DNA from: Candidatus Woesebacteria bacterium UBA5941
GTDB taxonomy: Bacteria; Patescibacteriota; Microgenomatia; UBA8517
Assembly: GCA_002430735.1 (NCBI GenBank)
Contig: DJCV01000003.1
Span: 21,142-85,141, forward strand
Length of the DNA: 64,000 nucleotides
Direction of reading: 5' to 3'
Shown: one piece after another, positions 1 through 64,000 of the stretch
Numbering within the stretch: the first letter of the stretch is position 1
Layout: every line of letters starts with the position of its first letter
The notes under the pieces: generated by a model
Told to the model about the DNA's origin: nothing
The model's input: the letters and a program-made list of their open reading frames with translations, nothing else
The model's database searches: none
Program-made: the position numbers and the translations under genes

Positions 1-1192
1 TTAATCCGGCGGCCATCTCATGGCCTCCAACACTTAATAACAAGGGTTCAAACTGTCTGAGAGCCTCAGTGATATGAAATCCTGGGATTGATCGTGCTGA
101 ACCTTTTGCATGCGCTTCCCCAACTGCAAATACAATAGACGGCCTCCCTGTTTCTTCAACCAACCGTCCAGCTGCAAGCCCAATAACACCTTCATGGAAA
201 TTGCCTTGAATAATGCTAATCTTTTGAGACTCAACTACTTGCGTTCTGGCTAAATCAATTACTTCTGTCGTAACAGATTGTCGTTTTGTATTTAGTTCAG
301 AAAGCATGTGTGCAATCTCCAAAGCCCGGCCTTTTTGATTCGTACAAAGTAATCGAACAACTTCTAGTGCATGGGCAAGTCTTCCTGCGGCATTCATTCG
401 TGGACCCAATACAAATCCGATTTCATATGCGCCTACTTGAGAAAGAACAATCGCTGAAGATTCGGAAAGCATGCGAAGCCCAATACGTTTTGACCTTCGT
501 ACGGCATTAATTCCATGCATGGCTAGTGAACGGTTAATACCCACGAGTTTCATCTGATCCGCAATAGTTGCGATGCCAACAAGATCAAGTGCCTCGTCTA
601 TATATTCCCTATCACTTTTCGGAAGCAGTGCATTTGAGACATACCAGGCAACTGCGGTTCCACACATCTTCGTCGTGTGGATCACGATGTCGGCGTTGTT
701 CTTTCCTGCTTTTTCATGGTGATCAGTTACAACTACATCAATCCCGTGTTCTTTCGCATAGCTAATTGCAGTATTTGCCACAATTCCATTATCAACGGTA
801 ATAATTAATGAAACAGTTTTATGCTTTTCTTTTATTTTGTCGATTCCTTTCGCTGACATTCCATATCCTTCATCAAATCGATCCGGCACAAAAGGGTAAA
901 CAATGAGGCCGAGCCTTGAAAGCGTTTGCCACATAAGTGCGGTTGAACATACCCCGTCGACATCATAATCACCGTAAATAACAACGACTTCTTTCTTCTT
1001 TAGTGCTATCCGTATTCGCTTTTTAAATTGACCGATCGCTTGCTCAGAAATTCCCACTTTCTTCAGAGAAAAAGTGGAAGGATGTGGTGGGTTGAAGAAT
1101 GCTTTTGGGTGTTTGATACCACGACTTTCAAGCAAGCACGTGATCACATTTTCTGGGTTTTTATGTTCAATTTTCCATGCTCTAGGTAACAT
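1..1192 (-). CDS. recJ: single-stranded-DNA-specific exonuclease RecJ, N-terminal ~397 aa; gene runs off the window start (C-terminus outside)
   Basis: Hand translation of minus strand from ATG (complement of 1190-1192): MLPRAWKIEHKNPENVITCLLESRGIKHP...VVVIYGDYDVDGVCS...VVVTDHH...; DHH-phosphoesterase motifs typical of RecJ. Absent from ORF track only because no stop lies inside the window. Confidence 0.8.
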   Translation of the reverse strand, partial: MLPRAWKIEHKNPENVITCLLESRGIKHPKAFFNPPHPSTFSLKKVGISEQAIGQFKKRIRIALKKKEVVVIYGDYDVDGVCSTALMWQTLSRLGLIVYPFVPDRFDEGYGMSAKGIDKIKEKHKTVSLIITVDNGIVANTAISYAKEHGIDVVVTDHHEKAGKNNADIVIHTTKMCGTAVAWYVSNALLPKSDREYIDEALDLVGIATIADQMKLVGINRSLAMHGINAVRRSKRIGLRMLSESSAIVLSQVGAYEIGFVLGPRMNAAGRLAHALEVVRLLCTNQKGRALEIAHMLSELNTKRQSVTTEVIDLARTQVVESQKISIIQGNFHEGVIGLAAGRLVEETGRPSIVFAVGEAHAKGSARSIPGFHITEALRQFEPLLLSVGGHEMAAGL

Positions 1193-1216
1193 CGCCTATT
1201 CTACCGTATAATCAAC

Positions 1217-2572
1217 ATGAAGATGCAAAAGCTTCCTGACGAAATAACTCGAATATTTACCGTATTCAAAAAGGCGAACTACGAAATATATCTCGTGGGA
1301 GGTGCTGTACGGGACATTATAATGGGCAGGTCTGTGAATGACTGGGATTTTACGACCAATGCTACTCCTGAGCAAATACAATCTTTGTTCCCTGATAGCT
1401 TTTATAACAACGCGTTTGGAACAGTAGGCATTCCTCCCGAAGATCCGCTCTTTGATCCGCATGAAATAACAACCTTCAGAACCGAACAGGGATATTCTGA
1501 CTTTAGAAGGCCTGATGCCGTTAATTGGGGGAAAACACTTGAGGAAGATTTGTCTCGTCGAGACTTCACCATTAATGCCCTCGCGCTCTCACAAGAAGAC
1601 AATACTGAAACAATTATTGATCCATTCAACGGATCTGATGATATAAAGCGAAAATTAGTTCGCGCAGTTGGAGATCCAACAGAGCGGTTTAGAGAAGATG
1701 CTTTGCGACTTATTCGAGCTGTGCGAATTGCAACACAACTTTCGTTCCAGATTGAAGAAGAGACACTCAACGCGATTAAATCCCATGCGCCACTTATCCA
1801 TAAAATTGCAAAAGAGCGCATTCATGATGAACTGATGAAGATTATGGGAGCTGAGAACCCAGTCCATGGAGTGGAGTTACTTCGCGAGACGGGATTACTT
1901 GAAGAGATATTGCCAGAACTCGAGAAAACATTTGGTGTTGAACAAAAGTCTCCCCAAAGACACCATAAACATGATGTGGGGACACACTTACTCATGTCTC
2001 TTAAAGAATGTAAGTCGACGGATCCTATTGTTCGGTTTGCCACACTCATCCACGATATAGGGAAACCTCAAACATTTAAAAAGCAAGACAACGGAGTCAT
2101 CACTTTCTATAATCACGAGGTTGTTGGCAGCCGTATCGCCAATAACATTACGAAGCGGTTGCGTTTTTCCAAAAGTGATAGTGAGAAAATATTCAAGCTT
2201 GTACGATTTCATCAATTTACAGTCGACGAACACCAAACGGACTCTGCAATTCGACGATTCATTAAAAACATCGGATTAGAAAACGTTTCTGATATGCTCA
2301 CGCTTCGTGTCGCAGATCGTCTCGGCGGAGGAGCTCGTGAAACATCTTGGCGTCTTGAAGAGTTTAAGGAGCGACTTGTTGAAGTGCAAAAAGAACCATT
2401 TGCAATAAAAGATTTAAAAATTAATGGAACTGATGTTATGGAGATCCTTCATCTTGAACCAGGGAAGGAAGTTGGGGAAATCCTTTCGAAGCTCTTTAAC
2501 AAAGTGATAGAGAAAAAAATTGAGAATGACCGAGAAACGCTCCTCCAAGAAGTACACAAATTGAAAGGATGA
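1217..2572 (+). CDS. cca: CCA-adding tRNA nucleotidyltransferase with C-terminal HD domain
   Basis: 451-aa ORF; pol-beta-like NTase head motif GGAVRD...DWDF; HD-domain histidines HHKHDVGTH...LIHDIGK. Confidence 0.85.
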   Translation: MKMQKLPDEITRIFTVFKKANYEIYLVGGAVRDIIMGRSVNDWDFTTNATPEQIQSLFPDSFYNNAFGTVGIPPEDPLFDPHEITTFRTEQGYSDFRRPDAVNWGKTLEEDLSRRDFTINALALSQEDNTETIIDPFNGSDDIKRKLVRAVGDPTERFREDALRLIRAVRIATQLSFQIEEETLNAIKSHAPLIHKIAKERIHDELMKIMGAENPVHGVELLRETGLLEEILPELEKTFGVEQKSPQRHHKHDVGTHLLMSLKECKSTDPIVRFATLIHDIGKPQTFKKQDNGVITFYNHEVVGSRIANNITKRLRFSKSDSEKIFKLVRFHQFTVDEHQTDSAIRRFIKNIGLENVSDMLTLRVADRLGGGARETSWRLEEFKERLVEVQKEPFAIKDLKINGTDVMEILHLEPGKEVGEILSKLFNKVIEKKIENDRETLLQEVHKLKG

Positions 2573-3030
2573 AGTACGTAAATATTATTGGACGCAAGAT
2601 TTTTATGCTGTATTGGGCAATTATGAAACCGCTCAATTTAGGAGTCCGGGTGATCGTTATTTATAAAAACGAAGTACTTCTTGTAAAGCACACATATGTT
2701 AAGGGTTATTATTTCCCGGGTGGTGGTGTAAGCAAATCTGAGCTATTCGAAACTGCCGCAAAACGCGAGCTATTTGAAGAAGTAGGAATTACGGCTCACG
2801 ACCTTTCATTGTTTGGTGTTTACCAAAGTGTGAAGGAGAAGAAATATACAACAAATGCCGTATTTATAGTAACACTCCCAAAGAGACCTACACTGGTCAT
2901 ACAAAAATCTGAATTGAGAGATGCTCAATTTTTTTCAACAAAGAATCTTCCAAAAGACATCTCTCCAGGAACGAGACGGAGAATTGCTGAATATCTTGAA
3001 GGGAGAGCTCCTCTCGCAAGCGAATGGTAG
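2569..3030 (+). CDS. NUDIX hydrolase
   Basis: 153-aa ORF with Nudix box GGGVSKSELFETAAKRELFEEVGI; ATGA overlap with cca stop suggests co-transcription. Confidence 0.8.
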   Translation: MKYVNIIGRKIFMLYWAIMKPLNLGVRVIVIYKNEVLLVKHTYVKGYYFPGGGVSKSELFETAAKRELFEEVGITAHDLSLFGVYQSVKEKKYTTNAVFIVTLPKRPTLVIQKSELRDAQFFSTKNLPKDISPGTRRRIAEYLEGRAPLASEW

Positions 3031-3936
3031 TTACTTTTGTCTTCTTTTTTGAATTTGTTCCCAGGTAACAAGTACTGGCACAGCAACAAATGGTGACGAA
3101 TATGTTCCAGAAATCGTTCCTATCATAAGTGCAACCGCAAACCATCGAATAGTGTTTCCACCCAATACGACAAGTGCAATAAGCATGATTAAAATTGTAA
3201 ATGAATTAAACAATGATCGTTTCATCGTCTCTGAAAGTGCACGGTTGGCAACTTCAGCAACACTTCCTCCATGCTTTCTTCGAATTTCCCGAATACGATC
3301 ATAGACAACAATGGTGTCATGGACGGAAAAAGACAGTATTGTTAAAAGCGCAGTCACAAAAAGATAATCTACTTCAGCATTAAAGAAGTGTCCGAGCAAC
3401 GAAAACAGACCCAGTACAATAAACGCATCATGAAATGTCGCGATTGTTGCAGAGATACCAAACTTTACACTTTTAAACTGATAGGCGATCCAAGCAAGAA
3501 TAACGAATGTTGAAATAAAAATTGCATAGGCAGTTTTTCTCAAGAGCTCACCACTAATTGCCGGTCCTACTTGTTCAAATCTCAACAGAGCAGATTTCTC
3601 TCCTCCTATTGCTTTCAAAGAATTGTTAATCGTTTCTTTTTGTTCTTCATTCACTTCCCCAAACTTAAGAATATATATTTTAGAATCACCTGTTTTTTGT
3701 ACGCTTGTGGGACGGATGTCTTTTTCTTCTAAGGATTTGGAGATTTGTTCAGTTTCAACTGGACTTTCAAATGAATACTCTACGTTCGTTCCTCCAGTAA
3801 ATTCTACCCCTAAGTTAAAATTCCACTGCACAAAGCTTACGAGCCCAATAAGGAGCACTGATGCGGAAAGTATGAAGTACAGTGGACGGAACTTCATCCA
3901 ATTAAAGTATGGTTTTTGTGAATCTTGATTTGTCAT
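3031..3936 (-). CDS. secF: protein translocase subunit SecF
   Basis: 301-aa multi-TM ORF, N-terminal TM then periplasmic domain, typical SecF (…VEFTGGTNVEYSF…); follows secD. Confidence 0.9.
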   Translation of the reverse strand: MTNQDSQKPYFNWMKFRPLYFILSASVLLIGLVSFVQWNFNLGVEFTGGTNVEYSFESPVETEQISKSLEEKDIRPTSVQKTGDSKIYILKFGEVNEEQKETINNSLKAIGGEKSALLRFEQVGPAISGELLRKTAYAIFISTFVILAWIAYQFKSVKFGISATIATFHDAFIVLGLFSLLGHFFNAEVDYLFVTALLTILSFSVHDTIVVYDRIREIRRKHGGSVAEVANRALSETMKRSLFNSFTILIMLIALVVLGGNTIRWFAVALMIGTISGTYSSPFVAVPVLVTWEQIQKRRQK

Positions 3937-5213
3937 TTTTTTATAAACAAGCGTAACAAGTTACGAGAAACAAAAATTCCAGTAAATAAACTGATCGCAA
4001 TACCAAGCGCTAACGTATACGCAAACCCTCGAACCGGACCGGATGTATTCAAAAATGACCAATCGAGAGGATTCGCTAAGACAAACGCTGCGACGAGTGT
4101 TGCAACGTTCGCGTCACGAATAGAGTTCCACGCTCGGCCGAATGCAACTTCCAATGCGTTTGAAGTTGAAAGACCTTTTTGCTTCTCTTCTTTAAATCGT
4201 TCAAAAATGAGAATGTTTGAATCAACTGCCATACCCACCGATAACAAGAACCCGGTAATTCCAGGAAGTGTCACGACAATAGGAATAATTTTATAAAGGG
4301 CGAGAGAGATAAGTGCAAAGATGATAAGGGCAACATTAGCGATGATTCCAAGTCTGCCGTACGCGATGAGCATGAACAAAAACACACAGATAATACCAAC
4401 GACGCCAGCTTTGACACTTTGATCAACCGCTGCCGTTCCAAGTGTCGCACCAATGGTACGCTCTTCAACAAGTTTCACTGGAATTGGCAGTGCTCCTGCA
4501 TTTAATTGCACAGATAATTCGCGTGCTTGCTCTAGTGTGAAACCTCCGCTTATTTGTGCACTTCCTTGTGTTATTTTTTCATTCACGACAGGTGCTGAAA
4601 TGACTTGGTTGTCTAATATAATGGGTATTACTTTACCTATGTTTTTCTCAGTAAGTTCAGAGAATTTCTTTGATCCGTCAGCCGTAAACTCTATCGAAAC
4701 AACAGGTTTCCCACTTACCTGATCATAAGTAACTTGTGCTGATTTTAAATCAGCTCCAGTTAAGTTTGTCGGGACTAAAGTCTCCTCATTTACCTCTGCA
4801 AAAGATAATTGTGCAGTTTGCCCAACTACTGAAATTGCCTTTTTGGTATCTGATACGCCAGGGAGCTCTACCATAATGCGATCCTTTCCTTCAAAGCGAG
4901 AGAGCAATACATTCGCCTCTGACACACCAAACAGGTTTACCCGTCGCTCGATTACATTCTTTAAAGAAGCGAGTGCTTCTTCTCTCTTTACTGAATCCAT
5001 CTGTGCGGTATCTGCTTCAAAGGTAAGACGACTTCCTCCAACAAGATCGAGGCCTAATAGAAGTTCTCGGTCGAATCGGGATTTATACAGGGTTTCGTTT
5101 ACAACAATCGGAGGGACATTTATTGAAATAGGAATTGCAGAGGGAAGACTAATATATAACGCTGCAATCGCAATAATAAAAATAAGAAGCACCTTTCTGC
5201 GAGTGTATTTCAT
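3933..5213 (-). CDS. secD: protein translocase subunit SecD
   Basis: 426-aa ORF, LGLDLVGGSRLTFEAD motif region and C-terminal 6-TM domain; overlaps secF start by 4 nt. Confidence 0.9.
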   Translation of the reverse strand: MKYTRRKVLLIFIIAIAALYISLPSAIPISINVPPIVVNETLYKSRFDRELLLGLDLVGGSRLTFEADTAQMDSVKREEALASLKNVIERRVNLFGVSEANVLLSRFEGKDRIMVELPGVSDTKKAISVVGQTAQLSFAEVNEETLVPTNLTGADLKSAQVTYDQVSGKPVVSIEFTADGSKKFSELTEKNIGKVIPIILDNQVISAPVVNEKITQGSAQISGGFTLEQARELSVQLNAGALPIPVKLVEERTIGATLGTAAVDQSVKAGVVGIICVFLFMLIAYGRLGIIANVALIIFALISLALYKIIPIVVTLPGITGFLLSVGMAVDSNILIFERFKEEKQKGLSTSNALEVAFGRAWNSIRDANVATLVAAFVLANPLDWSFLNTSGPVRGFAYTLALGIAISLFTGIFVSRNLLRLFIKK

Positions 5214-5215
5214 AA

Positions 5216-5800
5216 TTATCCAACAAGCGTTTCCTCATCTCCAACAACCATGACTCTGCTCCCTGCGAGGATTGCAAGAAGAAACGGATCTCGTCGCTTT
5301 TTTCTAAAATCAAATTCTTCACGGCTCATAACGGTATAATTTATTTCCCTGCCTCTCTTACTCTCTTCCATTCGGATTAGTGTTGCAAGTTCGGGTAGCA
5401 CGACATCGCCAACCACTAAAATATCGACATCATCATCTTTGCGTCGATCTTTGTATCGGGCGAATTTGCCACTAAACATGATGTGATTTAATCTCCCGAT
5501 CTTAGCTCTGTTTGAGATGATAGCTGCACCGAGTCCAGTTGCTTTTGCAACCAAAGAAATTAAATCTCCGTACATGGGGTAATCATTTCTGACCCAATAA
5601 TAGACGCGGTTACCGCGTTGTTCTTTTTTGAGGATTCCAGCTTCTTCAAGGCGAGTAAGCTCACGTCTGACTGCGTTAATTTCTTCTTTTACTTCGCGCA
5701 CGACACCACGTACGTGATACATTTCGTTGGGATTCCCAAAGAAAAGCTCAAGAAGCTTAATACGAACTTTAGATGTAACAATGTCTCCTAGGTCTGCCAT
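5216..5800 (-). CDS. hypothetical regulator: N-terminal winged-helix DNA-binding domain fused to minimal nucleotidyltransferase (MNT)-like domain
   Basis: 194 aa; wHTH-like segment MYHVRGVVREVKEEINAVRRELTRLEEAGIL...RVYYWV; C-terminal FSGKF...DDDVDILVVGD resembles hG[GS]...DxD NTase signature. Confidence 0.4.
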   Translation of the reverse strand: MADLGDIVTSKVRIKLLELFFGNPNEMYHVRGVVREVKEEINAVRRELTRLEEAGILKKEQRGNRVYYWVRNDYPMYGDLISLVAKATGLGAAIISNRAKIGRLNHIMFSGKFARYKDRRKDDDVDILVVGDVVLPELATLIRMEESKRGREINYTVMSREEFDFRKKRRDPFLLAILAGSRVMVVGDEETLVG

Positions 5801-5826
5801 AAAATTTTCTACAAGGGCAGGCAGAT

Positions 5827-7044
5827 TTACTTAACACTTATTGTATTATCTGATGGAATTGCTTCTATCCAGATAACACCTCGAACGAATTGTATCTCTT
5901 TACCAGATTTATCGTAGTAAATCGTCCTGTCGTTCAAAGTAGCACGTTTCCAAGTACCTTCAAGCATCTGGCCGTTCATGAAATACTGAGCCTTGCCAGT
6001 TCCAAGGTTCTCATAATACATATGATACTCCTTATCGACTGGACCTTTTTCAACGACGTATTGGAATACTATGTTTTTCGCTGAAAGCTGTGATTTCGTC
6101 TCCATATCCATATGAGGCTCACTTCCATGTGATCGCAAATATTGGTTTTGCGTAGGGTCATACTTCCATACGACGTTATAGTCTGGTTTATTCTTCCAAA
6201 ATTCAAATGAGATTTCAGTGGCTTGCGGTGTTGCGGGTGCTTCATCAACAAACTTCCATGGCACATACGTTTTATTCCAAGCAACTCCTTCACTGTTCTT
6301 CGCACCAAATCCACGCTTAATTCCTTCCTCATACAATTTATCAGTTGAACCCATAAAGGTATGTTCCATAGCAGCTCCAGGAATTCGTTCTGGGTCTCGC
6401 CACATAATTGGATACCCTACGCTTGTTCCACCATCCATATCATTACCACCGGCGTACCGCCATTTAAAATCTGTAAGCAACTGAAATGCATCAACTTCCT
6501 TTGCCACCTGACCGACTGCCTTTCGACCATTAGGAGCCTTATTGTCAATGTTATTAGCCCCACCGACGTGTACAAAGATTGGAGTCAGCCCGTATTCATA
6601 TGCCCATTTCGCAAAATACACGCGAACGCTGCGCACTGGTCCAATACGAACATCTCCAGAGGCTGTTCCACAATAAAATATTCCAAGAAACCGAGTGATT
6701 CCGCCTTCTGCAACAGCTTCATAGACAACATCTGCTTTAGATAATCCTGATTGTGGACGTGAATCTGTGTGGTTTTCAATGATTGCAGCAATCGGACGTC
6801 GATTCTCCCAAATACCTCGTTCAACGGTTGAGTATTTGGCCCCGTTAATTGGGCACTCCTCAGTTTTTGGTAAACCTTGGTCAATTTTTGATCGAGCTGA
6901 CCCAAGCTCTGAAGAAGAAACAACCGCTACTTGGTTAGAAGAAGGGGATGTCTTTTTAAATACCAAATACGACAAAGCGGAGACAATTAAGTACACACCA
7001 ATTAATGATAAATAGAGAGTTGTTTTAGATTTTTTTTCCGTCAT
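5827..7044 (-). CDS. DUF3048 (YerB-like) membrane-anchored protein
   Basis: 405 aa, N-terminal TM, PIAAIIENHTDSRPQSGLSKADVVYEAVAEGGITRFLGIF block characteristic of DUF3048 family. Confidence 0.55.
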   Translation of the reverse strand: MTEKKSKTTLYLSLIGVYLIVSALSYLVFKKTSPSSNQVAVVSSSELGSARSKIDQGLPKTEECPINGAKYSTVERGIWENRRPIAAIIENHTDSRPQSGLSKADVVYEAVAEGGITRFLGIFYCGTASGDVRIGPVRSVRVYFAKWAYEYGLTPIFVHVGGANNIDNKAPNGRKAVGQVAKEVDAFQLLTDFKWRYAGGNDMDGGTSVGYPIMWRDPERIPGAAMEHTFMGSTDKLYEEGIKRGFGAKNSEGVAWNKTYVPWKFVDEAPATPQATEISFEFWKNKPDYNVVWKYDPTQNQYLRSHGSEPHMDMETKSQLSAKNIVFQYVVEKGPVDKEYHMYYENLGTGKAQYFMNGQMLEGTWKRATLNDRTIYYDKSGKEIQFVRGVIWIEAIPSDNTISVK

Positions 7045-7490
7045 ACCTTCATAGCTAATTGTATCGCTTTCTTCTCTTCTGTGGATAGTTCAATTTCGCT
7101 TCGTCCTCGCACAATCGTTTTTGTATATGTATGGGAGCGATCATTTGTATGGATATTTGTTAAAACTACTCCAGATCCAACTCCATCTAATAATGCTATT
7201 ACAAAGCTTTGTTCAAAGTCATCTTTACCAAACGGATTGAAGCGAACAAGCGATACTTTTTGTATATGTCTCGTTTTCTCCTGATCTATTCGAGCAATTT
7301 GTTTATAGATGTCCTCAAATTCTTTCTTTGTGCCAGTTTGTGCTTTTACGAGTGCACGCAAAACCTCGCTAAGCGAACCGCTCTTTACCCGTGCTAACGC
7401 ATCAAACGACTGTTGCGTTTTACGCAACTGAATCGTCAGATAAATACACCAGGCACTTAGAATTACTGTAATGAACAAAAACACTTCCAC
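7041..7490 (-). CDS. DUF4446 family protein
   Basis: 149 aa, N-terminal TM, then VRFNPFGKDDFEQSFVIALLDG...ELSTEEKKAIQLA pattern typical of DUF4446; 4-nt overlap with upstream DUF3048 gene. Confidence 0.55.
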   Translation of the reverse strand: MEVFLFITVILSAWCIYLTIQLRKTQQSFDALARVKSGSLSEVLRALVKAQTGTKKEFEDIYKQIARIDQEKTRHIQKVSLVRFNPFGKDDFEQSFVIALLDGVGSGVVLTNIHTNDRSHTYTKTIVRGRSEIELSTEEKKAIQLAMKV

Positions 7491-7543
7491 GTTGAGTAAA
7501 ATTTCAGCTCAAATAGTCTAGACTATTTAGCTTTTGGCTGTCA

Positions 7544-8170
7544 ATGGTAAAATGCCAAGACATGAACCAATATAAGCGGGCTTTGGATATTTTTGAAGCA
7601 CGATATGTGCTCGTTCCCCTTGAGATTTTTGCAAATGATCCTTATAAGAGTTTAGTTGCAACCATGATGTCAGCTCGTACAAATGATGACACTACGGTTG
7701 TTGCAGCTGAGCGTCTTTTTAAAAAGGCTCCAACGATCACCTCACTTGCAAACCTAAGCGAAGATGAGATTGCACAACTGGTTTATCCTGTGGGGTTCTA
7801 TAAAACGAAGGCTAAACACCTAAAACTTCTCGCGCAAAAGATTATTGCTGATTTCAAAGGCAACGTTCCCAAAACACGAGAAGAACTTATGTCGCTTCCT
7901 GGCGTCGGACGAAAGACTGCAAACCTAGTACTCAATCGTGCGTTCGGGATCCCTGCTATTGCGGTGGATATTCATGTGCATCGCATCACAAACTTGATGG
8001 GATGGGTACACACAAAAACGCCAGAGAAGACAGAAATGGCGCTTATAGCATCGGTACCAAAGGAATATTGGAGCGATATAAATAGGCTCATTGTCAGTAT
8101 TGGAAGGCAGTTTAGATCACACCAAAAGCTTGAAGAGTTTCTACGATCTCATGATTTGTTGAAGCATTAA
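7544..8170 (+). CDS. nth: endonuclease III-like HhH-GPD DNA glycosylase (no Fe-S cysteine cluster); likely true start at ATG 7562 (MNQYKRALD)
   Basis: HhH-GPD signature LPGVGRKTANLVL...D; C-terminus lacks the C-x6-C-x2-C-x5-C motif. Confidence 0.7.
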   Translation: MVKCQDMNQYKRALDIFEARYVLVPLEIFANDPYKSLVATMMSARTNDDTTVVAAERLFKKAPTITSLANLSEDEIAQLVYPVGFYKTKAKHLKLLAQKIIADFKGNVPKTREELMSLPGVGRKTANLVLNRAFGIPAIAVDIHVHRITNLMGWVHTKTPEKTEMALIASVPKEYWSDINRLIVSIGRQFRSHQKLEEFLRSHDLLKH

Positions 8171-8778
8171 TATGCTGCAATTGCGACTGCAAATGTATTT
8201 TGTGCATAAACGCACCCCCACACATATTCCCCCCCAGTTAACAATTTTTTGTGACCTAATGTGTTTTCCCACAATGAAACTGACTCTTCCGGGGTGCTAG
8301 CACCTGATACAAGAAATTCAGATAAGTTGTATTTCTCAAAAATCCATTCTAAATCTGGCCGCTCATCTGGTAGCTTGCTAAACCCTTCATGTCCATCAAG
8401 CTTTCCAAGTTGCAATAACTGATTTAAACGAATAGATGCAATGGTACACAATTCATCTCGTTGAGAGAGGGCGCTCACACCAAGCTGGACACGCCGCTTA
8501 TTCACAGATTCCCAGAGCTGAGGACCATTCCATTCAATAGCTTGAGGCTTAGCGGTAGCGACAGCAGTTTTTGGAGTTGGAGAAGGTCCAGGTGTTGATT
8601 TTTTGTATGACACTGCACCATTTCGCACCAAGGCCATGAGGTTATCAATTTCTCCTTGCGACATGTCAGAACCTTGACTATATCCGCGAATAAACCCGAT
8701 GTCATACGTCCTTTTTAAAAGAACAGTAAACGCAATAATTCCAAGGCTTAAGAAAATAATGTATAAAAATATCCTCAT
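8167..8778 (-). CDS. CAP/SCP (YkwD-like) domain secreted protein
   Basis: 203 aa, N-terminal TM/signal, C-terminal ...NTLGHKKLLTGGEYVWGCVYAQ resembles CAP-domain GH..IL motif. Confidence 0.45.
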   Translation of the reverse strand: MRIFLYIIFLSLGIIAFTVLLKRTYDIGFIRGYSQGSDMSQGEIDNLMALVRNGAVSYKKSTPGPSPTPKTAVATAKPQAIEWNGPQLWESVNKRRVQLGVSALSQRDELCTIASIRLNQLLQLGKLDGHEGFSKLPDERPDLEWIFEKYNLSEFLVSGASTPEESVSLWENTLGHKKLLTGGEYVWGCVYAQNTFAVAIAAY

Positions 8779-9215
8779 AAATCAAGAGTAATCGTTACTG
8801 GGCCATCAAGACTCGTCGTTATTGCCATATAGTTTCCAAAACTTCCTGTTTCAACTACTAAGTCTTTTCGTAATTCGGCAATTAGTAATTCATACAATTC
8901 TCGTGCACGTTTCGGTTCTTCTGCTTCTAAAAATGATGGGCGATTTCCATCTTTTGTATTTGCCAACAATGTGAATTGAGACACGACGAGTAGCGGTAAT
9001 GAGAGGTCTTTTGAAGAGAATGCCATTTTTCCAGAATCATCATCATGTAATCTGATCTTCTTTAATTTGTCTGCAAGCGTGCGAACTTTCTGCTCAGTAT
9101 CACCCTTTGCAATTCCCACTAAAATAAACAGCCCTCTTTCAATTGAACCTACCACTGCATCCGATTCAACCGCTCGCACACTTGCTGATTTCACGCGTTG
9201 GATAACTACCTTCAT
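8775..9215 (-). CDS. dtd: D-aminoacyl-tRNA deacylase
   Basis: MKVVIQRV... SQFTL motif; ORF-track 5' extension (to 9317) runs into RNase P RNA, so start assigned to ATG at 9213-9215. Confidence 0.85.
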   Translation of the reverse strand: MKVVIQRVKSASVRAVESDAVVGSIERGLFILVGIAKGDTEQKVRTLADKLKKIRLHDDDSGKMAFSSKDLSLPLLVVSQFTLLANTKDGNRPSFLEAEEPKRARELYELLIAELRKDLVVETGSFGNYMAITTSLDGPVTITLDL

Positions 9216-9238
9216 GTAAGCGTATTGTACCAAACACA

Positions 9239-9262
9239 GAAAAACCCCACCGGTGAGGTGAG
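9239..9262 (-). terminator. intrinsic terminator at 3' end of RNase P RNA
   Basis: Minus-strand RNA CCUCACC-ucacc-GGUGGGG (7-bp stem incl. one G-U) followed by UUUUU. Confidence 0.45.
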
Positions 9263-9590
9263 GTCTCTCATGTGGGAGGTGTGTAAGCCAGGTTCTGTTT
9301 TTCGTGTGTAAACACACAATCGGTAATCATCTATCTAAGCCCTGAGCTTCTGAGCGATTCGGGAAAGAGACCGTACTTTAACGCTCAAATCGCAGGTTGC
9401 AGCGGGGGGGATTGCCCTTTTCACCCTCTATCTTGAGTTAACAAGCGAGTTGTAGTCTCTGTTGCTCTAACCAGCGGTTACCCGTCTTAGGACTGAACCT
9501 AAGCACCCTCTCTTTCAGCTGCCTGGACTTTCCTCCACGTAAACGTGGTGATTACCCATCCTCCACTGGTAGTATACCACAAGACGGTGA
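9240..9590 (-). ncRNA. rnpB: RNase P RNA (bacterial type A-like); ends approximate
   Basis: Minus strand contains universal P4 strands GGAGGAAAGUCCAGGC (plus 9521-9536) and ACAGAACCUGGCUUACA (plus 9283-9299), plus GGGUGAAAAGGG (J11/12-like) between them; no protein ORF. Confidence 0.75.
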
Positions 9591-9597
9591 CTATAGG

Positions 9598-10578
9598 CTA
9601 ATCCTTGTGGGTCGGATACAATTCTTGAAGAAAAACCATTGCTGTTAATACTATTGGGATGGAAAGCACTGCGCCGACAACTCCTGCGATTTTAAATCCA
9701 ATGATCAATGCAAGAAGCGAGATAATTGGGTTAACACCTGCTGACTTTTGCATGATTTTAGGAACTAATACATATGATTCCACTTGCTGTACTAAAAAGG
9801 CTAATGCAATCACCGCCATTCCAGTGACCGGTGAAACGCTAAAACCAACGATTGTTGCGGGAAGCGCCGCTATAATAGGCCCCAAATTCGGAACTGCTTC
9901 TAAAATTCCTGCGAGAATGGAAAGTGGTAATGCATATGGAATACCCAATACGGTGAACCCAACAAAGTTAGCCAATCCAACGATAAACATTAACAAAAAC
10001 TGTCCTCTCGCCCATCCACCTAGTCGCACTTCAAGCTTTGCCATTATTCGATCAAGCATCTCAATATGATGCTGTGCGACATATGGATCAATTTGTTTAG
10101 TCAAATCTTTTCTCGCAAGGGAAAAGTACAGCCCAAATAAAAACACGGAAACAATTGCAAGAATATTTGAAAATACAGCGACGGTAATTGAAAGTATTTG
10201 GGTTGGAAGTTTACCTAATTGAGAGGTGAGTTCTTTTGTTGTTTCATCAATCACAAAAGCCGGCACATGAAGGTCCGCTAAATACTTCGGAATTGCATTC
10301 GCAAAACTCGCTGTTTGCTCAACAAGTAATGGCACCATACCTGCGAGGGTGAATACAATCAGTGCAATTACACACGCATACACGATTAACACAGATGCAG
10401 CTCTTGGAATATGGGATTTCTCAAGTTTGGTAACAGTCGGATTCAAAACAAGCATGATCAGAAGCGCTACGAAGAGCTGCAAGACAATGTCGCTAATTGT
10501 GTATAAAAACCACAGCCCAATAAGGAATAAGACAGTAAAAATAATCGTTTTGTGAGAAATTTCAATTTTTCTGCTCAT
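9598..10578 (-). CDS. AI-2E family transporter (PerM/YhhT-like, UPF0118)
   Basis: 326 aa, 8 predicted TM helices, characteristic architecture and conserved G/P-rich loop region. Confidence 0.8.
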   Translation of the reverse strand: MSRKIEISHKTIIFTVLFLIGLWFLYTISDIVLQLFVALLIMLVLNPTVTKLEKSHIPRAASVLIVYACVIALIVFTLAGMVPLLVEQTASFANAIPKYLADLHVPAFVIDETTKELTSQLGKLPTQILSITVAVFSNILAIVSVFLFGLYFSLARKDLTKQIDPYVAQHHIEMLDRIMAKLEVRLGGWARGQFLLMFIVGLANFVGFTVLGIPYALPLSILAGILEAVPNLGPIIAALPATIVGFSVSPVTGMAVIALAFLVQQVESYVLVPKIMQKSAGVNPIISLLALIIGFKIAGVVGAVLSIPIVLTAMVFLQELYPTHKD

Positions 10579-11477
10579 GCGTTATTGTGCCATCTTTCAA
10601 CTGTTTCTGCCACTTTTGTTTTGCAAAGAGGGTCTGTTATATCGACCCACTGGACCAGTGATTCTTTTTTAAACCAGGTTAACTGGCGTTTTACGTACTG
10701 CATTTCAGAAAGTGTCCATTGACGAATCAATTCTTCCTTTGTTATTTCTTTCTGAATGAACGCACGCATTTCTTTATATCCGGTTGCAGTGAAAGCTTGA
10801 CTTGAAAAGTCGTTCTTTTGAGAAAGCAGGGATTGTACCTCTTCTTCAAATCCGTCAGAAATTCTTCGTAAGACAGCAGCATAAATTCTTGATTCAAGTA
10901 CCTCTTTTGGGGCAGAGAGGCCGATAACAAGTGGGTCATATCCTATGGAATCTGACTGAGGGACTGATCCAAATTCCGAGATTTCAATTGCGCGTATGAG
11001 TCGTGCGGGGTTTTTTCTATCAGATTCATTGAGCGCAAGCGCTTTTTTCTTATTACTCCGCATAAGTCGTACAAGCAAATCATTTACAGACAGTACGGAT
11101 AGCACTTTTCTGAGTGCTTCATTCTGGGGAATTGATGCTGTTTCAATAGGATGGAGTAGCGATCTCACGTAAAAACCCGTGCCGCCTACAACTATTGGAA
11201 GCTTCTGGTTCTGTATGATTTCTGCAATTTTCTTAGTCGCGAATGAGTGAAAGTGCGAAACAGAAAAGGATTCGTCAGGCGAAACAAGATCATACCCATG
11301 AATCGCAATTTCAGAAGAGTACAGTTTTCCTGTTCCAATATCCATACCACGGTAGACTTGCCTTGAATCTGCAGAGATTAGTTCTCCATTAAATGTTTTT
11401 GCAAGATCGATGGCGAGTGCACTTTTTCCAGTTGCTGTCGGACCGACTATAAATAGTACTTTATTTTTTAAGCTCAT
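10575..11477 (-). CDS. miaA: tRNA dimethylallyltransferase
   Basis: N-terminal P-loop GPTATGKS and ...ISADSRQVYRGMDIGTGK typical of MiaA. Confidence 0.9.
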   Translation of the reverse strand: MSLKNKVLFIVGPTATGKSALAIDLAKTFNGELISADSRQVYRGMDIGTGKLYSSEIAIHGYDLVSPDESFSVSHFHSFATKKIAEIIQNQKLPIVVGGTGFYVRSLLHPIETASIPQNEALRKVLSVLSVNDLLVRLMRSNKKKALALNESDRKNPARLIRAIEISEFGSVPQSDSIGYDPLVIGLSAPKEVLESRIYAAVLRRISDGFEEEVQSLLSQKNDFSSQAFTATGYKEMRAFIQKEITKEELIRQWTLSEMQYVKRQLTWFKKESLVQWVDITDPLCKTKVAETVERWHNNA

Positions 11478-12114
11478 CGATAAAAAGATCTAGCGCTTTT
11501 TTGCGTTCTAAAAACATATGCTTTTCACCTATAGTGTTTAAAATCGCTACTGATTTTTGAGCAGCTTTCAAAGCTTCCTTTGTGTCACCTTTTTGTTTAC
11601 AGAGCTTTGCTAAGTCAAAGTATGCACTCGAGAGAAAAAAGGTGTCAGAACTTTTGGAGAGTTCTTCTATTCCTTGGAGTATTTTGCTTAATGCAGCATT
11701 TAATATCCCTCGCTCCGCGTAGACATTTCCAAGTTTCACATATGAAATTCCTAAATGCCCCGCATTTCCTACTTCAGTCAGAATGGAAATGCTTTCTTTC
11801 AAAAGCATCTCAGCACCATGGAAGTTCCGTTGCTTGAGTGCAACCAGTCCTCTATCTCGCAACACAAAGGCAGTAAACTCCTCGTTATCTTGATCCTCAA
11901 ACTCCTTTTGTGCAGTGAATAATGATTTATTCGCTGCTTCGTAATCTTTCTTTTGATACTGTGCAACTCCGATCATATGCAATGATTCACTGGCAGTTAG
12001 GTGATCATTGGATTGCAAAGCTTCAGTTCTGGCTCTTTGATATGTATCAATCGCTTCATCAATTTGCCCGTTATCGCGGAGTTTTTGTGCTTCTTGGAAT
12101 AAAGGGGAGTTCAT
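11461..12114 (-). CDS. TPR-repeat protein
   Basis: 217 aa, repeated 34-aa helical units with A/Y/L/G TPR-like spacing. Confidence 0.55.
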   Translation of the reverse strand: MNSPLFQEAQKLRDNGQIDEAIDTYQRARTEALQSNDHLTASESLHMIGVAQYQKKDYEAANKSLFTAQKEFEDQDNEEFTAFVLRDRGLVALKQRNFHGAEMLLKESISILTEVGNAGHLGISYVKLGNVYAERGILNAALSKILQGIEELSKSSDTFFLSSAYFDLAKLCKQKGDTKEALKAAQKSVAILNTIGEKHMFLERKKALDLFIDELKK

Positions 12115-12812
12115 TGCAAAGAAATGGTCTTAGCCAATTTTTCCCATTGTGCCTTTCGGAGTATTAATTCATTATTCCCGTCAATAATTGTCTTTGCTTT
12201 TTCCAAGTGTTTTTTTGCAGCTTCAGGATCACTGTCTTTCAGAAGGAGAGCGAGATTCATATATCCACCCGAAACCCATACATCTTTGTTATATTTCCAT
12301 TCATCACTTGATTCCAATTCAGCTAATAGGCTTAGGACTTTCGGAATACCAGTGGTGTCACCATTTTTATACGCACAAATAGTTGCTCGTATTTTCATAT
12401 CCAACAATACTGCAGGCCTGTTATGTGCCTCTGGGGGATTTTTTTCAAATGTCTCTATCGCCGCAGTATACGAATGCAGGGCATCTCCAAACTCTGACAA
12501 CTCTTCTTGTACTTGTGCGAGACGTAATAGCGGCATAACCAGAGCACTTGGGTGATTGCCATTACGCGCAACTTCTACTCCAGCCATTGCTTCATGCCGG
12601 GCAATAATAAGAAAGGTCCGATCACCTGTTTTTTCAAATAAATGCCTCAGAGTAATTGATCGAGAAGCGAGAATATCTGTTATTCCTTCAACATTGTTTT
12701 CTTTTTGATATTCAAGAAGCGTTTGGTCAGTCCATTGTAATGCCTCCAAAAAGTCACCATGTTCACGACTACTTTCAGCTTTGCCGTGAGAATCGCGGCC
12801 AGGGGTATTCAT
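12111..12812 (-). CDS. TPR-like repeat protein (paralog-like neighbour)
   Basis: 233 aa helical-repeat protein adjacent to, and overlapping by 4 nt, the previous TPR gene. Confidence 0.45.
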   Translation of the reverse strand: MNTPGRDSHGKAESSREHGDFLEALQWTDQTLLEYQKENNVEGITDILASRSITLRHLFEKTGDRTFLIIARHEAMAGVEVARNGNHPSALVMPLLRLAQVQEELSEFGDALHSYTAAIETFEKNPPEAHNRPAVLLDMKIRATICAYKNGDTTGIPKVLSLLAELESSDEWKYNKDVWVSGGYMNLALLLKDSDPEAAKKHLEKAKTIIDGNNELILRKAQWEKLAKTISLQ

Positions 12813-12828
12813 ACTATATTATATAAAA

Positions 12829-13110
12829 TTAACGCAAGACTTGTTTTTTGAGCTTTTTGCCGGGAGTGAAACGAGGAGCTCTGTGGGTTTTAATAGTAAC
12901 GTACTTTTCTGTGTTTGGGATTTTAACAGTCTTTCCTTTCATGGAGATAACTCTAAATGTTCCGAATCCTGAGAGAACTACCTTCTCTCCTTTTCCGAGT
13001 GTTCGTCCGATTTCAGATAGAAGCACTTCCACAGCTTCTTCTGCCGCGCGTTTCGTTAAGTGTGCCTTCTTCGCAACGACATCAATAATCTGTTTCTTTG
13101 TCATACCCAA
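12829..13110 (-). CDS. hup: DNA-binding protein HU
   Basis: ~90 aa, GFGTF...R.PRFTPGK HU/IHF beta-arm signature. Confidence 0.85.
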   Translation of the reverse strand: MGMTKKQIIDVVAKKAHLTKRAAEEAVEVLLSEIGRTLGKGEKVVLSGFGTFRVISMKGKTVKIPNTEKYVTIKTHRAPRFTPGKKLKKQVLR

Positions 13111-13149
13111 GAGTAACGTTGTTTGAAGAAAAAGTCAACAATGTGGGGT

Positions 13150-14328
13150 TTAGTGTGCAGCGGTTGTTGCAGAAGCCCGTGTTTCTCGCAAAATCGTGAC
13201 CTTGATTTGTCCTGCATACTCAGCTTCCTTCTCAAGACGCTTCGCAATGTCTCGAGCGAGCACAACTAAGCTATCATCATCAACTTCATCAGGATTTACA
13301 ATAACGCGTACATCTCGTCCTGCTTGGAATGCAATCGCACTCGTTACCCCTGGGAAACTTGCTGAAATATCTTCAATGTTGCTCATTCTCTTGATGTAAT
13401 TTTCATGAGGTTCATATCGAGCACCAGGTCGTGAGCCAGAAATTGCATCCGCTACCCATACGAGCACTGACTCGATAGAAGAGAATGGCTTGTCTTCATG
13501 GTGTTCAGCAATAATATTTACCACTTTCTTTGGAAGACCAAAGCGCTTTGCTACTTCGACTCCTTTTTGAATATGGGTTCCTTCATCATCAGTTACCACT
13601 TTTCCAATGTCATGCATCAGTCCACCCAAACGGACAACTTCGACTTCAGCACCAAGTTCTCGAGCAATTGCCATAGCAATCTTTGTTTCTTCAATAGTGT
13701 GAAGTGCGAGATTTTGACCATAACTTGTTCTGAATTTAAACTTACCGATCATTCGAATAAGCTCAATTGGAAGGTTATATTCTCCTACTTCCTCAACGAT
13801 TTTCTTTCCTTCTTCAAGTAAGACATCGTCCATTCCTTTTCTCACTTCATCAACAACTTCCTCAATTCGAGAAGGTTGAATTCGAGTATCTTTAACCAAG
13901 ATTTCAAGTGCGCGTCGCGCAATTTCTCGGCGAATTGCGTCAAAACTACTTACTCTAATTTCTGTTGTTTCGTCTAATTCAATTTCAACTTGCGCAGCTC
14001 TTTCAAACGCACGAATGTTTCGTCCTTCACGACCAATAATTCGACCTTTTGTTTCTTCGTTTGGAACACTTACGGTTGAGATTGTATATTCTGCAGTGTA
14101 ATTAGTTGCACCGTGCTTCATCGCATCAGACAAAATTTCCCGTGCTTTGGCTTGTGCCTCAAGTTTTACACGCTCTTCAGCATTTCGAATACGTTTTGCA
14201 ACTTCGCTCGTTAAATCTTTCTGAAGTTCATCAAGAAGTTCTCGTTTTGCATCTTCGCGAGAAAGGTTCGCTGCTTTCTCAAGCTTTGCCAACAGTTCCT
14301 CATGCAATTGATCATTTGTTTTAGCCAT
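13150..14328 (-). CDS. rny: ribonuclease Y (KH + HD domains) lacking N-terminal membrane anchor
   Basis: KH motif IIGREGRNIRAFE and HD motif LMHDIGK...HH; starts MAKTNDQL without a TM helix. Confidence 0.8.
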   Translation of the reverse strand: MAKTNDQLHEELLAKLEKAANLSREDAKRELLDELQKDLTSEVAKRIRNAEERVKLEAQAKAREILSDAMKHGATNYTAEYTISTVSVPNEETKGRIIGREGRNIRAFERAAQVEIELDETTEIRVSSFDAIRREIARRALEILVKDTRIQPSRIEEVVDEVRKGMDDVLLEEGKKIVEEVGEYNLPIELIRMIGKFKFRTSYGQNLALHTIEETKIAMAIARELGAEVEVVRLGGLMHDIGKVVTDDEGTHIQKGVEVAKRFGLPKKVVNIIAEHHEDKPFSSIESVLVWVADAISGSRPGARYEPHENYIKRMSNIEDISASFPGVTSAIAFQAGRDVRVIVNPDEVDDDSLVVLARDIAKRLEKEAEYAGQIKVTILRETRASATTAAH

Positions 14329-14452
14329 ATATCTATAAATTGGAGAAGAGAAAAAGTCAGCTTTTATAAAGCAAGTACTATCGTTTTGAGCTGACGAGTA
14401 GCATTCATCATCTTCACTCCTATGGGTATTGTAGCCGAAGCGACGAAATGAG

Positions 14453-14902
14453 TCAATTATCCACGTTCATGGCCTTTTTTATAGTGTCTCCGCTAAAGCC
14501 CTGTCTCATTAAATACTCAAATACTTTCCGCTTATATTCTGCTTTATCTAACGCTTTCCATCTCCAGTCCTTAGATGAAATGAGTCTTTGTGCATGCATT
14601 ACTTCGTCTACTTCAACTGATTGAAGTGCTTTTTCTGCAGTCTGCTTATCAATTCCTTTCTTCCGTAGTTCTAGGCGAAGAACACGGATGGAACGGGGCT
14701 TCATAAGATTTCTTGTCCTAATAAAAGCACAGGCATATTCATAATCGTTCACAAGTTTCATGTCAATCAATTTTTTGACCGCTTCTCTTTGTAAATCTTC
14801 AGGTACTTCACGACGAGTCATCCATTCGTATAATTGGTGTTCGGTATACGGCCTTCGCCCAAGGAGTCTGTACAATGCGGAGAGGACATTTTTTATGTCC
14901 AT
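14453..14902 (-). CDS. recX: recombination regulator RecX
   Basis: 149 aa three-helical-repeat protein immediately downstream of recA. Confidence 0.75.
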   Translation of the reverse strand: MDIKNVLSALYRLLGRRPYTEHQLYEWMTRREVPEDLQREAVKKLIDMKLVNDYEYACAFIRTRNLMKPRSIRVLRLELRKKGIDKQTAEKALQSVEVDEVMHAQRLISSKDWRWKALDKAEYKRKVFEYLMRQGFSGDTIKKAMNVDN

Positions 14903-14906
14903 GAAG

Positions 14907-16004
14907 TTATTCTTCTTCTAGCGTATCTTCAGAAACTTCTTCTCCTAATTCTTTCGGAAGCTTCTGTCCAGTGTTCATTGTTTCTCGAATTTTGTTTTCA
15001 ATATCAGTTGCCAGCTTCTTTTCTTCGCGTAATGCGGATTTTGCACCTTCTCGCCCTTGAGCTAATACTTTTCCATTGTAGTTAAAGAATGATCCGCTCT
15101 TTGTAATAATTCCCAAATTCACTCCGACATCTAAAATACCACCAACCTTTGAGATACCTTCATCATTCATGATGTCAAATTCCGCAACACGAAGTGGTGG
15201 TGCTACTTTGTTTTTCACAATACGCGCACGATGTCTCGAACCGATAATAAGTTCCCCATCTTTGATGCTCTCAATCTTGCGAATATCAATTCGTACAGAG
15301 GCATAAAACTTTAATGCAAGACCACCTGGGGTAGTTTCTGGATTTCCAAACATAACACCAATTTTCTGACGCAATTGATTGGTGAAGATCAGAATTGTTT
15401 TTGACTTTGAAATTGCGCCTGTTAATTTTCGTAATGCTTGGCTCATAAGGCGTGCCTGGAGTCCCATAACCGCATCTCCCATTTCCCCTTCAAGCTCAGC
15501 TCTCGGAACAAGTGCGGCAACAGAGTCTACAACGATGACATCCAATGCTCCTGATCTAATTAACGTTTCAGTAATTTCTAATGCCTGCTCTCCAGTATCT
15601 GGTTGGCTCATAAGAAGATCATCAAGGTTCACTCCAATCGCTTCAGCTCGTTTTGGGTCAAGAGCGTGCTCAGCATCAATAAAAGCACATTGTCCGCCGC
15701 GCTTCTGGGCTTCTGCGATGACATGGAGAGAAAGGGTGGTTTTTCCAGAAGCTTCAGGTCCGTAGATTTCAATAATACGACCGCAAGGAAGCCCCCCAAC
15801 GCCTAATGCGAGATCGAGTGCAATAGATCCTGTTGGGACAACAGAGACTTGGCCACTAGCATTTGATCGCTCACCGAGACGCATAATCGACCCACGTCCA
15901 TATTGTTTCTCAATTTGATCCATCGCCATTTTAATAGCGGAGAGACGAGCGGCTGAATTTTCCTCCCGATGTGGTGCTTGTGTTTCGGCTTTCTTTGCGG
16001 CCAT
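14907..16004 (-). CDS. recA: recombinase RecA
   Basis: Walker [11 protein letters not shown], ...[25 protein letters not shown]...; start set to MAAKKAETQ (ATG complement 16002-16004) rather than ORF-track extension. Confidence 0.95.
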
Positions 16005-16043
16005 GTCTACACTTGTAACATATGGTTTTGTACAATACAAGAT

Positions 16044-16640
16044 ATGCAATTATGGAATTTTAGTTCCCCTGAACTCGTAACAGCTCTTAAAGGCGGAAAG
16101 ATCGGGATTCTCCCAACTGACACCATTTACGGGATCCATGCATCTGCTCTTGATCCTAACGCAATTGAGAAGATGTATGAGATTCGACTGAGAGACACCA
16201 ATAAACCGTTTATTGTATTAATCGATAATCCTCACGAAGTTTCTCGTTTCAGTGTTTCGCTTACAACCATACAACAAACCATTACATCAACTCTCTGGAA
16301 TCTAGGCGTAAGTATTATTCTTCCAGTGAAGGATCAAAGATTTTCATATCTTACAAGGCAAACAGGAGGAATTGCCTTTCGAGTTCCCAAAAAAGAACCG
16401 CTTGTAACACTTCTTCAGAAAACAGGACCGCTCGTCTCAACCAGCGTTAATAAGCAAGGCGAAAAACCCAGTGAAACAATTGAAGAAGCATTATTAGCGT
16501 TTGATAACGAGTTAGACTTTGCTGTAGACGAGGGAGTAAAACGAGGAGAACCATCAACCGTCGTGATACTAAAGGACAAGGGCGTTTCAATTGTCAGACA
16601 AGGGAACGTTCGTATTCCTAGTGAATATCTAACGATTTAA
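16044..16640 (+). CDS. tsaC: L-threonylcarbamoyladenylate synthase (TsaC/YrdC/Sua5 family)
   Basis: [16 protein letters not shown] motif; start assigned to ATG 16044 (MQLWNF...), ORF-track upstream extension overlaps recA start. Confidence 0.75.
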
Positions 16641-16651
16641 ATTTCATTTTC

Positions 16652-16725
16652 CGGGGTATAGTTTAACGGCAGAATGGGCGCATGGGGTGCGTCCGGTCCA
16701 GGTTCAATTCCTGGTACCCCGACCA
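16652..16725 (+). tRNA. tRNA-Pro (anticodon GGG), CCA encoded
   Basis: Hand-folded cloverleaf: acceptor CGGGGUA/UACCCCG, D-arm with GG, anticodon stem GGCGC/GCGUC with loop AUGGGGU (U33, GGG, G37), T-arm CCAGG-UUCAAUU-CCUGG, discriminator A + CCA. Confidence 0.85.
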
Positions 16726-16807
16726 ACGTATTGCACACAATATCAATTAGAAGGACCAAGAAACCCCGACCAGCGGTCGAGGATTCAAGTTTCTTGGCTG
16801 AAAAATA

Positions 16808-17014
16808 TTATTCTTCAGGTACGTTCAAACTATCGTACACGTCTTTACTCACAAACTTTGTTAAATTTGTACCGTCTACGTTAGCTCGTACGGCAAAACG
16901 AACCTGGGTGCTCCCAGATTTTGTCGTCTTCTCATACTTCTTTCGTTTTACTTGAGAGGTTGGCACTGTTACAAAGTCACGGGTCTTGACGTTATAAAAC
17001 TTTACTTCGTTCAT
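16808..17014 (-). CDS. hypothetical small basic protein (68 aa from MNEVKFYNVKTRDF...)
   Basis: ORF with GGAGGGGG Shine-Dalgarno ~10 nt upstream of ATG (complement 17012-17014); lysine-rich, no recognised family. Confidence 0.35.
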   Translation of the reverse strand: MNEVKFYNVKTRDFVTVPTSQVKRKKYEKTTKSGSTQVRFAVRANVDGTNLTKFVSKDVYDSLNVPEE

Positions 17015-17067
17015 AGTGTGCTCACCCCCTCCATAAGTAGCTTCAAAATACGCGAGCGTCAGCGAGC

Positions 17068-17097
17068 TTGTCAAGGAGGAGCTAAGAAGCGTAATAT
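17068..17097 (+). promoter_or_regulatory. putative sigma70-like promoter for VIT-family gene
   Basis: TTGTCA (17068-17073) - 18 nt - TAATAT (17092-17097), 12 nt before ATG 17110. Confidence 0.35.
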
Positions 17098-17109
17098 GAA
17101 TTCAGACAT

Positions 17110-17619
17110 ATGAAAAAGAAAAAAGAGACCGAAATCTTCATGAGAAACTTCATTTTTGGGGTAGAAGACAGTTTAGTCTCAACTGTCGGTCTTTTATCGG
17201 GAATTGCAGTAGCTGGCGTAACAAAAACTGATATTTTCTTAACAGGCGTAGTTCTGGTATTCGTTGAAGCATTTTCAATGGGAGTCGGAAGCTTTTTGTC
17301 AGAAGACACAACTGAGGATACAAAAACGAAGGCAAACATCAAGATGGCTTCAATCGGTGGAGCACTTATTATGTTTATGTCCTACATTTGTGCAGGACTT
17401 ATTCCACTTGCACCCTATCTCATGTTTAGCACGACAGAAGCATTTGTTATCTCTATTGCGTTCTCACTCGTTGCCCTCTTTTTCCTTGGTGCTGTAAGTG
17501 CATACCAATATAAGCGCTCTATGGTAAAACTCGGGATCCGAATGTTAGTCATGGGCGGACTCGCGATTTTAGTTGGTATCGGAGTGGGCAATCTGGTGCC
17601 TCTTATATCAATCCACTAA
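17110..17619 (+). CDS. VIT1/CCC1-family membrane protein (Fe/Mn transporter-like)
   Basis: FGVEDSLVSTVGLLSGIAVAG matches VIT-family xGxxDGLVS motif; 5 TM helices. Confidence 0.6.
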   Translation: MKKKKETEIFMRNFIFGVEDSLVSTVGLLSGIAVAGVTKTDIFLTGVVLVFVEAFSMGVGSFLSEDTTEDTKTKANIKMASIGGALIMFMSYICAGLIPLAPYLMFSTTEAFVISIAFSLVALFFLGAVSAYQYKRSMVKLGIRMLVMGGLAILVGIGVGNLVPLISIH

Positions 17620-17655
17620 ATTGACAACTTCGCATTAGCTGGTAGTCTTTCATAG

Positions 17656-19239
17656 ATGAAATTTATTAGAGAACATCGTGTATTGTTTGTTATTTTTCTC
17701 CTTGCGCTTATTCTTCGCGTAATATTTCTCGAAAAAGCTCCCGTTGGTTTTCATGCAGACGAAGTGCGAATTGCGTGGAACAGCTATTCAATCGCCGAAA
17801 CAGGGGCCGATGATTGGGGGAACCGATTCCCTCTCTACTACAATACCTTCGGAGACTTTCGTCCGATGGGTATTTTTTATACAACGATCCCTTCTATTCT
17901 TTTGTTTGGTTTAAATATCTTTGCAGTACGACTGCCTGGGGCGCTCTTCGGGGCACTGACTGTTTTCCCTATCTACTTCTTTGTAAAACAGCTCAATAAA
18001 AAGGATGAGGTAACTGCGCTGTTTGCGTCATTCTTCATTGCGTTCATTCCCTGGCATTGGATGGTGAGTCGCGCAACCAGTGAAGGTATTATCAGCCTTT
18101 TTTTTACAGTGTGTGGATTGGTCTTTTTCTTGTGGGGATATTCAAAGGGAAAGCACTACTTCACCTGGTCTGTCATTTCAATGATTGTAAGTGCTCTTTT
18201 TTATCACTCAATTCGTCCGCTCTCAGTGCCATTTCTCTTGACGATTCTCGTTTTTCAATGGATGCAGAGATCGACCGTTCCCCGACGAGCAGTGATTGCC
18301 ATTACTGCACTTACCTGTTTCACAATAGTTCTCTTATTGGGAAAGGGCTCTCTGAGCCGGTTCAGTCAAGTCTCGGTGTTAGCAGCAAAGCAAACGGATG
18401 AGGTGCTTGGCGCGCACACGCAAATCCCGTCTTATCCAGTTTTAGTGCGAGATTCGTATACAGAATATTTTAGTGCGCCATTTATTATTGGTGATGACGC
18501 CAAGCCGTTTCGATATCGAATATTTGGTATTGGAATCGTGGGAGTTGCACTCACGGCATTTTTCCTCGCAGGATTTGTCTCAATTGCCAAAGGTCACAAT
18601 TCAGCACTCCCTCTCTGGTTATTACTAATCGCTCCATTGTCTGCAGCAATAACATTTGAAGATTCTCCAAACTTACATCGATCTCTCCTCATGATTCCCT
18701 TTGTCGTCATAGTCGCTGCATACGGAGCACGGCATTTACTTACTCAATCAACCACTCAAAAAATAATTGGATTACTCATCCTCTGTTATTTTTGTGGGAC
18801 GACAACGAGTTCTATTATTACGTACTTTGGTCCAGCAAAGAACGATATCGCCTCATTTCGAAACTATGGCGCACAGGAAGTTATACAAAAGATACAAACA
18901 ACAGGAGAGCGCTATGACCACATTGTGCTTACGAATCAACCAGACAGCTTATACCCGTGGTATGGATTTCTTGCGAAGCCAGATGCTCGGATGTTTAACA
19001 GCGCTGCGCATACTCGAGCTGAAGGGTCGTGGAGGTACGAACACATTACCTTTGCTCAAAACAGTTGCCCTTCGGCAGATGCGCTGTCAGAAAAAAGCGA
19101 CCTTCGAGGAAATATCCTTGTTGTCGATGGACCGTTTTGTGAAAGTAGCGGGATTCAAATTGCACATCCAACAGCAAAACGCAGTCACATAGAGTTGGAT
19201 AACACCGTATTTTTCACGCTGTGGGAAATGCGCAAATAA
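17656..19239 (+). CDS. GT-C fold glycosyltransferase family 39 (ArnT/PMT-like) membrane protein
   Basis: 527 aa, many TM helices, N-terminal loop GFHADEVRIAWNSYSIAE with DE catalytic motif. Confidence 0.7.
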   Translation: MKFIREHRVLFVIFLLALILRVIFLEKAPVGFHADEVRIAWNSYSIAETGADDWGNRFPLYYNTFGDFRPMGIFYTTIPSILLFGLNIFAVRLPGALFGALTVFPIYFFVKQLNKKDEVTALFASFFIAFIPWHWMVSRATSEGIISLFFTVCGLVFFLWGYSKGKHYFTWSVISMIVSALFYHSIRPLSVPFLLTILVFQWMQRSTVPRRAVIAITALTCFTIVLLLGKGSLSRFSQVSVLAAKQTDEVLGAHTQIPSYPVLVRDSYTEYFSAPFIIGDDAKPFRYRIFGIGIVGVALTAFFLAGFVSIAKGHNSALPLWLLLIAPLSAAITFEDSPNLHRSLLMIPFVVIVAAYGARHLLTQSTTQKIIGLLILCYFCGTTTSSIITYFGPAKNDIASFRNYGAQEVIQKIQTTGERYDHIVLTNQPDSLYPWYGFLAKPDARMFNSAAHTRAEGSWRYEHITFAQNSCPSADALSEKSDLRGNILVVDGPFCESSGIQIAHPTAKRSHIELDNTVFFTLWEMRK

Positions 19240-19240
19240 G

Positions 19241-20782
19241 TTAGGACTTGTTCTTTCCTTTTTGAAGCAACTTCCAAAATTCCGGGTACAGTTCTTCAAC
19301 AGTTGGATCAACAGCGCGTTTCAGCTGAGGGAAAAATGTTGCTTCGCGTGCAGACACATTTTCTAAAAACCAAAAGACTCGTTCACTGTGTCCGTATCCT
19401 GAAACAGGTGGCATTCCATACTCAAGCATTTCTACAAAGTCGATATCCATCATTTGTGCTTCGTCATCTCCAGCTTCACGAGCTTGTTGTTGCTCTAAAA
19501 AGCGACGGTACTGATCAACGGGATCGTTTAGCTCTGAATAGCCATTTCCTAATTCTGTCCCCGCGAGAATTACGTGGAACCGCTCGGTGAGATCTGGGTT
19601 TTCAGGCTTAGATTTTGCAAGAGGAGACATAAATTTTGGTTCATTAATTAAAAACGCAGGACCCGTTATTGTTTTTCGAACAAGCTTCCATAAATTATCA
19701 ACTAATCGATTTCTATTAATTGCTCCATCAAGACGTACTTTATTTGAGAGCAATACTTTCTGCATTTCTTCATCACTCGCCGTATCAATATCAATTCCCA
19801 ATTTCTCAAGAATTGAGTTTTTATAATCTACTTCTACCCAATCTGCATTTAAGTCAAAGGTATGATCATTCTTCGTGAATGTGCTTTTCCCATATACGCT
19901 TTGTGCGATATACCTAAATAAATCACGAACGAGGTTCATATTGTCGCGATAATCTGCATATGCCCAATACCACTCAGCTTGGTAATACTCCTGCAAATGC
20001 TCATCGTCTATTCCTTCGTTTCTAAAGTTTGGCGCTAAGGTAAAGATTTTTTCAAATCCTCCACCAATTAATCGCTTCTGCGGAAGTTCCGTTGAAATTC
20101 GCAAGTAAAAGTCTTCATCAAGTGCATTGTGATGAGTGACAAATGGCCGAGCATCAGCACCACCAGTTACGTGTTCCATGACAGGAGCCTCTACTTCCGT
20201 AAATCCTTGTGAAACTAAAAATTCGCGGTTTGCTTTCCAAAACAAACTCTTTCTTTTAAAGAGTTCTCGACGATCTGGATTCATAATTAAATCTAAGTAT
20301 CGTTTTCGGTAAATTAACTCTTGATCAGTTAACCCTTCCCACTTTTCAGGAAGCGGGCGAATAGACTTCGTTAAAATGCGAATCGTATGAGGAATGATAG
20401 AAATTTCACCACGTGTTGTCTTAGTAATAACCCCACGAACTTCCAAAAAGTCTCCAATGTCGACTAAGGACAAGTCAGAAAAACCGAGCGTTCCTTTTTC
20501 AGTATCGGTTTCTTTTAATGAATCAGCTTGTACAAATATCTGAATCTTTCCACTCTCGTCCATTAAATGACCAAAGATAAGTTGACCATGCTCTCTCCAA
20601 CTCAAGAGTCGTCCAGTAAGAGTTAATTCTTTGCCTTCAAATTCACTGAATTGTTCAACAACTGTTTGGTTCTTTTCTTCCTTGTTGGATTTTGCTGGAT
20701 ATGGATCAATCCCCATTTCTCGGAGCTTTGCCACTTTGGCAAGTCGGATTTCTCTGATTTCAGCGAGTCTACTTTTACTCAT
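19241..20782 (-). CDS. lysS: lysine--tRNA ligase (class II)
   Basis: Class II motifs and OB-fold N-domain; start set at MSKSRLAEIRE (ATG complement 20780-20782). Confidence 0.9.
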   Translation of the reverse strand: MSKSRLAEIREIRLAKVAKLREMGIDPYPAKSNKEEKNQTVVEQFSEFEGKELTLTGRLLSWREHGQLIFGHLMDESGKIQIFVQADSLKETDTEKGTLGFSDLSLVDIGDFLEVRGVITKTTRGEISIIPHTIRILTKSIRPLPEKWEGLTDQELIYRKRYLDLIMNPDRRELFKRKSLFWKANREFLVSQGFTEVEAPVMEHVTGGADARPFVTHHNALDEDFYLRISTELPQKRLIGGGFEKIFTLAPNFRNEGIDDEHLQEYYQAEWYWAYADYRDNMNLVRDLFRYIAQSVYGKSTFTKNDHTFDLNADWVEVDYKNSILEKLGIDIDTASDEEMQKVLLSNKVRLDGAINRNRLVDNLWKLVRKTITGPAFLINEPKFMSPLAKSKPENPDLTERFHVILAGTELGNGYSELNDPVDQYRRFLEQQQAREAGDDEAQMMDIDFVEMLEYGMPPVSGYGHSERVFWFLENVSAREATFFPQLKRAVDPTVEELYPEFWKLLQKGKNKS

Positions 20783-20852
20783 GAGGCAAGTATAGTGGAA
20801 AACAAGGCACAAAAAAAGCGCCTGCACAATGCAGACGCCGGTTGTCACGATT

Positions 20853-21299
20853 TTACAATTGTGACTTTAGTAATTCTCTGAGCCAGATCACAATATCTTG
20901 TTCGTTCGACTGTACCCGAACAAAATAGACTTGCTCAGACCTGCTTCCAAAAAACGTCAGGCGAATACCCTTCATGCGGCCATTCGCCACGTGAAGTGCC
21001 ATCGTTACGTTGCGGGCCAAAAACTTTTGCAGTAGATCCGCATCAACGGTAACATCCTCGGTAAACCTCAATTCTCCCGGAGTATCAGGGATCAATTCAT
21101 TCCCAGGCTTTCCGAAGAGATGTTCACACTGAAAATAATTTGCTTCTGTTGTCACAACCGCGTTGTTGTTATCAACAAAGTAAAAGCTCATCCGATGATC
21201 CCATGAAAGTTCTACAAACCCCACTCTCATAAGCATCTTCACGACCAGGTCTTCAACAGTCAGTACTCCTCGAAACATTAGGTCTCTCCTTATAGCCAA
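20853..21299 (-). CDS. hypothetical protein
   Basis: 148-aa ORF without recognisable motifs; overlaps upstream hypothetical by 10 nt. Confidence 0.4.
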   Translation of the reverse strand: MAIRRDLMFRGVLTVEDLVVKMLMRVGFVELSWDHRMSFYFVDNNNAVVTTEANYFQCEHLFGKPGNELIPDTPGELRFTEDVTVDADLLQKFLARNVTMALHVANGRMKGIRLTFFGSRSEQVYFVRVQSNEQDIVIWLRELLKSQL

Positions 21300-21619
21300 G
21301 ATTGAGTAGCTTTCATGAGTTCCAGCGAAACCACGACCACAATTAAGCCAATTGTGATAAGCGTAAAGGCAGTGTCTCTTAATTCAATGCACTTTGTTTG
21401 CACCAGCACTAAATATAGTTCTGATCTACTAAACAACAGTTGTGGACGGTCGCACTTATGACGCAACACAGAACTTCGAAATCGGTACACTATCTGTGGG
21501 AACCAGTTGGAGAATACGAGATCCATCCAACTAACTACAAACATGCTTAAGGCGATAAATCCAACAGCAGCACACGTACCACCTGCCGCGAATGCAAGTA
21601 GTAATACTACGTAAATCAT
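21290..21619 (-). CDS. hypothetical small membrane protein (2 TM)
   Basis: 109-aa ORF with two hydrophobic helices. Confidence 0.4.
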   Translation of the reverse strand: MIYVVLLLAFAAGGTCAAVGFIALSMFVVSWMDLVFSNWFPQIVYRFRSSVLRHKCDRPQLLFSRSELYLVLVQTKCIELRDTAFTLITIGLIVVVVSLELMKATQSWL

Positions 21620-21697
21620 TACAAATTCCTTTCAAGGTACGATCGGACGAGAGTACGCTATTTTAGCACGAAATGAACGCGTTTTGAAGCTATGGGG

Positions 21698-22123
21698 TTA
21701 TCGTTTTGGTGAAGACTTCTTTCGTCGTGACTTTCCACCAGTTCCGACCATTCGTCGTTCTCGAATTCGAGAATCTCGAGTTAAGAGGCCATAAGACTTA
21801 AGCGGAGCTCTGAATTTATCAGCGTCTAGTTGAGAAAGTGCTCGTGAAGTTGCGTGTACAACCGCTTCAAGTTGTCCAACTTTACCTCCACCTGCTACTT
21901 TAACAGTGATATAAAACTTTCCTGTCGTTCCAGTTAACTCAAATGGTTTTTGCCACAACTTTGTTGAAGCTTCTCCAGGGAAGTACTTTCCAATAACATC
22001 ACCATTTACGGTGCTTTCAGTATCTCCTTTATATAAACGAACGCGAGCAGAAGACGTTCGTCTTCGCCCCACTGCATATGTATAGTCTTTTTTAGCTTTA
22101 GTTTTTGTTGTTGTGTCTGCCAT
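21698..22123 (-). CDS. rpsI: 30S ribosomal protein S9 (basic C-terminal extension)
   Basis: ...YGLLTRDSRIRERRMVG... S9 C-terminal signature. Confidence 0.9.
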   Translation of the reverse strand: MADTTTKTKAKKDYTYAVGRRRTSSARVRLYKGDTESTVNGDVIGKYFPGEASTKLWQKPFELTGTTGKFYITVKVAGGGKVGQLEAVVHATSRALSQLDADKFRAPLKSYGLLTRDSRIRERRMVGTGGKSRRKKSSPKR

Positions 22124-22125
22124 GG

Positions 22126-22509
22126 TTATTTAACAAATTTCAATCGTCGCATTCGTTGTTGTCTCAATCGGTTTCCAGGAAGCATGTTGTATACAGCCAT
22201 TTCCAAAATCTTCGCAGGTTGTTCAGTTTTTAACTTCATGAACTTAATTTCTCTGAAACCTCCTGGGAATCCTGAGTGTCTATGATACACTTTCTTCAAT
22301 TCTTTTCCACCAGTGACTGCAATCTTCTCTACATTTTTAACGTTCACGAAATCTCCGCTATCCATGTGAGCGGAATAAGAAGGTTTATGCTTTCCCATTA
22401 AATAGGTAGCAATTTGAGACGCAACTCGACCCAAGACTTTGTTGTCCGCATCAACTTCGTGCGTTTCTCGCTTTACTTCACTAGCTGTTGGTTGAAATGT
22501 TTTAATCAT
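22126..22509 (-). CDS. rplM: 50S ribosomal protein L13
   Basis: 127 aa; canonical L13 placement upstream of rpsI. Confidence 0.9.
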   Translation of the reverse strand: MIKTFQPTASEVKRETHEVDADNKVLGRVASQIATYLMGKHKPSYSAHMDSGDFVNVKNVEKIAVTGGKELKKVYHRHSGFPGGFREIKFMKLKTEQPAKILEMAVYNMLPGNRLRQQRMRRLKFVK

Positions 22510-22553
22510 ATAGTTTGAAAAAAGAAATCTGTTTCAGGTAACAAATGAATGGT

Positions 22554-22979
22554 TTATTTTTCAGTTGTTACCTGTGACTTATCGCCTTTTTCAGCCTTTT
22601 TAGCTTTCGCTTCCGGTTGTCCTTCGACTACCATGAAACTAATAGTAGCTAAAGCTGCATTGTCACCACGTCGTGGTGGCAATTTTGTAATGCTTGTATA
22701 TCCTCCATTGCGAGATTTCGCAAGAGATTCATACGTAAAGAGTTTTGCGACTGCAGTACGATCATTTCTGAGTGCTGCTGCTGCATTTCTCTTCGCGGCT
22801 AAGGTCGGATCTTTTACAAATTTCATCAATTTGTCCAAGTCTGGCTGAATAGCCTGAGCTTTGGCCAGTGTTGTTTTAACACTTCCGTGCTCAATTACTG
22901 CTTTTACTAATCCGTTAAAAAGTGCTTCTCGGCTCTTTCTATTTCTAGAAAGTTGTTTTCCAAATACTTTATTACGCAT
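22554..22979 (-). CDS. rplQ: 50S ribosomal protein L17
   Basis: 141 aa following rpoA; L17-like N-terminal block. Confidence 0.9.
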   Translation of the reverse strand: MRNKVFGKQLSRNRKSREALFNGLVKAVIEHGSVKTTLAKAQAIQPDLDKLMKFVKDPTLAAKRNAAAALRNDRTAVAKLFTYESLAKSRNGGYTSITKLPPRRGDNAALATISFMVVEGQPEAKAKKAEKGDKSQVTTEK

Positions 22980-23898
22980 CTTGTAATTTCACTCCTTTCT
23001 CCTTGAGTAAATCATTAATGACGTCTAAAGATTTTCCGCCAAGATTACGAACCTTCATCAGTTCAACGCGTGGTGCGTTGCAAAGCTTTTCAACTGTCTC
23101 AAATCCGGCCTTTGCGAGTGCGTTAGCAACTCGTGTAGGTAATCCGAGCTCTTCGACAGAAAGCTTTCCGACACTTCCCAAAGCGCTTTCGCTTTCTTCT
23201 CGTGGTGCGGACACAACTTGTTCTTTCGGATGAACAATCTGGTCAAAATAAGAGAGTAAAGTTGTTGCTGCTTCAGTAATGGCTGCCATTGGTTCAATGG
23301 TTCCATTCGTGACAACTTCTAAAGTTAATTTGTCATAATTGGTTACTCGTCCAACACGAGTCTCTTCAATTTTCGGTGTTACCCGAACAACTGGTGAGAA
23401 ACTTGCATCAAGCGGGATAATACCAATTTGCTCTTGCTCTCGATCGGCTGCTGGCTTGTAGCCAACTCCACTTTCAATCGTTAATTTTGCTGAAAGTTTT
23501 GCTCCTTTTGCAAGGTTTGCAAGAACGAGGTCAGGGTTAGCAATAGTTGCTCCTGCTGGTAATTCGATATCCCGAGCATACACTTCTCCTGGGTTTTTCA
23601 CCGAGAGAGTTGCATGAATAGGTTCTGTTCCAGAGTAAGAAACTGCTACCTTTTTCAAGTTTAAAAGGAAGTCGAGGACATCTTCTTTCATACCTGAAAG
23701 TGTTGTGAACTGGTGTTTAACCCCTTCGATTTCGACTGTGGTTATTGCAGCTCCTTTTAGGCTTGTAAGAAGAACTCTTCGCAAGGCTACTCCCAACGTA
23801 TGGCCATAACCTGCGGCCAAGGGAGTAATCACAAATTTCCCGTAGGTTTTATCTTGTTTTTCTGTTTTTATTTCAAAAATTGGTTCCATACGTATCAC
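22972..23898 (-). CDS. rpoA: DNA-directed RNA polymerase subunit alpha
   Basis: 308 aa; NTD dimerisation and CTD (...ELGLPTRVANALAKAGFETV...) motifs. Confidence 0.95.
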   Translation of the reverse strand: MIRMEPIFEIKTEKQDKTYGKFVITPLAAGYGHTLGVALRRVLLTSLKGAAITTVEIEGVKHQFTTLSGMKEDVLDFLLNLKKVAVSYSGTEPIHATLSVKNPGEVYARDIELPAGATIANPDLVLANLAKGAKLSAKLTIESGVGYKPAADREQEQIGIIPLDASFSPVVRVTPKIEETRVGRVTNYDKLTLEVVTNGTIEPMAAITEAATTLLSYFDQIVHPKEQVVSAPREESESALGSVGKLSVEELGLPTRVANALAKAGFETVEKLCNAPRVELMKVRNLGGKSLDVINDLLKEKGVKLQDA

Positions 23899-23910
23899 CT
23901 CCTTAAAAAT

Positions 23911-24513
23911 TTATCGTGAGTAGAATTCAATGACTTCTTGGTCCTGGAATGATTCTGGTACATCTTCCCGTGAAGGAAGTCTCACTATTTGTCCTGCTGC
24001 AGCTTTGCGATTAAGCCAAGCTGGCACAACGGTATCTTCTTTCTTTAAGTTTAACGCAACCCCTGGCATTTGCATTGCTTTTGCAGTCAAAGTAATGGTA
24101 TCTCCTGGCATAACTTGGTATGAGGCAATGTTTACTTTCTTGCCGTTTACAAGCACATGTCGATGAGAAACGAGTTGTCGTGCCTCTGGTCGAGTGTTTG
24201 TGAATCCAAGTCGGAAAATAGTGTTATCAAGTCGTCTCTCAAGTAAAGAGAAGAACGCATTGATAGTATTTCCTTTGGTTTTCATTGCTTTCTCCATGTA
24301 GCTTGCAAATTGCTTTTCAAGCATTCCATACATTCGCTTTACCTTTTGCTTTTCTCTCAACTGTTTTCCGTATTGAGAAGGAGCACCTTTTGCACCTTTT
24401 GGTCCATGAACTCCAGGAAAAATATTCAGACGAGTAAGCTTTGCTCCTTTATTGAAAAGGTCAAAGTTTTCGCGTCTGCTTAATCTGTCTTTAGGTCCAG
24501 TGTATCGTGCCAT
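23911..24513 (-). CDS. rpsD: 30S ribosomal protein S4
   Basis: MARYTGPKDRLSRRENFDLF. Confidence 0.95.
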   Translation of the reverse strand: MARYTGPKDRLSRRENFDLFNKGAKLTRLNIFPGVHGPKGAKGAPSQYGKQLREKQKVKRMYGMLEKQFASYMEKAMKTKGNTINAFFSLLERRLDNTIFRLGFTNTRPEARQLVSHRHVLVNGKKVNIASYQVMPGDTITLTAKAMQMPGVALNLKKEDTVVPAWLNRKAAAGQIVRLPSREDVPESFQDQEVIEFYSR

Positions 24514-24525
24514 ATAGTGTAATTG

Positions 24526-24870
24526 TTATACTCTTCGTTTCTTCTTTGCTCGTGGCCCATCGTGTGGGATAGGTGTTACGTCTGCAATTAAAGAAATCTT
24601 AACTCCTGCTGCTCGGATTGCACGCAATGATGCGTCTCGTCCAGGTCCAGGTCCTTTAATAAAAACCTCAGCTTCAGTTAATCCTTTTGCTTCTTTCGCT
24701 TTGCTTACAACTGCTTCAACTGCAGTGGTTGCAGCATACGGAGTGGACTTTCGAGCCCCTTTAAATCCAGCATTTCCAGCAGAACCCCACGCAATAGTTG
24801 CGCCTTGTTCATCAGTAACTGTTACTAATGTATTGTTAAAACTTGCTGAAATATAAATTTTTCCGTTCAT
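24526..24870 (-). CDS. rpsK: 30S ribosomal protein S11
   Basis: ...[11 protein letters not shown]...[17 protein letters not shown]. Confidence 0.95.
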
Positions 24871-24875
24871 GGTAT

Positions 24876-25280
24876 TTATTTATCTTTTTTAGCGGCTTCA
24901 ACTTTGGCAAGCATTTCTTTCTTAAATGCACCAACAGTCTTTCGCTTTCCTCGCTTTGTTCGAGCGTTACTCTTTGTTCGTTGTCCCCGAACAGGAAGTC
25001 CTCGACTGTGTCGAATTCCTCGATATGCGCTAATATCACGTAGTCGTTGAATGTTTTCTCGAATAGCACGAACTAAATCTCCTTCAACAAGATGTGGCTC
25101 AAGTGCTTTCGCAACTTGTGCAATCTCTTCGTTTGAAAGATCCTTAACTCGGGTTGATGCTTCAATTTTTGCATCTTTCAAGACATCGCTACTTTTTGCC
25201 CAGCCAATTCCCTTTAAGCGTGTTAACGCATAATCAATTCTCCATTTGTCTTGTAGTTCCATTCCTGAGATACGTGCCAT
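24876..25280 (-). CDS. rpsM: 30S ribosomal protein S13
   Basis: MARISGMEL...GIG... Confidence 0.95.
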
Positions 25281-25293
25281 ATATATATTTATT

Positions 25294-25407
25294 TTATCCT
25301 TGTCTTTGCTTGTGCTTTGGATTTTCGCAGATCACGCGAATAACGCCTCCGCGCTTAATCACTTTGCACTTCATGCAAATCTTTTTAACTGATGATCTAA
25401 CTTTCAT
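25294..25407 (-). CDS. rpmJ: 50S ribosomal protein L36 (37 aa; below ORF-track size cutoff)
   Basis: Hand translation: [37 protein letters not shown]. Confidence 0.85.
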
Positions 25408-25416
25408 AATTGTTTC

Positions 25417-25638
25417 TTAATTATCTGCTCTTCCGATAACTCGTCCGCGTTTATCGTCGTACGGAGTCATTTCAACTAAAATTCGACTTCCTGGCATGAG
25501 CTTAAAAAAGCTTCTGCGCATCTTGCCTGAAGGAATACCCCAGACTTCTCGGCCGTCAACGAGTTTCACACGAAACATCGTATTTGGCAAGATCTCTAAT
25601 ATTTCTCCCACTACAACAGTATTTTTGCCTTTTGTCAT
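25417..25638 (-). CDS. infA: translation initiation factor IF-1
   Basis: 73 aa S1-like OB fold ...MFRVKLVDGREV... Confidence 0.95.
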   Translation of the reverse strand: MTKGKNTVVVGEILEILPNTMFRVKLVDGREVWGIPSGKMRRSFFKLMPGSRILVEMTPYDDKRGRVIGRADN

Positions 25639-26387
25639 TTGGTTAGTATTAGAGTCGAGGTAGCAGTTACCGCCACGGTCTCTTCAAAAAGCGCTGCAAT
25701 TGTACCATCCTTTGTGCGTAATGTCCAACCGTCTTTATCAAGTTTCAGTTGTCCGCTTCCTTCGGTGTACATAACCTCAAGCGCCAAGGTCATTCCAGGG
25801 ACTATTTTAACACGTTCTTCAGGTGCGCCGCTGACGAAACAGGGAATATAGGGGTCTTCATGCAGTTCACGCCCAACTCCGTGGCCTGTAAGCGATTTAA
25901 TGGGGTTAAAACCAGCATCTGTGAGCGTTCGCTCATAGGCGCGTGCGATATCTCCAATAGTCTTACCAACTCGAGCTTCCTTTATAGCATTTTTTACAGC
26001 TTCTCGCCCAACTGATAAGAAGTGTACCTTACTTTCGTCTACGCCTAAATACTTAGAAATAGCCGTGTCAGTATGAAAACCTTTGTAAAACATGCCAACA
26101 TCCACGCTCACGACGTCTCCTTCAGCAAAAATCGTCTCTTTTTTAGGAATTCCGTGAACAACACCAGAGTTTACGTTAATACAAGTAGCCCATTTGTATC
26201 CAGGAACTTTCTTAAATGAAGCTTCTCCTCCTTCGTTTGCGATAAGCTTTACAGCAGCAAGCTCAATATCCCACGCAGAGACGCCTGGATTTACCAGCTC
26301 ATAGAGCGCTTTTTTCACTTTCGCGAGTTTTTCTCCGCCTTCCTTCATCGCAGAAATAGCTCGTTCATCTTTTAAGGGAATATGCAT
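25635..26387 (-). CDS. map: methionine aminopeptidase type I
   Basis: 250 aa, metal-binding D/H/E pattern (...FAEGDVVSVDVG...HGVG...). Confidence 0.9.
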   Translation of the reverse strand: MHIPLKDERAISAMKEGGEKLAKVKKALYELVNPGVSAWDIELAAVKLIANEGGEASFKKVPGYKWATCINVNSGVVHGIPKKETIFAEGDVVSVDVGMFYKGFHTDTAISKYLGVDESKVHFLSVGREAVKNAIKEARVGKTIGDIARAYERTLTDAGFNPIKSLTGHGVGRELHEDPYIPCFVSGAPEERVKIVPGMTLALEVMYTEGSGQLKLDKDGWTLRTKDGTIAALFEETVAVTATSTLILTK

Positions 26388-26424
26388 GGAGATATTATAC
26401 GCTAAAGTGAGCTTGAATGCTTGA

Positions 26425-27051
26425 CTAAAAGCCCGGAAGATTGGACAGAATTTGTTGTTGAATCACATCAATTGCCTGCAAGCCATCTATTTCAACCAAT
26501 TTTCCTTGAGTTCTCACTGCATTAATAAGTGGTTCGGTGCTCGCATGGTACTCAGAGAGCCGTTTTCTGATAGAGTCTGGTTGATCATCTTCTCTATGCA
26601 CCAATGTTGATTGATTAATGTCAGCAGGTGGTGGGTTCGTTATTAAGTTATAGATTTTACCTGAAACAGGATCCATTCGACGAGCAGACAATCGTTTCAC
26701 CGTCTCTTCCTCGGGAATTGTTAAAAAAATCACTTTTTCTATTCCAGACCCGTGGGATTGCAAAAAATCTGTGATTAAATTCCACTGAGGGAGAGACCTC
26801 GGATATCCGTCAAAAATAACGTTATCGAATTGGTTTTTTTCAATGAAATGGTCCCGAACAAGCTTATACATCATGTCATCTGGAATCAGTGCACCTATTT
26901 TATTGACGATTTGATCAATGTCAGAGCGGGTTTTAGCGATTTGACGAAGATACGCCCCTGCATCGAAGTAATACATTCCTGTTTTTTCTGCAAGCATTTC
27001 ACCCTGGGTACCTTTTCCAGAGCCTTGAGGTCCAAGAAGTGCAATATTCAT
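26425..27051 (-). CDS. adk: adenylate kinase
   Basis: P-loop GPQGSGKGTQ, 208 aa. Confidence 0.9.
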   Translation of the reverse strand: MNIALLGPQGSGKGTQGEMLAEKTGMYYFDAGAYLRQIAKTRSDIDQIVNKIGALIPDDMMYKLVRDHFIEKNQFDNVIFDGYPRSLPQWNLITDFLQSHGSGIEKVIFLTIPEEETVKRLSARRMDPVSGKIYNLITNPPPADINQSTLVHREDDQPDSIRKRLSEYHASTEPLINAVRTQGKLVEIDGLQAIDVIQQQILSNLPGF

Positions 27052-27109
27052 ATAAATCCAGTGTACTACAAAAAGGATGATATACGACGGAAGTGAAACT
27101 GAAGATGCC

Positions 27110-28393
27110 CTACTTTAAGTACTTGTCGTACTTATTCATGATCATTTGGCTTTCAATATTGCGGACCAATTCAAGGACGACTGAAACAACGATTAAAATA
27201 CTCGTTCCACCGATAGCTAATGTCGTTGTACCCACCGCATTTTGGAAGAGTGATGGAAGGACTGCGATGAGACCCAAAAAGGCTGCTCCTGCCATCGTAA
27301 TTCGATTTAAGACGTACCGCAGGTACTTTTCTGTATGATCACCAGGTCGAACGCCTGGAATGAACCCACCGCTCTTCTTCAGGTTCTCCGCGATTTTTTC
27401 AGGATTAAAGACTACTGAAGTATAAAAATAGGTAAATGCGACCACTAAGGTAAAGTACAAGACGTTATATACGACAGACTGTGGATTAAACAACTGTGTG
27501 AGACCAACTGCAATACTTGCGAGTTGCTGATTTCCAGATCCAGAAAGGAACTGTGAAATGAGAGTAGGCAGAAGCACTAATGACACAGCGAAGATAATAG
27601 GAATAACCCCGGCCTGGTTAACTCTAAGCGGAATGTATGAACGATCTCCGCCAATAAATTCCTTTGCACGTCGAGAATAATGAATTGGAATCTGGCGCAT
27701 TGCTTCATTAATAAAGACAACCATTCCAATGATAAGGAGTGAAACTACTAAGAAAATACCAATTTTAACCGTATCTTCAGGACGCAATGTTGTATAGGTT
27801 TGGTTAATGAGAGAAGGGAATCGTGCGATAATACCGGCGAAAATTAAAAATGAAACACCGTTTCCAAGACCATATTCAGTGATTAACTCCCCAATCCAGA
27901 CGGTAAAGAGGGTTCCTGCTGTCATGGTTACGACTAACGTTATAAGTCCCAGTGGACTCAAATCAGGAAGTACTCCTGTATTTTTCAAAAGTGCGTACAT
28001 TCCAAATGCCTGAAATACAGCTAAGGGAAGTGTTAAGAACCGCGTGTATTGGTTAAGTTTTTCTTGGCCGAATTCACCTTCTTTTGATAATTCCTCAAGA
28101 GATGGGATAACAAATGACATAAGCTGAATCACGATTGATGCGTTGATATAAGGGTTTAATCCAAGCGCCAAAATTGAAAAGTTCGCAAGCGTTCCACCTG
28201 AAAAGATATCAAGGAGTGAGAAGAATGCGTTTCCGGAAAGGAGTGATCCAAAGGATTCGCGATCAATTCCGATTGCAGGGATGTGTGCAGCAAGTCTAAA
28301 TACAACGATAATCCCAGCCGTTATGAGAAGTTTTCGACGTACCTCACGGATTTGGACTGCTCTTCTAAAGAAAGAAAAAATACTTGTCAGCAT
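27110..28393 (-). CDS. secY: preprotein translocase subunit SecY
   Basis: 427 aa, 10 TM, canonical position after rplO. Confidence 0.95.
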
Positions 28394-28824
28394 TAGGCAA
28401 TTGTACCACCAGCTTTGGTGACAGCTTCACTCACAGACTTTGATGCAGCAACATGGAGCACATATTTATTGGTAACTTCGCCAATTCCAACGATCTTTGC
28501 ACCACGACCTTTGTCTTTTTTATTGACAAATCCGTGTTGAATAAGCGTATCAATTGTGACATCCCCCGCTGGGATCAAATTAAGCTTTGCAATTGAAACC
28601 GATGTAGGTTTTGCTTGTGCTTTAAAACGTTGCTTTCCAGGAAGCATCGGAAGTCGGTGTAACAAAGATTTCTTTGTCTTTACACCTTCAAAGAGAATAC
28701 CAACTGTGTATCGAGCCTTTTGTCCTTTTTGCCCACGACCGGTTGTGTGGAATCCTTTTCCACTTCCAACTCCGCGTCCGACGCGTTTTTTACTTTTGGT
28801 GACTACTTTTAATTGGTTATACAT
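28393..28824 (-). CDS. rplO: 50S ribosomal protein L15
   Basis: ...[25 protein letters not shown]. Confidence 0.9.
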
Positions 28825-29323
28825 TTGGTTGTCGTCTTTCTTGTAATTTAGTTAATTTTTCAATTGCCTTAATTGTTGCATATACATTTGTGATTTTGTT
28901 GTTTGTTCCAAGGGTCTTTCCAACAGCATCTTTGATTCCAGCAAGTTCTAGTACAACTCGAACAGTTCCTCCTGCGATAATACCGGATCCTGGAGGTGCT
29001 GGTTTCAACATGATTTTAGAAGCACCATATTTGATTCGAACTTCGTAAGGAATCGTGTTTCCTCGTGTTGGGACAACGATCATATGCTTTTTAGCGTTTG
29101 TTACTGCTTTTTGAATTGCACTTCGAACATCTTTCGCCTTTGCAATTGCTGCTCCAACCTTACCATTTCGATCCCCGACAACAACGAGTGCTGAGAATCG
29201 CATTTGGTTTCCACCTTTTGTCTTTTTAGAAACTCGATTTACTTCAACGACTTTCTCATCAAATTCTTTTTGGTATCCACCGTATTGATTATTGTTTTGG
29301 TTTCCTTGGTTATTGTTATACAT
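28817..29323 (-). CDS. rpsE: 30S ribosomal protein S5 with N/Q-rich N-terminal extension; directly followed by rplO (no L30 gene)
   Basis: S5 dsRBD + C-domain; N-terminus MYNNNQGNQNNNQYGGYQ. Confidence 0.9.
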   Translation of the reverse strand: MYNNNQGNQNNNQYGGYQKEFDEKVVEVNRVSKKTKGGNQMRFSALVVVGDRNGKVGAAIAKAKDVRSAIQKAVTNAKKHMIVVPTRGNTIPYEVRIKYGASKIMLKPAPPGSGIIAGGTVRVVLELAGIKDAVGKTLGTNNKITNVYATIKAIEKLTKLQERRQPNV

Positions 29324-29328
29324 AGAAA

Positions 29329-29637
29329 TTAAAATGTGAGTCCTCCAGCACGAGCTGCATCAGCAAGCGCTTTCACTCGACCGTGATAAATATATCCGTT
29401 TCTGTCGAAAACAACAGTGGTTACTTTTGCTTTCACTGCTTTTTGTGCGATATCCGCTCCTACTTGTTGGCTTTCAGTTCCATGAGCTTCCACAATCGTG
29501 ACGCCTTTTACATCATCAATGATTTGAGCATAGATAGCTTTGTTAGAACGAAATACGGTAAGTCGAGGACGCGCTGCCGTTCCTGAGATTTTACCTCGGA
29601 TTCGTTTTTTTCGAATGATTCTGTCTTTAGTTAACAT
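29329..29637 (-). CDS. rplR: 50S ribosomal protein L18
   Basis: 102 aa L18 fold, order L6-L18-S5. Confidence 0.9.
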
Positions 29638-29643
29638 AGTGTG

Positions 29644-30180
29644 TTATTTAGCTGCTTGTTTACCTGCTTTTCGGCGGATAACTTCGTCAGTGTATTTAAT
29701 ACCAGTTCCTTTGTATGGTTCTGGTGGTCGTGAACCTCGAACAAGAGATGAAATATGGCCAACAACTTCCTTATCTGCTCCTTCTACGGTTACGATTGAT
29801 TTGTCTACTTTAAAGGTCAATCCTTTTGGCGCAGTAATGATTACTGGATGAGAAAATCCAATTTGCATAACGAGATCTTGTCCACGAACTTCCGCTCGGT
29901 ATCCTGCTCCAACGATTTCAAGCTGTTTGTTCCAACCTGTTGTTACTCCAGTTGCCATATTGATTAAATGTGCTCTGATTGTTCCTTGATTTTTAGCCAA
30001 ATTCTTTGAATCGTTTTTCACTTCAATGGTTGCCTCAGAACCTTCTTGCTTCACAGTTACTCCTTGAGGGAGATTTCTGGTGAGTGTTCCTTTTGGTCCT
30101 GTCACAGAAAGTACGTGATCAGCAACTGTGACCGTAACTCCTTGTGGGATTTGAACTGGTAATTTTCCAAAGCGTGACAT
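29644..30180 (-). CDS. rplF: 50S ribosomal protein L6
   Basis: 178 aa, duplicated L6 domain. Confidence 0.9.
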   Translation of the reverse strand: MSRFGKLPVQIPQGVTVTVADHVLSVTGPKGTLTRNLPQGVTVKQEGSEATIEVKNDSKNLAKNQGTIRAHLINMATGVTTGWNKQLEIVGAGYRAEVRGQDLVMQIGFSHPVIITAPKGLTFKVDKSIVTVEGADKEVVGHISSLVRGSRPPEPYKGTGIKYTDEVIRRKAGKQAAK

Positions 30181-30186
30181 ATGTTT

Positions 30187-30570
30187 TTATAAGATTTCTA
30201 CTAAAATCTCTCCACCAACACCCTCTTTTAATGCTTCTTTTGATGTTAAGACTCCCTTTGATGTCGTGAGAATTAATAAGCTTGATTTCTTTCGAGCAAC
30301 GAGTTCTGGAACACTCATATACAAATGGAGTCCAGGTGTTGAAACGAGCTTCAAGTCCATTAACACAGGTTCCTTTTTGCGATATGCGAGTTGCACAACG
30401 ATTGTTCGATCTTCTGGTTTCACTTCAAACTCTCGAACGAGTCCGGCGCGCTTCATTGCGTCGACCACTGCTGCAACGAATTTTGAATTCACCACAACAA
30501 CTGACTTGTGACGAGCAAGTGCTGCGTTTTTAATTCGAATAACTGAGTCTCCTATTGAATAAGTAATCAT
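30187..30570 (-). CDS. rpsH: 30S ribosomal protein S8
   Basis: 127 aa S8. Confidence 0.9.
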   Translation of the reverse strand: MITYSIGDSVIRIKNAALARHKSVVVVNSKFVAAVVDAMKRAGLVREFEVKPEDRTIVVQLAYRKKEPVLMDLKLVSTPGLHLYMSVPELVARKKSSLLILTTSKGVLTSKEALKEGVGGEILVEIL

Positions 30571-30580
30571 ATAAGTGTTT

Positions 30581-30766
30581 TTACCAACTAGCCTTTCTAA
30601 TTCCTGGGATTTCTCCCTTATTTACAAGTTCTCTGAAACAAATTCGGCAAATTCCGAATTTTCGCATATATCCGCGTGGTCTTCCACACAACTTACATCG
30701 GTTGCGGTACTGCACCTTAAACTTTAATTTCTTTGTTTCGCGAATAACTTTACTTGTTTTTGCCAT
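30581..30766 (-). CDS. rpsZ: 30S ribosomal protein S14 type Z (zinc-binding)
   Basis: 61 aa with CxxC...CxxC. Confidence 0.9.
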
Positions 30767-30778
30767 AGTATTTATTTA

Positions 30779-31345
30779 TTAATTTTCTTCTTTCTCAAAC
30801 GGCATACCTAATAATTCAAGCATTCTTCGTCCCTTTTCTGGGCTTCCTGCGTTTGTGACAACGGTAATTTCAAGACCTCGTACGCGATCTACTTTTGCTA
30901 AATCAATTTCAGGAAACACGGTGTATTCCGCAATTCCCAATGTGTAGTTTCCTCGAGAATCAAATTTAGCTGGAACTCCACGAAAATCGCGGAACCGAGG
31001 GAGAACAACTGAAATCAGTTTGTCTAAGAAAGAAAACATTCTGTCTCCTCGCAGTGTCACAGTTAATCCAACTGGCATACCTTCACGAAGTCCGAATCCA
31101 GCAACTGAAATTCGTGCTTGCTGAACTTTTGGCTTCTGACCAGTCATTGCACTAAAGTCTGAGAGCAACCGAGCATGAATTTCTTTGTTTCGCAATTCTT
31201 GTCCAGTTCCAATGTTTACCACAACTTTATTAATTCGTGGTAATTGGCTTACGTTTGTCAATCCAAATTCCTTCATAAAGGTTTCTGGAAACTCCGTATT
31301 ATACTTAGTTTTTACTGAAATGTGTTTTGTTTGTGAATCGTCCAT
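30779..31345 (-). CDS. rplE: 50S ribosomal protein L5
   Basis: 188 aa L5. Confidence 0.9.
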   Translation of the reverse strand: MDDSQTKHISVKTKYNTEFPETFMKEFGLTNVSQLPRINKVVVNIGTGQELRNKEIHARLLSDFSAMTGQKPKVQQARISVAGFGLREGMPVGLTVTLRGDRMFSFLDKLISVVLPRFRDFRGVPAKFDSRGNYTLGIAEYTVFPEIDLAKVDRVRGLEITVVTNAGSPEKGRRMLELLGMPFEKEEN

Positions 31346-31347
31346 AT

Positions 31348-31668
31348 TTATTTAGTGTCAATTAATTGATTACTTTTAGCTGCAATTCGAACTTTTTTGT
31401 CACCTGAGATCTGGAATTTAACACGAGTTGGCTTTCCAGACTTCGGATCAATAACTGCTAATTTACTTAATGCAATTGGTCTAAAGAGTTCGTAAATACC
31501 ACCTTTTCCATCTCGTGCAACAGATGGCTTCACGTGTTTTTTATACAGACCAACTCCTGGGACATATGCTGTTCCTTTTTTAGGGAACACTACTTCAACC
31601 GTGCCTTCTTTTCCTCGGTCTGCTCCTAAAATAACGCGTACTTTGTCTCCTTTTTTGATTTTTAACAT
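31348..31668 (-). CDS. rplX: 50S ribosomal protein L24
   Basis: KOW motif MLKIKKGDKVRVILGADRGKEG. Confidence 0.9.
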   Translation of the reverse strand: MLKIKKGDKVRVILGADRGKEGTVEVVFPKKGTAYVPGVGLYKKHVKPSVARDGKGGIYELFRPIALSKLAVIDPKSGKPTRVKFQISGDKKVRIAAKSNQLIDTK

Positions 31669-31671
31669 ATA

Positions 31672-32037
31672 TTAGAAAACTTCTGGTGCAAGTGATGCAA
31701 TTTTTGTATAACCAGCTTCTTTTACTTCTCGTGCGATTGGTCCTAATACTCGAGTTCCTCGAGGAAGACCTTGTTTATCAATAACCACTCCTGCGTTGTC
31801 GTCAAATCTCAAATACGTTCCATCTTTTCTTCGAATTTCTTTTCTCGTGCGAACAATAACAACGTTCACTTTTTCTCGATCTGCAACTGCTCCATTTGGA
31901 TCAGCACCGTGAACAACTGCTTTCACAACTTGTCCAACAGTGGCCTTTTTCCCAATTTTGTGAGAAATACCGAATACTGCAAATTTCTTTGCTCCTGAAT
32001 TATCTGCTGGCTTTAAAATGGTTCGTAATTGAATCAT
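31672..32037 (-). CDS. rplN: 50S ribosomal protein L14
   Basis: MIQ...ADNSGAKK... Confidence 0.95.
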   Translation of the reverse strand: MIQLRTILKPADNSGAKKFAVFGISHKIGKKATVGQVVKAVVHGADPNGAVADREKVNVVIVRTRKEIRRKDGTYLRFDDNAGVVIDKQGLPRGTRVLGPIAREVKEAGYTKIASLAPEVF

Positions 32038-32043
32038 ATGTGT

Positions 32044-32379
32044 TTATTTAGCAGCCTTTTTTGCTGGCTTTGCCTTTACCTCTTTTTTAGCAACTGATTT
32101 CTTTGCAGTCTTTGGTGCTACTACTTCTTTTTTAGATTCAACTTTTGCAGCTTTCGGTGCCTTTTCAACAATTTTCCATTTTTTAGATTTGCTGATTGGT
32201 GCACATGCTACGAAATCAACGATTTCTCCAACTGAATGACCTACTTCATCATGCACTTGGTACTTTTTCACTCGCTTCATTCGTTTCTTGTATAAAGGAT
32301 GCGCAACAAATCGGATGACGGTGACTGTTGCAGTCTTTGCCATCTTTGTGCTGGTTACTGTTCCAGTGATAATTTTCAT
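32044..32379 (-). CDS. rpsQ: 30S ribosomal protein S17 with K/A-rich C-terminal tail
   Basis: Start set to MKIITGTV (ATG complement 32377-32379), 5 nt after rpmC stop; C-terminal ...KAPKAAKVESKKEVVAPKTAKKSVAKKEVKAKPAKKAAK. Confidence 0.85.
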   Translation of the reverse strand: MKIITGTVTSTKMAKTATVTVIRFVAHPLYKKRMKRVKKYQVHDEVGHSVGEIVDFVACAPISKSKKWKIVEKAPKAAKVESKKEVVAPKTAKKSVAKKEVKAKPAKKAAK

Positions 32380-32386
32380 ATAGTAA

Positions 32387-32590
32387 TTAGTTTGTTTTTT
32401 GCTTCTCAGTAATAATTGTCTTAATTTGAGCCACATTCTTTTTCAAATGGTGGGCAATTTTAACATTAGTTGGGTTTTCTCCCAATGAAGGCATCTCTGC
32501 CTTTACAATTTCTTTTTTCAATTCCATAACTTTCTCGCTCAATTTTTCAATTGATTCACTTCGTAATGCTTGTAATTCTTTTGTTTTCAT
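32387..32590 (-). CDS. rpmC: 50S ribosomal protein L29
   Basis: 67 aa helical L29. Confidence 0.85.
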   Translation of the reverse strand: MKTKELQALRSESIEKLSEKVMELKKEIVKAEMPSLGENPTNVKIAHHLKKNVAQIKTIITEKQKTN

Positions 32591-32594
32591 ATGT

Positions 32595-33011
32595 TTATAA
32601 TTCGCTTTCTTTTGTAATAAACCGTGTTTTAAATGGCATTTTGTCAGTTGCTCGAGAAAGCGCTACTTTTGCAACTTCTTCAGGAACTCCAGAAATTTCA
32701 TAAATAATCCGGCCTGGTTTAACCACTGCAACATATCGATCAATGTCTCCTTTTCCGCTTCCCATTCGCTGTCCGGCTGCTCGTGCTGTTACTGGTTTAT
32801 CAGGGAACACTCGGATCCAGAGTCGTCCTTTTCGTTTTAAGTTATTTGTAATGGCACGACGTCCTGCTTCAATTTGAGCCGCAGAAAGCCATGCAACACT
32901 CAACGCCTTAATTCCAAACTCTCCAAAAGACAATGTTGCACCTCGGTCTGCGAGTCCTGCTCGTCGACCTCTTTGATCTTTTCGATATTTTCTTCGTGCT
33001 GGTTGTAACAT
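32595..33011 (-). CDS. rplP: 50S ribosomal protein L16
   Basis: [11 protein letters not shown]... Confidence 0.95.
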
Positions 33012-33014
33012 AGA

Positions 33015-33668
33015 TTAATTTTCTTCTTTCTTGTAAATCCACACTTTTACTCCAACGTATCCTTTTTTCAAAAGAGCCGGGGTTTGTGCGTAATCAATTT
33101 CTTTTCGTAATGTTTGAGATGGAACGGATCCTTGGTGGAACTTTTCAGTTCGTCCAATATCAGCTCCTCCAATTCGACCACTTAATACAACTTTAATTCC
33201 TAAAGCTCCGGCATTCATTGCGCGCTCCATAGCTTTTGTAACAACTCGTCTGTGTGGCATACGTCGCTCTAAGTCTTGAATGATACGCATCAATGTTAAT
33301 TGTGCTGAAACATCAGGATTCTTTACTTCTTTTACCTGGAAATCAATTTTTCCATTCTTTGGTAACTTTCCACGAGATTCTTTCATGATCTCTAAGACAA
33401 ACTTCTTGACGTCTTCAATTCCTGAACCACCGCGTCCGATAACCACTCCTGGTCGAGAAACGTTTAATGTGATTGTCATGCTTTTTGTTAACCGTTCAAT
33501 TTCAACAGATGTGATTCCAGCAACGACGAGTCTTTTCATCAAAGCGCGTCGAATTTTGACGTCTTCCACTAAGTAATCCTTAAATTGCACGTTATTTGCG
33601 AACCAACGAGATTTCCATGGAAGGAAAGATCCGGTTCTAAAGCCAATTGGATTAATTTTTTGTCCCAT
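33015..33668 (-). CDS. rpsC: 30S ribosomal protein S3
   Basis: MGQKINPIGFR... KH domain. Confidence 0.95.
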   Translation of the reverse strand: MGQKINPIGFRTGSFLPWKSRWFANNVQFKDYLVEDVKIRRALMKRLVVAGITSVEIERLTKSMTITLNVSRPGVVIGRGGSGIEDVKKFVLEIMKESRGKLPKNGKIDFQVKEVKNPDVSAQLTLMRIIQDLERRMPHRRVVTKAMERAMNAGALGIKVVLSGRIGGADIGRTEKFHQGSVPSQTLRKEIDYAQTPALLKKGYVGVKVWIYKKEEN

Positions 33669-33673
33669 ATATA

Positions 33674-34120
33674 TTACTTTTTAGTTTTTGTACTTACTTT
33701 TTTCACTGCTTTTGGTTTCTCAACTGCAACTACTGGTTCAGTAGCAACTGCCTTTGCATCTCGTCGTGCTTTTTTAACAACAACAACTTCTTTTTCAATA
33801 ACGGATACTCGAATATGGCTCATTCGTTTCTTGATTGGGTGCCATTGTCCGCGTGAAACGGGAATACCTCGCTTTAATGCTGGTCCTTGTGAGATTTGAA
33901 TCTCATGAAAGACGAGCTTTGATTCATCTGCTCCACCTTGTCGTGCATTTGCGATAGCTGTCTTAATAACCTTAAGTAATGGTTCAGCTGCGAATTTTGC
34001 TGAATACGGTAAAATCTCAACTGCATCACTTGGTTTCATTTTTCGCACACTATCTGCAACCAAACGCATTTTGCGTGGTGTCATTCTGACGAACTTTTGT
34101 GTAGCGGTAAACGTATTCAT
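33674..34120 (-). CDS. rplV: 50S ribosomal protein L22 (K/A-rich C-terminal extension)
   Basis: L22 core plus ...EKPKAVKKVSTKTKK tail. Confidence 0.9.
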   Translation of the reverse strand: MNTFTATQKFVRMTPRKMRLVADSVRKMKPSDAVEILPYSAKFAAEPLLKVIKTAIANARQGGADESKLVFHEIQISQGPALKRGIPVSRGQWHPIKKRMSHIRVSVIEKEVVVVKKARRDAKAVATEPVVAVEKPKAVKKVSTKTKK

Positions 34121-34128
34121 AGTAATTG

Positions 34129-34410
34129 TTATGTCTTATCAGATGTTCGTTTAACAACTTGACCGTGACCTCTAAAGGTTCGGGTAGGAGAGAATTCTCC
34201 CAATCGATGTCCAACCATATCTTCAGTTACATAGACTTCAACGAAAATGCGTCCATTATGGACATTAAAATATCGTCCTACAAAGCTTGGTGGAATCTGA
34301 CATGCGCGTGACCAAGTCTTAATTGCATTGCCTTTTTTACCCATATCAGCTTCTACCTTTTTAACAAGGCGTGGGTCTACATATGGTCCTTTTTTGCTTG
34401 ATCGTGACAT
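34129..34410 (-). CDS. rpsS: 30S ribosomal protein S19
   Basis: [12 protein letters not shown]... Confidence 0.95.
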
Positions 34411-34417
34411 ATTTTAA

Positions 34418-35170
34418 TTAATGACTATGCTTTCCAGGTTTTCTCTTACTTACAATCATTGTATTGGAATACTTCTTTCTTCGTCGGGTCTTTCCAACTG
34501 CTTTCTTTCCAACATACGTCTTTGGATATTTAAGTCCAACGCTTGATCGTCCTTCTCCTCCTCCGTGAGGGTGAGCTCCAGGGTGCATCGCAACTCCTCG
34601 AACACGAGGTCTTACTCCGAGCCATCGCATACGACCTGCTTTACCAAGCACTCGATGTCTGTGTCCTACATTTCCAACCTGTCCAATAGTAGCCCAACAC
34701 AGTGGATTAAATCGCTTAATTTCTCCTGATGGAAGTTTAATGAGTACAAAGAGGTTCTCTCGTCCCTGTAATACTGCAGCGTTTCCAGCGCTTCGTACAA
34801 TCTGTCCTCCTCGACCAACACGAACTTCAAGGTTGTGAATTAAGGTTCCAACTGGAATCTTACTCAATGGGAGCGCATTCCCTGGTTCAATCGGAGCCAT
34901 TTCAGACGCAATCACTTTTGCTCCAACTACTAATCCTTGAGGCGCTAAAGTATACCTTTTTTCTCCATCTTCGTAAACCAGAAGAGCAATATCTGCTGTT
35001 CGGTTTGGATCGTACTCAATAGATTCCACACGAGCCCAAATATCTCGCTTGTCTCGTCGCCAATCGATAATTCGGAAAAATCGCTTGTGTCGTCCACCCT
35101 GGTGTCGAACAGTAATCTTTCCATTAGATCGGCCGCTGTGTTTTTGTAAAATTTCAAATAAATGGTTCAT
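34418..35170 (-). CDS. rplB: 50S ribosomal protein L2 (short N-terminus)
   Basis: ...GRNN.G.ITVRHQGGGHKR...MHPGAHPHGGGEG... Confidence 0.95.
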   Translation of the reverse strand: MNHLFEILQKHSGRSNGKITVRHQGGRHKRFFRIIDWRRDKRDIWARVESIEYDPNRTADIALLVYEDGEKRYTLAPQGLVVGAKVIASEMAPIEPGNALPLSKIPVGTLIHNLEVRVGRGGQIVRSAGNAAVLQGRENLFVLIKLPSGEIKRFNPLCWATIGQVGNVGHRHRVLGKAGRMRWLGVRPRVRGVAMHPGAHPHGGGEGRSSVGLKYPKTYVGKKAVGKTRRRKKYSNTMIVSKRKPGKHSH

Positions 35171-35173
35171 ATA

Positions 35174-35485
35174 TTACTTTTTAGTTGTTTTTTTTACTTC
35201 TTTCTTTGATGCTTTTTTCTCTTGGGTAAATACACTAATAGTTTGACCTTCCTTCAAAGAAACGATTGCTTTCTTCCAAGATGGGGCAGAAACGCGTGCA
35301 CCTCGCATTGTTCGTCTTGTCTCAGCTTTATAGTTCATCGTTGCCACATCAGTGACTTTAACTGGGAAAATTTCTTCGATTAATGCTCGAATTTGAAACT
35401 TAGACAGTTCACGAGAAACACGGAACGTAAATCGTCCTTGTGCTGCGTGAGCTAATGATTTTTCAGTAAATAATGGTTTTATCAT
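35174..35485 (-). CDS. rplW: 50S ribosomal protein L23
   Basis: 103 aa L23. Confidence 0.9.
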   Translation of the reverse strand: MIKPLFTEKSLAHAAQGRFTFRVSRELSKFQIRALIEEIFPVKVTDVATMNYKAETRRTMRGARVSAPSWKKAIVSLKEGQTISVFTQEKKASKKEVKKTTKK

Positions 35486-36171
35486 GCTGTTTTCTTTTTA
35501 GTAGCTGCTTTTTTAACTGCGGTTACTTTCTTTGTTGGTTTTACGGCTACAACCTTTTCTTTTTTCGCGGTTTTTTCAACCTTTATACCGGATAATACTT
35601 CAGAATCAACGAGTAATACCTGGTTCATTAAAACTGCATATGCGTTTACTTGATCCCAAGAAAGGATAGAGACACCATCAATGTTTCGAAATGCTTTTGC
35701 GAGTGCCCAGTTCTTTGGAGTTAATGCAAGAAGAACGGTCTTCGCTCCAGTCATCTTAATAACAGTTGCAGCTTCTTTTGTTTTCGTAATCCCAGAAAGA
35801 TCAATAAAGTGAACTGCATTTTCAGCAATCTTTAAAGCAATACTTCCACGTCGTGAATGCACTTTTAGTTTTTTAGACAGATAATGAGTTGTCTTAATAC
35901 CCTTTGGTCCGTGTGTTACTCCTCCACCGACAAAGATCGGAGCTCGTGCTGAGCTGTGTCGTGCATTTCCGGTGTGCTTCTGCTTATACATTTTCTTTGT
36001 TGTCAAAGAAACTTCTCCTCGTGTTAAGACCTGCGGAAGACCAGTATGAGCACGTTCTCGGTATACGTGGAATGCTTGAGCTACTAATGCTTTTGGTGTC
36101 TCGGTTGCAAATCCTTCAGGAAGGGTTACTTCAGATGGTTTGGTCGCAGTTAGTGAGTATAGGTGAGCCAT
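35482..36171 (-). CDS. rplD: 50S ribosomal protein L4
   Basis: 229 aa L4. Confidence 0.9.
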   Translation of the reverse strand: MAHLYSLTATKPSEVTLPEGFATETPKALVAQAFHVYRERAHTGLPQVLTRGEVSLTTKKMYKQKHTGNARHSSARAPIFVGGGVTHGPKGIKTTHYLSKKLKVHSRRGSIALKIAENAVHFIDLSGITKTKEAATVIKMTGAKTVLLALTPKNWALAKAFRNIDGVSILSWDQVNAYAVLMNQVLLVDSEVLSGIKVEKTAKKEKVVAVKPTKKVTAVKKAATKKKTA

Positions 36172-36866
36172 TATTCAGTTCCTCCTTCTTGTGTTGCAGT
36201 AACTTCAGTAGCTGGTGCACCAGTTACTTTATTTTCAGAAATTCGCTTTACAACAATTAAACTCCCTTTGTTTCCAGGGATTGGTCCTCGAACCCACAAT
36301 TCATTTCGTTCTGCGTCGACCGCAACAATTGGGAGATTTTTGACGGTTACTTGTTCAACTCCCATATGTCCTGCCATTCTTTTTCCTTTATACACGCGAC
36401 CTGGTGTTGTTCCTTGTCCAATTGAACCTGGTGCACGATGTCGATCGCTTTGTCCGTGAGTTTTTGGCCCTCCGCGGAATCCATATCGCTTAACGCCTCC
36501 TGCAAATCCTTTTCCTTTTGAAATGCCTGTTACTTGCACCATATCTCCAACAGTGAAAATATCACTCACCTTCACGGTGTCTCCAGCTTTCAATGTTTCT
36601 TCTTCAGTGATTTCAACTTCACGCAAAAAACGAGGCGCTCCTTTTTCAGTTGTAGCGCCTTTCAAGTGACCTTGCATTGCTTTTGTTGTGTTTTTGAGTT
36701 TCTTTGATCCGAAGCCTAATTGGATTGAAGTATAACCGTTGGTATCTTGATCCTTCACCATAGTCACGATACAAGGACCTGCGTTAATAATAGTTACAGG
36801 AGTACGGACGTTTCCTTCAAACGTCTGTGTCATTTTAATTTTGGTTCCGAGTAATGTATTGATCAT
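36171..36866 (-). CDS. rplC: 50S ribosomal protein L3
   Basis: Start set to MINTLLGTKIKMTQTFEG (ATG complement 36864-36866); ORF-track 5' extension covers the leader hairpin. Confidence 0.9.
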   Translation of the reverse strand: MINTLLGTKIKMTQTFEGNVRTPVTIINAGPCIVTMVKDQDTNGYTSIQLGFGSKKLKNTTKAMQGHLKGATTEKGAPRFLREVEITEEETLKAGDTVKVSDIFTVGDMVQVTGISKGKGFAGGVKRYGFRGGPKTHGQSDRHRAPGSIGQGTTPGRVYKGKRMAGHMGVEQVTVKNLPIVAVDAERNELWVRGPIPGNKGSLIVVKRISENKVTGAPATEVTATQEGGTE

Positions 36867-36872
36867 AATGGC

Positions 36873-36897
36873 AAAAAAATAAGCGCCCGGAGGCGCC
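36873..36897 (-). promoter_or_regulatory. attenuator-like GC-rich hairpin + U7 tract in the rplC leader, 6 nt upstream of the L3 start codon
   Basis: Minus RNA GGGAGGCGCCUCCGGGCGCUUAUUUUUUUGCC-AUUAUG: stem AGGCGCC/GGCGCUU (loop UCCG) followed by U7; alternative pairing GGAG/CUCC shares the same nucleotides. Confidence 0.4.
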
Positions 36898-36962
36898 TCC
36901 CTAGGCAACTCCAAACTTTCCTAAAACTCCTGAGCAAGAAACAGCTTCATCAGTTAGGTCGA

Positions 36963-36991
36963 ATTATATCAAAGCAGCGTACCGCATGCAA
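36963..36991 (-). promoter_or_regulatory. consensus sigma70-like promoter for the rplC-... operon
   Basis: Minus strand TTGCAT (36986-36991) - 17 nt - TATAAT (36963-36968). Confidence 0.5.
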
Positions 36992-37019
36992 GGTAAGCCT
37001 CAAACTGCATCAGAAAGTG

Positions 37020-37048
37020 TTGAAATCTGCTCTTTTTTGTCCTATAAT
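37020..37048 (+). promoter_or_regulatory. consensus sigma70-like promoter for small acidic ORF A
   Basis: TTGAAA (37020-37025) - 17 nt - TATAAT (37043-37048); AGGAGG SD at 37068-37073, 5 nt before ATG. Confidence 0.5.
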
Positions 37049-37078
37049 TCCATGCTCAGCTAAAAACAGGAGGTTTTC

Positions 37079-37324
37079 ATGTTTCACCACGAAGCTCAAG
37101 AGATTTTGGCCAGTGTCATCTTGCAATACCAGATTGAAGACCCAGAACTGATCAATGAGCTGACCGGGCACGCAGGCGAATTTGTCAGGATTAACGGCAA
37201 CCCGCTCTCTCGCACCGAGGAAGACCACAACCAATGGGAAGCCCGTAAAGTGTCGATGTCACTCGTTGATCCACTCTCGCAGTTTATGCGGGACTTTATG
37301 GAAGAGGTGCTTGACCTGAGGTAG
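37079..37324 (+). CDS. small acidic hypothetical protein A (81 aa)
   Basis: ORF with perfect promoter, AGGAGG SD and downstream intrinsic terminator; MFHHEAQEILASVILQYQIEDPELINELTGHAGEF... Confidence 0.5.
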   Translation: MFHHEAQEILASVILQYQIEDPELINELTGHAGEFVRINGNPLSRTEEDHNQWEARKVSMSLVDPLSQFMRDFMEEVLDLR

Positions 37325-37342
37325 CCTCCACACTGGCAAATA

Positions 37343-37372
37343 GCGATCGTTTTTATAAACGGTCGCTTTTTT
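37343..37372 (+). terminator. intrinsic terminator after ORF A
   Basis: GCGAUCGU-uuuuauaa-ACGGUCGC 8-bp stem followed by UUUUUU. Confidence 0.6.
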
Positions 37373-37384
37373 CATGCCATAGTA

Positions 37385-37413
37385 TTGTAAAACCACCATT
37401 TATGTCTTATAAT
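37385..37413 (+). promoter_or_regulatory. consensus sigma70-like promoter for small acidic ORF B
   Basis: TTGTAA (37385-37390) - 17 nt - TATAAT (37408-37413); AGGAGG SD 37435-37440, 5 nt before ATG 37446. Confidence 0.5.
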
Positions 37414-37445
37414 ACTAATCCAAATAGGCCATAGGAGGAAAATGA

Positions 37446-37643
37446 ATGTTGGGCCTACAGTATCTCGCGGAACAGATTGCAGATGAGACAAAATTGGAAG
37501 GAGCAGCTCTTGCAGATTTTCGAACACTGGTCGGGAAAGTTCTGGAAATGGGACAGAAACCGGAAGAGTGTACCTTCAATGGTACACATCCTGAAGCCCG
37601 TCAAGCGTTCGAAATGCTCACCGCAGAACTTTGTCCATCGTAA
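37446..37643 (+). CDS. small acidic hypothetical protein B (65 aa)
   Basis: MLGLQYLAEQIADETKLEGAALADF...KPEECTF...; own promoter, SD and terminator. Confidence 0.5.
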   Translation: MLGLQYLAEQIADETKLEGAALADFRTLVGKVLEMGQKPEECTFNGTHPEARQAFEMLTAELCPS

Positions 37644-37657
37644 TCCTTTTTCCTGAA

Positions 37658-37684
37658 GGTCAATCACACCGATTGGCCTTTTTT
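37658..37684 (+). terminator. intrinsic terminator after ORF B (overlaps convergent tlyA-like stop codon)
   Basis: GGUCAAUC-acacc-GAUUGGCC 8-bp stem + UUUUUU. Confidence 0.55.
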
Positions 37685-38240
37685 ATGGCGTAAGAAGCGC
37701 TAAAAATTCTTTATTCTTTCCACGTTCTCCTAAAATAGGAGATTCCACGAAACCTTCAATGGTTATTCCCAAATCAGTAATATCTTTCTTTGTCTTATCT
37801 AAAACCTCATTCATTTTTTCTTCAATAAGTCTTCCCTTTTGTAAGTATTCCTTCGGTGCTTCATAGTGCGGCTTAATTAGGGCTATAATACGGCCTTTTT
37901 CTTTGAGGTTCTTTACAGCACTCGGAAGAATTAATTTCTGTGGAGTCCATGCAACGTCAATTGTAATAAGATCCATTTTTTCAGGGAGCTCGACATGAAG
38001 GGCATTCGTGCGTTCCATAACAACGACCCTTGGGTCATTTCGTAAGGTCCATGCCAGTTCTCCATAGGCTGTGTCTACTGCATATACTTTTTGCGCACCG
38101 TTTTTAAGAAGACAATCGGTGAATCCGCCAGTTGAACAACCGAAATCAGCACAGATTAAATTAGACACTGAAATCGTAAAGGTATCTAATGCATGCTGCA
38201 ATTTTTCACCCGCACGGGAGGCAAATTGTTTGGTTTCCAT
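37683..38240 (-). CDS. tlyA: TlyA-family (FtsJ-like) rRNA 2'-O-methyltransferase without N-terminal S4 domain
   Basis: SAM-binding block ICADFGCSTGGFTDCLLKNGAQKVYAVD; start at METKQFASRAGEKL (ATG complement 38238-38240) with TATAAT 7 nt upstream. Confidence 0.7.
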   Translation of the reverse strand: METKQFASRAGEKLQHALDTFTISVSNLICADFGCSTGGFTDCLLKNGAQKVYAVDTAYGELAWTLRNDPRVVVMERTNALHVELPEKMDLITIDVAWTPQKLILPSAVKNLKEKGRIIALIKPHYEAPKEYLQKGRLIEEKMNEVLDKTKKDITDLGITIEGFVESPILGERGKNKEFLALLTP

Positions 38241-38323
38241 TGAGTGATTATATCGCATGTTTGACTATGGGAATTTGCAGTTATACACTGCCCATATCAA
38301 GCAGTAACAGTGAGGATCTCATC

Positions 38324-38521
38324 ATGATTGATGATGTTCAGAGTACAGACGAACAACTGTCGAGTGAAGACAAAAAACTATTGAAAGGGCTTATCGGAAC
38401 ATACGATAACCCAGAAGAGACATTCGAGTTTTTGCGCCTGTATCGTAAAGCGTCTGCTTACATTCGGGATTTGCTTAACCACTACGGCGCCGAATTAGTT
38501 GCAAACGATGGGAATGAGTAA
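38324..38521 (+). CDS. small acidic hypothetical protein C (65 aa)
   Basis: MIDDVQSTDEQLSSEDKKLLKGLIGTYDNPEETFEF...; GUGAGGA SD-like 7 nt upstream; TTGACT -35-like at 38261-38266; shares PEE-TF motif with ORF B. Confidence 0.4.
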   Translation: MIDDVQSTDEQLSSEDKKLLKGLIGTYDNPEETFEFLRLYRKASAYIRDLLNHYGAELVANDGNE

Positions 38522-38561
38522 CAGATTGTATTGTAATGGGGTCACCGACTTGGTGATCTCA

Positions 38562-38870
38562 TTACATCTTTACTTCAATGGAGACTCCAGCAGGAAGATC
38601 TAAATTAGAAAGGGAATCAATAGTTCTCTCAGAAGGATCTAAAATATCTATTAAACGCTTGTGAATAAGCATTTCGTAGTGATCCCGTGCATTTTTATCA
38701 ATGAAAGGACCAGCGTTTACTGCATAAAGGGAGCGTTTCGTAGGAAGTGGGATTGGGCCGACAATTTTAGCACCAGTAGCAATTGCCGCGTCCAAAATCT
38801 TGGCTGCAGCCTCGTCAATGACTCTGTGGTCATAGCTCTTGAGCTTAACTCGAATTCTACCGGTTGGCAT
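38562..38870 (-). CDS. rpsJ: 30S ribosomal protein S10
   Basis: MPTGRIRVKLKSYDHRVIDEAAAKI... Confidence 0.95.
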   Translation of the reverse strand: MPTGRIRVKLKSYDHRVIDEAAAKILDAAIATGAKIVGPIPLPTKRSLYAVNAGPFIDKNARDHYEMLIHKRLIDILDPSERTIDSLSNLDLPAGVSIEVKM

Positions 38871-38906
38871 AATTGTTTCTTAAAGTGCGAGCAGGAGTGA
38901 GTGGTA

Positions 38907-40106
38907 TTACTTGGTGATCTTGGTGACAACACCAGCACCAACAGTCTTTCCACCTTCTCGAATTGCGAATCTCATACCTTCTTCGAGAGCGACTGGGGCA
39001 ATCAATTTCACACTCATTTTAGCGTTATCTCCAGGCATAATCATTTCAACACCTTCTGGAAGAGTAGCTTCTCCTGTAATGTCACCTGTTCGAATAAAGA
39101 ACTGTGGCTTGTATCCGCTAAAGAATGGTGTATGTCGTCCACCTTCTTCTTTAGACAAAACATATACTTCAGCGTCAAATTCTGAGTGTGGTGTGATTGA
39201 TTTTGGCTTAGCCAAAACTTGTCCTCTTTCAATATCGTCTTTTTCAACTCCTCGAAGTAATACTCCGACGTTGTCTCCAGCTTCTGTTAAGTCTAAAGTC
39301 TTTCGGAACATTTCGAGACCCGTTACAACGGTTGTCTTTGTCTCTTTAATACCTACGATTTCGATTTCTTCGTTAACCTTCAATTGTCCACGTTCTACTC
39401 GTCCAGTTACAACAGTTCCTCGACCTTTGATTGAGAATACATCTTCAACTGGCATTAAGAATGGCTTATCAGTGTCTCGACTTGGATCTGGAATATAGCT
39501 ATCAACTGCTGCCATAAGATCCAAAATCTTTTGTTCGTATTCTTTGTCTCCTTCGGTAGCTTTCAAAGCTGAACCTCGGATAACTGGGATTTCATCTCCT
39601 GGGAAGTTGTATTTCTTCAAAAGATCTCGAACTTCTTCTTCAACTAAGTCAATAAGTTCTGCGTCATCAACCATATCGCACTTGTTAAGGAAAACGACCA
39701 ATGCTGGAACGTTAACCTGACGAGCTAAAATAACGTGTTCTCGAGTTTGAGGCATCATTCCATCTGCTGCTGATACGACGAGGATTGCTCCATCCATCTG
39801 AGCTGCACCGGTAATCATGTTCTTGATGTAGTCTGCGTGTCCAGGAGCATCAATGTGAGCATAGTGGCGTTTTTCTGTTTCGTATTCAACGTGAGTAATG
39901 TTGATAGTGACTCCTCGAGCTTTTTCTTCAGGAGCATTGTCGATTTGATCATAAGCCATTGGCTTTGTTCCGTTTCCTGGTTGTTTAGCCAAAACGGTAG
40001 CAATGGCTGAAGTTAATGTAGTTTTTCCGTGGTCAACGTGACCAATGGTCCCAATATTGACGTGGGGCTTTGTTCTTTCAAATTTTTGTTTTGTATCTGC
40101 TGCCAT
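38907..40106 (-). CDS. tuf: elongation factor Tu
   Basis: [23 protein letters not shown]-motifs; 399 aa. Confidence 0.97.
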
Positions 40107-40126
40107 GTGTGTATAGTACGAATTGT

Positions 40127-40154
40127 ATTTTACCTAGTCTAGGCGTGATTGCAA
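40127..40154 (-). promoter_or_regulatory. sigma70-like promoter for tuf (near-leaderless)
   Basis: Minus strand TTGCAA (40149-40154) - 16 nt - TAAAAT (40127-40132), ~20 nt before ATG 40106. Confidence 0.45.
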
Positions 40155-40156
40155 GG

Positions 40157-40168
40157 GGCAAATTTGCC
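40157..40168. promoter_or_regulatory. perfect 12-bp palindrome GGCAAATTTGCC immediately upstream of tuf -35 (candidate operator)
   Basis: Self-complementary 12-mer flanked by GATTGC/GCAATC arms. Confidence 0.3.
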
Positions 40169-40325
40169 GAAGCAATCCTCCTTAGTTGTTACTAGGATGA
40201 GGCTATTATCTTAAAGCCAGCCGAGCTTGTCAACACCCTAAACAAAGGAGGCTCCATTTGGTATGTCTTCTTCAGCCAAGAATGCTATACTATGGGAATT
40301 CAAATCGTTCATAAGGAGGACTGAA

Positions 40326-41297
40326 ATGATTCGATTTCGAGGAGCACTTTTTATCTTAATGGTCGTGATACTGCAATCTTTGTCTGTGAGCGCTCAGTGG
40401 CAAGGCCAAATAACCGGCGTGTTGACTGACAATATCGTCACGTTTACTGGATACAGCTTGCCGGCAAATGCAGAAGTCCTTGTGTCTCGGACTTTTCAGG
40501 GATCATGCATGGACCCTGATTTTCAAAATCGTTCAATTGGCCAAACATCTAATATCGGGAACTTAGTCTATACGAATGAAGTCCTGTGTGCCGGAGTGTA
40601 TGAATACCGGTTCACAATTGGCTCACTCCTATATCCTGTTCAAATCCAGTATGTGCGTCCTGCTCCCAACTTGGCAGACTTACCGCGTGGCTGCGGCAGC
40701 AAGAACCTAATACAACTGGGGTCACTCGTTCAACCGACGCGCGATGTGGCATTTTGGATGCTGCCAACCACTGGTGCTACGTCGAACAACGGGAATCCAC
40801 TTCGAACTATTACGAGTGGCGTACAAGTGAGGGTCATTGACGGCCCAGTTTGTAACGCAGACGGCATTTGGTGGAGGGTTGATTACCGGTTTACCTTTGG
40901 GGAAGGCATTCCATCGCAAAATATTGGATGGATCCGTGAATCAGCAAAAGGTGTGACACAGCTTGCTGTTGTAGCAAACAGCACTGTGGAGTTGCCAAAC
41001 GTCGTGACGCTGTCGACAACCATACCACAGGCAACCAGCTTGCTCTCTGTGCAAGGAATCAAAATGCGCTCTGCACCATCAGTGAAGGATGGCGAAAGCG
41101 TGCGGGTCGATGCATTAAAGACTGGTGATGGGCCGGTTACGATATTGGGACAGAACGGGAACGGAGCCTTTATCCAGGTACAAAAAGGTGCCATCGTTGG
41201 ATGGATTTGCACCCATTTAGCGGACACAAACGTCATTGAGTTGAATATCGACCTGCCGGTCACCGATGAATCAATGAATGAATGTTTCGTAAAGTAG
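40326..41297 (+). CDS. secreted protein with two bacterial SH3 (SH3b)-like domains
   Basis: Start at MIRFRGALFILMVVILQSLSVSAQ (signal peptide) with AAGGAGGA SD 5 nt upstream; SH3b-like blocks ...VQVRVIDGPVCNADGIWWRVDY...GWIRE and ...GESVRVDALKTGDGPVTILGQNGNGAFIQVQKGAIVGWICTHL. Confidence 0.6.
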   Translation: MIRFRGALFILMVVILQSLSVSAQWQGQITGVLTDNIVTFTGYSLPANAEVLVSRTFQGSCMDPDFQNRSIGQTSNIGNLVYTNEVLCAGVYEYRFTIGSLLYPVQIQYVRPAPNLADLPRGCGSKNLIQLGSLVQPTRDVAFWMLPTTGATSNNGNPLRTITSGVQVRVIDGPVCNADGIWWRVDYRFTFGEGIPSQNIGWIRESAKGVTQLAVVANSTVELPNVVTLSTTIPQATSLLSVQGIKMRSAPSVKDGESVRVDALKTGDGPVTILGQNGNGAFIQVQKGAIVGWICTHLADTNVIELNIDLPVTDESMNECFVK

Positions 41298-41353
41298 AAA
41301 GGAAGAATAAATTGGGGGGATCTATAATGGATCCCCTTTTTTCATGGAGTGGA

Positions 41354-43513
41354 TTATGCTTCTTTGCCTTTTGCAGCAACGATTTGAGCCGTTACGTTAC
41401 TTGGAACTTCCTCGTAGTGAGAAGGTTCAACATAAGAGCTTGCTCGACCTTGAGAGATAGATCGTAGTTTCGTTGCATATCCGTGTAATTCAGCCAATGG
41501 TACCGTTCCCGTAATAACCGTAAACATACCCTTCTTTTCAGTTCCTGAAATATTAGCTCGCTTACTGGAAAGATCTCCAATAATGTCTCCCATAAATTCG
41601 TCAGGGGTTGAGACTTCAATCTTCATAATAGGCTCAAGAAGTGCCATATCAGCGTTCTTTGCGGCTTCTTGTAGTCCGAGAGAACCTGCGATCTTAAAGG
41701 CCATTTCAGATGAGTCGACATCGTGGAAACTTCCATCGTATACAACAACCCGAATATCAACGAGTGGATACCCAGCCATAATTCCGTTTTCAAGTTTCTC
41801 TTTAACACCCTTTTCAATAGGTCCAATAAACTCCTGAGGGATTGCTCCTCCTTTAATCTCACTAACGAATTCAAATCCTTCTCCACGACCACGAGGTTCG
41901 ATGCGAAGCCAACAGTGGCCGTATTGCCCTCGACCTCCAGTTTGGCGAACGTATTTACCTTCTCCAGTTGAAATTTTTCGGATTGTTTCTTTGTAGGCAA
42001 CCTGAGGAGCTCCGGTTGTCGCTTCAACATTAAACTCTCGCTTCATTCGATTGACCAAGACTTCAAGCTGCAACTCTCCCATTCCGGAGATAATTGTTTG
42101 ACCAGTTTCAGGATTACTTTTGATTCGGAATGTTGGATCTTCGTCAGCGAGCTTGTTCAAAGCGAGTCCCATTTTTTCTTGGTCAGTCTTCGTTGCTGGT
42201 TCAATAGCAAGAGAGATAACAGGTTCTGGGAATGAAATAGATTCCAGAAGAATTGGGTGGGCTTCATCACACAAGGTATTTCCTGTTGTGGTGTCTCGAA
42301 GTCCAACAACTGCCACGATTTCTCCAGCATATGCCTCTTCAACAAGTTCTCGCTGATCAGCGTGGAGCAATACGAGTTTACCGATGCGCTCTCGTACTTG
42401 TCGACTTGCGTTATAGACTTCTTGTCCGGTCTTCAGCTTTCCAGAATAAATACGAACGTAGAGAAGGCGTCCTACGTGAGGATCAGTCATAACTTTGAAA
42501 CCAAGACCTGAGAATGGAGCTTCATTTTTTCGTTCTCGAATTTCTTTTTCGCCAGTTTTTGTGCTTACTCCTTCAACTGGTGGCACATCAACAGGGGATG
42601 GAAGATATTCAACAACCGCATTCAAAAGCAGTTGTGTGGTAGCTGTTCGATTGTCTCCTCCTAAGATAGGGAAGAACTTACCGCTAATAACACCTTTTCG
42701 AATAGCTCTTTTAATATCAAGCTCTGAAAGTTCTTGTCCTTCTAAATATTTGTTTAATGCCTCATCGTCAAATTCAGCAACGCGCTCAATCAATTGAGCT
42801 CTATATTTCTCAGCCATTTCCTTAATATCAGCTGGAATTTCTTCTTCTGTTAACTGAGTATCTTCAATAGCTTTATAGGTGTATGCCTTCATTTTGATCA
42901 AATCGACCATTCCTCGAAGTGAATGTTCAAATCCAACTGGAATTTGAATTGGAGCAGTATTTGCACCTAGTCGTTCATCAATAGACTTTAAGCTTCCTTC
43001 AAAGTCAGCTCCGATTAGATTTAACTTATTCAAAATACAAATACGAGGAACTTTATATTTGTCAGCTTGTCGCCAAACCGTTTCTGATTGAGATTCAACT
43101 CCTGTTCGTCCATCAAACACCATGACGGCTCCATCTAAAACTCGGAGTGATCGTTCAACTTCCGCCGTAAAGTCAATGTGGCCTGGAGTATCAATAATGT
43201 TAATTCGATAGTGTCCTGCCTCAACTGAAGTCGTTTCTTTTATATCCCAGAAGGTGGTAATCGCAGCTGAAACAATGGTAATTCCTCTCTCTCGCTCTTC
43301 TTCCATCCAGTCGGTTGCAGTTGTTCCATCGTCAACAGACCCTAATTTATAGGTCTTTCCTGTTTCATAGAGAATACGCTCAGTAGTAGTCGTTTTACCG
43401 GCATCAATGTGAGCAATAATTCCAATATTACGAATACGATCGTAATCAACTAAACGATCTTTCGTAACTGTGCTTACAATCGCGCTTTTCTTTTTTGCGG
43501 CTTGTGCTGCCAT
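41354..43513 (-). CDS. fusA: elongation factor G
   Basis: AHIDAGKTTTTERILY..., start set at MAAQAAKKKSAIVSTV (ATG complement 43511-43513). Confidence 0.95.
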   Translation of the reverse strand: MAAQAAKKKSAIVSTVTKDRLVDYDRIRNIGIIAHIDAGKTTTTERILYETGKTYKLGSVDDGTTATDWMEEERERGITIVSAAITTFWDIKETTSVEAGHYRINIIDTPGHIDFTAEVERSLRVLDGAVMVFDGRTGVESQSETVWRQADKYKVPRICILNKLNLIGADFEGSLKSIDERLGANTAPIQIPVGFEHSLRGMVDLIKMKAYTYKAIEDTQLTEEEIPADIKEMAEKYRAQLIERVAEFDDEALNKYLEGQELSELDIKRAIRKGVISGKFFPILGGDNRTATTQLLLNAVVEYLPSPVDVPPVEGVSTKTGEKEIRERKNEAPFSGLGFKVMTDPHVGRLLYVRIYSGKLKTGQEVYNASRQVRERIGKLVLLHADQRELVEEAYAGEIVAVVGLRDTTTGNTLCDEAHPILLESISFPEPVISLAIEPATKTDQEKMGLALNKLADEDPTFRIKSNPETGQTIISGMGELQLEVLVNRMKREFNVEATTGAPQVAYKETIRKISTGEGKYVRQTGGRGQYGHCWLRIEPRGRGEGFEFVSEIKGGAIPQEFIGPIEKGVKEKLENGIMAGYPLVDIRVVVYDGSFHDVDSSEMAFKIAGSLGLQEAAKNADMALLEPIMKIEVSTPDEFMGDIIGDLSSKRANISGTEKKGMFTVITGTVPLAELHGYATKLRSISQGRASSYVEPSHYEEVPSNVTAQIVAAKGKEA

Positions 43514-43521
43514 AGGCAATG

Positions 43522-43550
43522 ATTTTATCAATATTTGGAGGTTAAAGCAA
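43522..43550 (-). promoter_or_regulatory. sigma70-like promoter for fusA (leaderless arrangement)
   Basis: Minus strand TTGCTT (43545-43550) - 17 nt - TAAAAT (43522-43527), 8 nt before ATG. Confidence 0.4.
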
Positions 43551-43555
43551 TGAGC

Positions 43556-43601
43556 CGACAAAAAAAGACCTCTCGGGGTCTAGTGAAAAGCTCCGAGAGG
43601 A
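43556..43601 (-). terminator. intrinsic terminator ending the small-peptide transcript just upstream of fusA
   Basis: Minus RNA 11-bp stem CCUCUCGGAGC.../...GCUCCGAGAGG class (CCUCUCGG...CCGAGAGG) followed by UCUUUUUUU. Confidence 0.6.
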
Positions 43602-43708
43602 AGGATGAATGGCAAAGCGTATAGAACGATGGGAACAAGAATCACAAGAAACAAAATGATAAATATCACAAGTTGTTTCGTCGGGAACTTATTCCCGTAC
43701 CTGTCCAT
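43580..43708 (-). CDS. small hydrophobic peptide 2 (42 aa; below ORF-track cutoff)
   Basis: MDRYGNKFPTKQLVIFIILFLVILVPIVLYALPFILPLGAFH; start overlaps upstream stop in TAATG. Confidence 0.3.
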   Translation of the reverse strand: MDRYGNKFPTKQLVIFIILFLVILVPIVLYALPFILPLGAFH

Positions 43709-43824
43709 TACAGACAAGCTCCATACGCTTCGGCGTTACCACAAAATGCACCGATGACAGTCGAAATGGCTAGCAGTAACACAACAAAGCAAAAGAACAA
43801 CAACTGACGTCTATTCTTGAACAT
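43708..43824 (-). CDS. small hydrophobic peptide 1 (38 aa; below ORF-track cutoff)
   Basis: MFKNRRQLLFFCFVVLLLAISTVIGAFCGNAEAYGACL; GGAG 6 nt upstream of ATG. Confidence 0.3.
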   Translation of the reverse strand: MFKNRRQLLFFCFVVLLLAISTVIGAFCGNAEAYGACL

Positions 43825-43853
43825 GGACTACTCCATTTCTTGATACTTTACCT

Positions 43854-43862
43854 ATTATATCA
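43854..43862 (-). promoter_or_regulatory. extended -10 promoter (TGaTATAAT) for small-peptide operon
   Basis: Minus strand TGATATAAT ~30 nt upstream of peptide-1 ATG. Confidence 0.4.
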
Positions 43863-43910
43863 AAATATGGGCTATTTTGGCCGATTATTGATTTATGGTA
43901 CTGTGTGCTA

Positions 43911-44342
43911 ATGAAAGTAAAGATAAAACGATTCGACTCGTCACTCCCCATTCCTGCATATCAAACCAATGGGGCTGCAGGCTTTGACTGCTATGCGCGA
44001 GAAACAATAGTAATTCCAACGCATACAATCGCATACATCCCCCTCAACATTGGTCTTGAGATTCCAGAGGATTGTTGGGTACTTGTTGCAGCGCGCGGAT
44101 CGACGCACAAAATGGGAATTATGCCAATTAATGGGATTGGTGTTGGAGATTGGGATTTTTGCGGGGATAACGACGAGTATAAATTTGCCGTTTATAACTT
44201 TACCGATAATGAAGTAACCATTGAAAAAGGAACACGTGTCGCTCAGATGATTATTATGAAATATGAACAAGTTGAGCTTACTGAGGTAGACCACTTTGAA
44301 CACAAAGACCGCGGGGCATTTGGTAGTACTGGGAAAAAATAG
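43911..44342 (+). CDS. dut: dUTP diphosphatase
   Basis: MKVKIKRF...AAGFDCYA (dUTPase motifs)...RGSTHKMGI; ATG at 43911 (ORF-track start at 43905 is GTG). Confidence 0.85.
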   Translation: MKVKIKRFDSSLPIPAYQTNGAAGFDCYARETIVIPTHTIAYIPLNIGLEIPEDCWVLVAARGSTHKMGIMPINGIGVGDWDFCGDNDEYKFAVYNFTDNEVTIEKGTRVAQMIIMKYEQVELTEVDHFEHKDRGAFGSTGKK

Positions 44343-44343
44343 G

Positions 44344-44385
44344 CAAAAAAATCCCCCGCCAAACACTGGTCGAGGGACAACGATG
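44344..44385 (-). terminator. intrinsic terminator of the rpsL-rpsG transcript/3' element (overlaps dut stop on opposite strand)
   Basis: Minus RNA CCCUCG...CGGGGG stem followed by AUUUUUUUGCC. Confidence 0.5.
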
Positions 44386-44593
44386 GATCAGAGAAACATG
44401 CGGGCGGTGTGTACAAGACGTTGGTCATTAGACTAGCTGAATAGACAAGCTATCCCAACCGCGGTCCCCGCATTCTGATCAGACTTGCCAGTCATCAGAT
44501 GAACGCTTTCCAAGTCCAAAAAAGCGTCAGACTAGATGTAGTGTACTTGATAAAAGCAAAAATGGAGAGAAGAAAAATAAAACTTTTAGGTAT
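44386..44593 (-). ncRNA. candidate structured RNA element / long 3' UTR after rpsG containing 16S rRNA-like islands
   Basis: Minus strand: ...CUGAUCAGAAUGC...CCGCGGU...(hairpin insert)...CUUGUACACACCGCCCG, co-linear with 16S h43/h28/decoding-site segment; no ORF; several stable hairpins. Confidence 0.3.
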
Positions 44594-45073
44594 TTACCAC
44601 TTAAAGTGAGCAAATGCTTTGTTTGCTTCAGCGACTTTTTCGACGTCTTGCTTCTTTTTCACTGCAGGACCTTCGTTTTTAAGTGCGTCTAAAATTTCAG
44701 CTGCTAATTTTTCAGCAAATGTGTGGTATTCGGAGTTACTTCGTGACCGTGCTGCTTCAATAAGCCATCGAACACCTAATGAATCTTGGCGTCGTCCTCG
44801 AACTTGAACGGGAACTTGATAGGCAGCTCCACCGATTCGTCGAGCACGAACTTCCATAACGGGTCGAATGTTGTTTAAAGCTCGTGTGTATACAACAACT
44901 GCATCTTCGCCTGTTTTTTCAGCAATAAGCTTTAAGGCGTCATATACTTCGCGCTGAGCCACGCTTTTCTTTCCATCATACATTGCGCGATTTATAAGTT
45001 TCGCGATCATTACGTTGTTGTATACGGCGTCTCCGTTTACTTTACGTGGTCTAACAGCTCCTGGTCTTGGCAT
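44594..45073 (-). CDS. rpsG: 30S ribosomal protein S7
   Basis: 159 aa S7. Confidence 0.95.
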   Translation of the reverse strand: MPRPGAVRPRKVNGDAVYNNVMIAKLINRAMYDGKKSVAQREVYDALKLIAEKTGEDAVVVYTRALNNIRPVMEVRARRIGGAAYQVPVQVRGRRQDSLGVRWLIEAARSRSNSEYHTFAEKLAAEILDALKNEGPAVKKKQDVEKVAEANKAFAHFKW

Positions 45074-45080
45074 ATATTAA

Positions 45081-45503
45081 TTAAGCAGCTTGTGCTGATC
45101 CTTTCTTGGTTCCGTACTTAGATCGTCCGTTTACTCGTCCGACGACCCCTTTAGTATCATATTTTCCTCGTACAACCTTATACTTTACTCCAGCTAAATC
45201 TTTCACACGTCCGCTTCTGACAAGCACAATTCCGTGCTCAGCGAGATCATGTCCTTCACCTGGAATATATGCAGTTACTTCCATTTTGTTTGAAAGTCTG
45301 ACGCGAGCAACTTTTCGCAAAGCTGAATTAGGTTTTCGAGGAGTCATTGTTCGGACAGACAAGATCACTCCTCGTTTGAATGGAGAAGTGACCGTGCTAT
45401 AACGTCGTTTTTTGGAATTAAACCACTGCTTAATTGCTGTACTGCGAGCTTTCGCTTTCGTAGTTGTTCTTCCTTTTTTGACCAGTTGTGCGATTGTTGG
45501 CAT
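45081..45503 (-). CDS. rpsL: 30S ribosomal protein S12
   Basis: [12 protein letters not shown]... Confidence 0.95.
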
Positions 45504-45513
45504 TTTTTGTCTC

Positions 45514-48500
45514 TTATACCATCATCCGTGCGCGTTCAGGGTCTACAGGAATGAGGCGTCCGATGATAACATTTTCTTTGAGTCCAATCAAACGGTCTCG
45601 CTTACCCATCAATGCACTTGTGGCCAAAACGTCAGTTGTCTGTTCGAATGATGCTGCTGACAACCAGCTCTCGGTGAGCAATGCGCGCTTTGTGATTCCC
45701 ATAATGGTTGGTCGTGCAGTTGCTGCTTCCCCACCTTGAGCAATCGTCTTTTCGTTCTCTTCGTCAAAGCTTGCTTTATCAACTGTCTCACCTGGCAAGA
45801 GTGGTGTGCTTCCACCTGTCGCGATCTTCACCTTGTCGCTCATCTTTCGAACGATAACTTCAAAGTGACGGTCGTTAATTGGAATTCCTTGTGATTCGTA
45901 TACTGCTTGTAACTCATTCAACAGATATTCTTGAGCTGGGATTAAGCCTCGAATTGCGAGTACTTCCTTCACATCCAAGTATCCAGATGAGAGTTGAGCA
46001 CCAGCTTCAACGAGTTGTCCATCTTCAACCATGAGCTTACTTGTCTTTGGAATCACAAATTCTCGTGTCTCTTGTGGCTTCACATTTACTGATTCAATAA
46101 TGACTTTCCAACCGTCTTCAAGTTCTTCAACCTTAACCTTACCTGCGATGTCAGTTAATGGTGCCATGCTCTTTGGAATACGTGCTTCAAAGAGTTCCTC
46201 TACTCGAGGCAAACCTTGGGTCACGTCGACTCCAACCACACCGGCTGCGTGCTTAGTTCGGAGCGTAAGCTGTGTTCCTGGTTCTCCAATTGATTGAGCA
46301 GTTAATACTCCAACTGGTGTTCCCATCTCAGCAATTTGCTTGTTTGAGAGATCCCATCCGTAACATGCTGCACACATTCCGTATCGGCTTTCACAACTTA
46401 ATGGTGATCTCACAAATACTGATGGAATTTCAGCTTGATCAATTTCCTTAGCTGCTGGCTCATCGATAATCGTTCCCTTAGCTACAATTACTTTTCCATC
46501 CTTGGTTGTAATATCCTCGAGTGAAATTCGACCTGCGATTCGTCGAGCATATACATTGGTTCGGAAGTTTCGAGTAATCGTAATACCTTCAGTTGTTCCA
46601 CAATCTTCTTCTCGAATGATCACATCATGAGCTACGTCAACGAGTCGTCGAGTTAAGTATCCAGCATCAGCTGTCTTAAGCGCGGTATCAGTCAATCCTT
46701 TTCGAGATCCACGAGAGCTTGTTACGTATTCAAATACTGAGAGTCCTTCTCGGAAGTTACTCTTAATAGGCAATTCAACGATCTTTCCGAGTGGATCAAC
46801 AACGAGTCCTCGCATACCAGCGATCTGTTTGATCTGATCTCGTGATGTACGTCCAACTTTAGCGTCAATAACGATTCTGATTGAGCTAGTTGGGTCTACT
46901 AAGTCCCATGTCTTGTCAGCAATTTCTTCAGTTGTTTCAATCCAAACTGCTTCACTCAATCGTTTCTTTTCTTCCTTCGTGATCAACCCTTCGGCAAAAG
47001 TTGTTTCGATTTCAGCAACTTTTTGGTTAGCAATATCAATCATCTTAGATTTCTCAGGGTGAACTACTGCGTCTGAAATTCCGAATGAAAGCCCTGAATA
47101 AGTTCCTCCAACGAATCCAATATCTTTAATATCATCAATCATTTGAATTACTCGATCATGAGGGACTTTAGTAAATCCTGTCATAATAAGATCCTGGATA
47201 AGACCTGAAACCATGCTCTCATTCACAAATCCAAATTCAGCTGGGAGCACTTCATTAAAGAGAATTCGTCCTACAGTTGTTTCAATAATGTCAGTTCCAA
47301 GTTTGACCTTGATTAATTGTCTTAAGAACAACTTTCCTGTTTGATAAGCAAAGATTGCTTCGTTTTTATCAGAATAGATCGTGCTACCAGCCTCAATTCG
47401 AGGGTCTACGCTTGTGTAGTAGTACACTCCCAATGCAATTTCCTTAGATGAAGGAGCACTGGTTGGTGATCCGTCAGCAGGCTTCAACAAGTTTCGATCT
47501 GAAATAACTCTCTCTTTAACTTCTTTGATTGCGCGCTCAGAGAGTGGCAAGTGCACAGCCATTTGGTCTCCATCGAAGTCAGCTCCGAATGCTTTACATA
47601 CTGCAGGGTGCAATCGAATAGCGCTTCCTTCAATTAAGATTGGATAGAATGCTTGGATACCGAGCTTGTGCAATGTAGGAGCACGGTTGAGTAACACTGG
47701 GTGATTCTTTGTAATCTCTTCCAAGATGTCAAAGACTTCACTTGGTCGTCGTTCCAAAAGGTTCTTCGCACTCTTCACATTTGGTGCAATTCCTCGAACA
47801 ATCATTTCTCGAAGCACGAATGGCTTAAAGATCTCAAGTGCCATTTCCTTCGGAAGTCCACATTGATTAAGCTTCAATTCTGGTCCTACAACGATAACTG
47901 ATCGTCCAGAGTAGTCAACACGCTTACCCAATAAGTTCTGTCGGAATCGTCCTTGCTTCCCTTTCAACATGTCTGAAAGTGATCGTAATGGTTGCTTTCC
48001 GCGTCCTCGTCGAGTTGCTTTTCGTTGAGAGGCGTCAATCAAAGAGTCAACAGATTCCTGCAACATTCGTTTTTCATTTCTCAAAATGATTTCAGGAGCT
48101 CCAAGATTAATTAAGTGCTTTAATCGGTTATTGCGATTAATAACACGTCGGTATAAGTCGTTTAAGTCGCTTGTTGCGAAACGTCCTCCTGAAAGTTGCA
48201 CCATCGGTCGCAAATCTGGTGGCAAGATTGGAAGAACCTTCATAACGGTCCATGTTGGAGAAACGTGTCCTGATCGCATACCGTCAACCAACTTCAATCG
48301 GCGAGTTAATTTAATGTATCGGCTACCTTTTCCTTTGACCGCATCGATTTCTTCTTTGATCTCCTTAGAGAGGTCATCAAGTTTCAATGCTGCGAGTGCT
48401 TCATAAATAGCTTCTGCACCCATCTTGACGTCTACGAATGATTCAACTCCGTAAGAGCTGAGTTTGTCGAATTCATCTTCTGACAAGAATCCAAATTTTC

Positions 48501-51500
48501 GAACGTCTTTGACAATTCCAATAAGCTTTCCGAATAGTTCTTCAGTCTTCTCGAGAGTTACTTTCTCTTCTTCAGAAAGGCTTGCTTCTTTCTTTCGAGT
48601 TTCGAGCTCAACTTCAGAAAGGGCGAGTGCTAATTGTTCTTGACCTTTAATCTTCTCTTCAGCTTTCTTTCGTCGAACTTCACCATCTTCTTTAACGAGC
48701 GCAAGTCGTTCTTTGTAGAGCTCTTTCACTTCGTCAACTTTCTCTCCTCGTGATTTTTCAAGTGTCTTAATAGCTTCAGTTCGGCCTGCTTCATCAACAT
48801 TCATCACAAGGTATCGAGCGAAGTACACAACTTGCTCAATTGCACGAGGTGCGAGATCCAAAAGGAGAGATACCTTTGAAGGTGCCCCTTTAAAGAACCA
48901 TACGTGCATAACAGGTGCTGCCAAGCTAATGTGTCCCATGCGTTCTCGTCGAACACGAGACTCAGTTACTTCAACTCCACATTTGTCACAAACAACTCCC
49001 TTATATCGAATTCTCTTGTATTTTCCACAATAACATTCCCAATCCTTTGAAGGTCCGAAGATTCGTTCGTCAAAGAGACCATCTTTTTCACTCTTTAATG
49101 TTCGATAGTTAATAGTCTCAGGCTTTGTAACTTCTCCACGGCTCCATGCACGAATTTCTTCAGGTGAAGCGAGTTTGATTCTCAATCCTCCAAAGTCTTC
49201 TAAGTTTGAAAGCAGAGAGAGCGGATCAACGAGTTCTGCTTTTTTGTCAGTCAATTTTTCAACGATATCTTCTCCTGCTTCGTTTTTAGGTTGAGCATTT
49301 TCGATTTGGATAGAAAGTCCCAATGAATTCAATTCTCGAATTAATACTTTAAAGCTTTCAGGTACTTTTGCTTCAGGAATTGGTTCACCTTTCACAATTG
49401 CACCAAATGCTTGTGCACGTCCTACGATATCGTCGGACTTAATAGTCAACATTTCTTGTAATGTATGTGCAGCTCTGTGTGATTCTAATGCCCAGACTTC
49501 CATTTCTCCCAATCGTTGTCCACCCATTTGAGCTTTTCCTCCAAGAGGTTGTTGTGTCACGAGTGAGTATGGTCCAGTTGATCGAGCGTGAGTCTTATCC
49601 TCAATCATGTGCTTCAGCTTCAAGATGTATCCAATTCCAACAACAGTGTCTTCAGCAAATTGTTCTCCTGTTCGTCCATCAAAGAGTCTAATTTTTCCAC
49701 TTCGTGGAAGTCCAGCGTTTTCAAGTTCTTGAGAGATGACATCATCATCCATGTTGTCAAATACTGGAAGTGCTCCCTTTTCTCCATTCGCAGAGAGTGC
49801 CCAACCCAAATGTGCTTCCATAAGTTGTCCCAAGTTCATACGTGCGAGAACTGAGAGTGGAGAAATAATAATATCTACAGGTGTTCCATCTGGAAGATAT
49901 GGCATGTCTGCAGCATTCATGACTTTAGCAATAACACCTTTGTTTCCGTGTCGTCCGGCGAGTTTGTCTCCAACCATGACTTTTCGGATTTGTGCAACTT
50001 TAACGATAATCGTCTTCATAACACCAGGCCCAAGCTCGTCGCCACCTTCTTTGTCCAAGACTTGGACATCAACAACGATTCCTTCTTCTCCGTGAGGTAC
50101 TCGAAGTGAGGTGTCTCGAACTTCTCGTGCTTTCTCTCCAAAGATTGCGCGGAGCAATCTTTCTTCAGCATTTAATTCTGTTTCTCCTTTTGGAGCAATT
50201 TTTCCAACCAAAATGTCGTTTGGTCCAACTTCTGCACCAAGTACAACAACTCCGTCTTCAGCGAGGTTTGCAAGTTCCATTTCAGAAACGTTTGGAATAT
50301 CGCGAGTCAATTCCTCAGGCCCAAGCTTTGTTTCAACGAGGTCAGCTTGATATTCCTTAATGTGGATCGAAGTTAACAAATCATCCTTGACGAGTCTGTC
50401 TGACACAATCAAGGCGTCTTCAAATCCGTATCCTTCGAATGAAGCGTAAGCGACTACTAAGTTTGTTCCGAGCGCGAGTTCTCCTTCTTCAGCAGAAGGT
50501 CCATCAATTAAAAGGTCTCCTTTTTTAACTTTTTGTCCAACGACAACTCGAGCTTTTTGGTTGTATGAAGTTGATTGTGTTGTTCTCTTGAACTTTGTAA
50601 GTCTGTAAATAGCTCGTTCTCCGTCTTCAGCCATTTCAACAGCACTTCGAACTGGTTTTACTTGCTTTTTATCAAGTCGGACTTCGATTCGGTTTCCATC
50701 TACGTAATCAACAACTCCGTCGAAATCGCTTGTAACAACATGTCCCATTGACTCAGCAATTGCACCTTCCATACCAGTTCCAACGATTGGACTTTGAGGA
50801 GCAACAAGCGGAACAGCCTGACATTGCATGTTAGATCCCATAAGCGCTCGATTACCTTCGTCGTGAGCGAGGAATGGAATAAGAGATGCTGATGCACCGA
50901 ACACTTGTCGAGGAGTTACGTCAATGTAATCAATAACGTCTGATGGTCCTTCGAGGAAGGCGTCATTAAATCGGTATGGAACTCGATCGTCCATAACAAT
51001 TCCTTCTTCGTTTACCGTCACGCCACTGTGAGTGATGTGATATTTAGCATCATCATCTGCGGTAAGATAGGTTACTTCGTCTAATACTTTCACTACTGTC
51101 TTACCACCTTTTTCTGTCTTTTCTACTTTTCGGTATGGAGCTTCTAAGAAACCGAATTCATTAATTCGTGTGTAGAGAGCCAAATAGGTAACAAGTCCGA
51201 TGTTTGGTCCTTCAGGAGATCTGACTGGGTCAATACGACCATATTGAGACGCATTAATGTCTCGAATAGAGAAGCTTGCTCGTTCACGGTTAATACCACC
51301 AGGTCCAAGCACTGAGACGCGGCGCAAGTTATCAACCTCAGAAAGAGGGTTTGTGTTATCTAAAATAGTAGATAACTGATTGCTTCGGAAAAATTCATTA
51401 ATTGATGCAATCAATGGTCGAGCATTAATTAAGTTTTGTGGAAGTGGTTTGTCTTCAGGTGCAATCAAGCTCATCTTTTCTTTCACTGATCTCTCAAGTT

Positions 51501-52527
51501 TCAACAAACCTGCCCGGAACGCATGAGTTGCCACTAATTCTCCCACTCGTCGAAGTCTTCGATTGCTTAAGTGATCAATATCATCAACGTGTCCGTGTCC
51601 GTTTTGAAGTCCAATAAGGTATGAAATGGTTGCCAAAATATCTTGCTTGGTGAGTACCCAATTTTCTCGTTCGTTCGCAACTGTTAAATCAAGTCGTTTG
51701 TTGATCTTGTATCGGCCAACTTTTCCTAAGTCATACCGTCGGGTATCTAAGAACAAGCTTTCAAAGAGAGCTTGAGCGTTATCAATAATGGCTGGTTCCC
51801 CAGGTCGGAGCTTTCGATAGATTTCCAAAAGAGCTTCGTCTTGAGTCTTTGTTGGGTCTTTTTCAATGGTCTTTTTAATGAATCGGTGGTTTTTGTCAGT
51901 ATCAATTTCTGAGAAAGCTTCTTGAATTTCTTGATCGCTTTCAATTCCCATTGCACGAAGAAGGGTAGTTGCAGAAACTTTTCGTCGCTTATCAATTCGA
52001 GCTGAGATTACATCGTTCTTGCTGATTTCGAATTCGAGCCATGATCCATGAAGTGGTCGAACTTCAGCCATGTAAAGCATTCGTCCAGTTGCACGATCTC
52101 GTGCACCAGAGAAGTAAATACCAGGTGATCGAACGAGCTGGTTAATAACTGCGCGTTCAATTCCGTTAATGATGAATGTTCCGGCAGTTGTCATTTGTGG
52201 GATATTTCCCATAAAGACTTCCTGTTCGACTGATTCACCAGTCTTCATGTTGATTAATGTAGCGACTAATTTAAATGGAGCAGCAAAAGTAATACCTTTT
52301 TCTTCTGCATACTTTGGAGTGATTTGTGGTTCTTCTAATGTGTGGCTGCCTAAAAGCAATTGCCAATTTTTTCCTGTAAAGTCGTTAATTGGAGAAACCT
52401 GTGCAATTTCCTCTGCAATTCCTTCATTTAAAAACCAATCCCAGCTTTCTCTTTGTACGAGAGATAAATCAAGTTCTGGTAGGTTTTTCTCTGTTTTTCC
52501 GAAATTGCGTCGTTGGGTTTTTGCCAT
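45514..52527 (-). CDS. rpoBC: fused DNA-directed RNA polymerase beta-beta' (RpoB-RpoC) polypeptide, 2337 aa
   Basis: N-terminus matches beta; C-terminal half matches beta' (Zn finger [35 protein letters not shown] catalytic loop); no stop at junction (~49180-49310). Confidence 0.9.
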
Positions 52528-52584
52528 TTGGTGAATAGATTTTAGGAATACTAAAGTGAGCTTGTCTCAGTACGCCTAACGGCG

Positions 52585-52612
52585 ATTATACCTGCATATC
52601 ATGTAAAGTCAA
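52585..52612 (-). promoter_or_regulatory. sigma70-like promoter for rpoBC
   Basis: Minus strand TTGACT (52607-52612) - 16 nt - TATAAT (52585-52590), ~55 nt upstream of ATG 52527. Confidence 0.5.
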
Positions 52613-52800
52613 CACCCGATTGAGGGGCAATAATATACCGGAAGCTTCAGTTCCTTTGGACACTATACCAGAAAAAATTCGTGAGCGCAAATAGGTAGAA
52701 ATTGATTGGGATGATGTTATATCACCATCCAGCCTCATTACCTAGTAATTCGACACTTTCAACCCGTGCATATACTATAAACGAGTGGAGCTACTGTAGC

Positions 52801-53796
52801 TTATCGAAGATATTTTTGCACATTAGCGTTGTGCTCCTCTAATGTCGTTGCATACCGGGCAACACCTGTTGTGTCATGAATATAGAATAAATAATTACTT
52901 TCAGTAGGATTTAAAACTGCTTGCAAGCTTGCGAGGCCTGGGCTTGCAATTGGAGCAGGTGGCAATCCCGGAATAGTGTATGTATTGAAATTACTTTTTA
53001 ATTTGTAGTCTTCCAAATACACCGTTGGCCACCAGTCTGCACATTCTCCTTTTGCGTCTGGGCACGAAAGATTTGCCTTTGCATATTGCACCGTTGCATC
53101 AACTTGTAGTGGCATTCCAATTTCAATTCGATTTCGAAGAATCCCTGCAATTATCGGCTTTTCACTATCATTCCGTGTTTCCCGCTCAACCAGAGATGCA
53201 AGTGTGACCAATTCATCAAGATTCGCCCCAGCGTTCTCAGTGCCAAACTTCTTCTGAAAGGTATTCTTCAATACAGAGATTGCACGTGCGGGAGTAACAT
53301 CTTTTGGTATTAAGTATGTTTCAGGAAATAAATATCCCTCATCTGATTTAGAAAGTGACAAAAATTGCTCTCTAAATGCTACTTTTTCCGCCTCGCTGTA
53401 TCCAAGTGCATTGCTGAACCGGTCGGGTAATTGCTCTCGACGTAATCCTTCCGGAATTGTTACCCACACTTCTTGTGGTCCTTTCAATAAATGCGCTATC
53501 ACTTGCGGTACTGTTAGGTTTGCAGGGATGGAAAACTGTCCAACTGGCAGACTTGCTGCCTGGTTGGTAAATCGAACATACAACCGAAATACAAGTTCAT
53601 TTTTAATCACTCCCGCATCATGAAGTTTTTTTGCGATTGATTCAGCAGAACTTCCTTTGGTAATTAAAACAGACTGTGTTTTGTTGCTTGTTGAAGGTGC
53701 TTTCAAGCCATTCGTCCACCAAATAAATCCTCCTACTGAAAGGGCAGCACCAATGAGGGCTACGAGTAAAAAAGTGATGATGAGGAATTTCTTCAC
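52801..53796 (-). CDS. mltG: endolytic murein transglycosylase MltG (YceG family)
   Basis: N-terminal TM, YceG-like domain (...LVERETRNDSEKPIIAGILRNRIEIGMPLQVDATVQY...). Confidence 0.85.
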   Translation of the reverse strand: MKKFLIITFLLVALIGAALSVGGFIWWTNGLKAPSTSNKTQSVLITKGSSAESIAKKLHDAGVIKNELVFRLYVRFTNQAASLPVGQFSIPANLTVPQVIAHLLKGPQEVWVTIPEGLRREQLPDRFSNALGYSEAEKVAFREQFLSLSKSDEGYLFPETYLIPKDVTPARAISVLKNTFQKKFGTENAGANLDELVTLASLVERETRNDSEKPIIAGILRNRIEIGMPLQVDATVQYAKANLSCPDAKGECADWWPTVYLEDYKLKSNFNTYTIPGLPPAPIASPGLASLQAVLNPTESNYLFYIHDTTGVARYATTLEEHNANVQKYLR

Positions 53797-53825
53797 AGAA
53801 TTATTGTAACAAAAGGCCGAAGATT

Positions 53826-54020
53826 TTATTTAACCTCGGTGAGAAGTGCACGGCGGTACGTTTTACCATTGTGCATGTAGATGCGTCCACATTTGCATGT
53901 CACTTGGGTTCCACCTTTTACCTTCGTTTTTTTGGCTTTAGTAAGAGGCATGCTGCAACCGACACATCGGCCTTGGGACAGAAGCCATGCTTGGATTGGT
54001 GCAATTGCATTCTTAATCAT
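53826..54020 (-). CDS. small zinc-ribbon hypothetical protein
   Basis: 64 aa with CVGC...CKCG. Confidence 0.35.
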   Translation of the reverse strand: MIKNAIAPIQAWLLSQGRCVGCSMPLTKAKKTKVKGGTQVTCKCGRIYMHNGKTYRRALLTEVK

Positions 54021-54097
54021 TGAAACAGTATACCAAATGGATTTTCCTCTGAGTACCTAGTAAATAGATGTTTGTGGCTATTATTCCTGCTATAGGC

Positions 54098-54126
54098 TTT
54101 ACACAAGAGAACTATAGGAGTATAAT
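54098..54126 (+). promoter_or_regulatory. sigma70-like promoter positioned for leaderless mRNA
   Basis: TTTACA (54098-54103) - 17 nt - TATAAT (54121-54126), 6 nt before ATG 54133. Confidence 0.45.
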
Positions 54127-54132
54127 GCCGCA

Positions 54133-54597
54133 ATGCAAAAAACAATTGTCATCAGTGTTACACAGACGCTGTCAATTCTCCTCTGTATTATTGGAGCGCT
54201 CCTGTGGGGACATATTATCCTATTTGATTCTGTGAATACCCCAACTCTTGGGAAAGAAGCACACAACATTTTACATTTCACGATCGACAAAGATCATCCG
54301 CGAGTATCAGGATTACAGGTGCCTATTTTTCCGGGTAAAAAATATGCATGGAGTACGTATGCGATAGCCAGTGAAGGAGAAGGCGAATTTGGGTTTTACA
54401 TTGACGAATATGACGCAAACGGAGTCTGGGTAAGTGGACAATGGAAAGGTGCAATTACTGCAACCCAAGAAGGAATTCTTACCTACGAATATGTTCCCAG
54501 TAATGACCACGTGCAATTTGCGGCGCCACAATATTATGTAACACCAAATACATCATTTGAAGTGCTCGTTGATTCACCGTCTATTCGAGAGCGATAA
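54133..54597 (+). CDS. hypothetical membrane-anchored protein
   Basis: 154 aa, N-terminal TM helix, no recognised motifs. Confidence 0.4.
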   Translation: MQKTIVISVTQTLSILLCIIGALLWGHIILFDSVNTPTLGKEAHNILHFTIDKDHPRVSGLQVPIFPGKKYAWSTYAIASEGEGEFGFYIDEYDANGVWVSGQWKGAITATQEGILTYEYVPSNDHVQFAAPQYYVTPNTSFEVLVDSPSIRER

Positions 54598-54603
54598 CAC
54601 CGC

Positions 54604-54984
54604 TTATTTGTCGAGGTACTTCTGGAGAATAACAGCGGCTGCAAATGCGTCCTCCATTTCTTTACGCTTTTTGCGCTTCATATTGCTATGAATAGCCATT
54701 TCTTGCGCATCATGCGTCGAGAGCGTTTCGTCTACAAATACAACGGGAATTCGAGTAACTAATGAGAGCTCTTCGCCAAATCTCTTGGCTTCTGAGGCGA
54801 TTTCGTTTTCTGACAACCCCACAACTAATTCATCAGGACGTTCATTATCAATAACCGTTAACGCCTGTTTCAAGAGTGCTGCATAATTTTCACCCTTTAA
54901 CACTTTTAGTGGCTCGGCGAGAGAACCCAACGACAATGCAACCCCAACCTTTTTTCTTCCGTAATCAAAACTAATAAATATCAT
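54604..54984 (-). CDS. ruvX: Holliday junction resolvase-like YqgF/RuvX
   Basis: FDYGRKKVGVA...VDETLST motifs. Confidence 0.85.
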   Translation of the reverse strand: MIFISFDYGRKKVGVALSLGSLAEPLKVLKGENYAALLKQALTVIDNERPDELVVGLSENEIASEAKRFGEELSLVTRIPVVFVDETLSTHDAQEMAIHSNMKRKKRKEMEDAFAAAVILQKYLDK

Positions 54985-55637
54985 AAGCTTAATGTTTTTT
55001 CTTCGGGCGGCACCAGTTTAGCACGGACCACTAAGCGTCTTGGTCTGCGTGGGTCACCAGGCGGCACACAGGTAATAAGCGAGATATATGACATTCCTGT
55101 ATCTTGGGCTAACACTTCTAATTGATCCGGGTTTACTTCAAACATGTCATCAACTCGATATTCGTATGAGATCCCATCGTATTGAACCGTGATCATATCT
55201 TTCTTCTTGAGTGAGGGAAGTGTTGAAAAAATAGTCAGATATACTTTTGGATCATAAAAAGACGGGAGTACTGAATGGCCAAAGACAACTGTGTTCCCAA
55301 TTTTTCCCGGGAGTGCAGTCCCTGGATACTGAATTAGTGAATCAGCGAGATCTTCTCCTCCAATAGTAACAACGGCATCTTTGATGCCCAACTTTGGGAC
55401 TGATATGTTGTAATACTTAACGACTGAGCTGCTCGTTAATTCTTCTGCGCTTGGGAACCAGGTCTTCACTTTCGTAAAATCCATCAGTTCTTGCTCTGGA
55501 ACGGGGGACAGGTATTGTTTAAAGTTTGCCTTACTTTTTATTTCATAGGAAAGGAGCGGAAATATGACGGCCAAAATGCAAACCCCGCCGGTAATTGCGA
55601 GAAATAAACTGAGTAATTTAATTGCGGACTTCTTCAT
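54981..55637 (-). CDS. sortase family transpeptidase
   Basis: N-terminal TM, VVFGHS (His) and LITCVP (TLxTC Cys) motifs. Confidence 0.8.
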   Translation of the reverse strand: MKKSAIKLLSLFLAITGGVCILAVIFPLLSYEIKSKANFKQYLSPVPEQELMDFTKVKTWFPSAEELTSSSVVKYYNISVPKLGIKDAVVTIGGEDLADSLIQYPGTALPGKIGNTVVFGHSVLPSFYDPKVYLTIFSTLPSLKKKDMITVQYDGISYEYRVDDMFEVNPDQLEVLAQDTGMSYISLITCVPPGDPRRPRRLVVRAKLVPPEEKTLSL

Positions 55638-57829
55638 TTTTCTGCTTCTATACTAACCTCAATTCGCTGAGCCACAAACGGCACAAAACGAATAGGATCA
55701 GGAAGAGCAGGATTAATCGTTATTGCAGCTCGTACGAATCCAGGAATTGTTCCCAGATAATTATTTGCAGTCGCGAATCGTTTTCCAGAGACAGCTCGTG
55801 CGACATCATCTGGATTTACATTTGGAAGGAGGTGTGCGGTTAAGCCTATGTTAGCTGAAATATCCCCACCTTGTCCTTTTTGGATCTCAAAATCAGTTTG
55901 CACTTGTTCTGGCCTAAACGAATACCCTCCGGGCACCTGAGATGTTAACAGTTTCTCTGCAGCCTGTTTAATTGCATCTTTGGGAATCGCATACGCAGTC
56001 GCTTGAATCTCAAGAGACAGGTTTACACTACTTGCCTCATCCCCTGCTTTGTGGTCGAAGACTTTTGTATTGGTTTTAGTGGTTACAGAATCCGGAATAA
56101 AAGAGTAATTCTCTGGCACTTCTCTTACAATTTCTTCTTTTGCCTGCGCAGTGAGTTTTGAAACCGTTGCTTGCTCTAAACTATCTAAGTCTGCTTTGGA
56201 AACAGCGGTAATCTGTCGGCTTGACCCACCAGTGAATGTTTCTGCGACAACGGCATCAATTTCACTGGTTAAAAAGTTCCCCACTTTTAAGGTTTGATCT
56301 TTGGCAAGGTTATAATCTGAGCCAATAGCCGCGGCTGTAGCCGAAAGCGTGATTGTTCCAGGTGACGCAGGAGAAGTTGCAGCTGAGACTGAAGCACTTT
56401 CGTCAAGTGTAAACTTTAAGTCGTTTGCTCCGACAAGAAGCGCACCAGCAGGAAGCTTTACACCATTTGCCGTTCCGTTTCTGATGGTTACGGTCCCTTT
56501 TGCTTTATCTCCAACTGTTTTATTTCCACTTGCAGGAGCTGAGTCTTCACCTGAGACTGTCTTTGTAAAGACCGCAACAGGAAGGACTTTATTATCAATG
56601 TCCACAGTATCAGTTCCTTCTTTGAGTGCAAACGTCTCGTGAGTTGTGAGCGAGCGTGGAGAGATAAAAATAGTGATGTCTGCCTGTGGAAGGAAATACC
56701 ACGCAGCAACAACCCCTCCGAAAATAATCGAGAATCCAAGAAATCCAAAGATTGCGGCAGTCTTTAGGGAAAGCGTTGACCTTCGCTTTGCATGCGGTAC
56801 AACATGAGGTTGCTCGATTGGAAGTGTGTCAAAACTTTTCTTTTTAAATGGAAGTGCACCGATTAATGCCGATGGCTTTTTTATTATTGCGAGCATTTTG
56901 TGCTTCGCCTGGAAGGCTTTTGAGCTGGAAGTTGCGTGAATAGCAGTAGCATGTTCCTCTTCACGAGCAACAGCCTGCGAATGATCTTTTGGATTAATTT
57001 TTGTAATGTCTGCATCAATCGCAAATCCCAAATCATTCAGTGATACGTCTGTTGGAACAATATTCTCTTCTAGCGGCTCTGGTGTTTTTTGAGGTGTTAC
57101 AAAAAGCTTTACTGGTCCCATTTCAGATGAACCGGCAAGACTAATTGCACTTAACAATCGTTCATTTGTCGCGAGTTCAATCTTTGGCTCGTGCAAGAAC
57201 ATAAGTTTGTCGTTTGCATCCTTCCAAGTAACTGATGACAGTAAGTGAGAAATGTCCCCAAGCTCTTCTTTTGAAGCACCATACACGACAAATCGCGACG
57301 GGAGTGCATCGTTTGATTGGAACCGGGTGAGTGCTTCTATTAAGTCTTCGGTCAAGGATACGCTTCGGCCAACTTCAACAGTACCGGCGAGTGTTCCAAG
57401 CCTAAAGAGCGTTACTTCGAGTGTCGTTTTCGCAATTCCGACGACAACAGCGGAAAGCGGACCTCCTTCGTTTTGTTTTACCTCATGAGAAATGGCTTCA
57501 GGAATTACCACAAAGCCCACTGGGGACAAGGATAACTTACTGCAAATCTCACGAATAAGGGCTAGATAGTCTTTTTTAATATGTCCTTCTGTCACCCATC
57601 CAGAGGGCACACCAAATACTGTTTTTGTTGGTTCTCCTGCATCTGAAGGGATTGATGCGGTAGCTTCGGTCAATGAAGTATCAACGGCTTCTATTAGTTC
57701 TGCTTCGTCATTCCATGAAACTTCTGGTCCATAGGAAACGACTGAGGTTTCTTCTTCATCACGACTCCACAAGCACACAGAGGTGATGTGAGAAGTAATT
57801 ATGAGAGACCAGAAATAAGCTTTTGACAT
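55634..57829 (-). CDS. large bitopic membrane protein: N-terminal cytoplasmic actin-like (FtsA/PilM-like?) domain, one TM, large extracytoplasmic S/T/A-rich C-terminal domain
   Basis: 731 aa; TM at ~355-380 (TAAIFGFLGFSIIFGGVVAAWYF); ATGA overlap with sortase start; no LPXTG. Confidence 0.45.
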   Translation of the reverse strand: MSKAYFWSLIITSHITSVCLWSRDEEETSVVSYGPEVSWNDEAELIEAVDTSLTEATASIPSDAGEPTKTVFGVPSGWVTEGHIKKDYLALIREICSKLSLSPVGFVVIPEAISHEVKQNEGGPLSAVVVGIAKTTLEVTLFRLGTLAGTVEVGRSVSLTEDLIEALTRFQSNDALPSRFVVYGASKEELGDISHLLSSVTWKDANDKLMFLHEPKIELATNERLLSAISLAGSSEMGPVKLFVTPQKTPEPLEENIVPTDVSLNDLGFAIDADITKINPKDHSQAVAREEEHATAIHATSSSKAFQAKHKMLAIIKKPSALIGALPFKKKSFDTLPIEQPHVVPHAKRRSTLSLKTAAIFGFLGFSIIFGGVVAAWYFLPQADITIFISPRSLTTHETFALKEGTDTVDIDNKVLPVAVFTKTVSGEDSAPASGNKTVGDKAKGTVTIRNGTANGVKLPAGALLVGANDLKFTLDESASVSAATSPASPGTITLSATAAAIGSDYNLAKDQTLKVGNFLTSEIDAVVAETFTGGSSRQITAVSKADLDSLEQATVSKLTAQAKEEIVREVPENYSFIPDSVTTKTNTKVFDHKAGDEASSVNLSLEIQATAYAIPKDAIKQAAEKLLTSQVPGGYSFRPEQVQTDFEIQKGQGGDISANIGLTAHLLPNVNPDDVARAVSGKRFATANNYLGTIPGFVRAAITINPALPDPIRFVPFVAQRIEVSIEAEK

Positions 57830-57849
57830 AGGCAGTCGGAAGCGCCAGT

Positions 57850-59652
57850 TTACACTATTGTGGCATAAATTCGTCTAACGTTACTACCACTTGCTTCCTC
57901 TCGGGTAATTTTAACATGTCCGCCGAGATCGGAGAGTTTTGTGACATGAGGACCACCACACACTTCCTTTGAGAACCATTCGCCATTAGGATCGCCAATC
58001 GTATACACCTTTACTTGCTCTCCATACTTTTGATCAAAAAACGCAAGTGCCCCTTTTGAACGGGCTTCGTCTAAACTCATCATTTCAAATCCAACAGGTA
58101 AGTTCTTATCAATCTGTTCATTTACCAGCGATTCAACTTTTGAGATCTCTTGATCCGTTACTTTTGCATGATGGATAAAGTCAAAGCGCAATCGCTCATG
58201 TGTGATATTACTTCCCTTTTGCTGCACATGATCACCAAGTACTTTTCTCAATCCGGTATGCAATAAGTGGGTTGCAGTGTGCAGTCGTGTTGTTTCTTCA
58301 GAATGATCAACCAATCCACCTTTAAATACTCCCGCAGACGCGGTTCGTGATTTATTCTGGTGTTCTTCGAATGCTTTCTTAAATTCTTCGATGTCAATCT
58401 TTTGTCCTTTTTCTTGGAAGATTTCAACCGACAATTCAAGTGGGAATCCATATGTTTGATATAAATCAAATGCTATTTTCCCATCAATGGTATCAATCTT
58501 TTCCACTTCCTTATTTCCGTTCTCAAGTGTCTTGTGAAATTTTGTTACCTCATCATGAATAACACTCTGCAATTGAGTTGTATCAGAAGAATTAAAATAC
58601 ACTTCATATTTTTTAACCAACTCAGAGATAAGTGTTGTAAAAATATTTGGCTCAATTTGTGTATCCTTCAATTTTCTTGCTTTCAAAATAGCGCGTCGAA
58701 TCAACCGTCGCATCACATACCCTTGTCCTTTATTTGAAGGGACAACTCCTGCTTTTGCAAGAAATGTGGCTGCTCGAATATGGTCAACAATCACTCTAAA
58801 ACTTGCTTTGTCTTCCTCATATTTTTTGCCTACGTAAATCTCTACTTCAGCAATTAAATCTTTAAATAATTCCAGTTCGAACACGTCAGGGTTGTTGTTC
58901 ACAGCGGCAGCCATTCGTTCAAGCCCCCCGCCGAAATCCACATTTTTATTTGGCAGTTCTTCTAATTTTCCGCTCTCGTTCTTTTTATATTGAATAAACA
59001 CGGAATTTCCAATTTCCATAAAACGACCACAATCACAATTTGGGTGACACTCTTGGTTTTTCCATTCAGACTGTTCATGAAGATTCAAACCAGTACCAAA
59101 ATCATAAAAGATTTCTGAGTCCGGTCCTCCAATTTCGCCAACTGGCATTTGCTCAGGAGTACCACTACGACTCCACCAATTTTTTTTCACACCATATTCG
59201 TAAATATGATCTTTTGAAACACCTAACTCAATCCACCTATTGTATGAAGTCTCATCGCGAGGAACTTCCTCATTTCCTTCAAAGATACTAAAGTACAATT
59301 TGTCTTTTGGTAACCCGAGTTCAGCGGTTAAAAATTCAAACACGAACCCTAGCTGTTCTTCTTTGAAATAATCGCCCAAGCTCCAGTTTCCCAACATTTC
59401 AAAAAATGTGGTATGTCTGTTGTCTCCTACTTCCTCAATATCTTGTACGCGAATTGATGGTTGAGAATCGACGAGTCGTTTTCCTGCAGGATGAGTTTCT
59501 CCTAATAAAAAGGGGACAAGTGGTTGCATTCCAGATGATGTGAAGAGTGTTGTTGGATCGTTCTCTAATACAAGAGGTGCAGGGTCAATAATTGCGTGCC
59601 CTTTAGCTTTGAAAAAAGCCAAGTATTTAGTACGAATTTCTGTGAGAGTCAT
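57850..59652 (-). CDS. alaS: alanine--tRNA ligase, short form (catalytic + editing domains, no C-Ala domain)
   Basis: 600 aa; editing-domain HTATHLL ... CGGPHV motifs. Confidence 0.85.
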   Translation of the reverse strand: MTLTEIRTKYLAFFKAKGHAIIDPAPLVLENDPTTLFTSSGMQPLVPFLLGETHPAGKRLVDSQPSIRVQDIEEVGDNRHTTFFEMLGNWSLGDYFKEEQLGFVFEFLTAELGLPKDKLYFSIFEGNEEVPRDETSYNRWIELGVSKDHIYEYGVKKNWWSRSGTPEQMPVGEIGGPDSEIFYDFGTGLNLHEQSEWKNQECHPNCDCGRFMEIGNSVFIQYKKNESGKLEELPNKNVDFGGGLERMAAAVNNNPDVFELELFKDLIAEVEIYVGKKYEEDKASFRVIVDHIRAATFLAKAGVVPSNKGQGYVMRRLIRRAILKARKLKDTQIEPNIFTTLISELVKKYEVYFNSSDTTQLQSVIHDEVTKFHKTLENGNKEVEKIDTIDGKIAFDLYQTYGFPLELSVEIFQEKGQKIDIEEFKKAFEEHQNKSRTASAGVFKGGLVDHSEETTRLHTATHLLHTGLRKVLGDHVQQKGSNITHERLRFDFIHHAKVTDQEISKVESLVNEQIDKNLPVGFEMMSLDEARSKGALAFFDQKYGEQVKVYTIGDPNGEWFSKEVCGGPHVTKLSDLGGHVKITREEASGSNVRRIYATIV

Positions 59653-59713
59653 GGCAGGATTATATCATGCAGCCAATAAAATGACCCCAACAAGTGGGGC
59701 CATACTTTACTTA

Positions 59714-60112
59714 TTATTCAATCCTCCATTTCGAAAACATAAGAAGGAGAGCAATGACGATTAATCCGATTACTGCCCAAGTTCTCATCTCAGCGTTTTC
59801 AATCCGAGACAAAACTCCGAGGCCAAGCCTCAACCGCTGATCCGCAAATTCAAGTGCTACTACTGCAAAGGCTAATGCTGCAAATTGCTCCCGTTTCTTA
59901 CTGATGAAAGCGAGGTATGCGATTCCTGCTGCGATACCTAGTAAAACAAAGGACTGAGTTGCAGCAGGCACATTCTTTTCAATAAAACTGCTCACAGCGG
60001 TCAGTTTGGGAATTTGCATCACAAAGACGACAACAAGCATGAGACACAGAAAAGCGAGTGCGAAGTTGCAAATCCACCCGATCAGGTTCTTGACTGCTAG
60101 CCATACACGCAT
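59714..60112 (-). CDS. hypothetical 4-TM membrane protein
   Basis: 132 aa hydrophobic ORF. Confidence 0.4.
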   Translation of the reverse strand: MRVWLAVKNLIGWICNFALAFLCLMLVVVFVMQIPKLTAVSSFIEKNVPAATQSFVLLGIAAGIAYLAFISKKREQFAALAFAVVALEFADQRLRLGLGVLSRIENAEMRTWAVIGLIVIALLLMFSKWRIE

Positions 60113-60170
60113 GGAACACTCCTTTAATAGGTTCTAAACTGTCCTATAATATCACAATGAGAGTATTATT

Positions 60171-60359
60171 TCAAGCTTTTTTTTTGAGGTTCTCTAAAAA
60201 TGAGGCTACTTTCTCTGTCGGGTTATCCAAAAGAAGCTGTACTCTTCGGATAACGGCGCGCGCTTCTTTGACCACAAAAAACACTTGAAATCCAACGACT
60301 AAGAGCAAACTCGTGAGAGACACTATAACGATAATCAGTAGCAGTTGTATTCCGTCCAT
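60171..60359 (-). CDS. hypothetical small membrane protein
   Basis: 62 aa, single TM. Confidence 0.35.
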   Translation of the reverse strand: MDGIQLLLIIVIVSLTSLLLVVGFQVFFVVKEARAVIRRVQLLLDNPTEKVASFLENLKKKA

Positions 60360-60360
60360 G

Positions 60361-60993
60361 TTATTTTTTTGAAAGCTTAACGTCTATTGTACGGGAGAGG
60401 ATGCTTTCCTTGCCAGTGCGAGAAATTGCTTTAACGACTATCGCTTTCGTTTCAGAAACAATTTGAATTTCTGCAGCAAAATTTCCATCGCTATCCACAA
60501 CAACCGGTGTCTCATTAATACGAATTGCAGCATTCATATCAGTCGTTCCTCTCACCATTACTGTGCCTGAGGTTACCAATTCATTCTCAACAGGAGAAAT
60601 AACTGTAAGCTTAGGGGCGCTCGTGAAATTTCGGTATTGATAGGTTAAATATCCACCCATGACAAGAGCACCGAGTAAGCCAAGAATAAAAATAATTGCA
60701 CGAGGTCCAAACCGAACTTCCTTCTTAATGTCAGGTTTAGGATTAATAGATAGCTTCTGTGGCGGGTAATCGCGCCTGAGGAACGCAACTGCTTGGTCTC
60801 GGTTTATAGACAGTGCATCAGCGATGCTTTTCACAAATCCACTGACAACCGGAAGTTCTGGAAGTTTATTCCAGTTTTCGTTTTCAATATCATCAATAAA
60901 TTCTGGCTTAATTTTTGTAGCACGAGAGAGTTCCTTTTGTGACAACCCTTGTTGCTCACGCGCAATACGAAGTAATGTGCCAATTGTCTTCAT
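60361..60993 (-). CDS. RodZ-like HTH (XRE-type) bitopic membrane protein
   Basis: N-terminal HTH (LSQKELSRATKIKPEFIDDIE), central TM, C-terminal beta-rich domain. Confidence 0.55.
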   Translation of the reverse strand: MKTIGTLLRIAREQQGLSQKELSRATKIKPEFIDDIENENWNKLPELPVVSGFVKSIADALSINRDQAVAFLRRDYPPQKLSINPKPDIKKEVRFGPRAIIFILGLLGALVMGGYLTYQYRNFTSAPKLTVISPVENELVTSGTVMVRGTTDMNAAIRINETPVVVDSDGNFAAEIQIVSETKAIVVKAISRTGKESILSRTIDVKLSKK

Positions 60994-61001
60994 AGAAGCT
61001 C

Positions 61002-63137
61002 TTAACCGCTTGACGCCTCCGAGTCAGCATTTTCACCGCCACCAAACACCTGTTCTGGATTTTGGATTAACACTTCACGCGGCTTACTTCCTTCCGCTGC
61101 GCTAACCACTCCTGCTTCCTCAAGTTGATCGAGTATTCGTGCAGCTCGTGCATACCCAACTGATAATTTGCGCTGCAATAGTGATGCTGAAGCGCGATCG
61201 TATTGGCATACGATTTCAACAGCGCGCTTAAACATATCATCCGTCTCTTCAACACCGGCAACATTTAAGCTTCCTGGCTTTTGAGTTGTCACCACCTCTT
61301 CAGTGTAATGAGGCTCAACTCCTTGTTCTTTCAAGAATGAAACGAGGTGGTTCACATCTTTATCTGAAACAAAAGCCCCCTGGATACGCTTTGGGCGGGC
61401 TTGTTCTGGGGACAAATGTAACATGTCTCCTTTACCGAGCAATTTCTCAGCACCATACGCATCCAAGATAACTCGTGAATCTACTTGAGAAGAAACGGCA
61501 AAAGCTATGCGGTGAGGAACGTTTGCCTTGATAAGTCCTGTTAAAACGTCAACAGATGGGCGTTGGGTTGCAAGCACCATATGAATACCTGTCGCACGAC
61601 TCATTTGAGCAAGACGCGTAATACAGTCTTCAACTTCAACAGGAGCAAAGAGCATGATATCAGCCAACTCATCAATAACAAGAACGATATAAGGCATGGC
61701 CTGGAATCCGCTCATTTCGTTGTATCCGTCGATATTTCTCACACCTGATTGTGCGAAGAGTTTGTACCTGCGGTCCATTTCCCCTACTAACCATCTCAGC
61801 GCTGACAAGACTTTATCAGGTTCAACGATAACGGGTGTTAATAAATGAGGAATACTGTTATATCCCGTTAACTCAACTCGTTTTGGATCGACCAAAATAA
61901 ACTTCACTTCAGACGGAGATGCACGGAACAGGAGAGATGCTAAAAACGTATTTAAACAGACGCTTTTTCCTGACCCAGTTTGCCCTGCAATTAATACGTG
62001 TGGCATTTTTCCAATGTCAGCAATAATTGGCTTTCCAGCGACATCGAGTCCCAACGCAACAGTTAACTTTGAATGAGAGGTTCTCATTGGATCACTTAAT
62101 AACATTTTCTTAAGAGGCACAAATTCAGGAGATTTATTCGGAAGTTCAATACCAACGAGCGATCTTCCTGCGATTGGCGCTTCAATACGAATAGCCCCCG
62201 TTGGAGACTCAAGTGAGCGAGCCAAATCCCGATCAAGAGCTGTAATTTTTGAAAGCTTCGTACCAAGTGCCACTTCAATTGCATACTGAGTAACAGATGG
62301 ACCTTGATTCACCTCAACAACCCGCGCGGTAATTCCAAAGGAATCAAGCGTTTCTTCAATGACCGCAGCATTGCCTTTAATATCACCTCTGTCAGCTTTC
62401 CCGCCACTTGATTCAGAAAGCAAATCAAGCGGTGGATATTTCCACACACCATCATCCCCAGCATTACTTGCAATAGGTTTCATCTCTTTTCCTTTTGTAT
62501 CATTCGAGTACGTTGGAGCCCCACCTAAAATCTTAAATTCTTTTTTCTCAGGAGCACTTCCACCAAACAGTTTTCCTCCCAAAAAGCCTCTCTTCTCTTT
62601 AATCTTCTCTTCTGATTCAAGAATATCGTCCTTGGATTTTTTCGCACTCTTTTTCTCTTCTTTTGCTGTTACTAACTCAATCAGTTGTTCAAAGGAAACA
62701 TTAAAAAGAATTAAAAGCCCTGCCACAGTTAATGCAAGAAGCAGGACGATACTCCCTGCTGGCGTAATAAGGGCTGCAACACCGTCCCCAGCTTGCGTGC
62801 CAAACGATCCAGAATGGGTAAGTGTAGTAATTGAAAGGAAAAAGAGAAGAGAACCAATAACGACATTTGCCCGTCCGAGCAGAATTTTAATTTTACTCAC
62901 AGCAAATCCAAAGGAAATCAAAATAAATGGCAAAAAGACAGATGACCACCCAAGGTAACTCGTTAAAAAATCGTTTACACGAATAAGGGCTCGTCCCTGT
63001 CGTGAGAAAGAAACCAAAATAAGTCCTGCAGCAACCCAAAATGCGATCTGCAGAAGAGATCTAAAAACGGCGGGATTAATACCAGACCGTTCGCCTTTTT
63101 CTTTCGACTTTTTGATGCGCTTTCGTTTCTTAGCCAT
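61002..63137 (-). CDS. ftsK: DNA translocase FtsK/SpoIIIE
   Basis: N-terminal TM helices, Walker A GQTGSGKS, C-terminal gamma wHTH. Confidence 0.9.
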   Translation of the reverse strand: MAKKRKRIKKSKEKGERSGINPAVFRSLLQIAFWVAAGLILVSFSRQGRALIRVNDFLTSYLGWSSVFLPFILISFGFAVSKIKILLGRANVVIGSLLFFLSITTLTHSGSFGTQAGDGVAALITPAGSIVLLLALTVAGLLILFNVSFEQLIELVTAKEEKKSAKKSKDDILESEEKIKEKRGFLGGKLFGGSAPEKKEFKILGGAPTYSNDTKGKEMKPIASNAGDDGVWKYPPLDLLSESSGGKADRGDIKGNAAVIEETLDSFGITARVVEVNQGPSVTQYAIEVALGTKLSKITALDRDLARSLESPTGAIRIEAPIAGRSLVGIELPNKSPEFVPLKKMLLSDPMRTSHSKLTVALGLDVAGKPIIADIGKMPHVLIAGQTGSGKSVCLNTFLASLLFRASPSEVKFILVDPKRVELTGYNSIPHLLTPVIVEPDKVLSALRWLVGEMDRRYKLFAQSGVRNIDGYNEMSGFQAMPYIVLVIDELADIMLFAPVEVEDCITRLAQMSRATGIHMVLATQRPSVDVLTGLIKANVPHRIAFAVSSQVDSRVILDAYGAEKLLGKGDMLHLSPEQARPKRIQGAFVSDKDVNHLVSFLKEQGVEPHYTEEVVTTQKPGSLNVAGVEETDDMFKRAVEIVCQYDRASASLLQRKLSVGYARAARILDQLEEAGVVSAAEGSKPREVLIQNPEQVFGGGENADSEASSG

Positions 63138-63179
63138 ATTTATCCACAGTATAACAGAGGCGTAAACGGGGAGAGAAAT

Positions 63180-64000
63180 TTATTCTTCAGCGACGACCGG
63201 CAAAATCATCGGCCTGCGTCCAGTTTTTTCAAAAAAGTATCGCTCGAGAAAATCCACAGCCTCTCGTTTTAAAACAGCAGTATTTACGATCCTCTTTTTA
63301 TCTAAGTGCTTCACCAGTTTTGATCCACTTTCCGTTAAGAAATTCTTTCTCATTTTTTCAAATACAAACCCACGACTAATAATTTCAGGATCTCCCACAA
63401 CTTTCTTTTGCGCCGTATCAAATCCCATGACAACAATTGCGATTCCATCGCTTGCCAAGATTTGACGGTCTCGCAGTACGACCTGCCCCACATCGCCAAC
63501 TTCCAATCCATCAACCAACACTTGCCTCACAGGAATTGTCTCTCCTCGGGAAACTCGCCCCTGGCTAAATTCAACTGTTTCTCCGCCGGTCAACTCAAGC
63601 ACTTCATTTTTCTTCTTACCCATCATTTCAGCAATCTTCCCGTAGGCTCTCATGTGTCGAATGGTGCCGCCAATGGGGATTAAAAACTTAGGCTGTACTA
63701 GTCCAATAAGCATTTTGATGTCTTCCATGCTTCCGTGTCCTGAGACGTGCAAATTTTCTTGCATGTCGTAATAATGGACATCCACATTCTCCTCAAGCAA
63801 TCGGTCAACAACGAAATCCACATTAAACTTAGCTCCTGGTGGTGCAGGGTCTGCTGAAAAGACAACCGTATCTTCTTCTTCAACACTTAATAAATCGTGT
63901 TCTCCCATCGCAACACGGTAGAGCGCGCTCCCTGGTTGTCCATATGAGCCAGAAATAATGTAGAGCATTTTGTCGCGCGGAATTCGCTTTGCATCGCGAC
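63180..64000 (-). CDS. rnj: ribonuclease J (beta-CASP/MBL family), C-terminal part; gene continues beyond window end
   Basis: HVSGHG motif; reading frame remains open upstream of internal Met at 63968 through position 64000. Confidence 0.8.
   Translation of the reverse strand, partial: RDAKRIPRDKMLYIISGSYGQPGSALYRVAMGEHDLLSVEEEDTVVFSADPAPPGAKFNVDFVVDRLLEENVDVHYYDMQENLHVSGHGSMEDIKMLIGLVQPKFLIPIGGTIRHMRAYGKIAEMMGKKKNEVLELTGGETVEFSQGRVSRGETIPVRQVLVDGLEVGDVGQVVLRDRQILASDGIAIVVMGFDTAQKKVVGDPEIISRGFVFEKMRKNFLTESGSKLVKHLDKKRIVNTAVLKREAVDFLERYFFEKTGRRPMILPVVAEE

Follow-up and report, generated by a model that had tools for sequence, protein, structure and literature searches.

The S10 operon of Escherichia coli is preceded by a leader that acts through L4-mediated transcription attenuation, and antitoxins, immunity proteins, and DNA mimics are typically small, acidic, and helical. 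For TlyA, an rRNA 2'-O-methyltransferase, the N-terminal domain is essential for 50S recognition in Mycobacterium tuberculosis (PMC9168844). Here, we analyzed a 64,000-nt stretch of DNA (hereafter the window) from a Microgenomates genome (Woesebacteria-like, CPR), in which a TlyA-family methyltransferase gene and three small open reading frames (ORFs A, B, and C) lie between the ribosomal protein genes rpsJ and rplC. Our main reading, to which we assign a probability of about 0.68, is that A and B are real genes, and C probably is, for small acidic helical proteins of no known family that sit in a spacer between transcription units, where position is little guide to their putative function.

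About 1.7 kb separates the rpsJ stop codon (38562) from the rplC start, and tuf lies upstream of rpsJ across a gap of 36 nt. Both this interval and the three small ORFs within it (A, 37079-37324; B, 37446-37643; C, 38324-38521, all on the + strand) were found where a preliminary description of the sequence had placed them, each ORF with a promoter-like site, a Shine-Dalgarno (SD) sequence, and a hairpin more stable in + strand RNA. The features are as follows (L172 is a contig of the second organism carrying A and B, described below):

36171..36866, - strand: rplC (L3), Pfam Ribosomal_L3; start ATG 36866 (MINTLLGTKIKMTQ...), N-terminus alignable with all relatives
36874..36898, - strand: terminator-like hairpin (GGCGCC-UCCG-GGCGCU) with U-run in the rplC 5' leader; GCGC/GCGC stem invariant in 16 leaders
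36963..36991, - strand: rplC promoter (P_rplC) TTGCAT-17-(TGA)TATAAT with extended -10 box, a sequence reading, conserved in the window/L172 alignment
37020..37048, + strand: ORF A promoter (P_A) TTGAAA-17-TATAAT, 11/12 match
37079..37324, + strand: ORF A, 81 aa, pI 4.55, predicted four-helix protein; orthologue P0141
37342..37373, + strand: ORF A intrinsic terminator, -14.9 kcal/mol on + vs. -10.9 on -
37385..37413, + strand: ORF B promoter TTGTAA-17-TATAAT, 10/12 match
37446..37643, + strand: ORF B, 65 aa, pI 4.47; positional orthologue B' (68 aa) in L172
37655..37686, + strand: ORF B terminator, -13.9 kcal/mol on + vs. -9.2 on -; U6 tail on + strand only
37683..38258, - strand: predicted TlyA-family rRNA 2'-O-methyltransferase catalytic domain without S4 (PF01728, TIGR00478, PDB 7s0s)
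38261..38289, + strand: weak promoter-like site of ORF C, TTGACT-17-TACACT, 9/12 match, found in the window sequence alone
38324..38521, + strand: ORF C, 65 aa, pI 4.47, predicted helix-turn-long-helix; singleton orphan
38532..38566, + strand: long hairpin following ORF C and running over the rpsJ stop codon; -22.3 kcal/mol on + vs. -14.3 on -
38562..38870, - strand: rpsJ (S10), Pfam Ribosomal_S10 1.5e-30

An alternative rplC start at TTG 36914 was rejected: the N-terminus MINTLL... from ATG 36866 is common to all relatives, and the extension would cross the conserved leader hairpin.

The S10-L3 junction had been described as normally tight, which does not apply in this clade, where rplC is served by a conserved promoter and leader of its own. 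The sequence TTGCnn-17-TGnTATAAT stands ~125 nt before rplC in L172 and in 14 relatives, and the promoter, a leader of 82-95 nt, and the hairpin (-13.1 kcal/mol on the - strand vs. -8.9 on +) are conserved in 16 loci. The leader also contains an invariant (A/G)UG with a mini-ORF of 6-11 codons. Among 80 GTDB loci listed from an L3 scan without the window's own species, the hairpin was present upstream of rplC in nine, all within the 13 closest Microgenomates-like relatives (L007-L019); closer relatives were reached through methyltransferase homologues and their contigs. RNAalifold on the 16 leaders returned the terminator stem only, with no supported upstream structure, and Rfam gave no match at E <= 1 in 34000-42000, ribosomal-protein leaders included. 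These signals mark the rpsJ|rplC junction as the limit between two transcription units in the clade. The S10 cluster is split into a tuf-rpsJ unit, often followed by the S4-less TlyA-type methyltransferase, and a second unit starting at the rplC promoter. To learn how ribosomal protein synthesis is regulated in CPR bacteria, the conserved and undescribed promoter-leader-hairpin module may offer a lead that is easier to test.

The methyltransferase had been recognized as a TlyA-family enzyme lacking its S4 domain, and the alignments bear this out. It matched FtsJ PF01728 (1e-27, residues 12-185), TIGR00478 (2.8e-42, positions 51-225 of 228, at 144.6 bits with the cutoff of 185.8 not reached), and NF049952 (107.5 bits, under the cutoff of 250); it aligned to residues 76-260 of PDB 7s0s and, more widely, to solved TlyA and "hemolysin" structures (3opn, 3hp7, 5ks2, and 7s0s) at E 1e-30 to 1e-35. 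Since the alignment begins at TlyA model position 51 and 7s0s residue 76, the S4 domain is absent; only 7-11 residues precede the catalytic domain. The start codon is more likely ATG 38240 than ATG 38258, since relatives start where Met7 stands. Two corrections concern this gene. It lies on the same strand as the ribosomal protein genes, and the small ORFs were not inserted together with it, the methyltransferase being clade-ancestral at this site and on the operon strand. The S10-methyltransferase-L3 order is kept across one Microgenomates subclade that includes many relatives without A, B, and C, and this clade-level synteny is a by-product of the analysis.

We then turn to the coding evidence for A and B. 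An exhaustive, library-wide HMMER search of 1.84 billion representative proteins gave a single homologue cluster for A, P0141 (A', 82 aa; 45% identity, E 1.7e-10), with a Smith-Waterman score of 167 vs. 25 ± 5 for shuffles. On the P0141 contig, rplC and the leader hairpin are followed by A' with a terminator, then by a promoter, B', and a second terminator. One other organism (L172/L173, known from 1.2-kb contigs) is the only other carrier of A-B, the A/B family having two members; there the pair lies beside rplC in identical order and with an identical A-B spacing of 122 nt. B and B' are 34% identical across 50 aa, with a shuffle P of 0.003 from one positional comparison. Identity by codon position was 0.64/0.69/0.31 for A/A' and 0.49/0.60/0.37 for B/B', so that third positions are near saturation (0.31 and 0.37) and conservation peaks at second positions (0.69 and 0.60); 21 of the 35 residues identical between A and A' are encoded by different codons. 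In codon scoring of A and B, the annotated frame outscored the other five by far. The view of A and B as separate units, each with its own promoter and terminator, held up, and both types of signal are kept in L172: TTGAGA-17-TATAAT lies 31 nt from the A' start, the same distance as for ORF A, TTGAAA-17-TATAAT precedes B', and a hairpin of different sequence stands at the same place after A'. Because the orthologues keep order, spacing, promoters, and terminators, and substitutions are concentrated at third codon positions, A and B are, on this comparative evidence, genuine protein-coding genes under purifying selection. Homology, conserved synteny, and a coding substitution pattern were thus all found for A/A' and B/B' as orthologous families.

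These data bear directly on whether the proteins are made or matter at all. The + strand promoters and terminators might instead oppose read-through from rpsJ and the methyltransferase and insulate the rplC promoter and leader, or the ORFs and hexamers might be chance products of AT-rich DNA. Consistent with such a scenario, no good - strand terminator follows the methyltransferase, most of the spacer ORFs in related genomes run opposite to the operon, and C has no homologue. Likewise, when promoter-like hexamers were compared with background, 20 matches of at least 10/12 were observed in the window vs. 16.6 ± 3.7 expected; the hexamers are at background frequency and, taken by themselves, carry no weight as evidence. 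Their position 31-33 nt ahead of SD-led starts is non-random, as is their conservation in L172. The SDs of A and B are properly spaced in both genomes; in the window, the AGGAGG of A (37068-37073) is 5 nt before the start, as described, while that of B (37433-37438) is 7 nt from its ATG rather than the 5 nt given for both. For the terminator hairpins of all three ORFs, the + strand form exceeds the - strand form in stability by 4-8 kcal/mol; that of B adjoins the methyltransferase stop codon. A and B keep amino acid sequence, length, and frame (at the 45% and 34% identity noted above) despite saturated synonymous sites, which is unexpected for noncoding spacers, and their codon scores are well above those of spurious ORFs (for B, 0.256, with 2% of spurious ORFs scoring as high). 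A locus whose proteins are irrelevant or not made is, accordingly, the most improbable of the scenarios that we considered.

ORF C is a different case. Its codon score of 0.226 is equaled by 2% of spurious ORFs and falls to 0.081 if the ORF is lengthened to 38189. The hairpin that follows it is more stable on the + strand because its G.U pairs form only in + strand RNA, and its U-tail is poor. A homologue was found neither among the 1.84e9 representative proteins nor in the fetched loci or viral contigs, so that conservation and synteny in relatives extend to A and B, in one other organism, and not to C. Based on codon usage and expression signals, C is probably a singleton orphan gene. A small paralogous family uniting B and C, as had been suggested from a shared sequence pattern, finds no backing: BLASTP gave E 0.048 over 13 aa, the Smith-Waterman shuffle P was 0.09, the B/B' HMM did not match C, nor did the C model match B. 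No paralogue of A, B, or C was detected in the window or in 171 fetched loci.

As described earlier, A, B, and C are acidic proteins (pI ~4.5, with net charges of -10, -6, and -7, respectively), and single-sequence AF2 models of A (pLDDT 74.8, pTM 0.60) and C (pLDDT 76.6) are helical. Equally confirmed was the lack of a recognized domain, as Pfam, NCBIfam, PHROGs, and PADLOC returned no hit to any of the three at E < 0.01. A word-indexed search with A+B+C concatenated found no match at E <= 10 in 5.8e9 proteins, and an A+B profile built with A'+B' recovered only A and A'. The suggested profile searches thus assigned none of the three to a known family and added P0141 for A only; fold matches from structure searches were non-specific. 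Two candidate relatives were rejected: P0142, a 912-aa repeat protein, as compositional, its match spanning the artificial B/C junction; and a 112-aa spacer ORF of L019 resembling A (shuffle P 0.0005), which was matched neither by composition-corrected BLASTP nor by the A HMM. The products would be cytoplasmic, acidic, all-helical mini-proteins without a catalytic or nucleic-acid-binding motif, and might most plausibly be stoichiometric binders or modulators of some basic partner, an idea that draws on size, charge, and predicted helicity and is put forward weakly.

The distribution of A and B is uneven. Across the rplC 5' end, the window, L172, L087, and L089 are roughly equidistant (81-85% identity), and A-B is common only to the window and L172; by this comparison, A-B is a patchy two-gene cassette, seen only in two sibling lineages. 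ORF A has a GC3 of 0.63 vs. 0.33 for the genome, and this foreign-like codon composition suggests acquisition by transfer, or recombination between relatives via conserved flanks. S10-methyltransferase gaps range from ~0, where the genes abut or overlap slightly, up to 1379 nt, and methyltransferase-L3 gaps from 137 to 1625 nt, with unrelated contents among the window, L087, L089, L090, L010, L016, and L108. Sister-genome spacers hold unrelated orphan ORFs, membrane proteins, or, in the equivalent spacer of L014, a HicA/HicB pair. In L087 and L089, the rplC-adjacent spacer ORF has its own divergent promoter and terminator hairpins lie behind the spacer ORFs; GC3 of these ORFs is mostly above that of the resident rplC, and slightly so in L090. 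By these comparisons, the rpsJ-methyltransferase and methyltransferase-P_rplC spacers are a hypervariable hotspot at a transcription-unit boundary.

Such patchiness and rapid turnover, the foreign-like codons, the HicAB pair, and the resemblance of A, B, and C to antitoxins, immunity proteins, and DNA mimics in size, acidity, and helicity would all fit cargo of a mobile element or conflict system (toxin-antitoxin, immunity, anti-phage, or anti-defense) in an integration hotspot. This is unlikely on the remaining evidence. Beyond the absence of Pfam and PADLOC matches, all PHROG hits for A, B, and C had E > 0.1, relatives of A/B and C were lacking in the viral contigs scanned, and the viral fold database BFVD gave no match (E > 2). 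The region's ORF, Rfam, and terminator scans likewise brought up no integrase, repeat, or tRNA landmark. Nor do A and B form a type II toxin-antitoxin pair by layout, since they have separate promoters and terminators rather than a bicistronic arrangement and lack a Pfam or PADLOC domain, and no basic, toxin-like protein is present among A, B, and C.

The preliminary description took the ribosomal context to indicate ribosome- or translation-associated factors. In one form of this view, A, B, and C are lineage-specific ribosome, translation, or rRNA-methyltransferase factors co-regulated with rplC via a shared divergent promoter region; in another, they are partners of the S4-less TlyA-type enzyme, itself without a ribosome-recognition domain. 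Besides the location between rpsJ and rplC, it gains from P_A and P_rplC standing back to back, 28 nt apart at their -35 boxes, an arrangement kept in L172 that could reflect co-regulation with ribosomal genes; acidic proteins could also bind basic ribosomal proteins or mimic RNA, and the window enzyme is missing the very domain that TlyA needs for the 50S subunit (PMC9168844). However, the S4-less methyltransferase is widespread (>7,900 homologues), usually encoded elsewhere than at S10/L3 and unaccompanied by A, B, or C, and the gene after B' in L172, on the same strand, encodes a membrane protein, not a methyltransferase. No sequence or fold similarity to ribosomal proteins or ribosome-associated families was detected for A, B, or C, and the same sites in sister genomes are filled by the unrelated ORFs, membrane proteins, and HicAB described above. 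The contextual argument is thus weakened, though co-regulation through the conserved promoter pair would favor it, and we regard ribosome-associated factors as distinctly unlikely. Still less probable, and quite doubtful, is the bolder proposal that the site's mini-proteins, A and B here and unrelated ones in sister genomes, modulate the ribosome or the S4-less methyltransferase in a lineage-specific way, coupled through promoters back to back with P_rplC; if true, the spacer would serve reduced CPR genomes as a fast-evolving place for factors that tune translation.

Under the reading that we prefer, A, B, and the probable orphan C are small monocistronic genes in the spacers, oriented against the operon, and may be accessory, fast-replaced cargo of a permissive inter-operon site rather than core translation factors. 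The analysis shows that, in this clade, a place inside the ribosomal gene cluster does not speak for a ribosomal role; rpsJ|rplC is an inter-operon boundary and a hotspot of fast-turnover orphan genes. A/A' and B/B' are tiny protein families, both new, that comparison proves to be coding, something seldom achieved in CPR genomes for ORFs of ~65-80 aa.

Compared with known systems, the window methyltransferase shares with TlyA (16S/23S rRNA cytidine-2'-O-methyltransferase, with 16S C1409 and/or 23S C1920 as targets; TIGR00478; PDB 5ks2, 7s0s) the whole class I FtsJ-type SAM catalytic domain; it differs in lacking the ~60-residue S4-like N-terminal domain, in scoring below the NCBIfam cutoff, and in the placement of its gene between rpsJ and rplC in one Microgenomates subclade. 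Like the E. coli S10 leader, the rplC leader is promoter-proximal and closes with a terminator-like hairpin immediately ahead of the gene that opens the L3-L4-L23-L2 block; in contrast, it precedes rplC rather than rpsJ, has no sequence or Rfam similarity, and its regulatory role is putative. With type II toxin-antitoxin pairs such as the L014 HicAB, A and B have in common that they are adjacent, small, and patchy, at least one being acidic and helical, but they are separate transcription units 122 nt apart, have no toxin domain, and are both acidic. There is also a likeness to lineage-specific ORFan small-protein genes in hypervariable intergenic hotspots that lie between conserved genes: A, B, and C likewise have no family, occur in one or two lineages, have atypical composition and their own expression signals, and are replaced by unrelated genes at the same site in sister genomes. 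The window hotspot differs in that, with no mobility gene in the ORF scan of the region, it lies inside an otherwise highly conserved str-S10 cluster.

The str/S10 ribosomal gene cluster lies on the minus strand of the window, and identical sequence is also present in the MAG GCA_002430615.1. Several metagenome assemblies contain it as well, and the contigs that carry it reach 942 kb.

41354-43561, minus strand: fusA
38907-40106, minus strand: tuf
38562-38870, minus strand: rpsJ
37683-38258, minus strand: FtsJ-type methyltransferase
36171-36866, minus strand: rplC, with rplD, rplW, rplB and others next in order

The rplC start is ATG 36866, with an N-terminus (MINTLL) common to all relatives, which corrects the preliminary description. 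That description had placed three acidic ORFs, A, B and C, in the rpsJ-rplC interval, and their positions, promoter-like sites and acidity (pI about 4.5) were all confirmed, as were the terminators claimed for A and B.

37020-37048, plus strand: promoter-like site TTGAAA-17-TATAAT, ORF A (consensus scan)
37079-37324, plus strand: ORF A, 81 aa
37342-37367, plus strand: hairpin-plus-T-run terminator after ORF A (consensus scan)
37385-37413, plus strand: promoter-like site TTGTAA-17-TATAAT, ORF B (consensus scan)
37446-37643, plus strand: ORF B, 65 aa
37655-37686, plus strand: hairpin after ORF B (folding, -13.9 kcal/mol)
38261-38289, plus strand: promoter-like site TTGACT-17-TACACT, ORF C (consensus scan)
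38324-38521, plus strand: ORF C, 65 aa
38532-38566, plus strand: hairpin-plus-T-run terminator after ORF C (consensus scan)

The Shine-Dalgarno spacing of B measured 7 nt instead of the 5 nt claimed. When folded, the plus-strand RNA of the A, B and C hairpins was 4-8 kcal/mol more stable than its complement because of G.U pairs, a signature of selection on plus-strand transcripts. Hexamer pairs scoring at least 10/12 were no commoner in the window (20) than in Markov shuffles (16.6 ± 3.7). The suspicion that they reflect low-GC background holds for their frequency but not for their placement and conservation, through which alone they are informative.

We analyzed coding potential using a codon log-likelihood score for which 44 long window ORFs served as the training set. 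B (0.256) and C (0.226) both fell within the true-gene range, at scores reached by 2% of 100 spurious ORFs. ORF A was borderline at 0.046, with a third-codon-position GC (GC3) of 0.63 vs 0.33 for the genome, yet its own frame scored far higher than any of the other five. Lengthening C upstream to 38189 lowered its score to 0.081, which favors the 65-aa form.

An exhaustive HMMER search with all three proteins against 1.84 billion cluster representatives returned a single true match beyond the queries, P0141 (A'), an 82-aa protein that shares 45% identity with A (E 1.7e-10) and is encoded on two 1.2-kb contigs, L172 and L173. Both contigs carry, in order, the rplC N-terminus (30/32 residues identical to the window), a conserved hairpin, a promoter (TTGAGA-17-TATAAT), A', a terminator, a second promoter (TTGAAA-17-TATAAT, then AGGAG), the 68-aa ORF B', a terminator and a membrane-protein ORF. 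A and B are separated by 122 nt, as are A' and B'. In one positional comparison, B and B' were 34% identical over 50 residues (shuffle P 0.003). Identity at codon positions 1/2/3 was 0.64/0.69/0.31 for A vs A', with different codons at 21 of 35 identical residues, and 0.49/0.60/0.37 for B vs B', the pattern expected of proteins under purifying selection. The terminator hairpins in L172 have other sequences at the corresponding positions. Together, these comparative data show that A and B are real, separately transcribed genes; a purely noncoding or insulating role is unlikely for them in view of the coding substitution pattern. A and B are validated new orphan families of two members each, orphan genes being an already-known kind of thing. 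ORF C had no relative in a word search of 5.8e9 proteins, the 1.84 billion representatives, viral contigs or the fetched loci. The concern over missing homologs stands for C and is lifted for A and B; C is no more than a probable gene. The proposed B-C paralogy was not upheld: BLASTP gave E 0.048 over 13 residues, a Smith-Waterman shuffle test gave P 0.09, and neither the B/B' HMM nor the C HMM detected the other.

The nearest genomes by L3, among the matches listed, were Microgenomates/Woesebacteria-like CPR bacteria (58-66% identity); closer siblings were found through methyltransferase homologues (L087 and L089, L3 78-80%, S10 92-95%; and L090). The window, L172 and 14 relatives (L007, L009, L011, L012, L014-L017, L087, L089, L090, L103, L108, L123) share a promoter, leader and hairpin before rplC.

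36991-36986 (-35) and 36968-36963 (-10), minus strand: rplC promoter
36898-36874, minus strand: invariant hairpin GGCGC(C)-loop-(G)GCGC with U-run, in the rplC leader
36874-36991, minus strand: whole module (L172, 99-240; relatives, within the 120-200 nt upstream of rplC)

The promoter (TTGCnn-17-TGnTATAAT) lies about 125 nt upstream of the ATG, and leader length is constant at 82-95 nt. Nine of the 80 GTDB loci had the motif, and each of these nine belongs to the 13 closest Microgenomates-like relatives (L007-L019); the 67 more distant loci lacked it. The rpsJ-rplC junction, taken earlier to be normally tight, is thus a transcription-unit boundary in this clade. An invariant (A/G)TG 12-15 nt past the -10 box opens a mini-ORF of 6-11 codons in every leader (MKLFLAQEF* in the window). 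The leader had no Rfam match; the module may control the L3-L4-L23-L2 operon as an attenuator or through a leader peptide.

The variable DNA is always on the upstream side of the rplC promoter, which in the window stands back to back with that of ORF A, their -35 boxes 28 nt apart. The S10 and methyltransferase genes abut or overlap slightly at one extreme (a gap of about 0) and are 1379 nt apart at the other, and the gap between the methyltransferase and L3 varies from 137 to 1625 nt. L087, L089 and L090 each carry three small opposite-strand ORFs in these spacers, with their own promoter and terminator signals in L087 and L089. Spacers encode membrane proteins in L007, L016, L087, L108 and L123 and acidic proteins in L010. 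In L014, a Blackburnbacteria MAG lacking the methyltransferase at this site, the spacer holds, at 4178-4688 (minus), a HicA toxin (PF07927, 8.5e-16) and a 102-aa ORF that looks like a putative HicB partner. Apart from HicA, the scanned spacer ORFs of relatives matched no Pfam family. No relatedness was detected among the spacer ORFs, or between them and A, B and C, except for L089_106/L090_96. That pair (L089 2754-3074 and L090 4590-4880, both minus; 27% identical across 74 aa, with E 1.5e-5 and a shuffle P < 0.0005), directly downstream of and convergent with the methyltransferase and unrelated to A, B and C, is a second small orphan family at this hotspot. GC3 of spacer ORFs tends to exceed that of the adjacent rplC. 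Over the first 96 nt of rplC, the window, L172, L087 and L089 stand at roughly equal distances from one another (81-85% identity). Of the four, nevertheless, only the window and L172 have the A-B pair, a distribution implying that genes at this locus were replaced or exchanged.

Other opposite-strand genes break several boundaries of the str/S10 cluster in this genome. A dUTPase gene (PF00692, about 43905-44342, plus) separates rpsG from fusA. Between fusA and tuf, a 344-aa plus-strand ORF (40263-41297; 323 aa per gene callers) with a weak bacterial SH3 match, an atypical codon score (0.053), GC3 of 0.49 and raised local GC (47-50%) looks like another foreign-like insertion. A 2,337-aa ORF (45514-52527, minus) combines the Pfam domains of RpoB (Rpb2) and RpoC (Rpb1), indicating that rpoB and rpoC are fused into one gene.

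AlphaFold single-sequence models predicted four helices for A (pLDDT 74.8, pTM 0.60) and, for C, one short helix together with one of 33 residues (pLDDT 76.6). Signal peptides and hydrophobic segments were absent from A, B and C. We regard the three, with low confidence, as small binding proteins of the cytoplasm that have an accessory function. They matched no defence, phage or NCBI families, and a role in a conflict system is doubtful. The ribosome- or translation-associated role suggested by their context, or one linked to the methyltransferase, is likewise doubtful, as nothing beyond position speaks for it and the position is a hotspot.

The rplC leader, which is conserved, and the methyltransferase embedded in the operon offer the more tractable leads. 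The latter had been described as inserted together with the ORFs. However, in one subclade (L007-L012, L016, L087-L091, L093, L103, L108, L123) its gene occupies the operon strand with rpsJ on one side and rplC on the other, and it is therefore an ancestral resident of the site rather than a co-insertion with A, B and C. The majority of its homologues sit elsewhere in their genomes. Its start is ambiguous (ATG 38258, 191 aa, or ATG 38240, 185 aa, minus strand; relatives start at the second Met), and a TATAAT box 6 nt upstream of ATG 38240 may point to a nearly leaderless transcript, made from a promoter that would overlap the ORF C promoter region. The enzyme matched positions 51-225 of 228 in TIGR00478 (144.6 bits vs a cutoff of 185.8) and M. 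tuberculosis TlyA (7s0s) from residue 76, bearing out its assignment as a TlyA-family protein without the S4 domain. Proteins of this short form are common (7,967 at E <= 1e-20), with TlyA family annotation in Woesebacteria and Microgenomates. The N-terminal domain of TlyA is critical for 50S recognition, as determined by cryo-EM (PMC9168844); M. tuberculosis TlyA possesses this S4-like domain, whereas the window enzyme does not.

What the first reader, a model, noticed from the sequence alone, without database searches (positions are those of the whole stretch)
44343..44593. 16S rRNA-like islands (h43/h28/decoding-site segment) in a structured element immediately 3' of rpsG (S7)
The roughly 250 nt between the rpsG stop and dut encode no ORF. 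On the rpsG strand they read ...CUGAUCAGAAUGC GGGGA CCGCGGU [palindromic AGCU hairpin insert] ...CGU CUUGUACACACCGCCCG CAUG..., and they end in a stem plus U7 terminator (44344-44385). The 17-mer CUUGUACACACCGCCCG (plus 44401-44417, reverse complement) is identical to the universal 16S 1392R/1406R primer region, the h28 3' strand plus the start of the decoding site. GAUCAGAAUGC and CCGCGGU match the upstream 16S h43 segment (E. coli ...GGAUCAGAAUGCCACGGUGAAUACG...CCUUGUACACACCGCCCGUCA) in the same order and orientation. A chance 17-mer match in 64 kb is about 1e-6. This cannot be a real rRNA gene because it sits between rpsG and dut. The mimicked segment is exactly the 3'-major-domain junction that S7 binds in the ribosome, and in E. 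coli S7 autoregulates str mRNA via an rRNA-like site (established). Inference: this may be an S7-binding rRNA mimic, or a decoy for a decoding-site factor, sitting in the rpsL-rpsG 3' UTR or expressed as a separate sRNA. Alternatively it is a relic 16S fragment.
Basis: partly seen in the sequence, partly recalled or inferred. Interest (0 to 1): 0.7.

Follow-up and report, generated by a model that had tools for sequence, protein, structure and literature searches.

The report
Orphan 16S-like scrap after rpsG
A 251-base spacer after the ribosomal protein S7 gene of an uncultured CPR bacterium carries a perfect 17-base copy of a universal 16S rRNA sequence, but no relative has it and nothing supports an S7-binding role, so it is most likely an rRNA-derived sequence scrap inside an ordinary 3' UTR with a terminator.

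Summary
The sequence facts hold. CTTGTACACACCGCCCG (16S 1389-1405) lies at 44401-44417(-), GATCAGAATGC (E. coli h43 loop) at 44470-44480(-), and a hairpin plus U7 terminator at 44345-44377(-). The spacer sits between convergent rpsG and dut in a Microgenomates/Woesebacteria-like CPR genome.

The interpretation as a structured S7-binding rRNA mimic is not supported:
- Rfam SSU models do not hit the region.
- The 16S segment 1373-1388 is replaced by 40 unrelated bases, and the h43 stem is not kept.
- Folding energies are not exceptional.
- None of 72 independent related loci (531 kb) contains the islands. That includes 65 rpsG-downstream spacers and one relative (L078) with the same rpsG/dut/fusA order but no spacer.
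- A covariance model of the core finds only itself.
- The known S7 operator position (rpsL-rpsG spacer) is only 7 nt here.

The 17-mer spans the rRNA-intron homing hot spot of CPR and other bacteria (16IS9 at about 1400; rns-1396). This suggests an origin as a by-product of 16S-targeted DNA breakage and repair, which is an inference.

Best reading: a lineage-specific 3' UTR plus intrinsic terminator containing a 16S-derived scrap. Interest is low. The genome's own 16S could not be reached, and all nine assemblies of the organism are identical.

The parts
44594..45073 (-). rpsG (ribosomal protein S7, 159 aa), last gene of the rpoBC-rpsL-rpsG transcription unit
   Evidence: ORF. Pfam Ribosomal_S7, E=2e-53. 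Homologues found.
44536..44593 (-). AU-rich head of the 3' UTR (26% G+C), with no recognisable feature
   Evidence: Sequence; composition.
44502..44528 (-). Hairpin H1: 10-bp stem, 7-nt loop, no U-tract after it. Flanked by AGUCUGAC (44526-44533) and CUGAUGA (44492-44498).
   Evidence: Folds (z=-2.2 for 44494-44540). Coordinates.
44470..44480 (-). Island 1, GAUCAGAAUGC. Identical to the E. coli 16S h43 loop (about 1356-1366). It lies inside the palindrome UCUGAUCAGA (44474-44483) and forms the 5' arm of a long-range helix (44467-44480).
44458..44464 (-). Island 2, CCGCGGU. Matches the 3' strand of h43 in many bacteria, but its pairing partner is absent upstream.
44418..44457 (-). A 40-nt segment with no 16S similarity. 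It takes the place of 16S 1373-1388 and contains a weak hairpin (GGUUGG...CCAAC, 44420-44460; z=-0.4).
44401..44417 (-). The 17-mer CUUGUACACACCGCCCG, equal to 16S 1389-1405 (h28 3' strand plus the start of the decoding site). It covers -8..+9 around the bacterial rRNA-intron site rns-1396 / CPR 16IS9. Its first 12 nt are predicted unpaired; the last 5 lie in the long-range helix.
   Evidence: PMC11270868. PMC13190283.
44386..44404 (-). 3' arm of the long-range helix: CCCGCAU (44398-44404), a 5-nt bulge, and UCUGAUC (44386-44392). It pairs with 44467-44480.
   Evidence: Inverted repeats I5 and I6; MFE folds.
44345..44377 (-). Intrinsic terminator of the rpsL-rpsG transcript: stem-loop 44352-44377 followed by U7 at 44345-44351. 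The tail abuts the dut stop codon.
   Evidence: There is also a weak Rfam match to the terminator part of NsiR1.
43905..44342 (+). dut (dUTPase), convergent with rpsG and inserted between rpsG and fusA
   Evidence: Pfam dUTPase, E=2.5e-21. Homologues are all CPR at 61-69% identity. Gene calls.

Best explanation
The 251-nt spacer is a lineage-specific, non-conserved 3' untranslated region of the rpoBC-rpsL-rpsG transcript.

- Supported working part: its only supported functional feature is the hairpin plus U7 intrinsic terminator at its end. This stops transcription before it runs antisense into the convergent dut gene.
- Origin of the 16S-like islands: they are a short scrap of 16S rDNA-derived sequence that became part of this insertion-prone rpsG-fusA spacer. 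They are not an rRNA gene and not an S7 operator.
- Possible source of the scrap: the perfectly kept 17-mer spans the conserved block that CPR and other bacterial rRNA introns and LAGLIDADG endonucleases use as a homing site (about 1396-1400). A plausible source is illegitimate repair or capture of DNA from a broken 16S gene, or a short conversion patch.

Shown: the sequence identities, the terminator, the absence from relatives, and the insertion-prone locus.
Inferred: the origin of the scrap and its lack of function.
For: - Exact 17-mer, with 0 expected by chance. Island 1 is moderately significant.
- The core has 50% G+C against 41 +/- 4% for the other spacers. This fits rRNA-derived or foreign sequence rather than native spacer.
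- The terminator is predicted by three methods.
- No Rfam family matches.
- Fold energies are unexceptional.
- Homology with the nearest relatives stops at the rpsG stop and resumes at the fusA start.
- The rpsG-fusA spacer ranges from about 40 nt to over 2.4 kb, with different inserted genes in different relatives.
- L078 has rpsG and dut tail to tail with no spacer.
- No island appears in 65 downstream spacers or in 531 kb of CPR loci. There are no structural homologues.
- No other copy was found in the metagenome or viral collections, or in phage or plasmid records.
- Literature places a recurrent intron/homing-endonuclease site inside the 17-mer (PMC11270868; PMC13190283).
Against: - A neutrally decaying 16S fragment should not keep 17/17 and 11/11 identities next to segments with no similarity. 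The patchiness needs a chimeric origin, a recent origin, or selection.
- The two islands are joined by a 14-bp long-range helix. Its 3' arm is not 16S-like, which looks more designed than accidental.
- The core's G+C equals that of the RNase P RNA gene, as expected for a functional RNA.
- No donor, intron or endonuclease gene was found in the window.
- The genome's own 16S could not be examined, so the proposed origin is untested.
- Absence from relatives is weak evidence, because neutral spacers are saturated at this divergence (fusA is 81% identical at the DNA level).
Confidence: 0.58

Rival explanations
1. S7-binding rRNA mimic. Excess S7 binds the 16S-like islands in the 3' UTR of its own mRNA and lowers rpsL-rpsG expression, for example by destabilising the transcript.
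For: - The element is on the rpsG transcript, upstream of its terminator.
- It contains the h43-loop sequence, which lies in the S7 neighbourhood of 16S (ribosome structure knowledge).
- E. coli S7 does use an rRNA-like mRNA site (PMC10931766).
Against: - Not conserved in any of 65 relatives' rpsG-downstream spacers or elsewhere in their str loci.
- Absent in L078, which has the same gene order.
- The known operator position is upstream of rpsG. Here that spacer is 7 nt.
- The h43 stem is not preserved and 1373-1388 is missing.
- The best-kept piece (1389-1405) is not the S7 site (established knowledge).
- No 3'-UTR r-protein operator is known in bacteria.
Confidence: 0.04
2. Functional trans-acting or decoy RNA. 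The 3' UTR, or a small RNA processed from it that shares the terminator, displays the 16S 1389-1400 strand in a loop closed by the 14-bp helix. It acts as a decoy or seed for a factor that recognises this strand. Candidates are an rRNA-modifying or rRNA-cleaving enzyme, the maturase/endonuclease of the 16S-1396/1400 intron, or complementary RNA.
For: - A long-range helix encloses a loop in which 12 nt of the 17-mer are unpaired, 15-30 nt upstream of a terminator. This geometry is typical of 3'-UTR-derived sRNAs.
- The core has RNA-gene-like G+C.
- The sharp boundaries of identity suggest selection on the 17-mer.
Against: - Fold z-scores are not significant.
- There is only one sequence, so no covariation can be assessed. 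No homologue was found anywhere searched.
- No promoter-like site lies in the spacer.
- No candidate partner gene was identified nearby.
Confidence: 0.1
3. Ectopic homing or landing site. At the DNA level, the 17-mer is an intron-less copy of the 16S-1396/1400 homing site. It is either a target for the CPR group-II-like/LAGLIDADG element or the footprint left by its ectopic insertion and loss.
For: - The 17-mer covers -8..+9 around rns-1396, with 18 of 22 positions identical to 16S around that site (sequence).
- CPR 16S genes often carry LAGLIDADG-encoding group-II-like insertions at about 1400, and Microgenomates are rich in such insertions.
- A hairpin lies 10 nt upstream of the site, as group IIC introns prefer (knowledge).
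Against: - No intron-like RNA was found by Rfam in the window at E<=1, and none in the element.
- No endonuclease gene is evident among the large ORFs (they were not scanned one by one).
- A cleavable site without flanking homology would be harmful if the enzyme were present.
- The conserved 16S block and the homing site coincide anyway, so the centring is confounded.
Confidence: 0.06
4. Pure coincidence. The spacer is unrelated to 16S, and the 17-mer and 11-mer arose by chance in a locally repetitive, palindrome-rich sequence. The match was then noticed because many windows and many well-known motifs were scanned.
For: - Island 1 is embedded in a local palindrome, and in a motif that recurs (AGUCURAY x3, UCUGAY x4).
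- Gapped alignments upstream and downstream of the 17-mer do not beat shuffles.
- Rfam is silent.
- A 17-mer match has a probability of about 1e-5 per window per motif, which is not negligible over very many windows and motifs (arithmetic).
Against: - 0 of 100 shuffles give the 17-mer even with 2 mismatches.
- It is absent, at <=2 substitutions, from 531 kb of other CPR DNA.
- A second, collinear, same-strand 11-mer has P about 0.005.
- A third collinear 7-mer is also present.
Confidence: 0.12

Closest known systems
E. coli str-operon S7 translational operator (rpsL-rpsG intercistronic RNA)
   Same: It lies on the same operon's mRNA, and its action is proposed to rest on resemblance to the S7 site of 16S rRNA (PMC10931766, PMC3616713).
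   Different: - The operator is upstream of rpsG and acts on coupled translation. Here the rpsL-rpsG spacer is 7 nt and the element is in the 3' UTR.
- It is confined to Gammaproteobacteria.
- The resemblance there is to the S7 footprint, whereas here the best-kept piece is the decoding-centre strand.
- The element here shows no conservation.
Orphan or partial rRNA gene fragments in bacterial genomes (rRNA-derived pseudogene scraps)
   Same: A short stretch identical to a conserved rRNA block outside any rRNA operon. It is single-copy, not conserved in relatives and not recognised by rRNA covariance models.
   Different: It is unusually short and patchy (17 + 11 + 7 nt, with a 40-nt unrelated filler), and it is embedded in a transcribed 3' UTR of a ribosomal-protein operon.
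Homing site of bacterial 16S group II / LAGLIDADG introns (rns-1396; CPR 16IS9 at about position 1400)
   Same: The 17-mer is the intron-less exon junction sequence (-8..+9) of that site (PMC13190283, PMC11270868).
   Different: The site is not in a 16S gene, and no intron or endonuclease was detected nearby. Identity to 16S ends 9 nt 3' of the site. Cleavage or homing here is untested.
Rho-independent (intrinsic) terminators between convergent genes
   Same: A G+C-rich 10-bp stem followed by U7 at the end of the rpsG transcript, abutting the stop codon of the convergent gene.
   Different: None for the terminator itself. The 190 nt upstream of it are the unexplained part.

Membership tests
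Bacterial SSU rRNA (Rfam RF00177) gene or pseudogene | Match to the SSU covariance model | tested here: not met
   No SSU hit at the gathering threshold, at E<=10 on 44250-44700, or at E<=1 on the whole window. Genuine 16S genes in L071-L077 score 280-1560 bits with the same tool.
Bacterial SSU rRNA (Rfam RF00177) gene or pseudogene | Contiguous collinear similarity beyond one conserved block | tested here: inconclusive
   Three collinear islands (11, 7 and 17 nt) are present. The 11-mer has P about 0.005. Gapped alignments give P = 0.04-0.75, and 16S 1373-1388 is replaced by 40 unrelated nt.
S7 autoregulatory mRNA operator | Located in the rpsL-rpsG intercistronic region, overlapping the rpsG translation start | tested here: not met
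   The rpsL-rpsG spacer is 7 nt. The element is 3' of rpsG. Position of the known operator is taken from PMC10931766 and PMC3616713.
S7 autoregulatory mRNA operator | Conservation of the site and its helices in related genomes | tested here: not met
   0 of 65 downstream spacers and 0 of 72 independent loci carry the islands. The covariance model finds no homologue. L078 lacks the spacer altogether.
S7 autoregulatory mRNA operator | Mimics the S7-contacting 16S elements (h29/h41/h43 junctions, about 1370-1380) | tested here: not met
   Only the h43 loop sequence is present. The h43 5' strand is absent and 1373-1388 is replaced. Which nucleotides S7 contacts comes from established structure knowledge, not from a tool.
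S7 autoregulatory mRNA operator | Binds S7 and represses expression | not testable with these tools
   Needs EMSA or filter binding, plus reporter assays.
Intrinsic transcription terminator | G+C-rich hairpin immediately followed by a U-tract on the transcribed strand | tested here: met
   Stem 44352-44377 (10 bp), then U7 at 44345-44351.
Homing site of 16S group II / LAGLIDADG intron (rns-1396 / 16IS9) | Sequence identity to the exon junction around the insertion point | tested here: met
   The 17-mer equals 1389-1405, i.e. -8..+9 around 1396|1397. The site coordinates come from PMC13190283 and PMC11270868.
Homing site of 16S group II / LAGLIDADG intron (rns-1396 / 16IS9) | Cognate intron or endonuclease present in the genome, and the site cleaved or occupied | not tested
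   There is no intron-like RNA in the 64-kb window. Cleavage needs an experiment.
Small self-cleaving ribozyme (hammerhead) | CUGANGA and GAAA cores with three helices and a NUH cleavage site in canonical register | tested here: not met
   CUGAUGA (44492-44498) and an upstream GUC are present, but stem I does not abut the core and stem II/GAAA are not formed (manual check). There is no Rfam ribozyme hit at E<=10.
Miniature inverted-repeat or repetitive extragenic element | Multiple copies in the genome, terminal inverted repeats and a target-site duplication | tested here: not met
   Inverted repeats exist, but the element is single-copy in the window, absent from relatives, and has no flanking duplication.

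The most novel reading that the evidence does not exclude
The rpsL-rpsG 3' UTR, or a small RNA cut from it, deliberately displays the universally conserved 16S 1389-1405 strand in a loop held by a 14-bp helix. It works as a molecular decoy or sensor for a factor that recognises this strand. Candidates are the maturase/homing endonuclease of the CPR 16S-1396/1400 intron, an rRNA-targeting toxin or modifying enzyme, or less likely S7. This would couple ribosomal-protein mRNA fate to rRNA-directed activities in a reduced CPR genome.
Probability: 0.08. Interest if true: 0.75.

Novelty: new member of a known kind. Interest (0 to 1): 0.2.

Why it matters
If the ordinary reading is right, the finding matters mainly as a caution. 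Perfect matches to universal rRNA blocks can occur outside rRNA genes in CPR genomes. They can mislead primer- or probe-based and k-mer-based rRNA detection, and they can be over-read as regulatory mimicry.

It also documents that the rpsG-fusA junction of the str operon is an insertion hot spot in Microgenomates. A scrap of the 16S intron-homing site has ended up there, which hints that rRNA-intron/endonuclease activity may leave footprints elsewhere in these genomes.

If the novel reading were true, it would be the first 3'-UTR rRNA mimic on a bacterial ribosomal-protein mRNA, and a handle on rRNA-intron biology in CPR bacteria.

Tried and rejected
- Genuine or fragmentary rRNA gene: rejected. 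There is no SSU/LSU model hit.
- Assembly chimera or contamination: rejected. Nine assemblies (NCBI, ENA, JGI, Logan) are 100% identical over up to 20.4 kb.
- Conservation in relatives: 62 GTDB species loci plus 5 closer metagenome contigs were searched by exact words, blastn, nhmmer and a covariance model. Nothing was found.
- Other copies elsewhere: the two-island pattern found only genuine 16S genes in metagenome contigs and nothing in viral contigs. There were no phage matches and only chance AT-rich plasmid matches.
- Element travelling with dut: rejected. dut homologues sit in other contexts, or next to rpsG without the element.
- Population variation as a test of constraint: impossible, because there are zero SNPs.
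- Hammerhead ribozyme (CUGAUGA + GUC), C/D-box-like boxes, integron attC (wrong order of the GTT/AAC arms), MITE, and a small ORF (the 61-aa and 46-aa mechanical ORFs run through the terminator and antisense dut): each was considered on the sequence and rejected.
- Riboswitch or attenuator reading (GGGGAC pairing alternatively with the terminator 5' strand): only 5 bp, so not pursued.
It is not in the window, the genome and metagenome scans were exhausted, and contig look-ups are limited to window-encoded proteins.
- The characterised CPR endonuclease I-ShaI turned out to target 23S, so it gives no information on this site.

Full report
**Context.** The window comes from a small Patescibacteria (CPR) genome of the Microgenomates/Woesebacteria group. 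The closest reference genomes found with the S7 protein are all Woesebacteria, Microgenomates or other Patescibacteria MAGs.

On the minus strand the gene order is:
- a fused rpoB-rpoC ORF (52527..45514);
- rpsL (45503..45081);
- rpsG (45073..44594);
- the 251-nt non-coding stretch in question (44593..44343);
- dut on the plus strand (43905..44342), convergent with rpsG;
- a 343-nt spacer;
- fusA (43561..41354).

**The observation.** The 17-mer CTTGTACACACCGCCCG is at 44401-44417 on the minus strand. None is expected by chance in the window, even with two mismatches. By the standard numbering this is 1389-1405.

GATCAGAATGC at 44470-44480(-) equals the E. coli h43 loop. CCGCGGT at 44458-44464(-) equals the 3' strand of h43 in many bacteria. 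The islands are collinear with 16S.

The end of the spacer is a convincing intrinsic terminator: stem 44352-44377 followed by U7 at 44345-44351.

The sequence is not an assembly artefact. Nine assemblies from NCBI, ENA, JGI and Logan, including a 942-kb contig, are 100% identical over up to 20.4 kb.

**How 16S-like is it really?**
- Rfam's SSU models do not report the region at the gathering threshold, at E<=10 on the 451-nt stretch, or at E<=1 on the window.
- In local alignment to real 16S genes only the 17-mer exceeds shuffles.
- Gapped alignments of the 110 nt upstream and of the downstream part are not robustly significant (P = 0.04-0.75 and 0.2-0.98).
- An ungapped test gives moderate independent support for island 1. 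The 11-mer match has P about 0.005 after taking the best of six references, and the 9-mer in two genuine 16S genes has P about 0.02 each.
- The stretch that corresponds to 16S 1373-1388 is replaced by 40 unrelated bases (44418-44457).
- The 5' strand of h43 is absent.
- Similarity ends sharply after G1405 (CCCG|CAUG against CCCG|UCAC).
- Island 1 sits in a perfect palindrome (UCUGAUCAGA), and the element is internally repetitive: AGUCURAY three times (0.01 expected) and UCUGAY four times (0.11 expected). Part of island 1 can therefore be explained locally.

Taken together, descent of at least the 17-mer, and probably island 1, from 16S is likely. The result is a patchwork, not a 16S fragment in the usual sense.

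**Structure.** Island 1 plus GGG (44467-44480) is complementary to CCCGCAU (44398-44404) and UCUGAUC (44386-44392). This gives a 14-bp helix with a 5-nt bulge. It encloses a weak hairpin and leaves 12 nt of the 17-mer unpaired.

Folding energies are unremarkable:
- z = -1.2 for the core;
- z = -1.5 for the whole on the rpsG strand;
- z = -2.2 on the opposite strand;
- z = -0.4 for the middle hairpin.

The core is 50% G+C, like the RNase P RNA gene of the same window (49.5%) and about two standard deviations above the other spacers (41 +/- 4%). No sigma-70-like promoter is predicted inside the spacer. The natural reading is therefore a 3' UTR.

**Comparative evidence.** None of the 62 species-representative loci (S7 44-74% identical) contains even the 10-mer ACACACCGCC. 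Blastn and nhmmer with the spacer find nothing.

The large protein collection holds no relative above 78% S7 identity other than the organism itself. In the nearest relatives (L066-L070: EF-G 89-90%, fusA DNA 81%), homology stops at the rpsG stop and resumes about 20 nt before the fusA start.

The rpsG-fusA spacer ranges from about 40 nt to over 2.4 kb and holds different inserted genes in different relatives. L078, a more distant relative (EF-G 78.5%), has the same fusA/dut/rpsG order, but the two stop codons are 1 nt apart and there is no element. Other dut homologues lie in unrelated contexts without the islands.

Further negative results:
- Across 65 rpsG-downstream spacers (48.7 kb), only the window has a 16S-like island of 16 nt or more.
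- The 17-mer is absent, at <=2 substitutions, from 531 kb of independent CPR loci.
- A covariance model of the core finds only itself, plus a weak touch on a true 16S gene, in 630 kb.
- A two-island pattern with a longer-than-16S gap found only genuine 16S genes in the metagenome collection and nothing in viral contigs.
- Phage and plasmid records gave nothing meaningful.

**The S7-mimic idea.** In E. coli, S7 represses by binding the rpsL-rpsG intercistronic RNA and blocking coupled translation. That RNA is confined to Gammaproteobacteria (PMC10931766, PMC3616713). Here the rpsL-rpsG spacer is 7 nt, and the element is in the 3' UTR.

From established ribosome structure knowledge (not tested here), S7 contacts h29, h41, h43 and about 1370-1380. 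The segment kept perfectly (1389-1405) is instead the h28 3' strand and decoding-centre strand, and the S7-proximal 1373-1388 is the part that is missing.

There is a caveat: no relative is close enough to share a homologous spacer.

**A better lead for the origin.** CPR 16S genes carry insertions in 48% of cases (56% in Microgenomates). One hot spot, 16IS9 at about position 1400, is occupied by group-II-intron-like elements that often encode LAGLIDADG_1 homing endonucleases and are thought to move by DNA-based homing (PMC11270868). The only bacterial group II/LAGLIDADG family described elsewhere is rns-1396 (PMC13190283).

The 17-mer covers -8..+9 around 1396|1397, so it is the intron-less exon junction of that site. 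This suggests that the scrap is a by-product of breakage and repair of a 16S gene at its homing site, captured in an insertion-prone spacer. This is inference only:
- no intron-like RNA was found in the window;
- the organism's rRNA genes could not be reached;
- the homing site coincides with the most conserved block anyway.

**Verdict.** The most likely description is a lineage-specific 3' UTR with an intrinsic terminator that contains a short 16S-derived patchwork (confidence about 0.6).

Rivals that cannot be excluded with a single, invariant sequence:
- a functional decoy or small RNA displaying the 17-mer (about 0.1);
- coincidence (about 0.12);
- an ectopic homing site (about 0.06);
- an S7 operator (about 0.04).

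Interest is low (0.2). The own-16S comparison and a CPR-wide census of extra-rRNA copies of the 17-mer would settle most of what remains.

Noticed in passing
window 9268-9566 (-): A bacterial class A RNase P RNA scores 99.1 bits, just under Rfam's gathering score of 100 (E=4.6e-29, full-length model match). It is therefore missed at the default threshold. The mechanical ORF 8775-9317 partly overlaps it.
   Followed up: partly
window 45514-52527 (-); also L066 1-4550: rpoB and rpoC are fused into one 2337-aa ORF carrying both Rpb2 and Rpb1 domain sets. The relative in L066 has a 2332-aa equivalent, so this is a lineage feature and not a sequencing error.
   Followed up: partly
window 43562-44593; L001 4481-5965; L066 5481-7910; L078 5899-6433: The rpsG-fusA junction of the str operon is an insertion hot spot in this clade. 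It holds dut (convergent) here and in the more distant L078, a reversed 315-aa ORF in L001, and a 91-aa ORF plus a 657-aa PQQ beta-propeller protein in L066. Other relatives have bare spacers of 40-430 nt. As a result fusA is uncoupled from rpsG.
   Followed up: yes
window 36915-38561 and 40263-41297: The r-protein super-operon has further interruptions. An FtsJ-type methyltransferase gene (37683-38258, -) and a 768-nt spacer with small plus-strand ORFs lie between rpsJ and rplC. A 344-aa SH3-domain protein gene lies on the opposite strand between tuf and fusA.
   Followed up: no
window 44386-44540 (-): The element contains recurring short palindromic motifs: AGUCURAY at 44526-44533, 44478-44485 and 44427-44434, and UCUGAY four times. 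It also has a CUGAUGA box (44492-44498) preceded by GUC and a hairpin, which superficially resembles a hammerhead core but does not fold as one. The motifs are unexplained.
   Followed up: partly
L063-L065, L083-L088 versus window 33911-54342: Nine assemblies of this organism, from at least eight samples or runs (JGI 3300005677/80/89, ENA ERZ761592/94/600, SRR2082606/09, GCA_002430615.1), are 100% identical over up to 20.4 kb. This indicates a clonal population. One JGI contig is 941,859 bp, probably the near-complete genome.
   Followed up: partly
window 44594-45073 (-): The rpsG start is annotated inconsistently in public gene calls: 138 aa in NCBI, Logan and some ENA records, against 159 aa in JGI and others. 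The 159-aa form aligns over its full length with relatives.
   Followed up: partly
L073 2868-2946, L074 491-569, L075 1200-1278: AT-rich SSU rRNA genes from human-gut metagenome contigs (about 685 bits to the bacterial SSU model, surrounded by many tRNA genes) carry a roughly 45-nt AT-rich expansion between h43 and the 1390 block. This is the same segment that is replaced in the element, so genuine SSU rRNAs can tolerate an insertion there.
   Followed up: no

Follow-up and report, generated by a model that had tools for sequence, protein, structure and literature searches.

Does the long reading frame at this locus encode the β and β′ subunits of RNA polymerase as one chain, and is such a fusion an inherited character of the organism that carries it? 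In the window (the whole 64,000-nucleotide stretch of DNA that was analyzed), the ORF listing contains one uninterrupted frame of 2337 amino acids with an ATG start, and a 2337-codon open frame in DNA of 42% GC cannot have arisen by chance. The fusion of rpoB and rpoC is genuine: a single ORF codes for β and β′. A β-β′ ORF of this length had been claimed in the preliminary description of the locus, and the translation matches all peptides quoted there. Taking the evidence below together, we assign a probability of roughly 0.9 to the reading that this is a genuine single-polypeptide fusion, vertically inherited in a Woesebacteria-like bacterium (Microgenomates, CPR). The parts of the gene are as follows; the strand, which had not been given before, is minus.

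45514..52527, minus strand: rpoBC, 2337 codons plus stop, with β, linker, and β′ in one ORF
49300..52527, minus strand: β module, aa 1 to 1076 (Pfam Rpb2_1 to Rpb2_7; PRK00405)
49228..49299, minus strand: variable acidic linker, aa 1077 to 1100 (24 residues), with length and sequence varying across 87 fused homologues
45517..49227, minus strand: β′ module, aa 1101 to 2337 (Pfam Rpb1_1, 2, 3, and 5; TIGR02386)
48967..49035, minus strand: β′ N-terminal zinc-binding element, aa 1165 to 1187, read from the sequence; its cysteines are invariant in the alignment

Pfam located Rpb2 domains 1 to 7 at aa 65 to 1076 and Rpb1 domains 1, 2, 3, and 5 at aa 1112 to 2241. The NCBIfam rpoB model PRK00405 scored 1387 bits against a cutoff of 896 (aa 5 to 1076, profile positions 2 to 1095 of 1096), and TIGR02013, also an rpoB model, scored 1377 bits against a cutoff of 801. 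For the rpoC model TIGR02386, a score of 1470 bits was obtained against a cutoff of 963.5 (aa 1115 to 2328, profile positions 2 to 1138 of 1147). Since the curated cutoffs for both subunits were passed over the full length, β and β′ are each complete. The β′ module begins with an N-terminal tail that is conserved in the clade, and solved β′ chains, from their residues 3 to 8, align at aa 1103 to 1108.

The junction had been placed at about 49180 to 49310, with neither a stop nor a change of frame, and inspection of the DNA from 49198 to 49299 agreed on both points. Linker length across the alignment of 87 fused homologues extends from nearly zero to several tens of residues, always in frame, and a stop codon was found in none of them. 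For the linker of the window, AlphaFold2 predicts disorder, with pLDDT values below 50 at aa 1084 to 1088 and aa 1090 to 1099; a PDB search found no chain of a natural fusion that was solved across the junction. An exposed segment with predicted disorder should be accessible to proteases, and the gene could thus be fused while two proteins are made, either by proteolysis of the linker or by internal initiation at the β′ start. We regard this as improbable, even though separate subunits work in the lineage: a syntenic relative (L087) has separate genes that overlap by 4 nt. No conserved Met or start codon was found in the linker or the β′ N-terminal tail across the clade (87 fused homologues aligned). 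The linker of the window contains no in-frame ATG or GTG, and its sole in-frame TTG (aa 1092) is preceded by no Shine-Dalgarno-like sequence that we could find. The sequence GGAGGA at aa 1114 to 1115 was considered as an internal ribosome-binding site and rejected, as it has zero spacing to a TTG and merely encodes a Gly-Gly pair that is not conserved. In addition, the fusion of Helicobacter pylori is reportedly produced as one polypeptide, which speaks for a single chain here as well.

A candidate for the start of transcription was found upstream of the gene:

52585..52612, minus strand: sigma-70-like promoter candidate (TTGACT, 16-nt spacer, TATAAT) with 11/12 consensus matches

This was the top site in an 8-kb scan; 57 nt separate the end of its −10 hexamer from the rpoBC ATG, and its consensus match suggests a role as a promoter. 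An Rfam search detected no leader or attenuator 5′ of rpoBC. In the single-chain reading that we prefer, one mRNA would be transcribed, probably from a sigma-70-type promoter of the gene itself, 5′ of the ATG, and translated into one polypeptide of 2337 residues, in which a flexible acidic linker of ~24 residues would tether a complete β to a complete β′. Solved bacterial RNA polymerases all have the β C terminus adjoining the β′ N terminus in the clamp; therefore, a short tether should leave the fold undisturbed. The tether would fix β and β′ at 1:1 and render their association intramolecular, and the fused chain would then join the α dimer to form the core enzyme. We infer that the product is not cleaved, that the cell has no other β and β′, and that stoichiometry or assembly provides the selective benefit.

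The catalytic center deviates from the common motif in one residue:

47566..47586, minus strand: catalytic Mg-binding motif GADFDGD, aa 1648 to 1654 (Gly at aa 1648; in place of NADFDGD)

The three Asp residues are kept and the first position is changed from Asn to Gly, which was unexpected for a universally conserved residue in a housekeeping enzyme. Seven other fused relatives share the change, and Asn is present in all other β′ sequences compared. The deviating motif, and a view that covers 64 kb of the genome, would be compatible with a nonfunctional or accessory paralogue, the working β and β′ being encoded elsewhere. This appears very unlikely in light of the strong conservation along the full length (66% mean column identity in a 53-sequence alignment, with the Zn finger, DFDGD, and other motifs invariant) and of the canonical position of rpoBC directly upstream of rpsL-rpsG-fusA. 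Relatives assembled into contigs of 0.6 to 0.9 Mb also carry the same single fused gene. CPR genomes comprise ~1 Mb, and such duplications are rare in them.

Five assemblies (three JGI metagenomes, ENA ERZ761600, and NCBI GCA_002430615.1) contain the 7014-nt gene in identical form, and the same protein is also encoded on a contig of 941,966 bp. Relatives (2304 to 2366 aa, 60 to 88% identity) were recovered in over 60 distinct clusters at 90% identity, and every one is fused. This answers the question, raised in the preliminary description, of whether relatives carry rpoB-stop-rpoC at the same position: the linkers of these Woesebacteria-like relatives are unbroken. Many bacteria have rpoB and rpoC in one frame with a single stop between them, and many ENA "proteins" of ~400 aa that span the junction stem from frameshift-riddled long-read contigs (e.g., L086), but an assembly or sequencing artefact in which a stop or frameshift between separate genes was lost is effectively refuted by identical DNA from several projects and by diverged relatives that hold the frame open and differ in linker length by whole codons only. 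The ~400-aa ENA proteins were themselves considered as fused genes of lineages with an alternative genetic code; this idea was discarded, as L086 is a frameshifted high-GC long-read contig whose fragments lie in frames 2, 1, 1, 0, 2, and 2.

The nearest named relatives of the protein are from Candidatus Woesebacteria (75% identity); identity to WWE3 is 51%. Elsewhere in the window, the gene for S5 (28817 to 29323) overlaps that for L15 (28393 to 28824), with no L30 between them; the absence of L30 has reportedly been linked to CPR. Based on these relatives and the missing L30, the source organism is CPR-like, a possibility that had been raised before. In neighbor-joining trees of β alone and of β plus β′, the window fell into an all-fused Woesebacteria-like clade with 100% bootstrap support, away from the Alpha-, Beta-, and Gammaproteobacteria that were sampled; all CPR grouped at 95%, with this clade inside. 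The NCBIfam families for known fusions scored far lower than their cutoffs: Helicobacter-type RpoBC (PRK09603) gave 2031 bits, in six separate stretches, against a cutoff of 5372, and Wolbachia-type RpoBC (PRK14844) gave 1921 bits against a cutoff of 4632. Scores below both cutoffs and the placement within the CPR clade thus indicate a fusion independent of those in Helicobacter and Wolbachia, in line with the earlier suggestion of an independent instance.

The distribution of the fused state was followed beyond the immediate clade. Fused genes occur in all 60+ sampled members of the Woesebacteria-like clade, in WWE3, in some Paceibacterota, and in other Patescibacteria; the genes are not fused in Gottesman-, Shapiro-, and Pacebacteria, Saccharibacteria, and Nomurabacteria. 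When an unfused β was used as the query, over 100 clusters with a separate rpoB came up in other Microgenomates; the notion that every close relative is fused was rejected, since the word-indexed search had been biased by length. Universal motifs dominated a scan of genome contigs, whose matches were mostly to unrelated phyla and served as the outgroup set; the scan added one further fused CPR locus (L027) and five unfused CPR loci. The proposal that the fusion serves as a lineage marker therefore held only in part: the fused state marks the Woesebacteria-like clade, yet it is homoplastic, being present in WWE3, some Paceibacterota, and other Patescibacteria as well. In the syntenic Microgenomates relative, rpoB and rpoC (L087/L088) share the 4-nt overlap within ACATGA, and the addition of one A to an A6 run in L087 would yield a fusion. 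The sequence GAAGAAAAAACATGA in L087 is a candidate −1 slippage sequence and may give rise to a fused product.

A wider scenario can be drawn from these patterns, although as a whole we consider it rather doubtful. In this scenario, the fusion would have arisen once in the ancestor of Microgenomates and WWE3 and been undone at least twice (Gottesman-/Pace-/Shapirobacteria), CPR would readily switch between fused and split states when a single nucleotide changes at the rpoB stop, and the rpoBC architecture would be labile, toggled repeatedly across much of bacterial diversity, with at least 19 further fused lineages undescribed; the recurrent change from Asn to Gly in NADFDGD, in the same clade, would mark an RNA polymerase with an altered recognition of the substrate sugar. 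The competing history would comprise four or more independent fusions.

The β′ part contains a further lineage-specific element, described beforehand as a charged, coiled-coil-like insertion:

48505..48792, minus strand: β′ insertion at the β′In1 site, antiparallel helical hairpin, aa 1246 to 1341 (alignment and AlphaFold2 prediction)

The AlphaFold2 model fits that description, with an antiparallel hairpin of two helices of ~46 residues each (aa 1246 to 1292 and aa 1296 to 1341; block-mean pLDDT of 80 to 91). Compared to Firmicutes and Proteobacteria, about 93 residues are extra. The top 50 matches of a Foldseek search against the PDB were all actinobacterial β′, in which β′In1 (β′MtbSI) comprises ~100 residues and forms a 70-Å coiled coil that emerges from the clamp (Lin et al., bioRxiv 10.1101/099606). 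The window insertion resembles β′In1 in its site, in its length (123 residues between anchors versus 115 in Streptomyces), and in the predicted antiparallel two-helix fold, and actinobacterial β′ sequences align across it without a break. A phmmer search with the 116-residue insert alone gave no match to PDB chains at an E value of ≤1, and the site is hypervariable (~30 residues in Firmicutes and Proteobacteria, 55 to 101 in other CPR, and 209 to 428 in Chloroflexi); therefore, homology with β′In1 is not demonstrated. A "DNA gate" function of the window insertion could be proposed by analogy only.

Natural fusions had been described as established only in a few lineages (Helicobacter and Wolbachia). 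This is true of the searchable literature, in which we found no description of an rpoBC fusion in CPR, Patescibacteria, WWE3, or Microgenomates; it does not hold for the databases, since this protein, along with at least 19 other clusters of fused proteins, is present in public data. The protein has already been deposited with automatic annotation. Labels for the fused protein vary among β, β′, hypothetical, and "multifunctional fusion," and UniProt lists a relative as "Multifunctional fusion protein." Beyond the two textbook cases, natural β-β′ fusions now include a large uncultivated clade, the Woesebacteria-like Microgenomates, together with WWE3 and others, and the character was gained or lost repeatedly. 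Marker-gene pipelines that assume separate single-copy rpoB and rpoC, as well as automatic annotation, mishandle such genomes. The fused state offers a cheap diagnostic for the Woesebacteria-like clade, and the natural linkers, of almost no to several tens of residues, constitute a resource for the engineering of single-chain RNA polymerase cores. The understanding of the RNA polymerase mechanism is unchanged by the fusion.

Comparison with known systems places the window fusion as follows. Like RpoBC of Helicobacter and Wolinella, it occurs in nature and joins a complete β, by its C terminus, in frame to the N terminus of a complete β′ through a short linker; unlike these campylobacterotal proteins, it belongs to CPR, has ~550 fewer residues (2337 versus 2890), and contains none of the proteobacterial inserts. 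The architecture is shared by Wolbachia RpoBC, which comes from a bacterium with a reduced genome but from an alphaproteobacterial lineage, whereas the window clade is CPR. In Campylobacter, rpoB and rpoC are said to be separate and overlapping; L087/L088 are alike in this respect, and their overlap is a neighboring state, one indel from fusion, whereas the window genes are fused and not overlapping. An engineered E. coli tether that joins the β C terminus to the β′ N terminus in the same manner is reportedly functional and supplies the mechanistic basis that we assume for the window, yet that tether is artificial, whereas the one in the window occurs naturally, throughout the clade, and in various lengths. 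The single polypeptide of H. pylori and the functional E. coli fusion are both restated in later work (PMC7483510; bioRxiv 10.1101/2021.11.05.467461). Set beside these systems, the window fusion is real and adds, with only modest novelty, to the cases of Helicobacter and Wolbachia.

The preliminary description claimed that RNA polymerase's beta and beta' subunits are encoded by one uninterrupted ORF, rpoBC, with the junction at about 49180-49310. Both the ORF and the position of the junction were borne out: all quoted peptides were present in the translation, and reading of the junction DNA in the window revealed neither a stop nor a frame shift.

45514-52527, minus strand: rpoBC ORF, 2337 codons, ATG start

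The identity of the two halves was confirmed, as the protein passed the curated cut-offs of both the rpoB and the rpoC model of NCBIfam. The full-length rpoB model covered aa 5-1076 (profile positions 2-1095 of 1096), and the rpoC model covered aa 1115-2328. All seven Rpb2 (beta) domains of Pfam were located at aa 65-1076, followed by Rpb1 (beta') domains 1, 2, 3 and 5 at aa 1112-2241.

That the organism belongs to the candidate phyla radiation (CPR), which the preliminary description put as a condition, is supported by its nearest named relatives and by the absence of an L30 gene between S5 and L15. Named family members were Candidatus Woesebacteria GW2011 genomes (KKQ95928.1 and KKS97410.1, 75% identity to the window protein; UniRef labels the Woesebacteria entry A0A0G1DHR5 "Multifunctional fusion protein") and candidate division WWE3 (PIS12366.1 and PJC23086.1, 51% identity). 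No L30 gene was present between S5 and L15 (28393-29323, minus strand); its loss there is reportedly a hallmark of CPR (Brown et al. 2015).

52585-52612: strong candidate sigma-70-like promoter, rpoBC's own (sequence match)
28817-29323, minus strand: S5 gene, overlapping the L15 gene
28393-28824, minus strand: L15 gene, overlapping the S5 gene
27110-28393: secY, after L15
16652-16725, plus strand: tRNA-Pro (GGG), the sole RNA gene detected in 64 kb

In the window, rpoBC stands apart from the rplKAJL operon with which it is usually coupled; the preceding gene is yceG, not rplKAJL. The upstream region (52528-57829) comprises yceG, a divergent 154-aa ORF, ruvX, and the genes for a sortase and for a 731-aa protein that matches Baseplate_J weakly. 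Downstream (43905-45503 region), rpsL and rpsG come directly after rpoBC, then a dUTPase gene on the opposite strand, then fusA. This dUTPase gene breaks the str operon, which is broken again between fusA and tuf by an opposite-strand ORF of ~323 aa. Across the whole window, the regions upstream of rpoBC and of the ribosomal protein operons included, no Rfam leader or riboswitch scored at or above the gathering threshold.

Relatives were checked for a stop between rpoB and rpoC. An exact-sequence look-up found the identical 2337-aa protein on 11 contigs. In the five that were retrieved (three JGI metagenomes, ENA ERZ761600 and NCBI GCA_002430615.1), the 7014-nt gene matched the window gene exactly, with slightly different flanks. 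In a full-length homology search, the relatives recovered fell into more than 60 different clusters at 90% identity (2304-2366 aa, 60-88% identity); they stem from NCBI, JGI, ENA and Logan assemblies, and every one has the complete set of beta and beta' domains on a single chain. The junctions of 87 fused homologues were aligned to compare the segment that follows the end of beta (...LGLxIxxE) and precedes a 26-residue beta' N-terminal tail conserved in the clade. In length, this linker varied between next to nothing and several tens of residues; E, D and K were abundant in it, and it contained neither a stop nor a conserved Met. Across these homologues and the window sequence, no conserved start codon and no credible ribosome-binding site were found in it. 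In RpoBC, beta ends at aa 1076, and the alignment of solved beta' chains begins at aa 1103-1108 with their residues 3-8; therefore, the tether proper measures ~24 residues. An AlphaFold2 model of aa 940-1540 (53-sequence alignment) gave pLDDT values below 50 at aa 1084-1088 and 1090-1099, inside the linker. By its sequence behavior, the segment appears to be a translated flexible linker and not a collapsed intergenic spacer, and we consider an artefact to be excluded on these comparisons. Many ENA proteins of ~400 aa that seemed to span the junction were discarded as fusion evidence, since they are products of frameshifted long-read contigs. One such high-GC contig (L086; ENA ERZ25039550 contig_16945, 3000-10800) has rpoB and rpoC split into six ORFs in different frames, of which a 397-aa ORF spuriously crosses the junction; it illustrates how false "fusion" fragments enter protein databases.

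Separate genes were found in a syntenic Microgenomates relative, represented by L087 (GCA_023484305.1 JAMDAL010000034.1, 9040-9100) and L088 (Logan SRR10252151). Its gene order is yceG-rpoB-rpoC-rpsL-rpsG-fusA, and the order upstream of rpoBC is kept in L087. Its rpoB encodes 1140 aa, the last 60 of them an acidic tail, and its rpoC 1237 aa; the two genes overlap by 4 nt (ACATGA), straight after an A6 run GAAGAAAAAACATGAC. Judging from this arrangement, one added A in the run, or a -1 slip there, would fuse the two in frame.

Neighbor-joining (NJ) bootstrap trees were built from a concatenate of the beta C-terminal and beta' N-terminal parts (~920 columns) and from full beta (1040 columns). 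All members of the Woesebacteria-like clade holding the window protein were fused (100% support), as was WWE3, sister to Microgenomates (100% support). The impression that all relatives are fused was rejected as search bias: when the unfused beta P0318 served as query, separate rpoB (1085-1174 aa) appeared in more than 100 clusters, which belong to Gottesmanbacteria, Shapirobacteria, Pacebacteria and other Microgenomates. The beta tree places these unfused lineages in a clade that is sister to the Woesebacteria-like group; the same sister clade also holds two fused lineages (P0186 at the base and P0184/P0185 beside a Shapirobacteria-like group). Such a pattern requires four fusions that arose independently or, alternatively, a single ancestral fusion with at least two fissions, and the NJ trees fit both. 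Among the unfused Microgenomates beta proteins (P0453-P0571), those of Gottesman-, Shapiro- and Pacebacteria end in long acidic C-terminal tails, whose median length past the PESFKVL motif is 66 residues; many share a KEAxELAxAAGAExV-like motif that is absent from fused proteins. Fused proteins also occurred in other parts of CPR, namely in a Paceibacterota group (L027, P0194, P0303; linker of ~8 residues), P0202/P0203 and P0188/P0190; these are interleaved with unfused Saccharibacteria, Nomurabacteria and Parcubacteria.

Among the top matches in an exhaustive 50%-identity library, 22 representatives exceeded 2000 aa; beta and beta' blocks were both present in at least 19. Many further fused proteins outside the window's clade were noted. 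These (P0201, P0204-P0207, P0189-P0200 and P0303-P0364) included a 2602-aa protein of Candidatus Ratteibacteria, a 3132-aa protein that occurs unchanged in roughly twelve assemblies (1.5-4.8 Mb) and groups with Acidobacteriota, groups of ~2600 aa near Verrucomicrobiota/PVC, as well as several long-branch groups. The six fused proteins that were tested were neither Helicobacter-type nor Wolbachia-type by NCBIfam cut-offs.

The beta' part of the window protein has ~93 extra residues compared to Firmicutes, located between a 10-residue segment and KMGAEAI. The coiled-coil-like insertion proposed earlier gains support from AlphaFold2, which predicted an antiparallel two-helix hairpin (aa 1246-1292 and 1296-1341, block-mean pLDDT 80-91). 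Actinobacterial beta' chains aligned without a break across this region and made up all of the best 50 Foldseek PDB matches. The insertion shares its site and predicted fold with actinobacterial beta'In1 (beta'MtbSI), a 70-Angstrom coiled coil gating the cleft in M. tuberculosis (bioRxiv 10.1101/099606). Because the insert alone did not detectably resemble any PDB chain in sequence and phyla differ greatly at this hypervariable site, the modeled hairpin is regarded as an analogue, not a demonstrated homologue, of beta'In1 at a known hot spot.

The catalytic motif also differs, reading GADFDGD versus the universal NADFDGD.

47584-47586, minus strand: codon GGA, Gly at aa 1648 of RpoBC, two changes away from AAY

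The replaced Asn is the counterpart of E. coli beta' N458, a residue in contact with the ribose of the incoming NTP. Gly was also found in seven fused Woesebacteria-like relatives (P0147, P0169, P0172, P0174, P0175, P0180 and P0182) and in none of the other beta' sequences gathered for comparison. Since Asn is kept in P0122 and P0155, sisters of the window protein and of P0147, the change arose at least three times.

The beta C-terminus and the beta' N-terminus are neighbors in the clamp. An engineered E. coli beta-beta' fusion shows activity; H. pylori makes its fusion as a single chain, although splitting it is not lethal. The facts on these two fusions are echoed in the literature (PMC7483510; bioRxiv 10.1101/2021.11.05.467461). 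Most likely, the window RpoBC is likewise made as a single chain, which would enforce a 1:1 beta:beta' stoichiometry and render assembly of the two intramolecular. The natural fusions named in the searchable literature are those of Helicobacteraceae and Wolbachia only (PMC7483510), and no description of a CPR fusion was found there; fused sequences of the window's clade have been public since 2015, inconsistently auto-annotated. The CPR fusion adds to an already known architecture and is mechanistically unsurprising. For specialists in RNA polymerase or CPR it is moderately interesting, and it can serve annotation and phylogenomics. Compared to the known fusions, the window protein scored 2031 bits against the Helicobacter-type model (PRK09603, cut-off 5372) and 1921 bits against the Wolbachia-type model (PRK14844, cut-off 4632). 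It falls below both curated fused-family cut-offs yet passes the separate rpoB and rpoC models; thus, as the preliminary description had anticipated, it represents a fusion independent of Helicobacter and Wolbachia with the same architecture.
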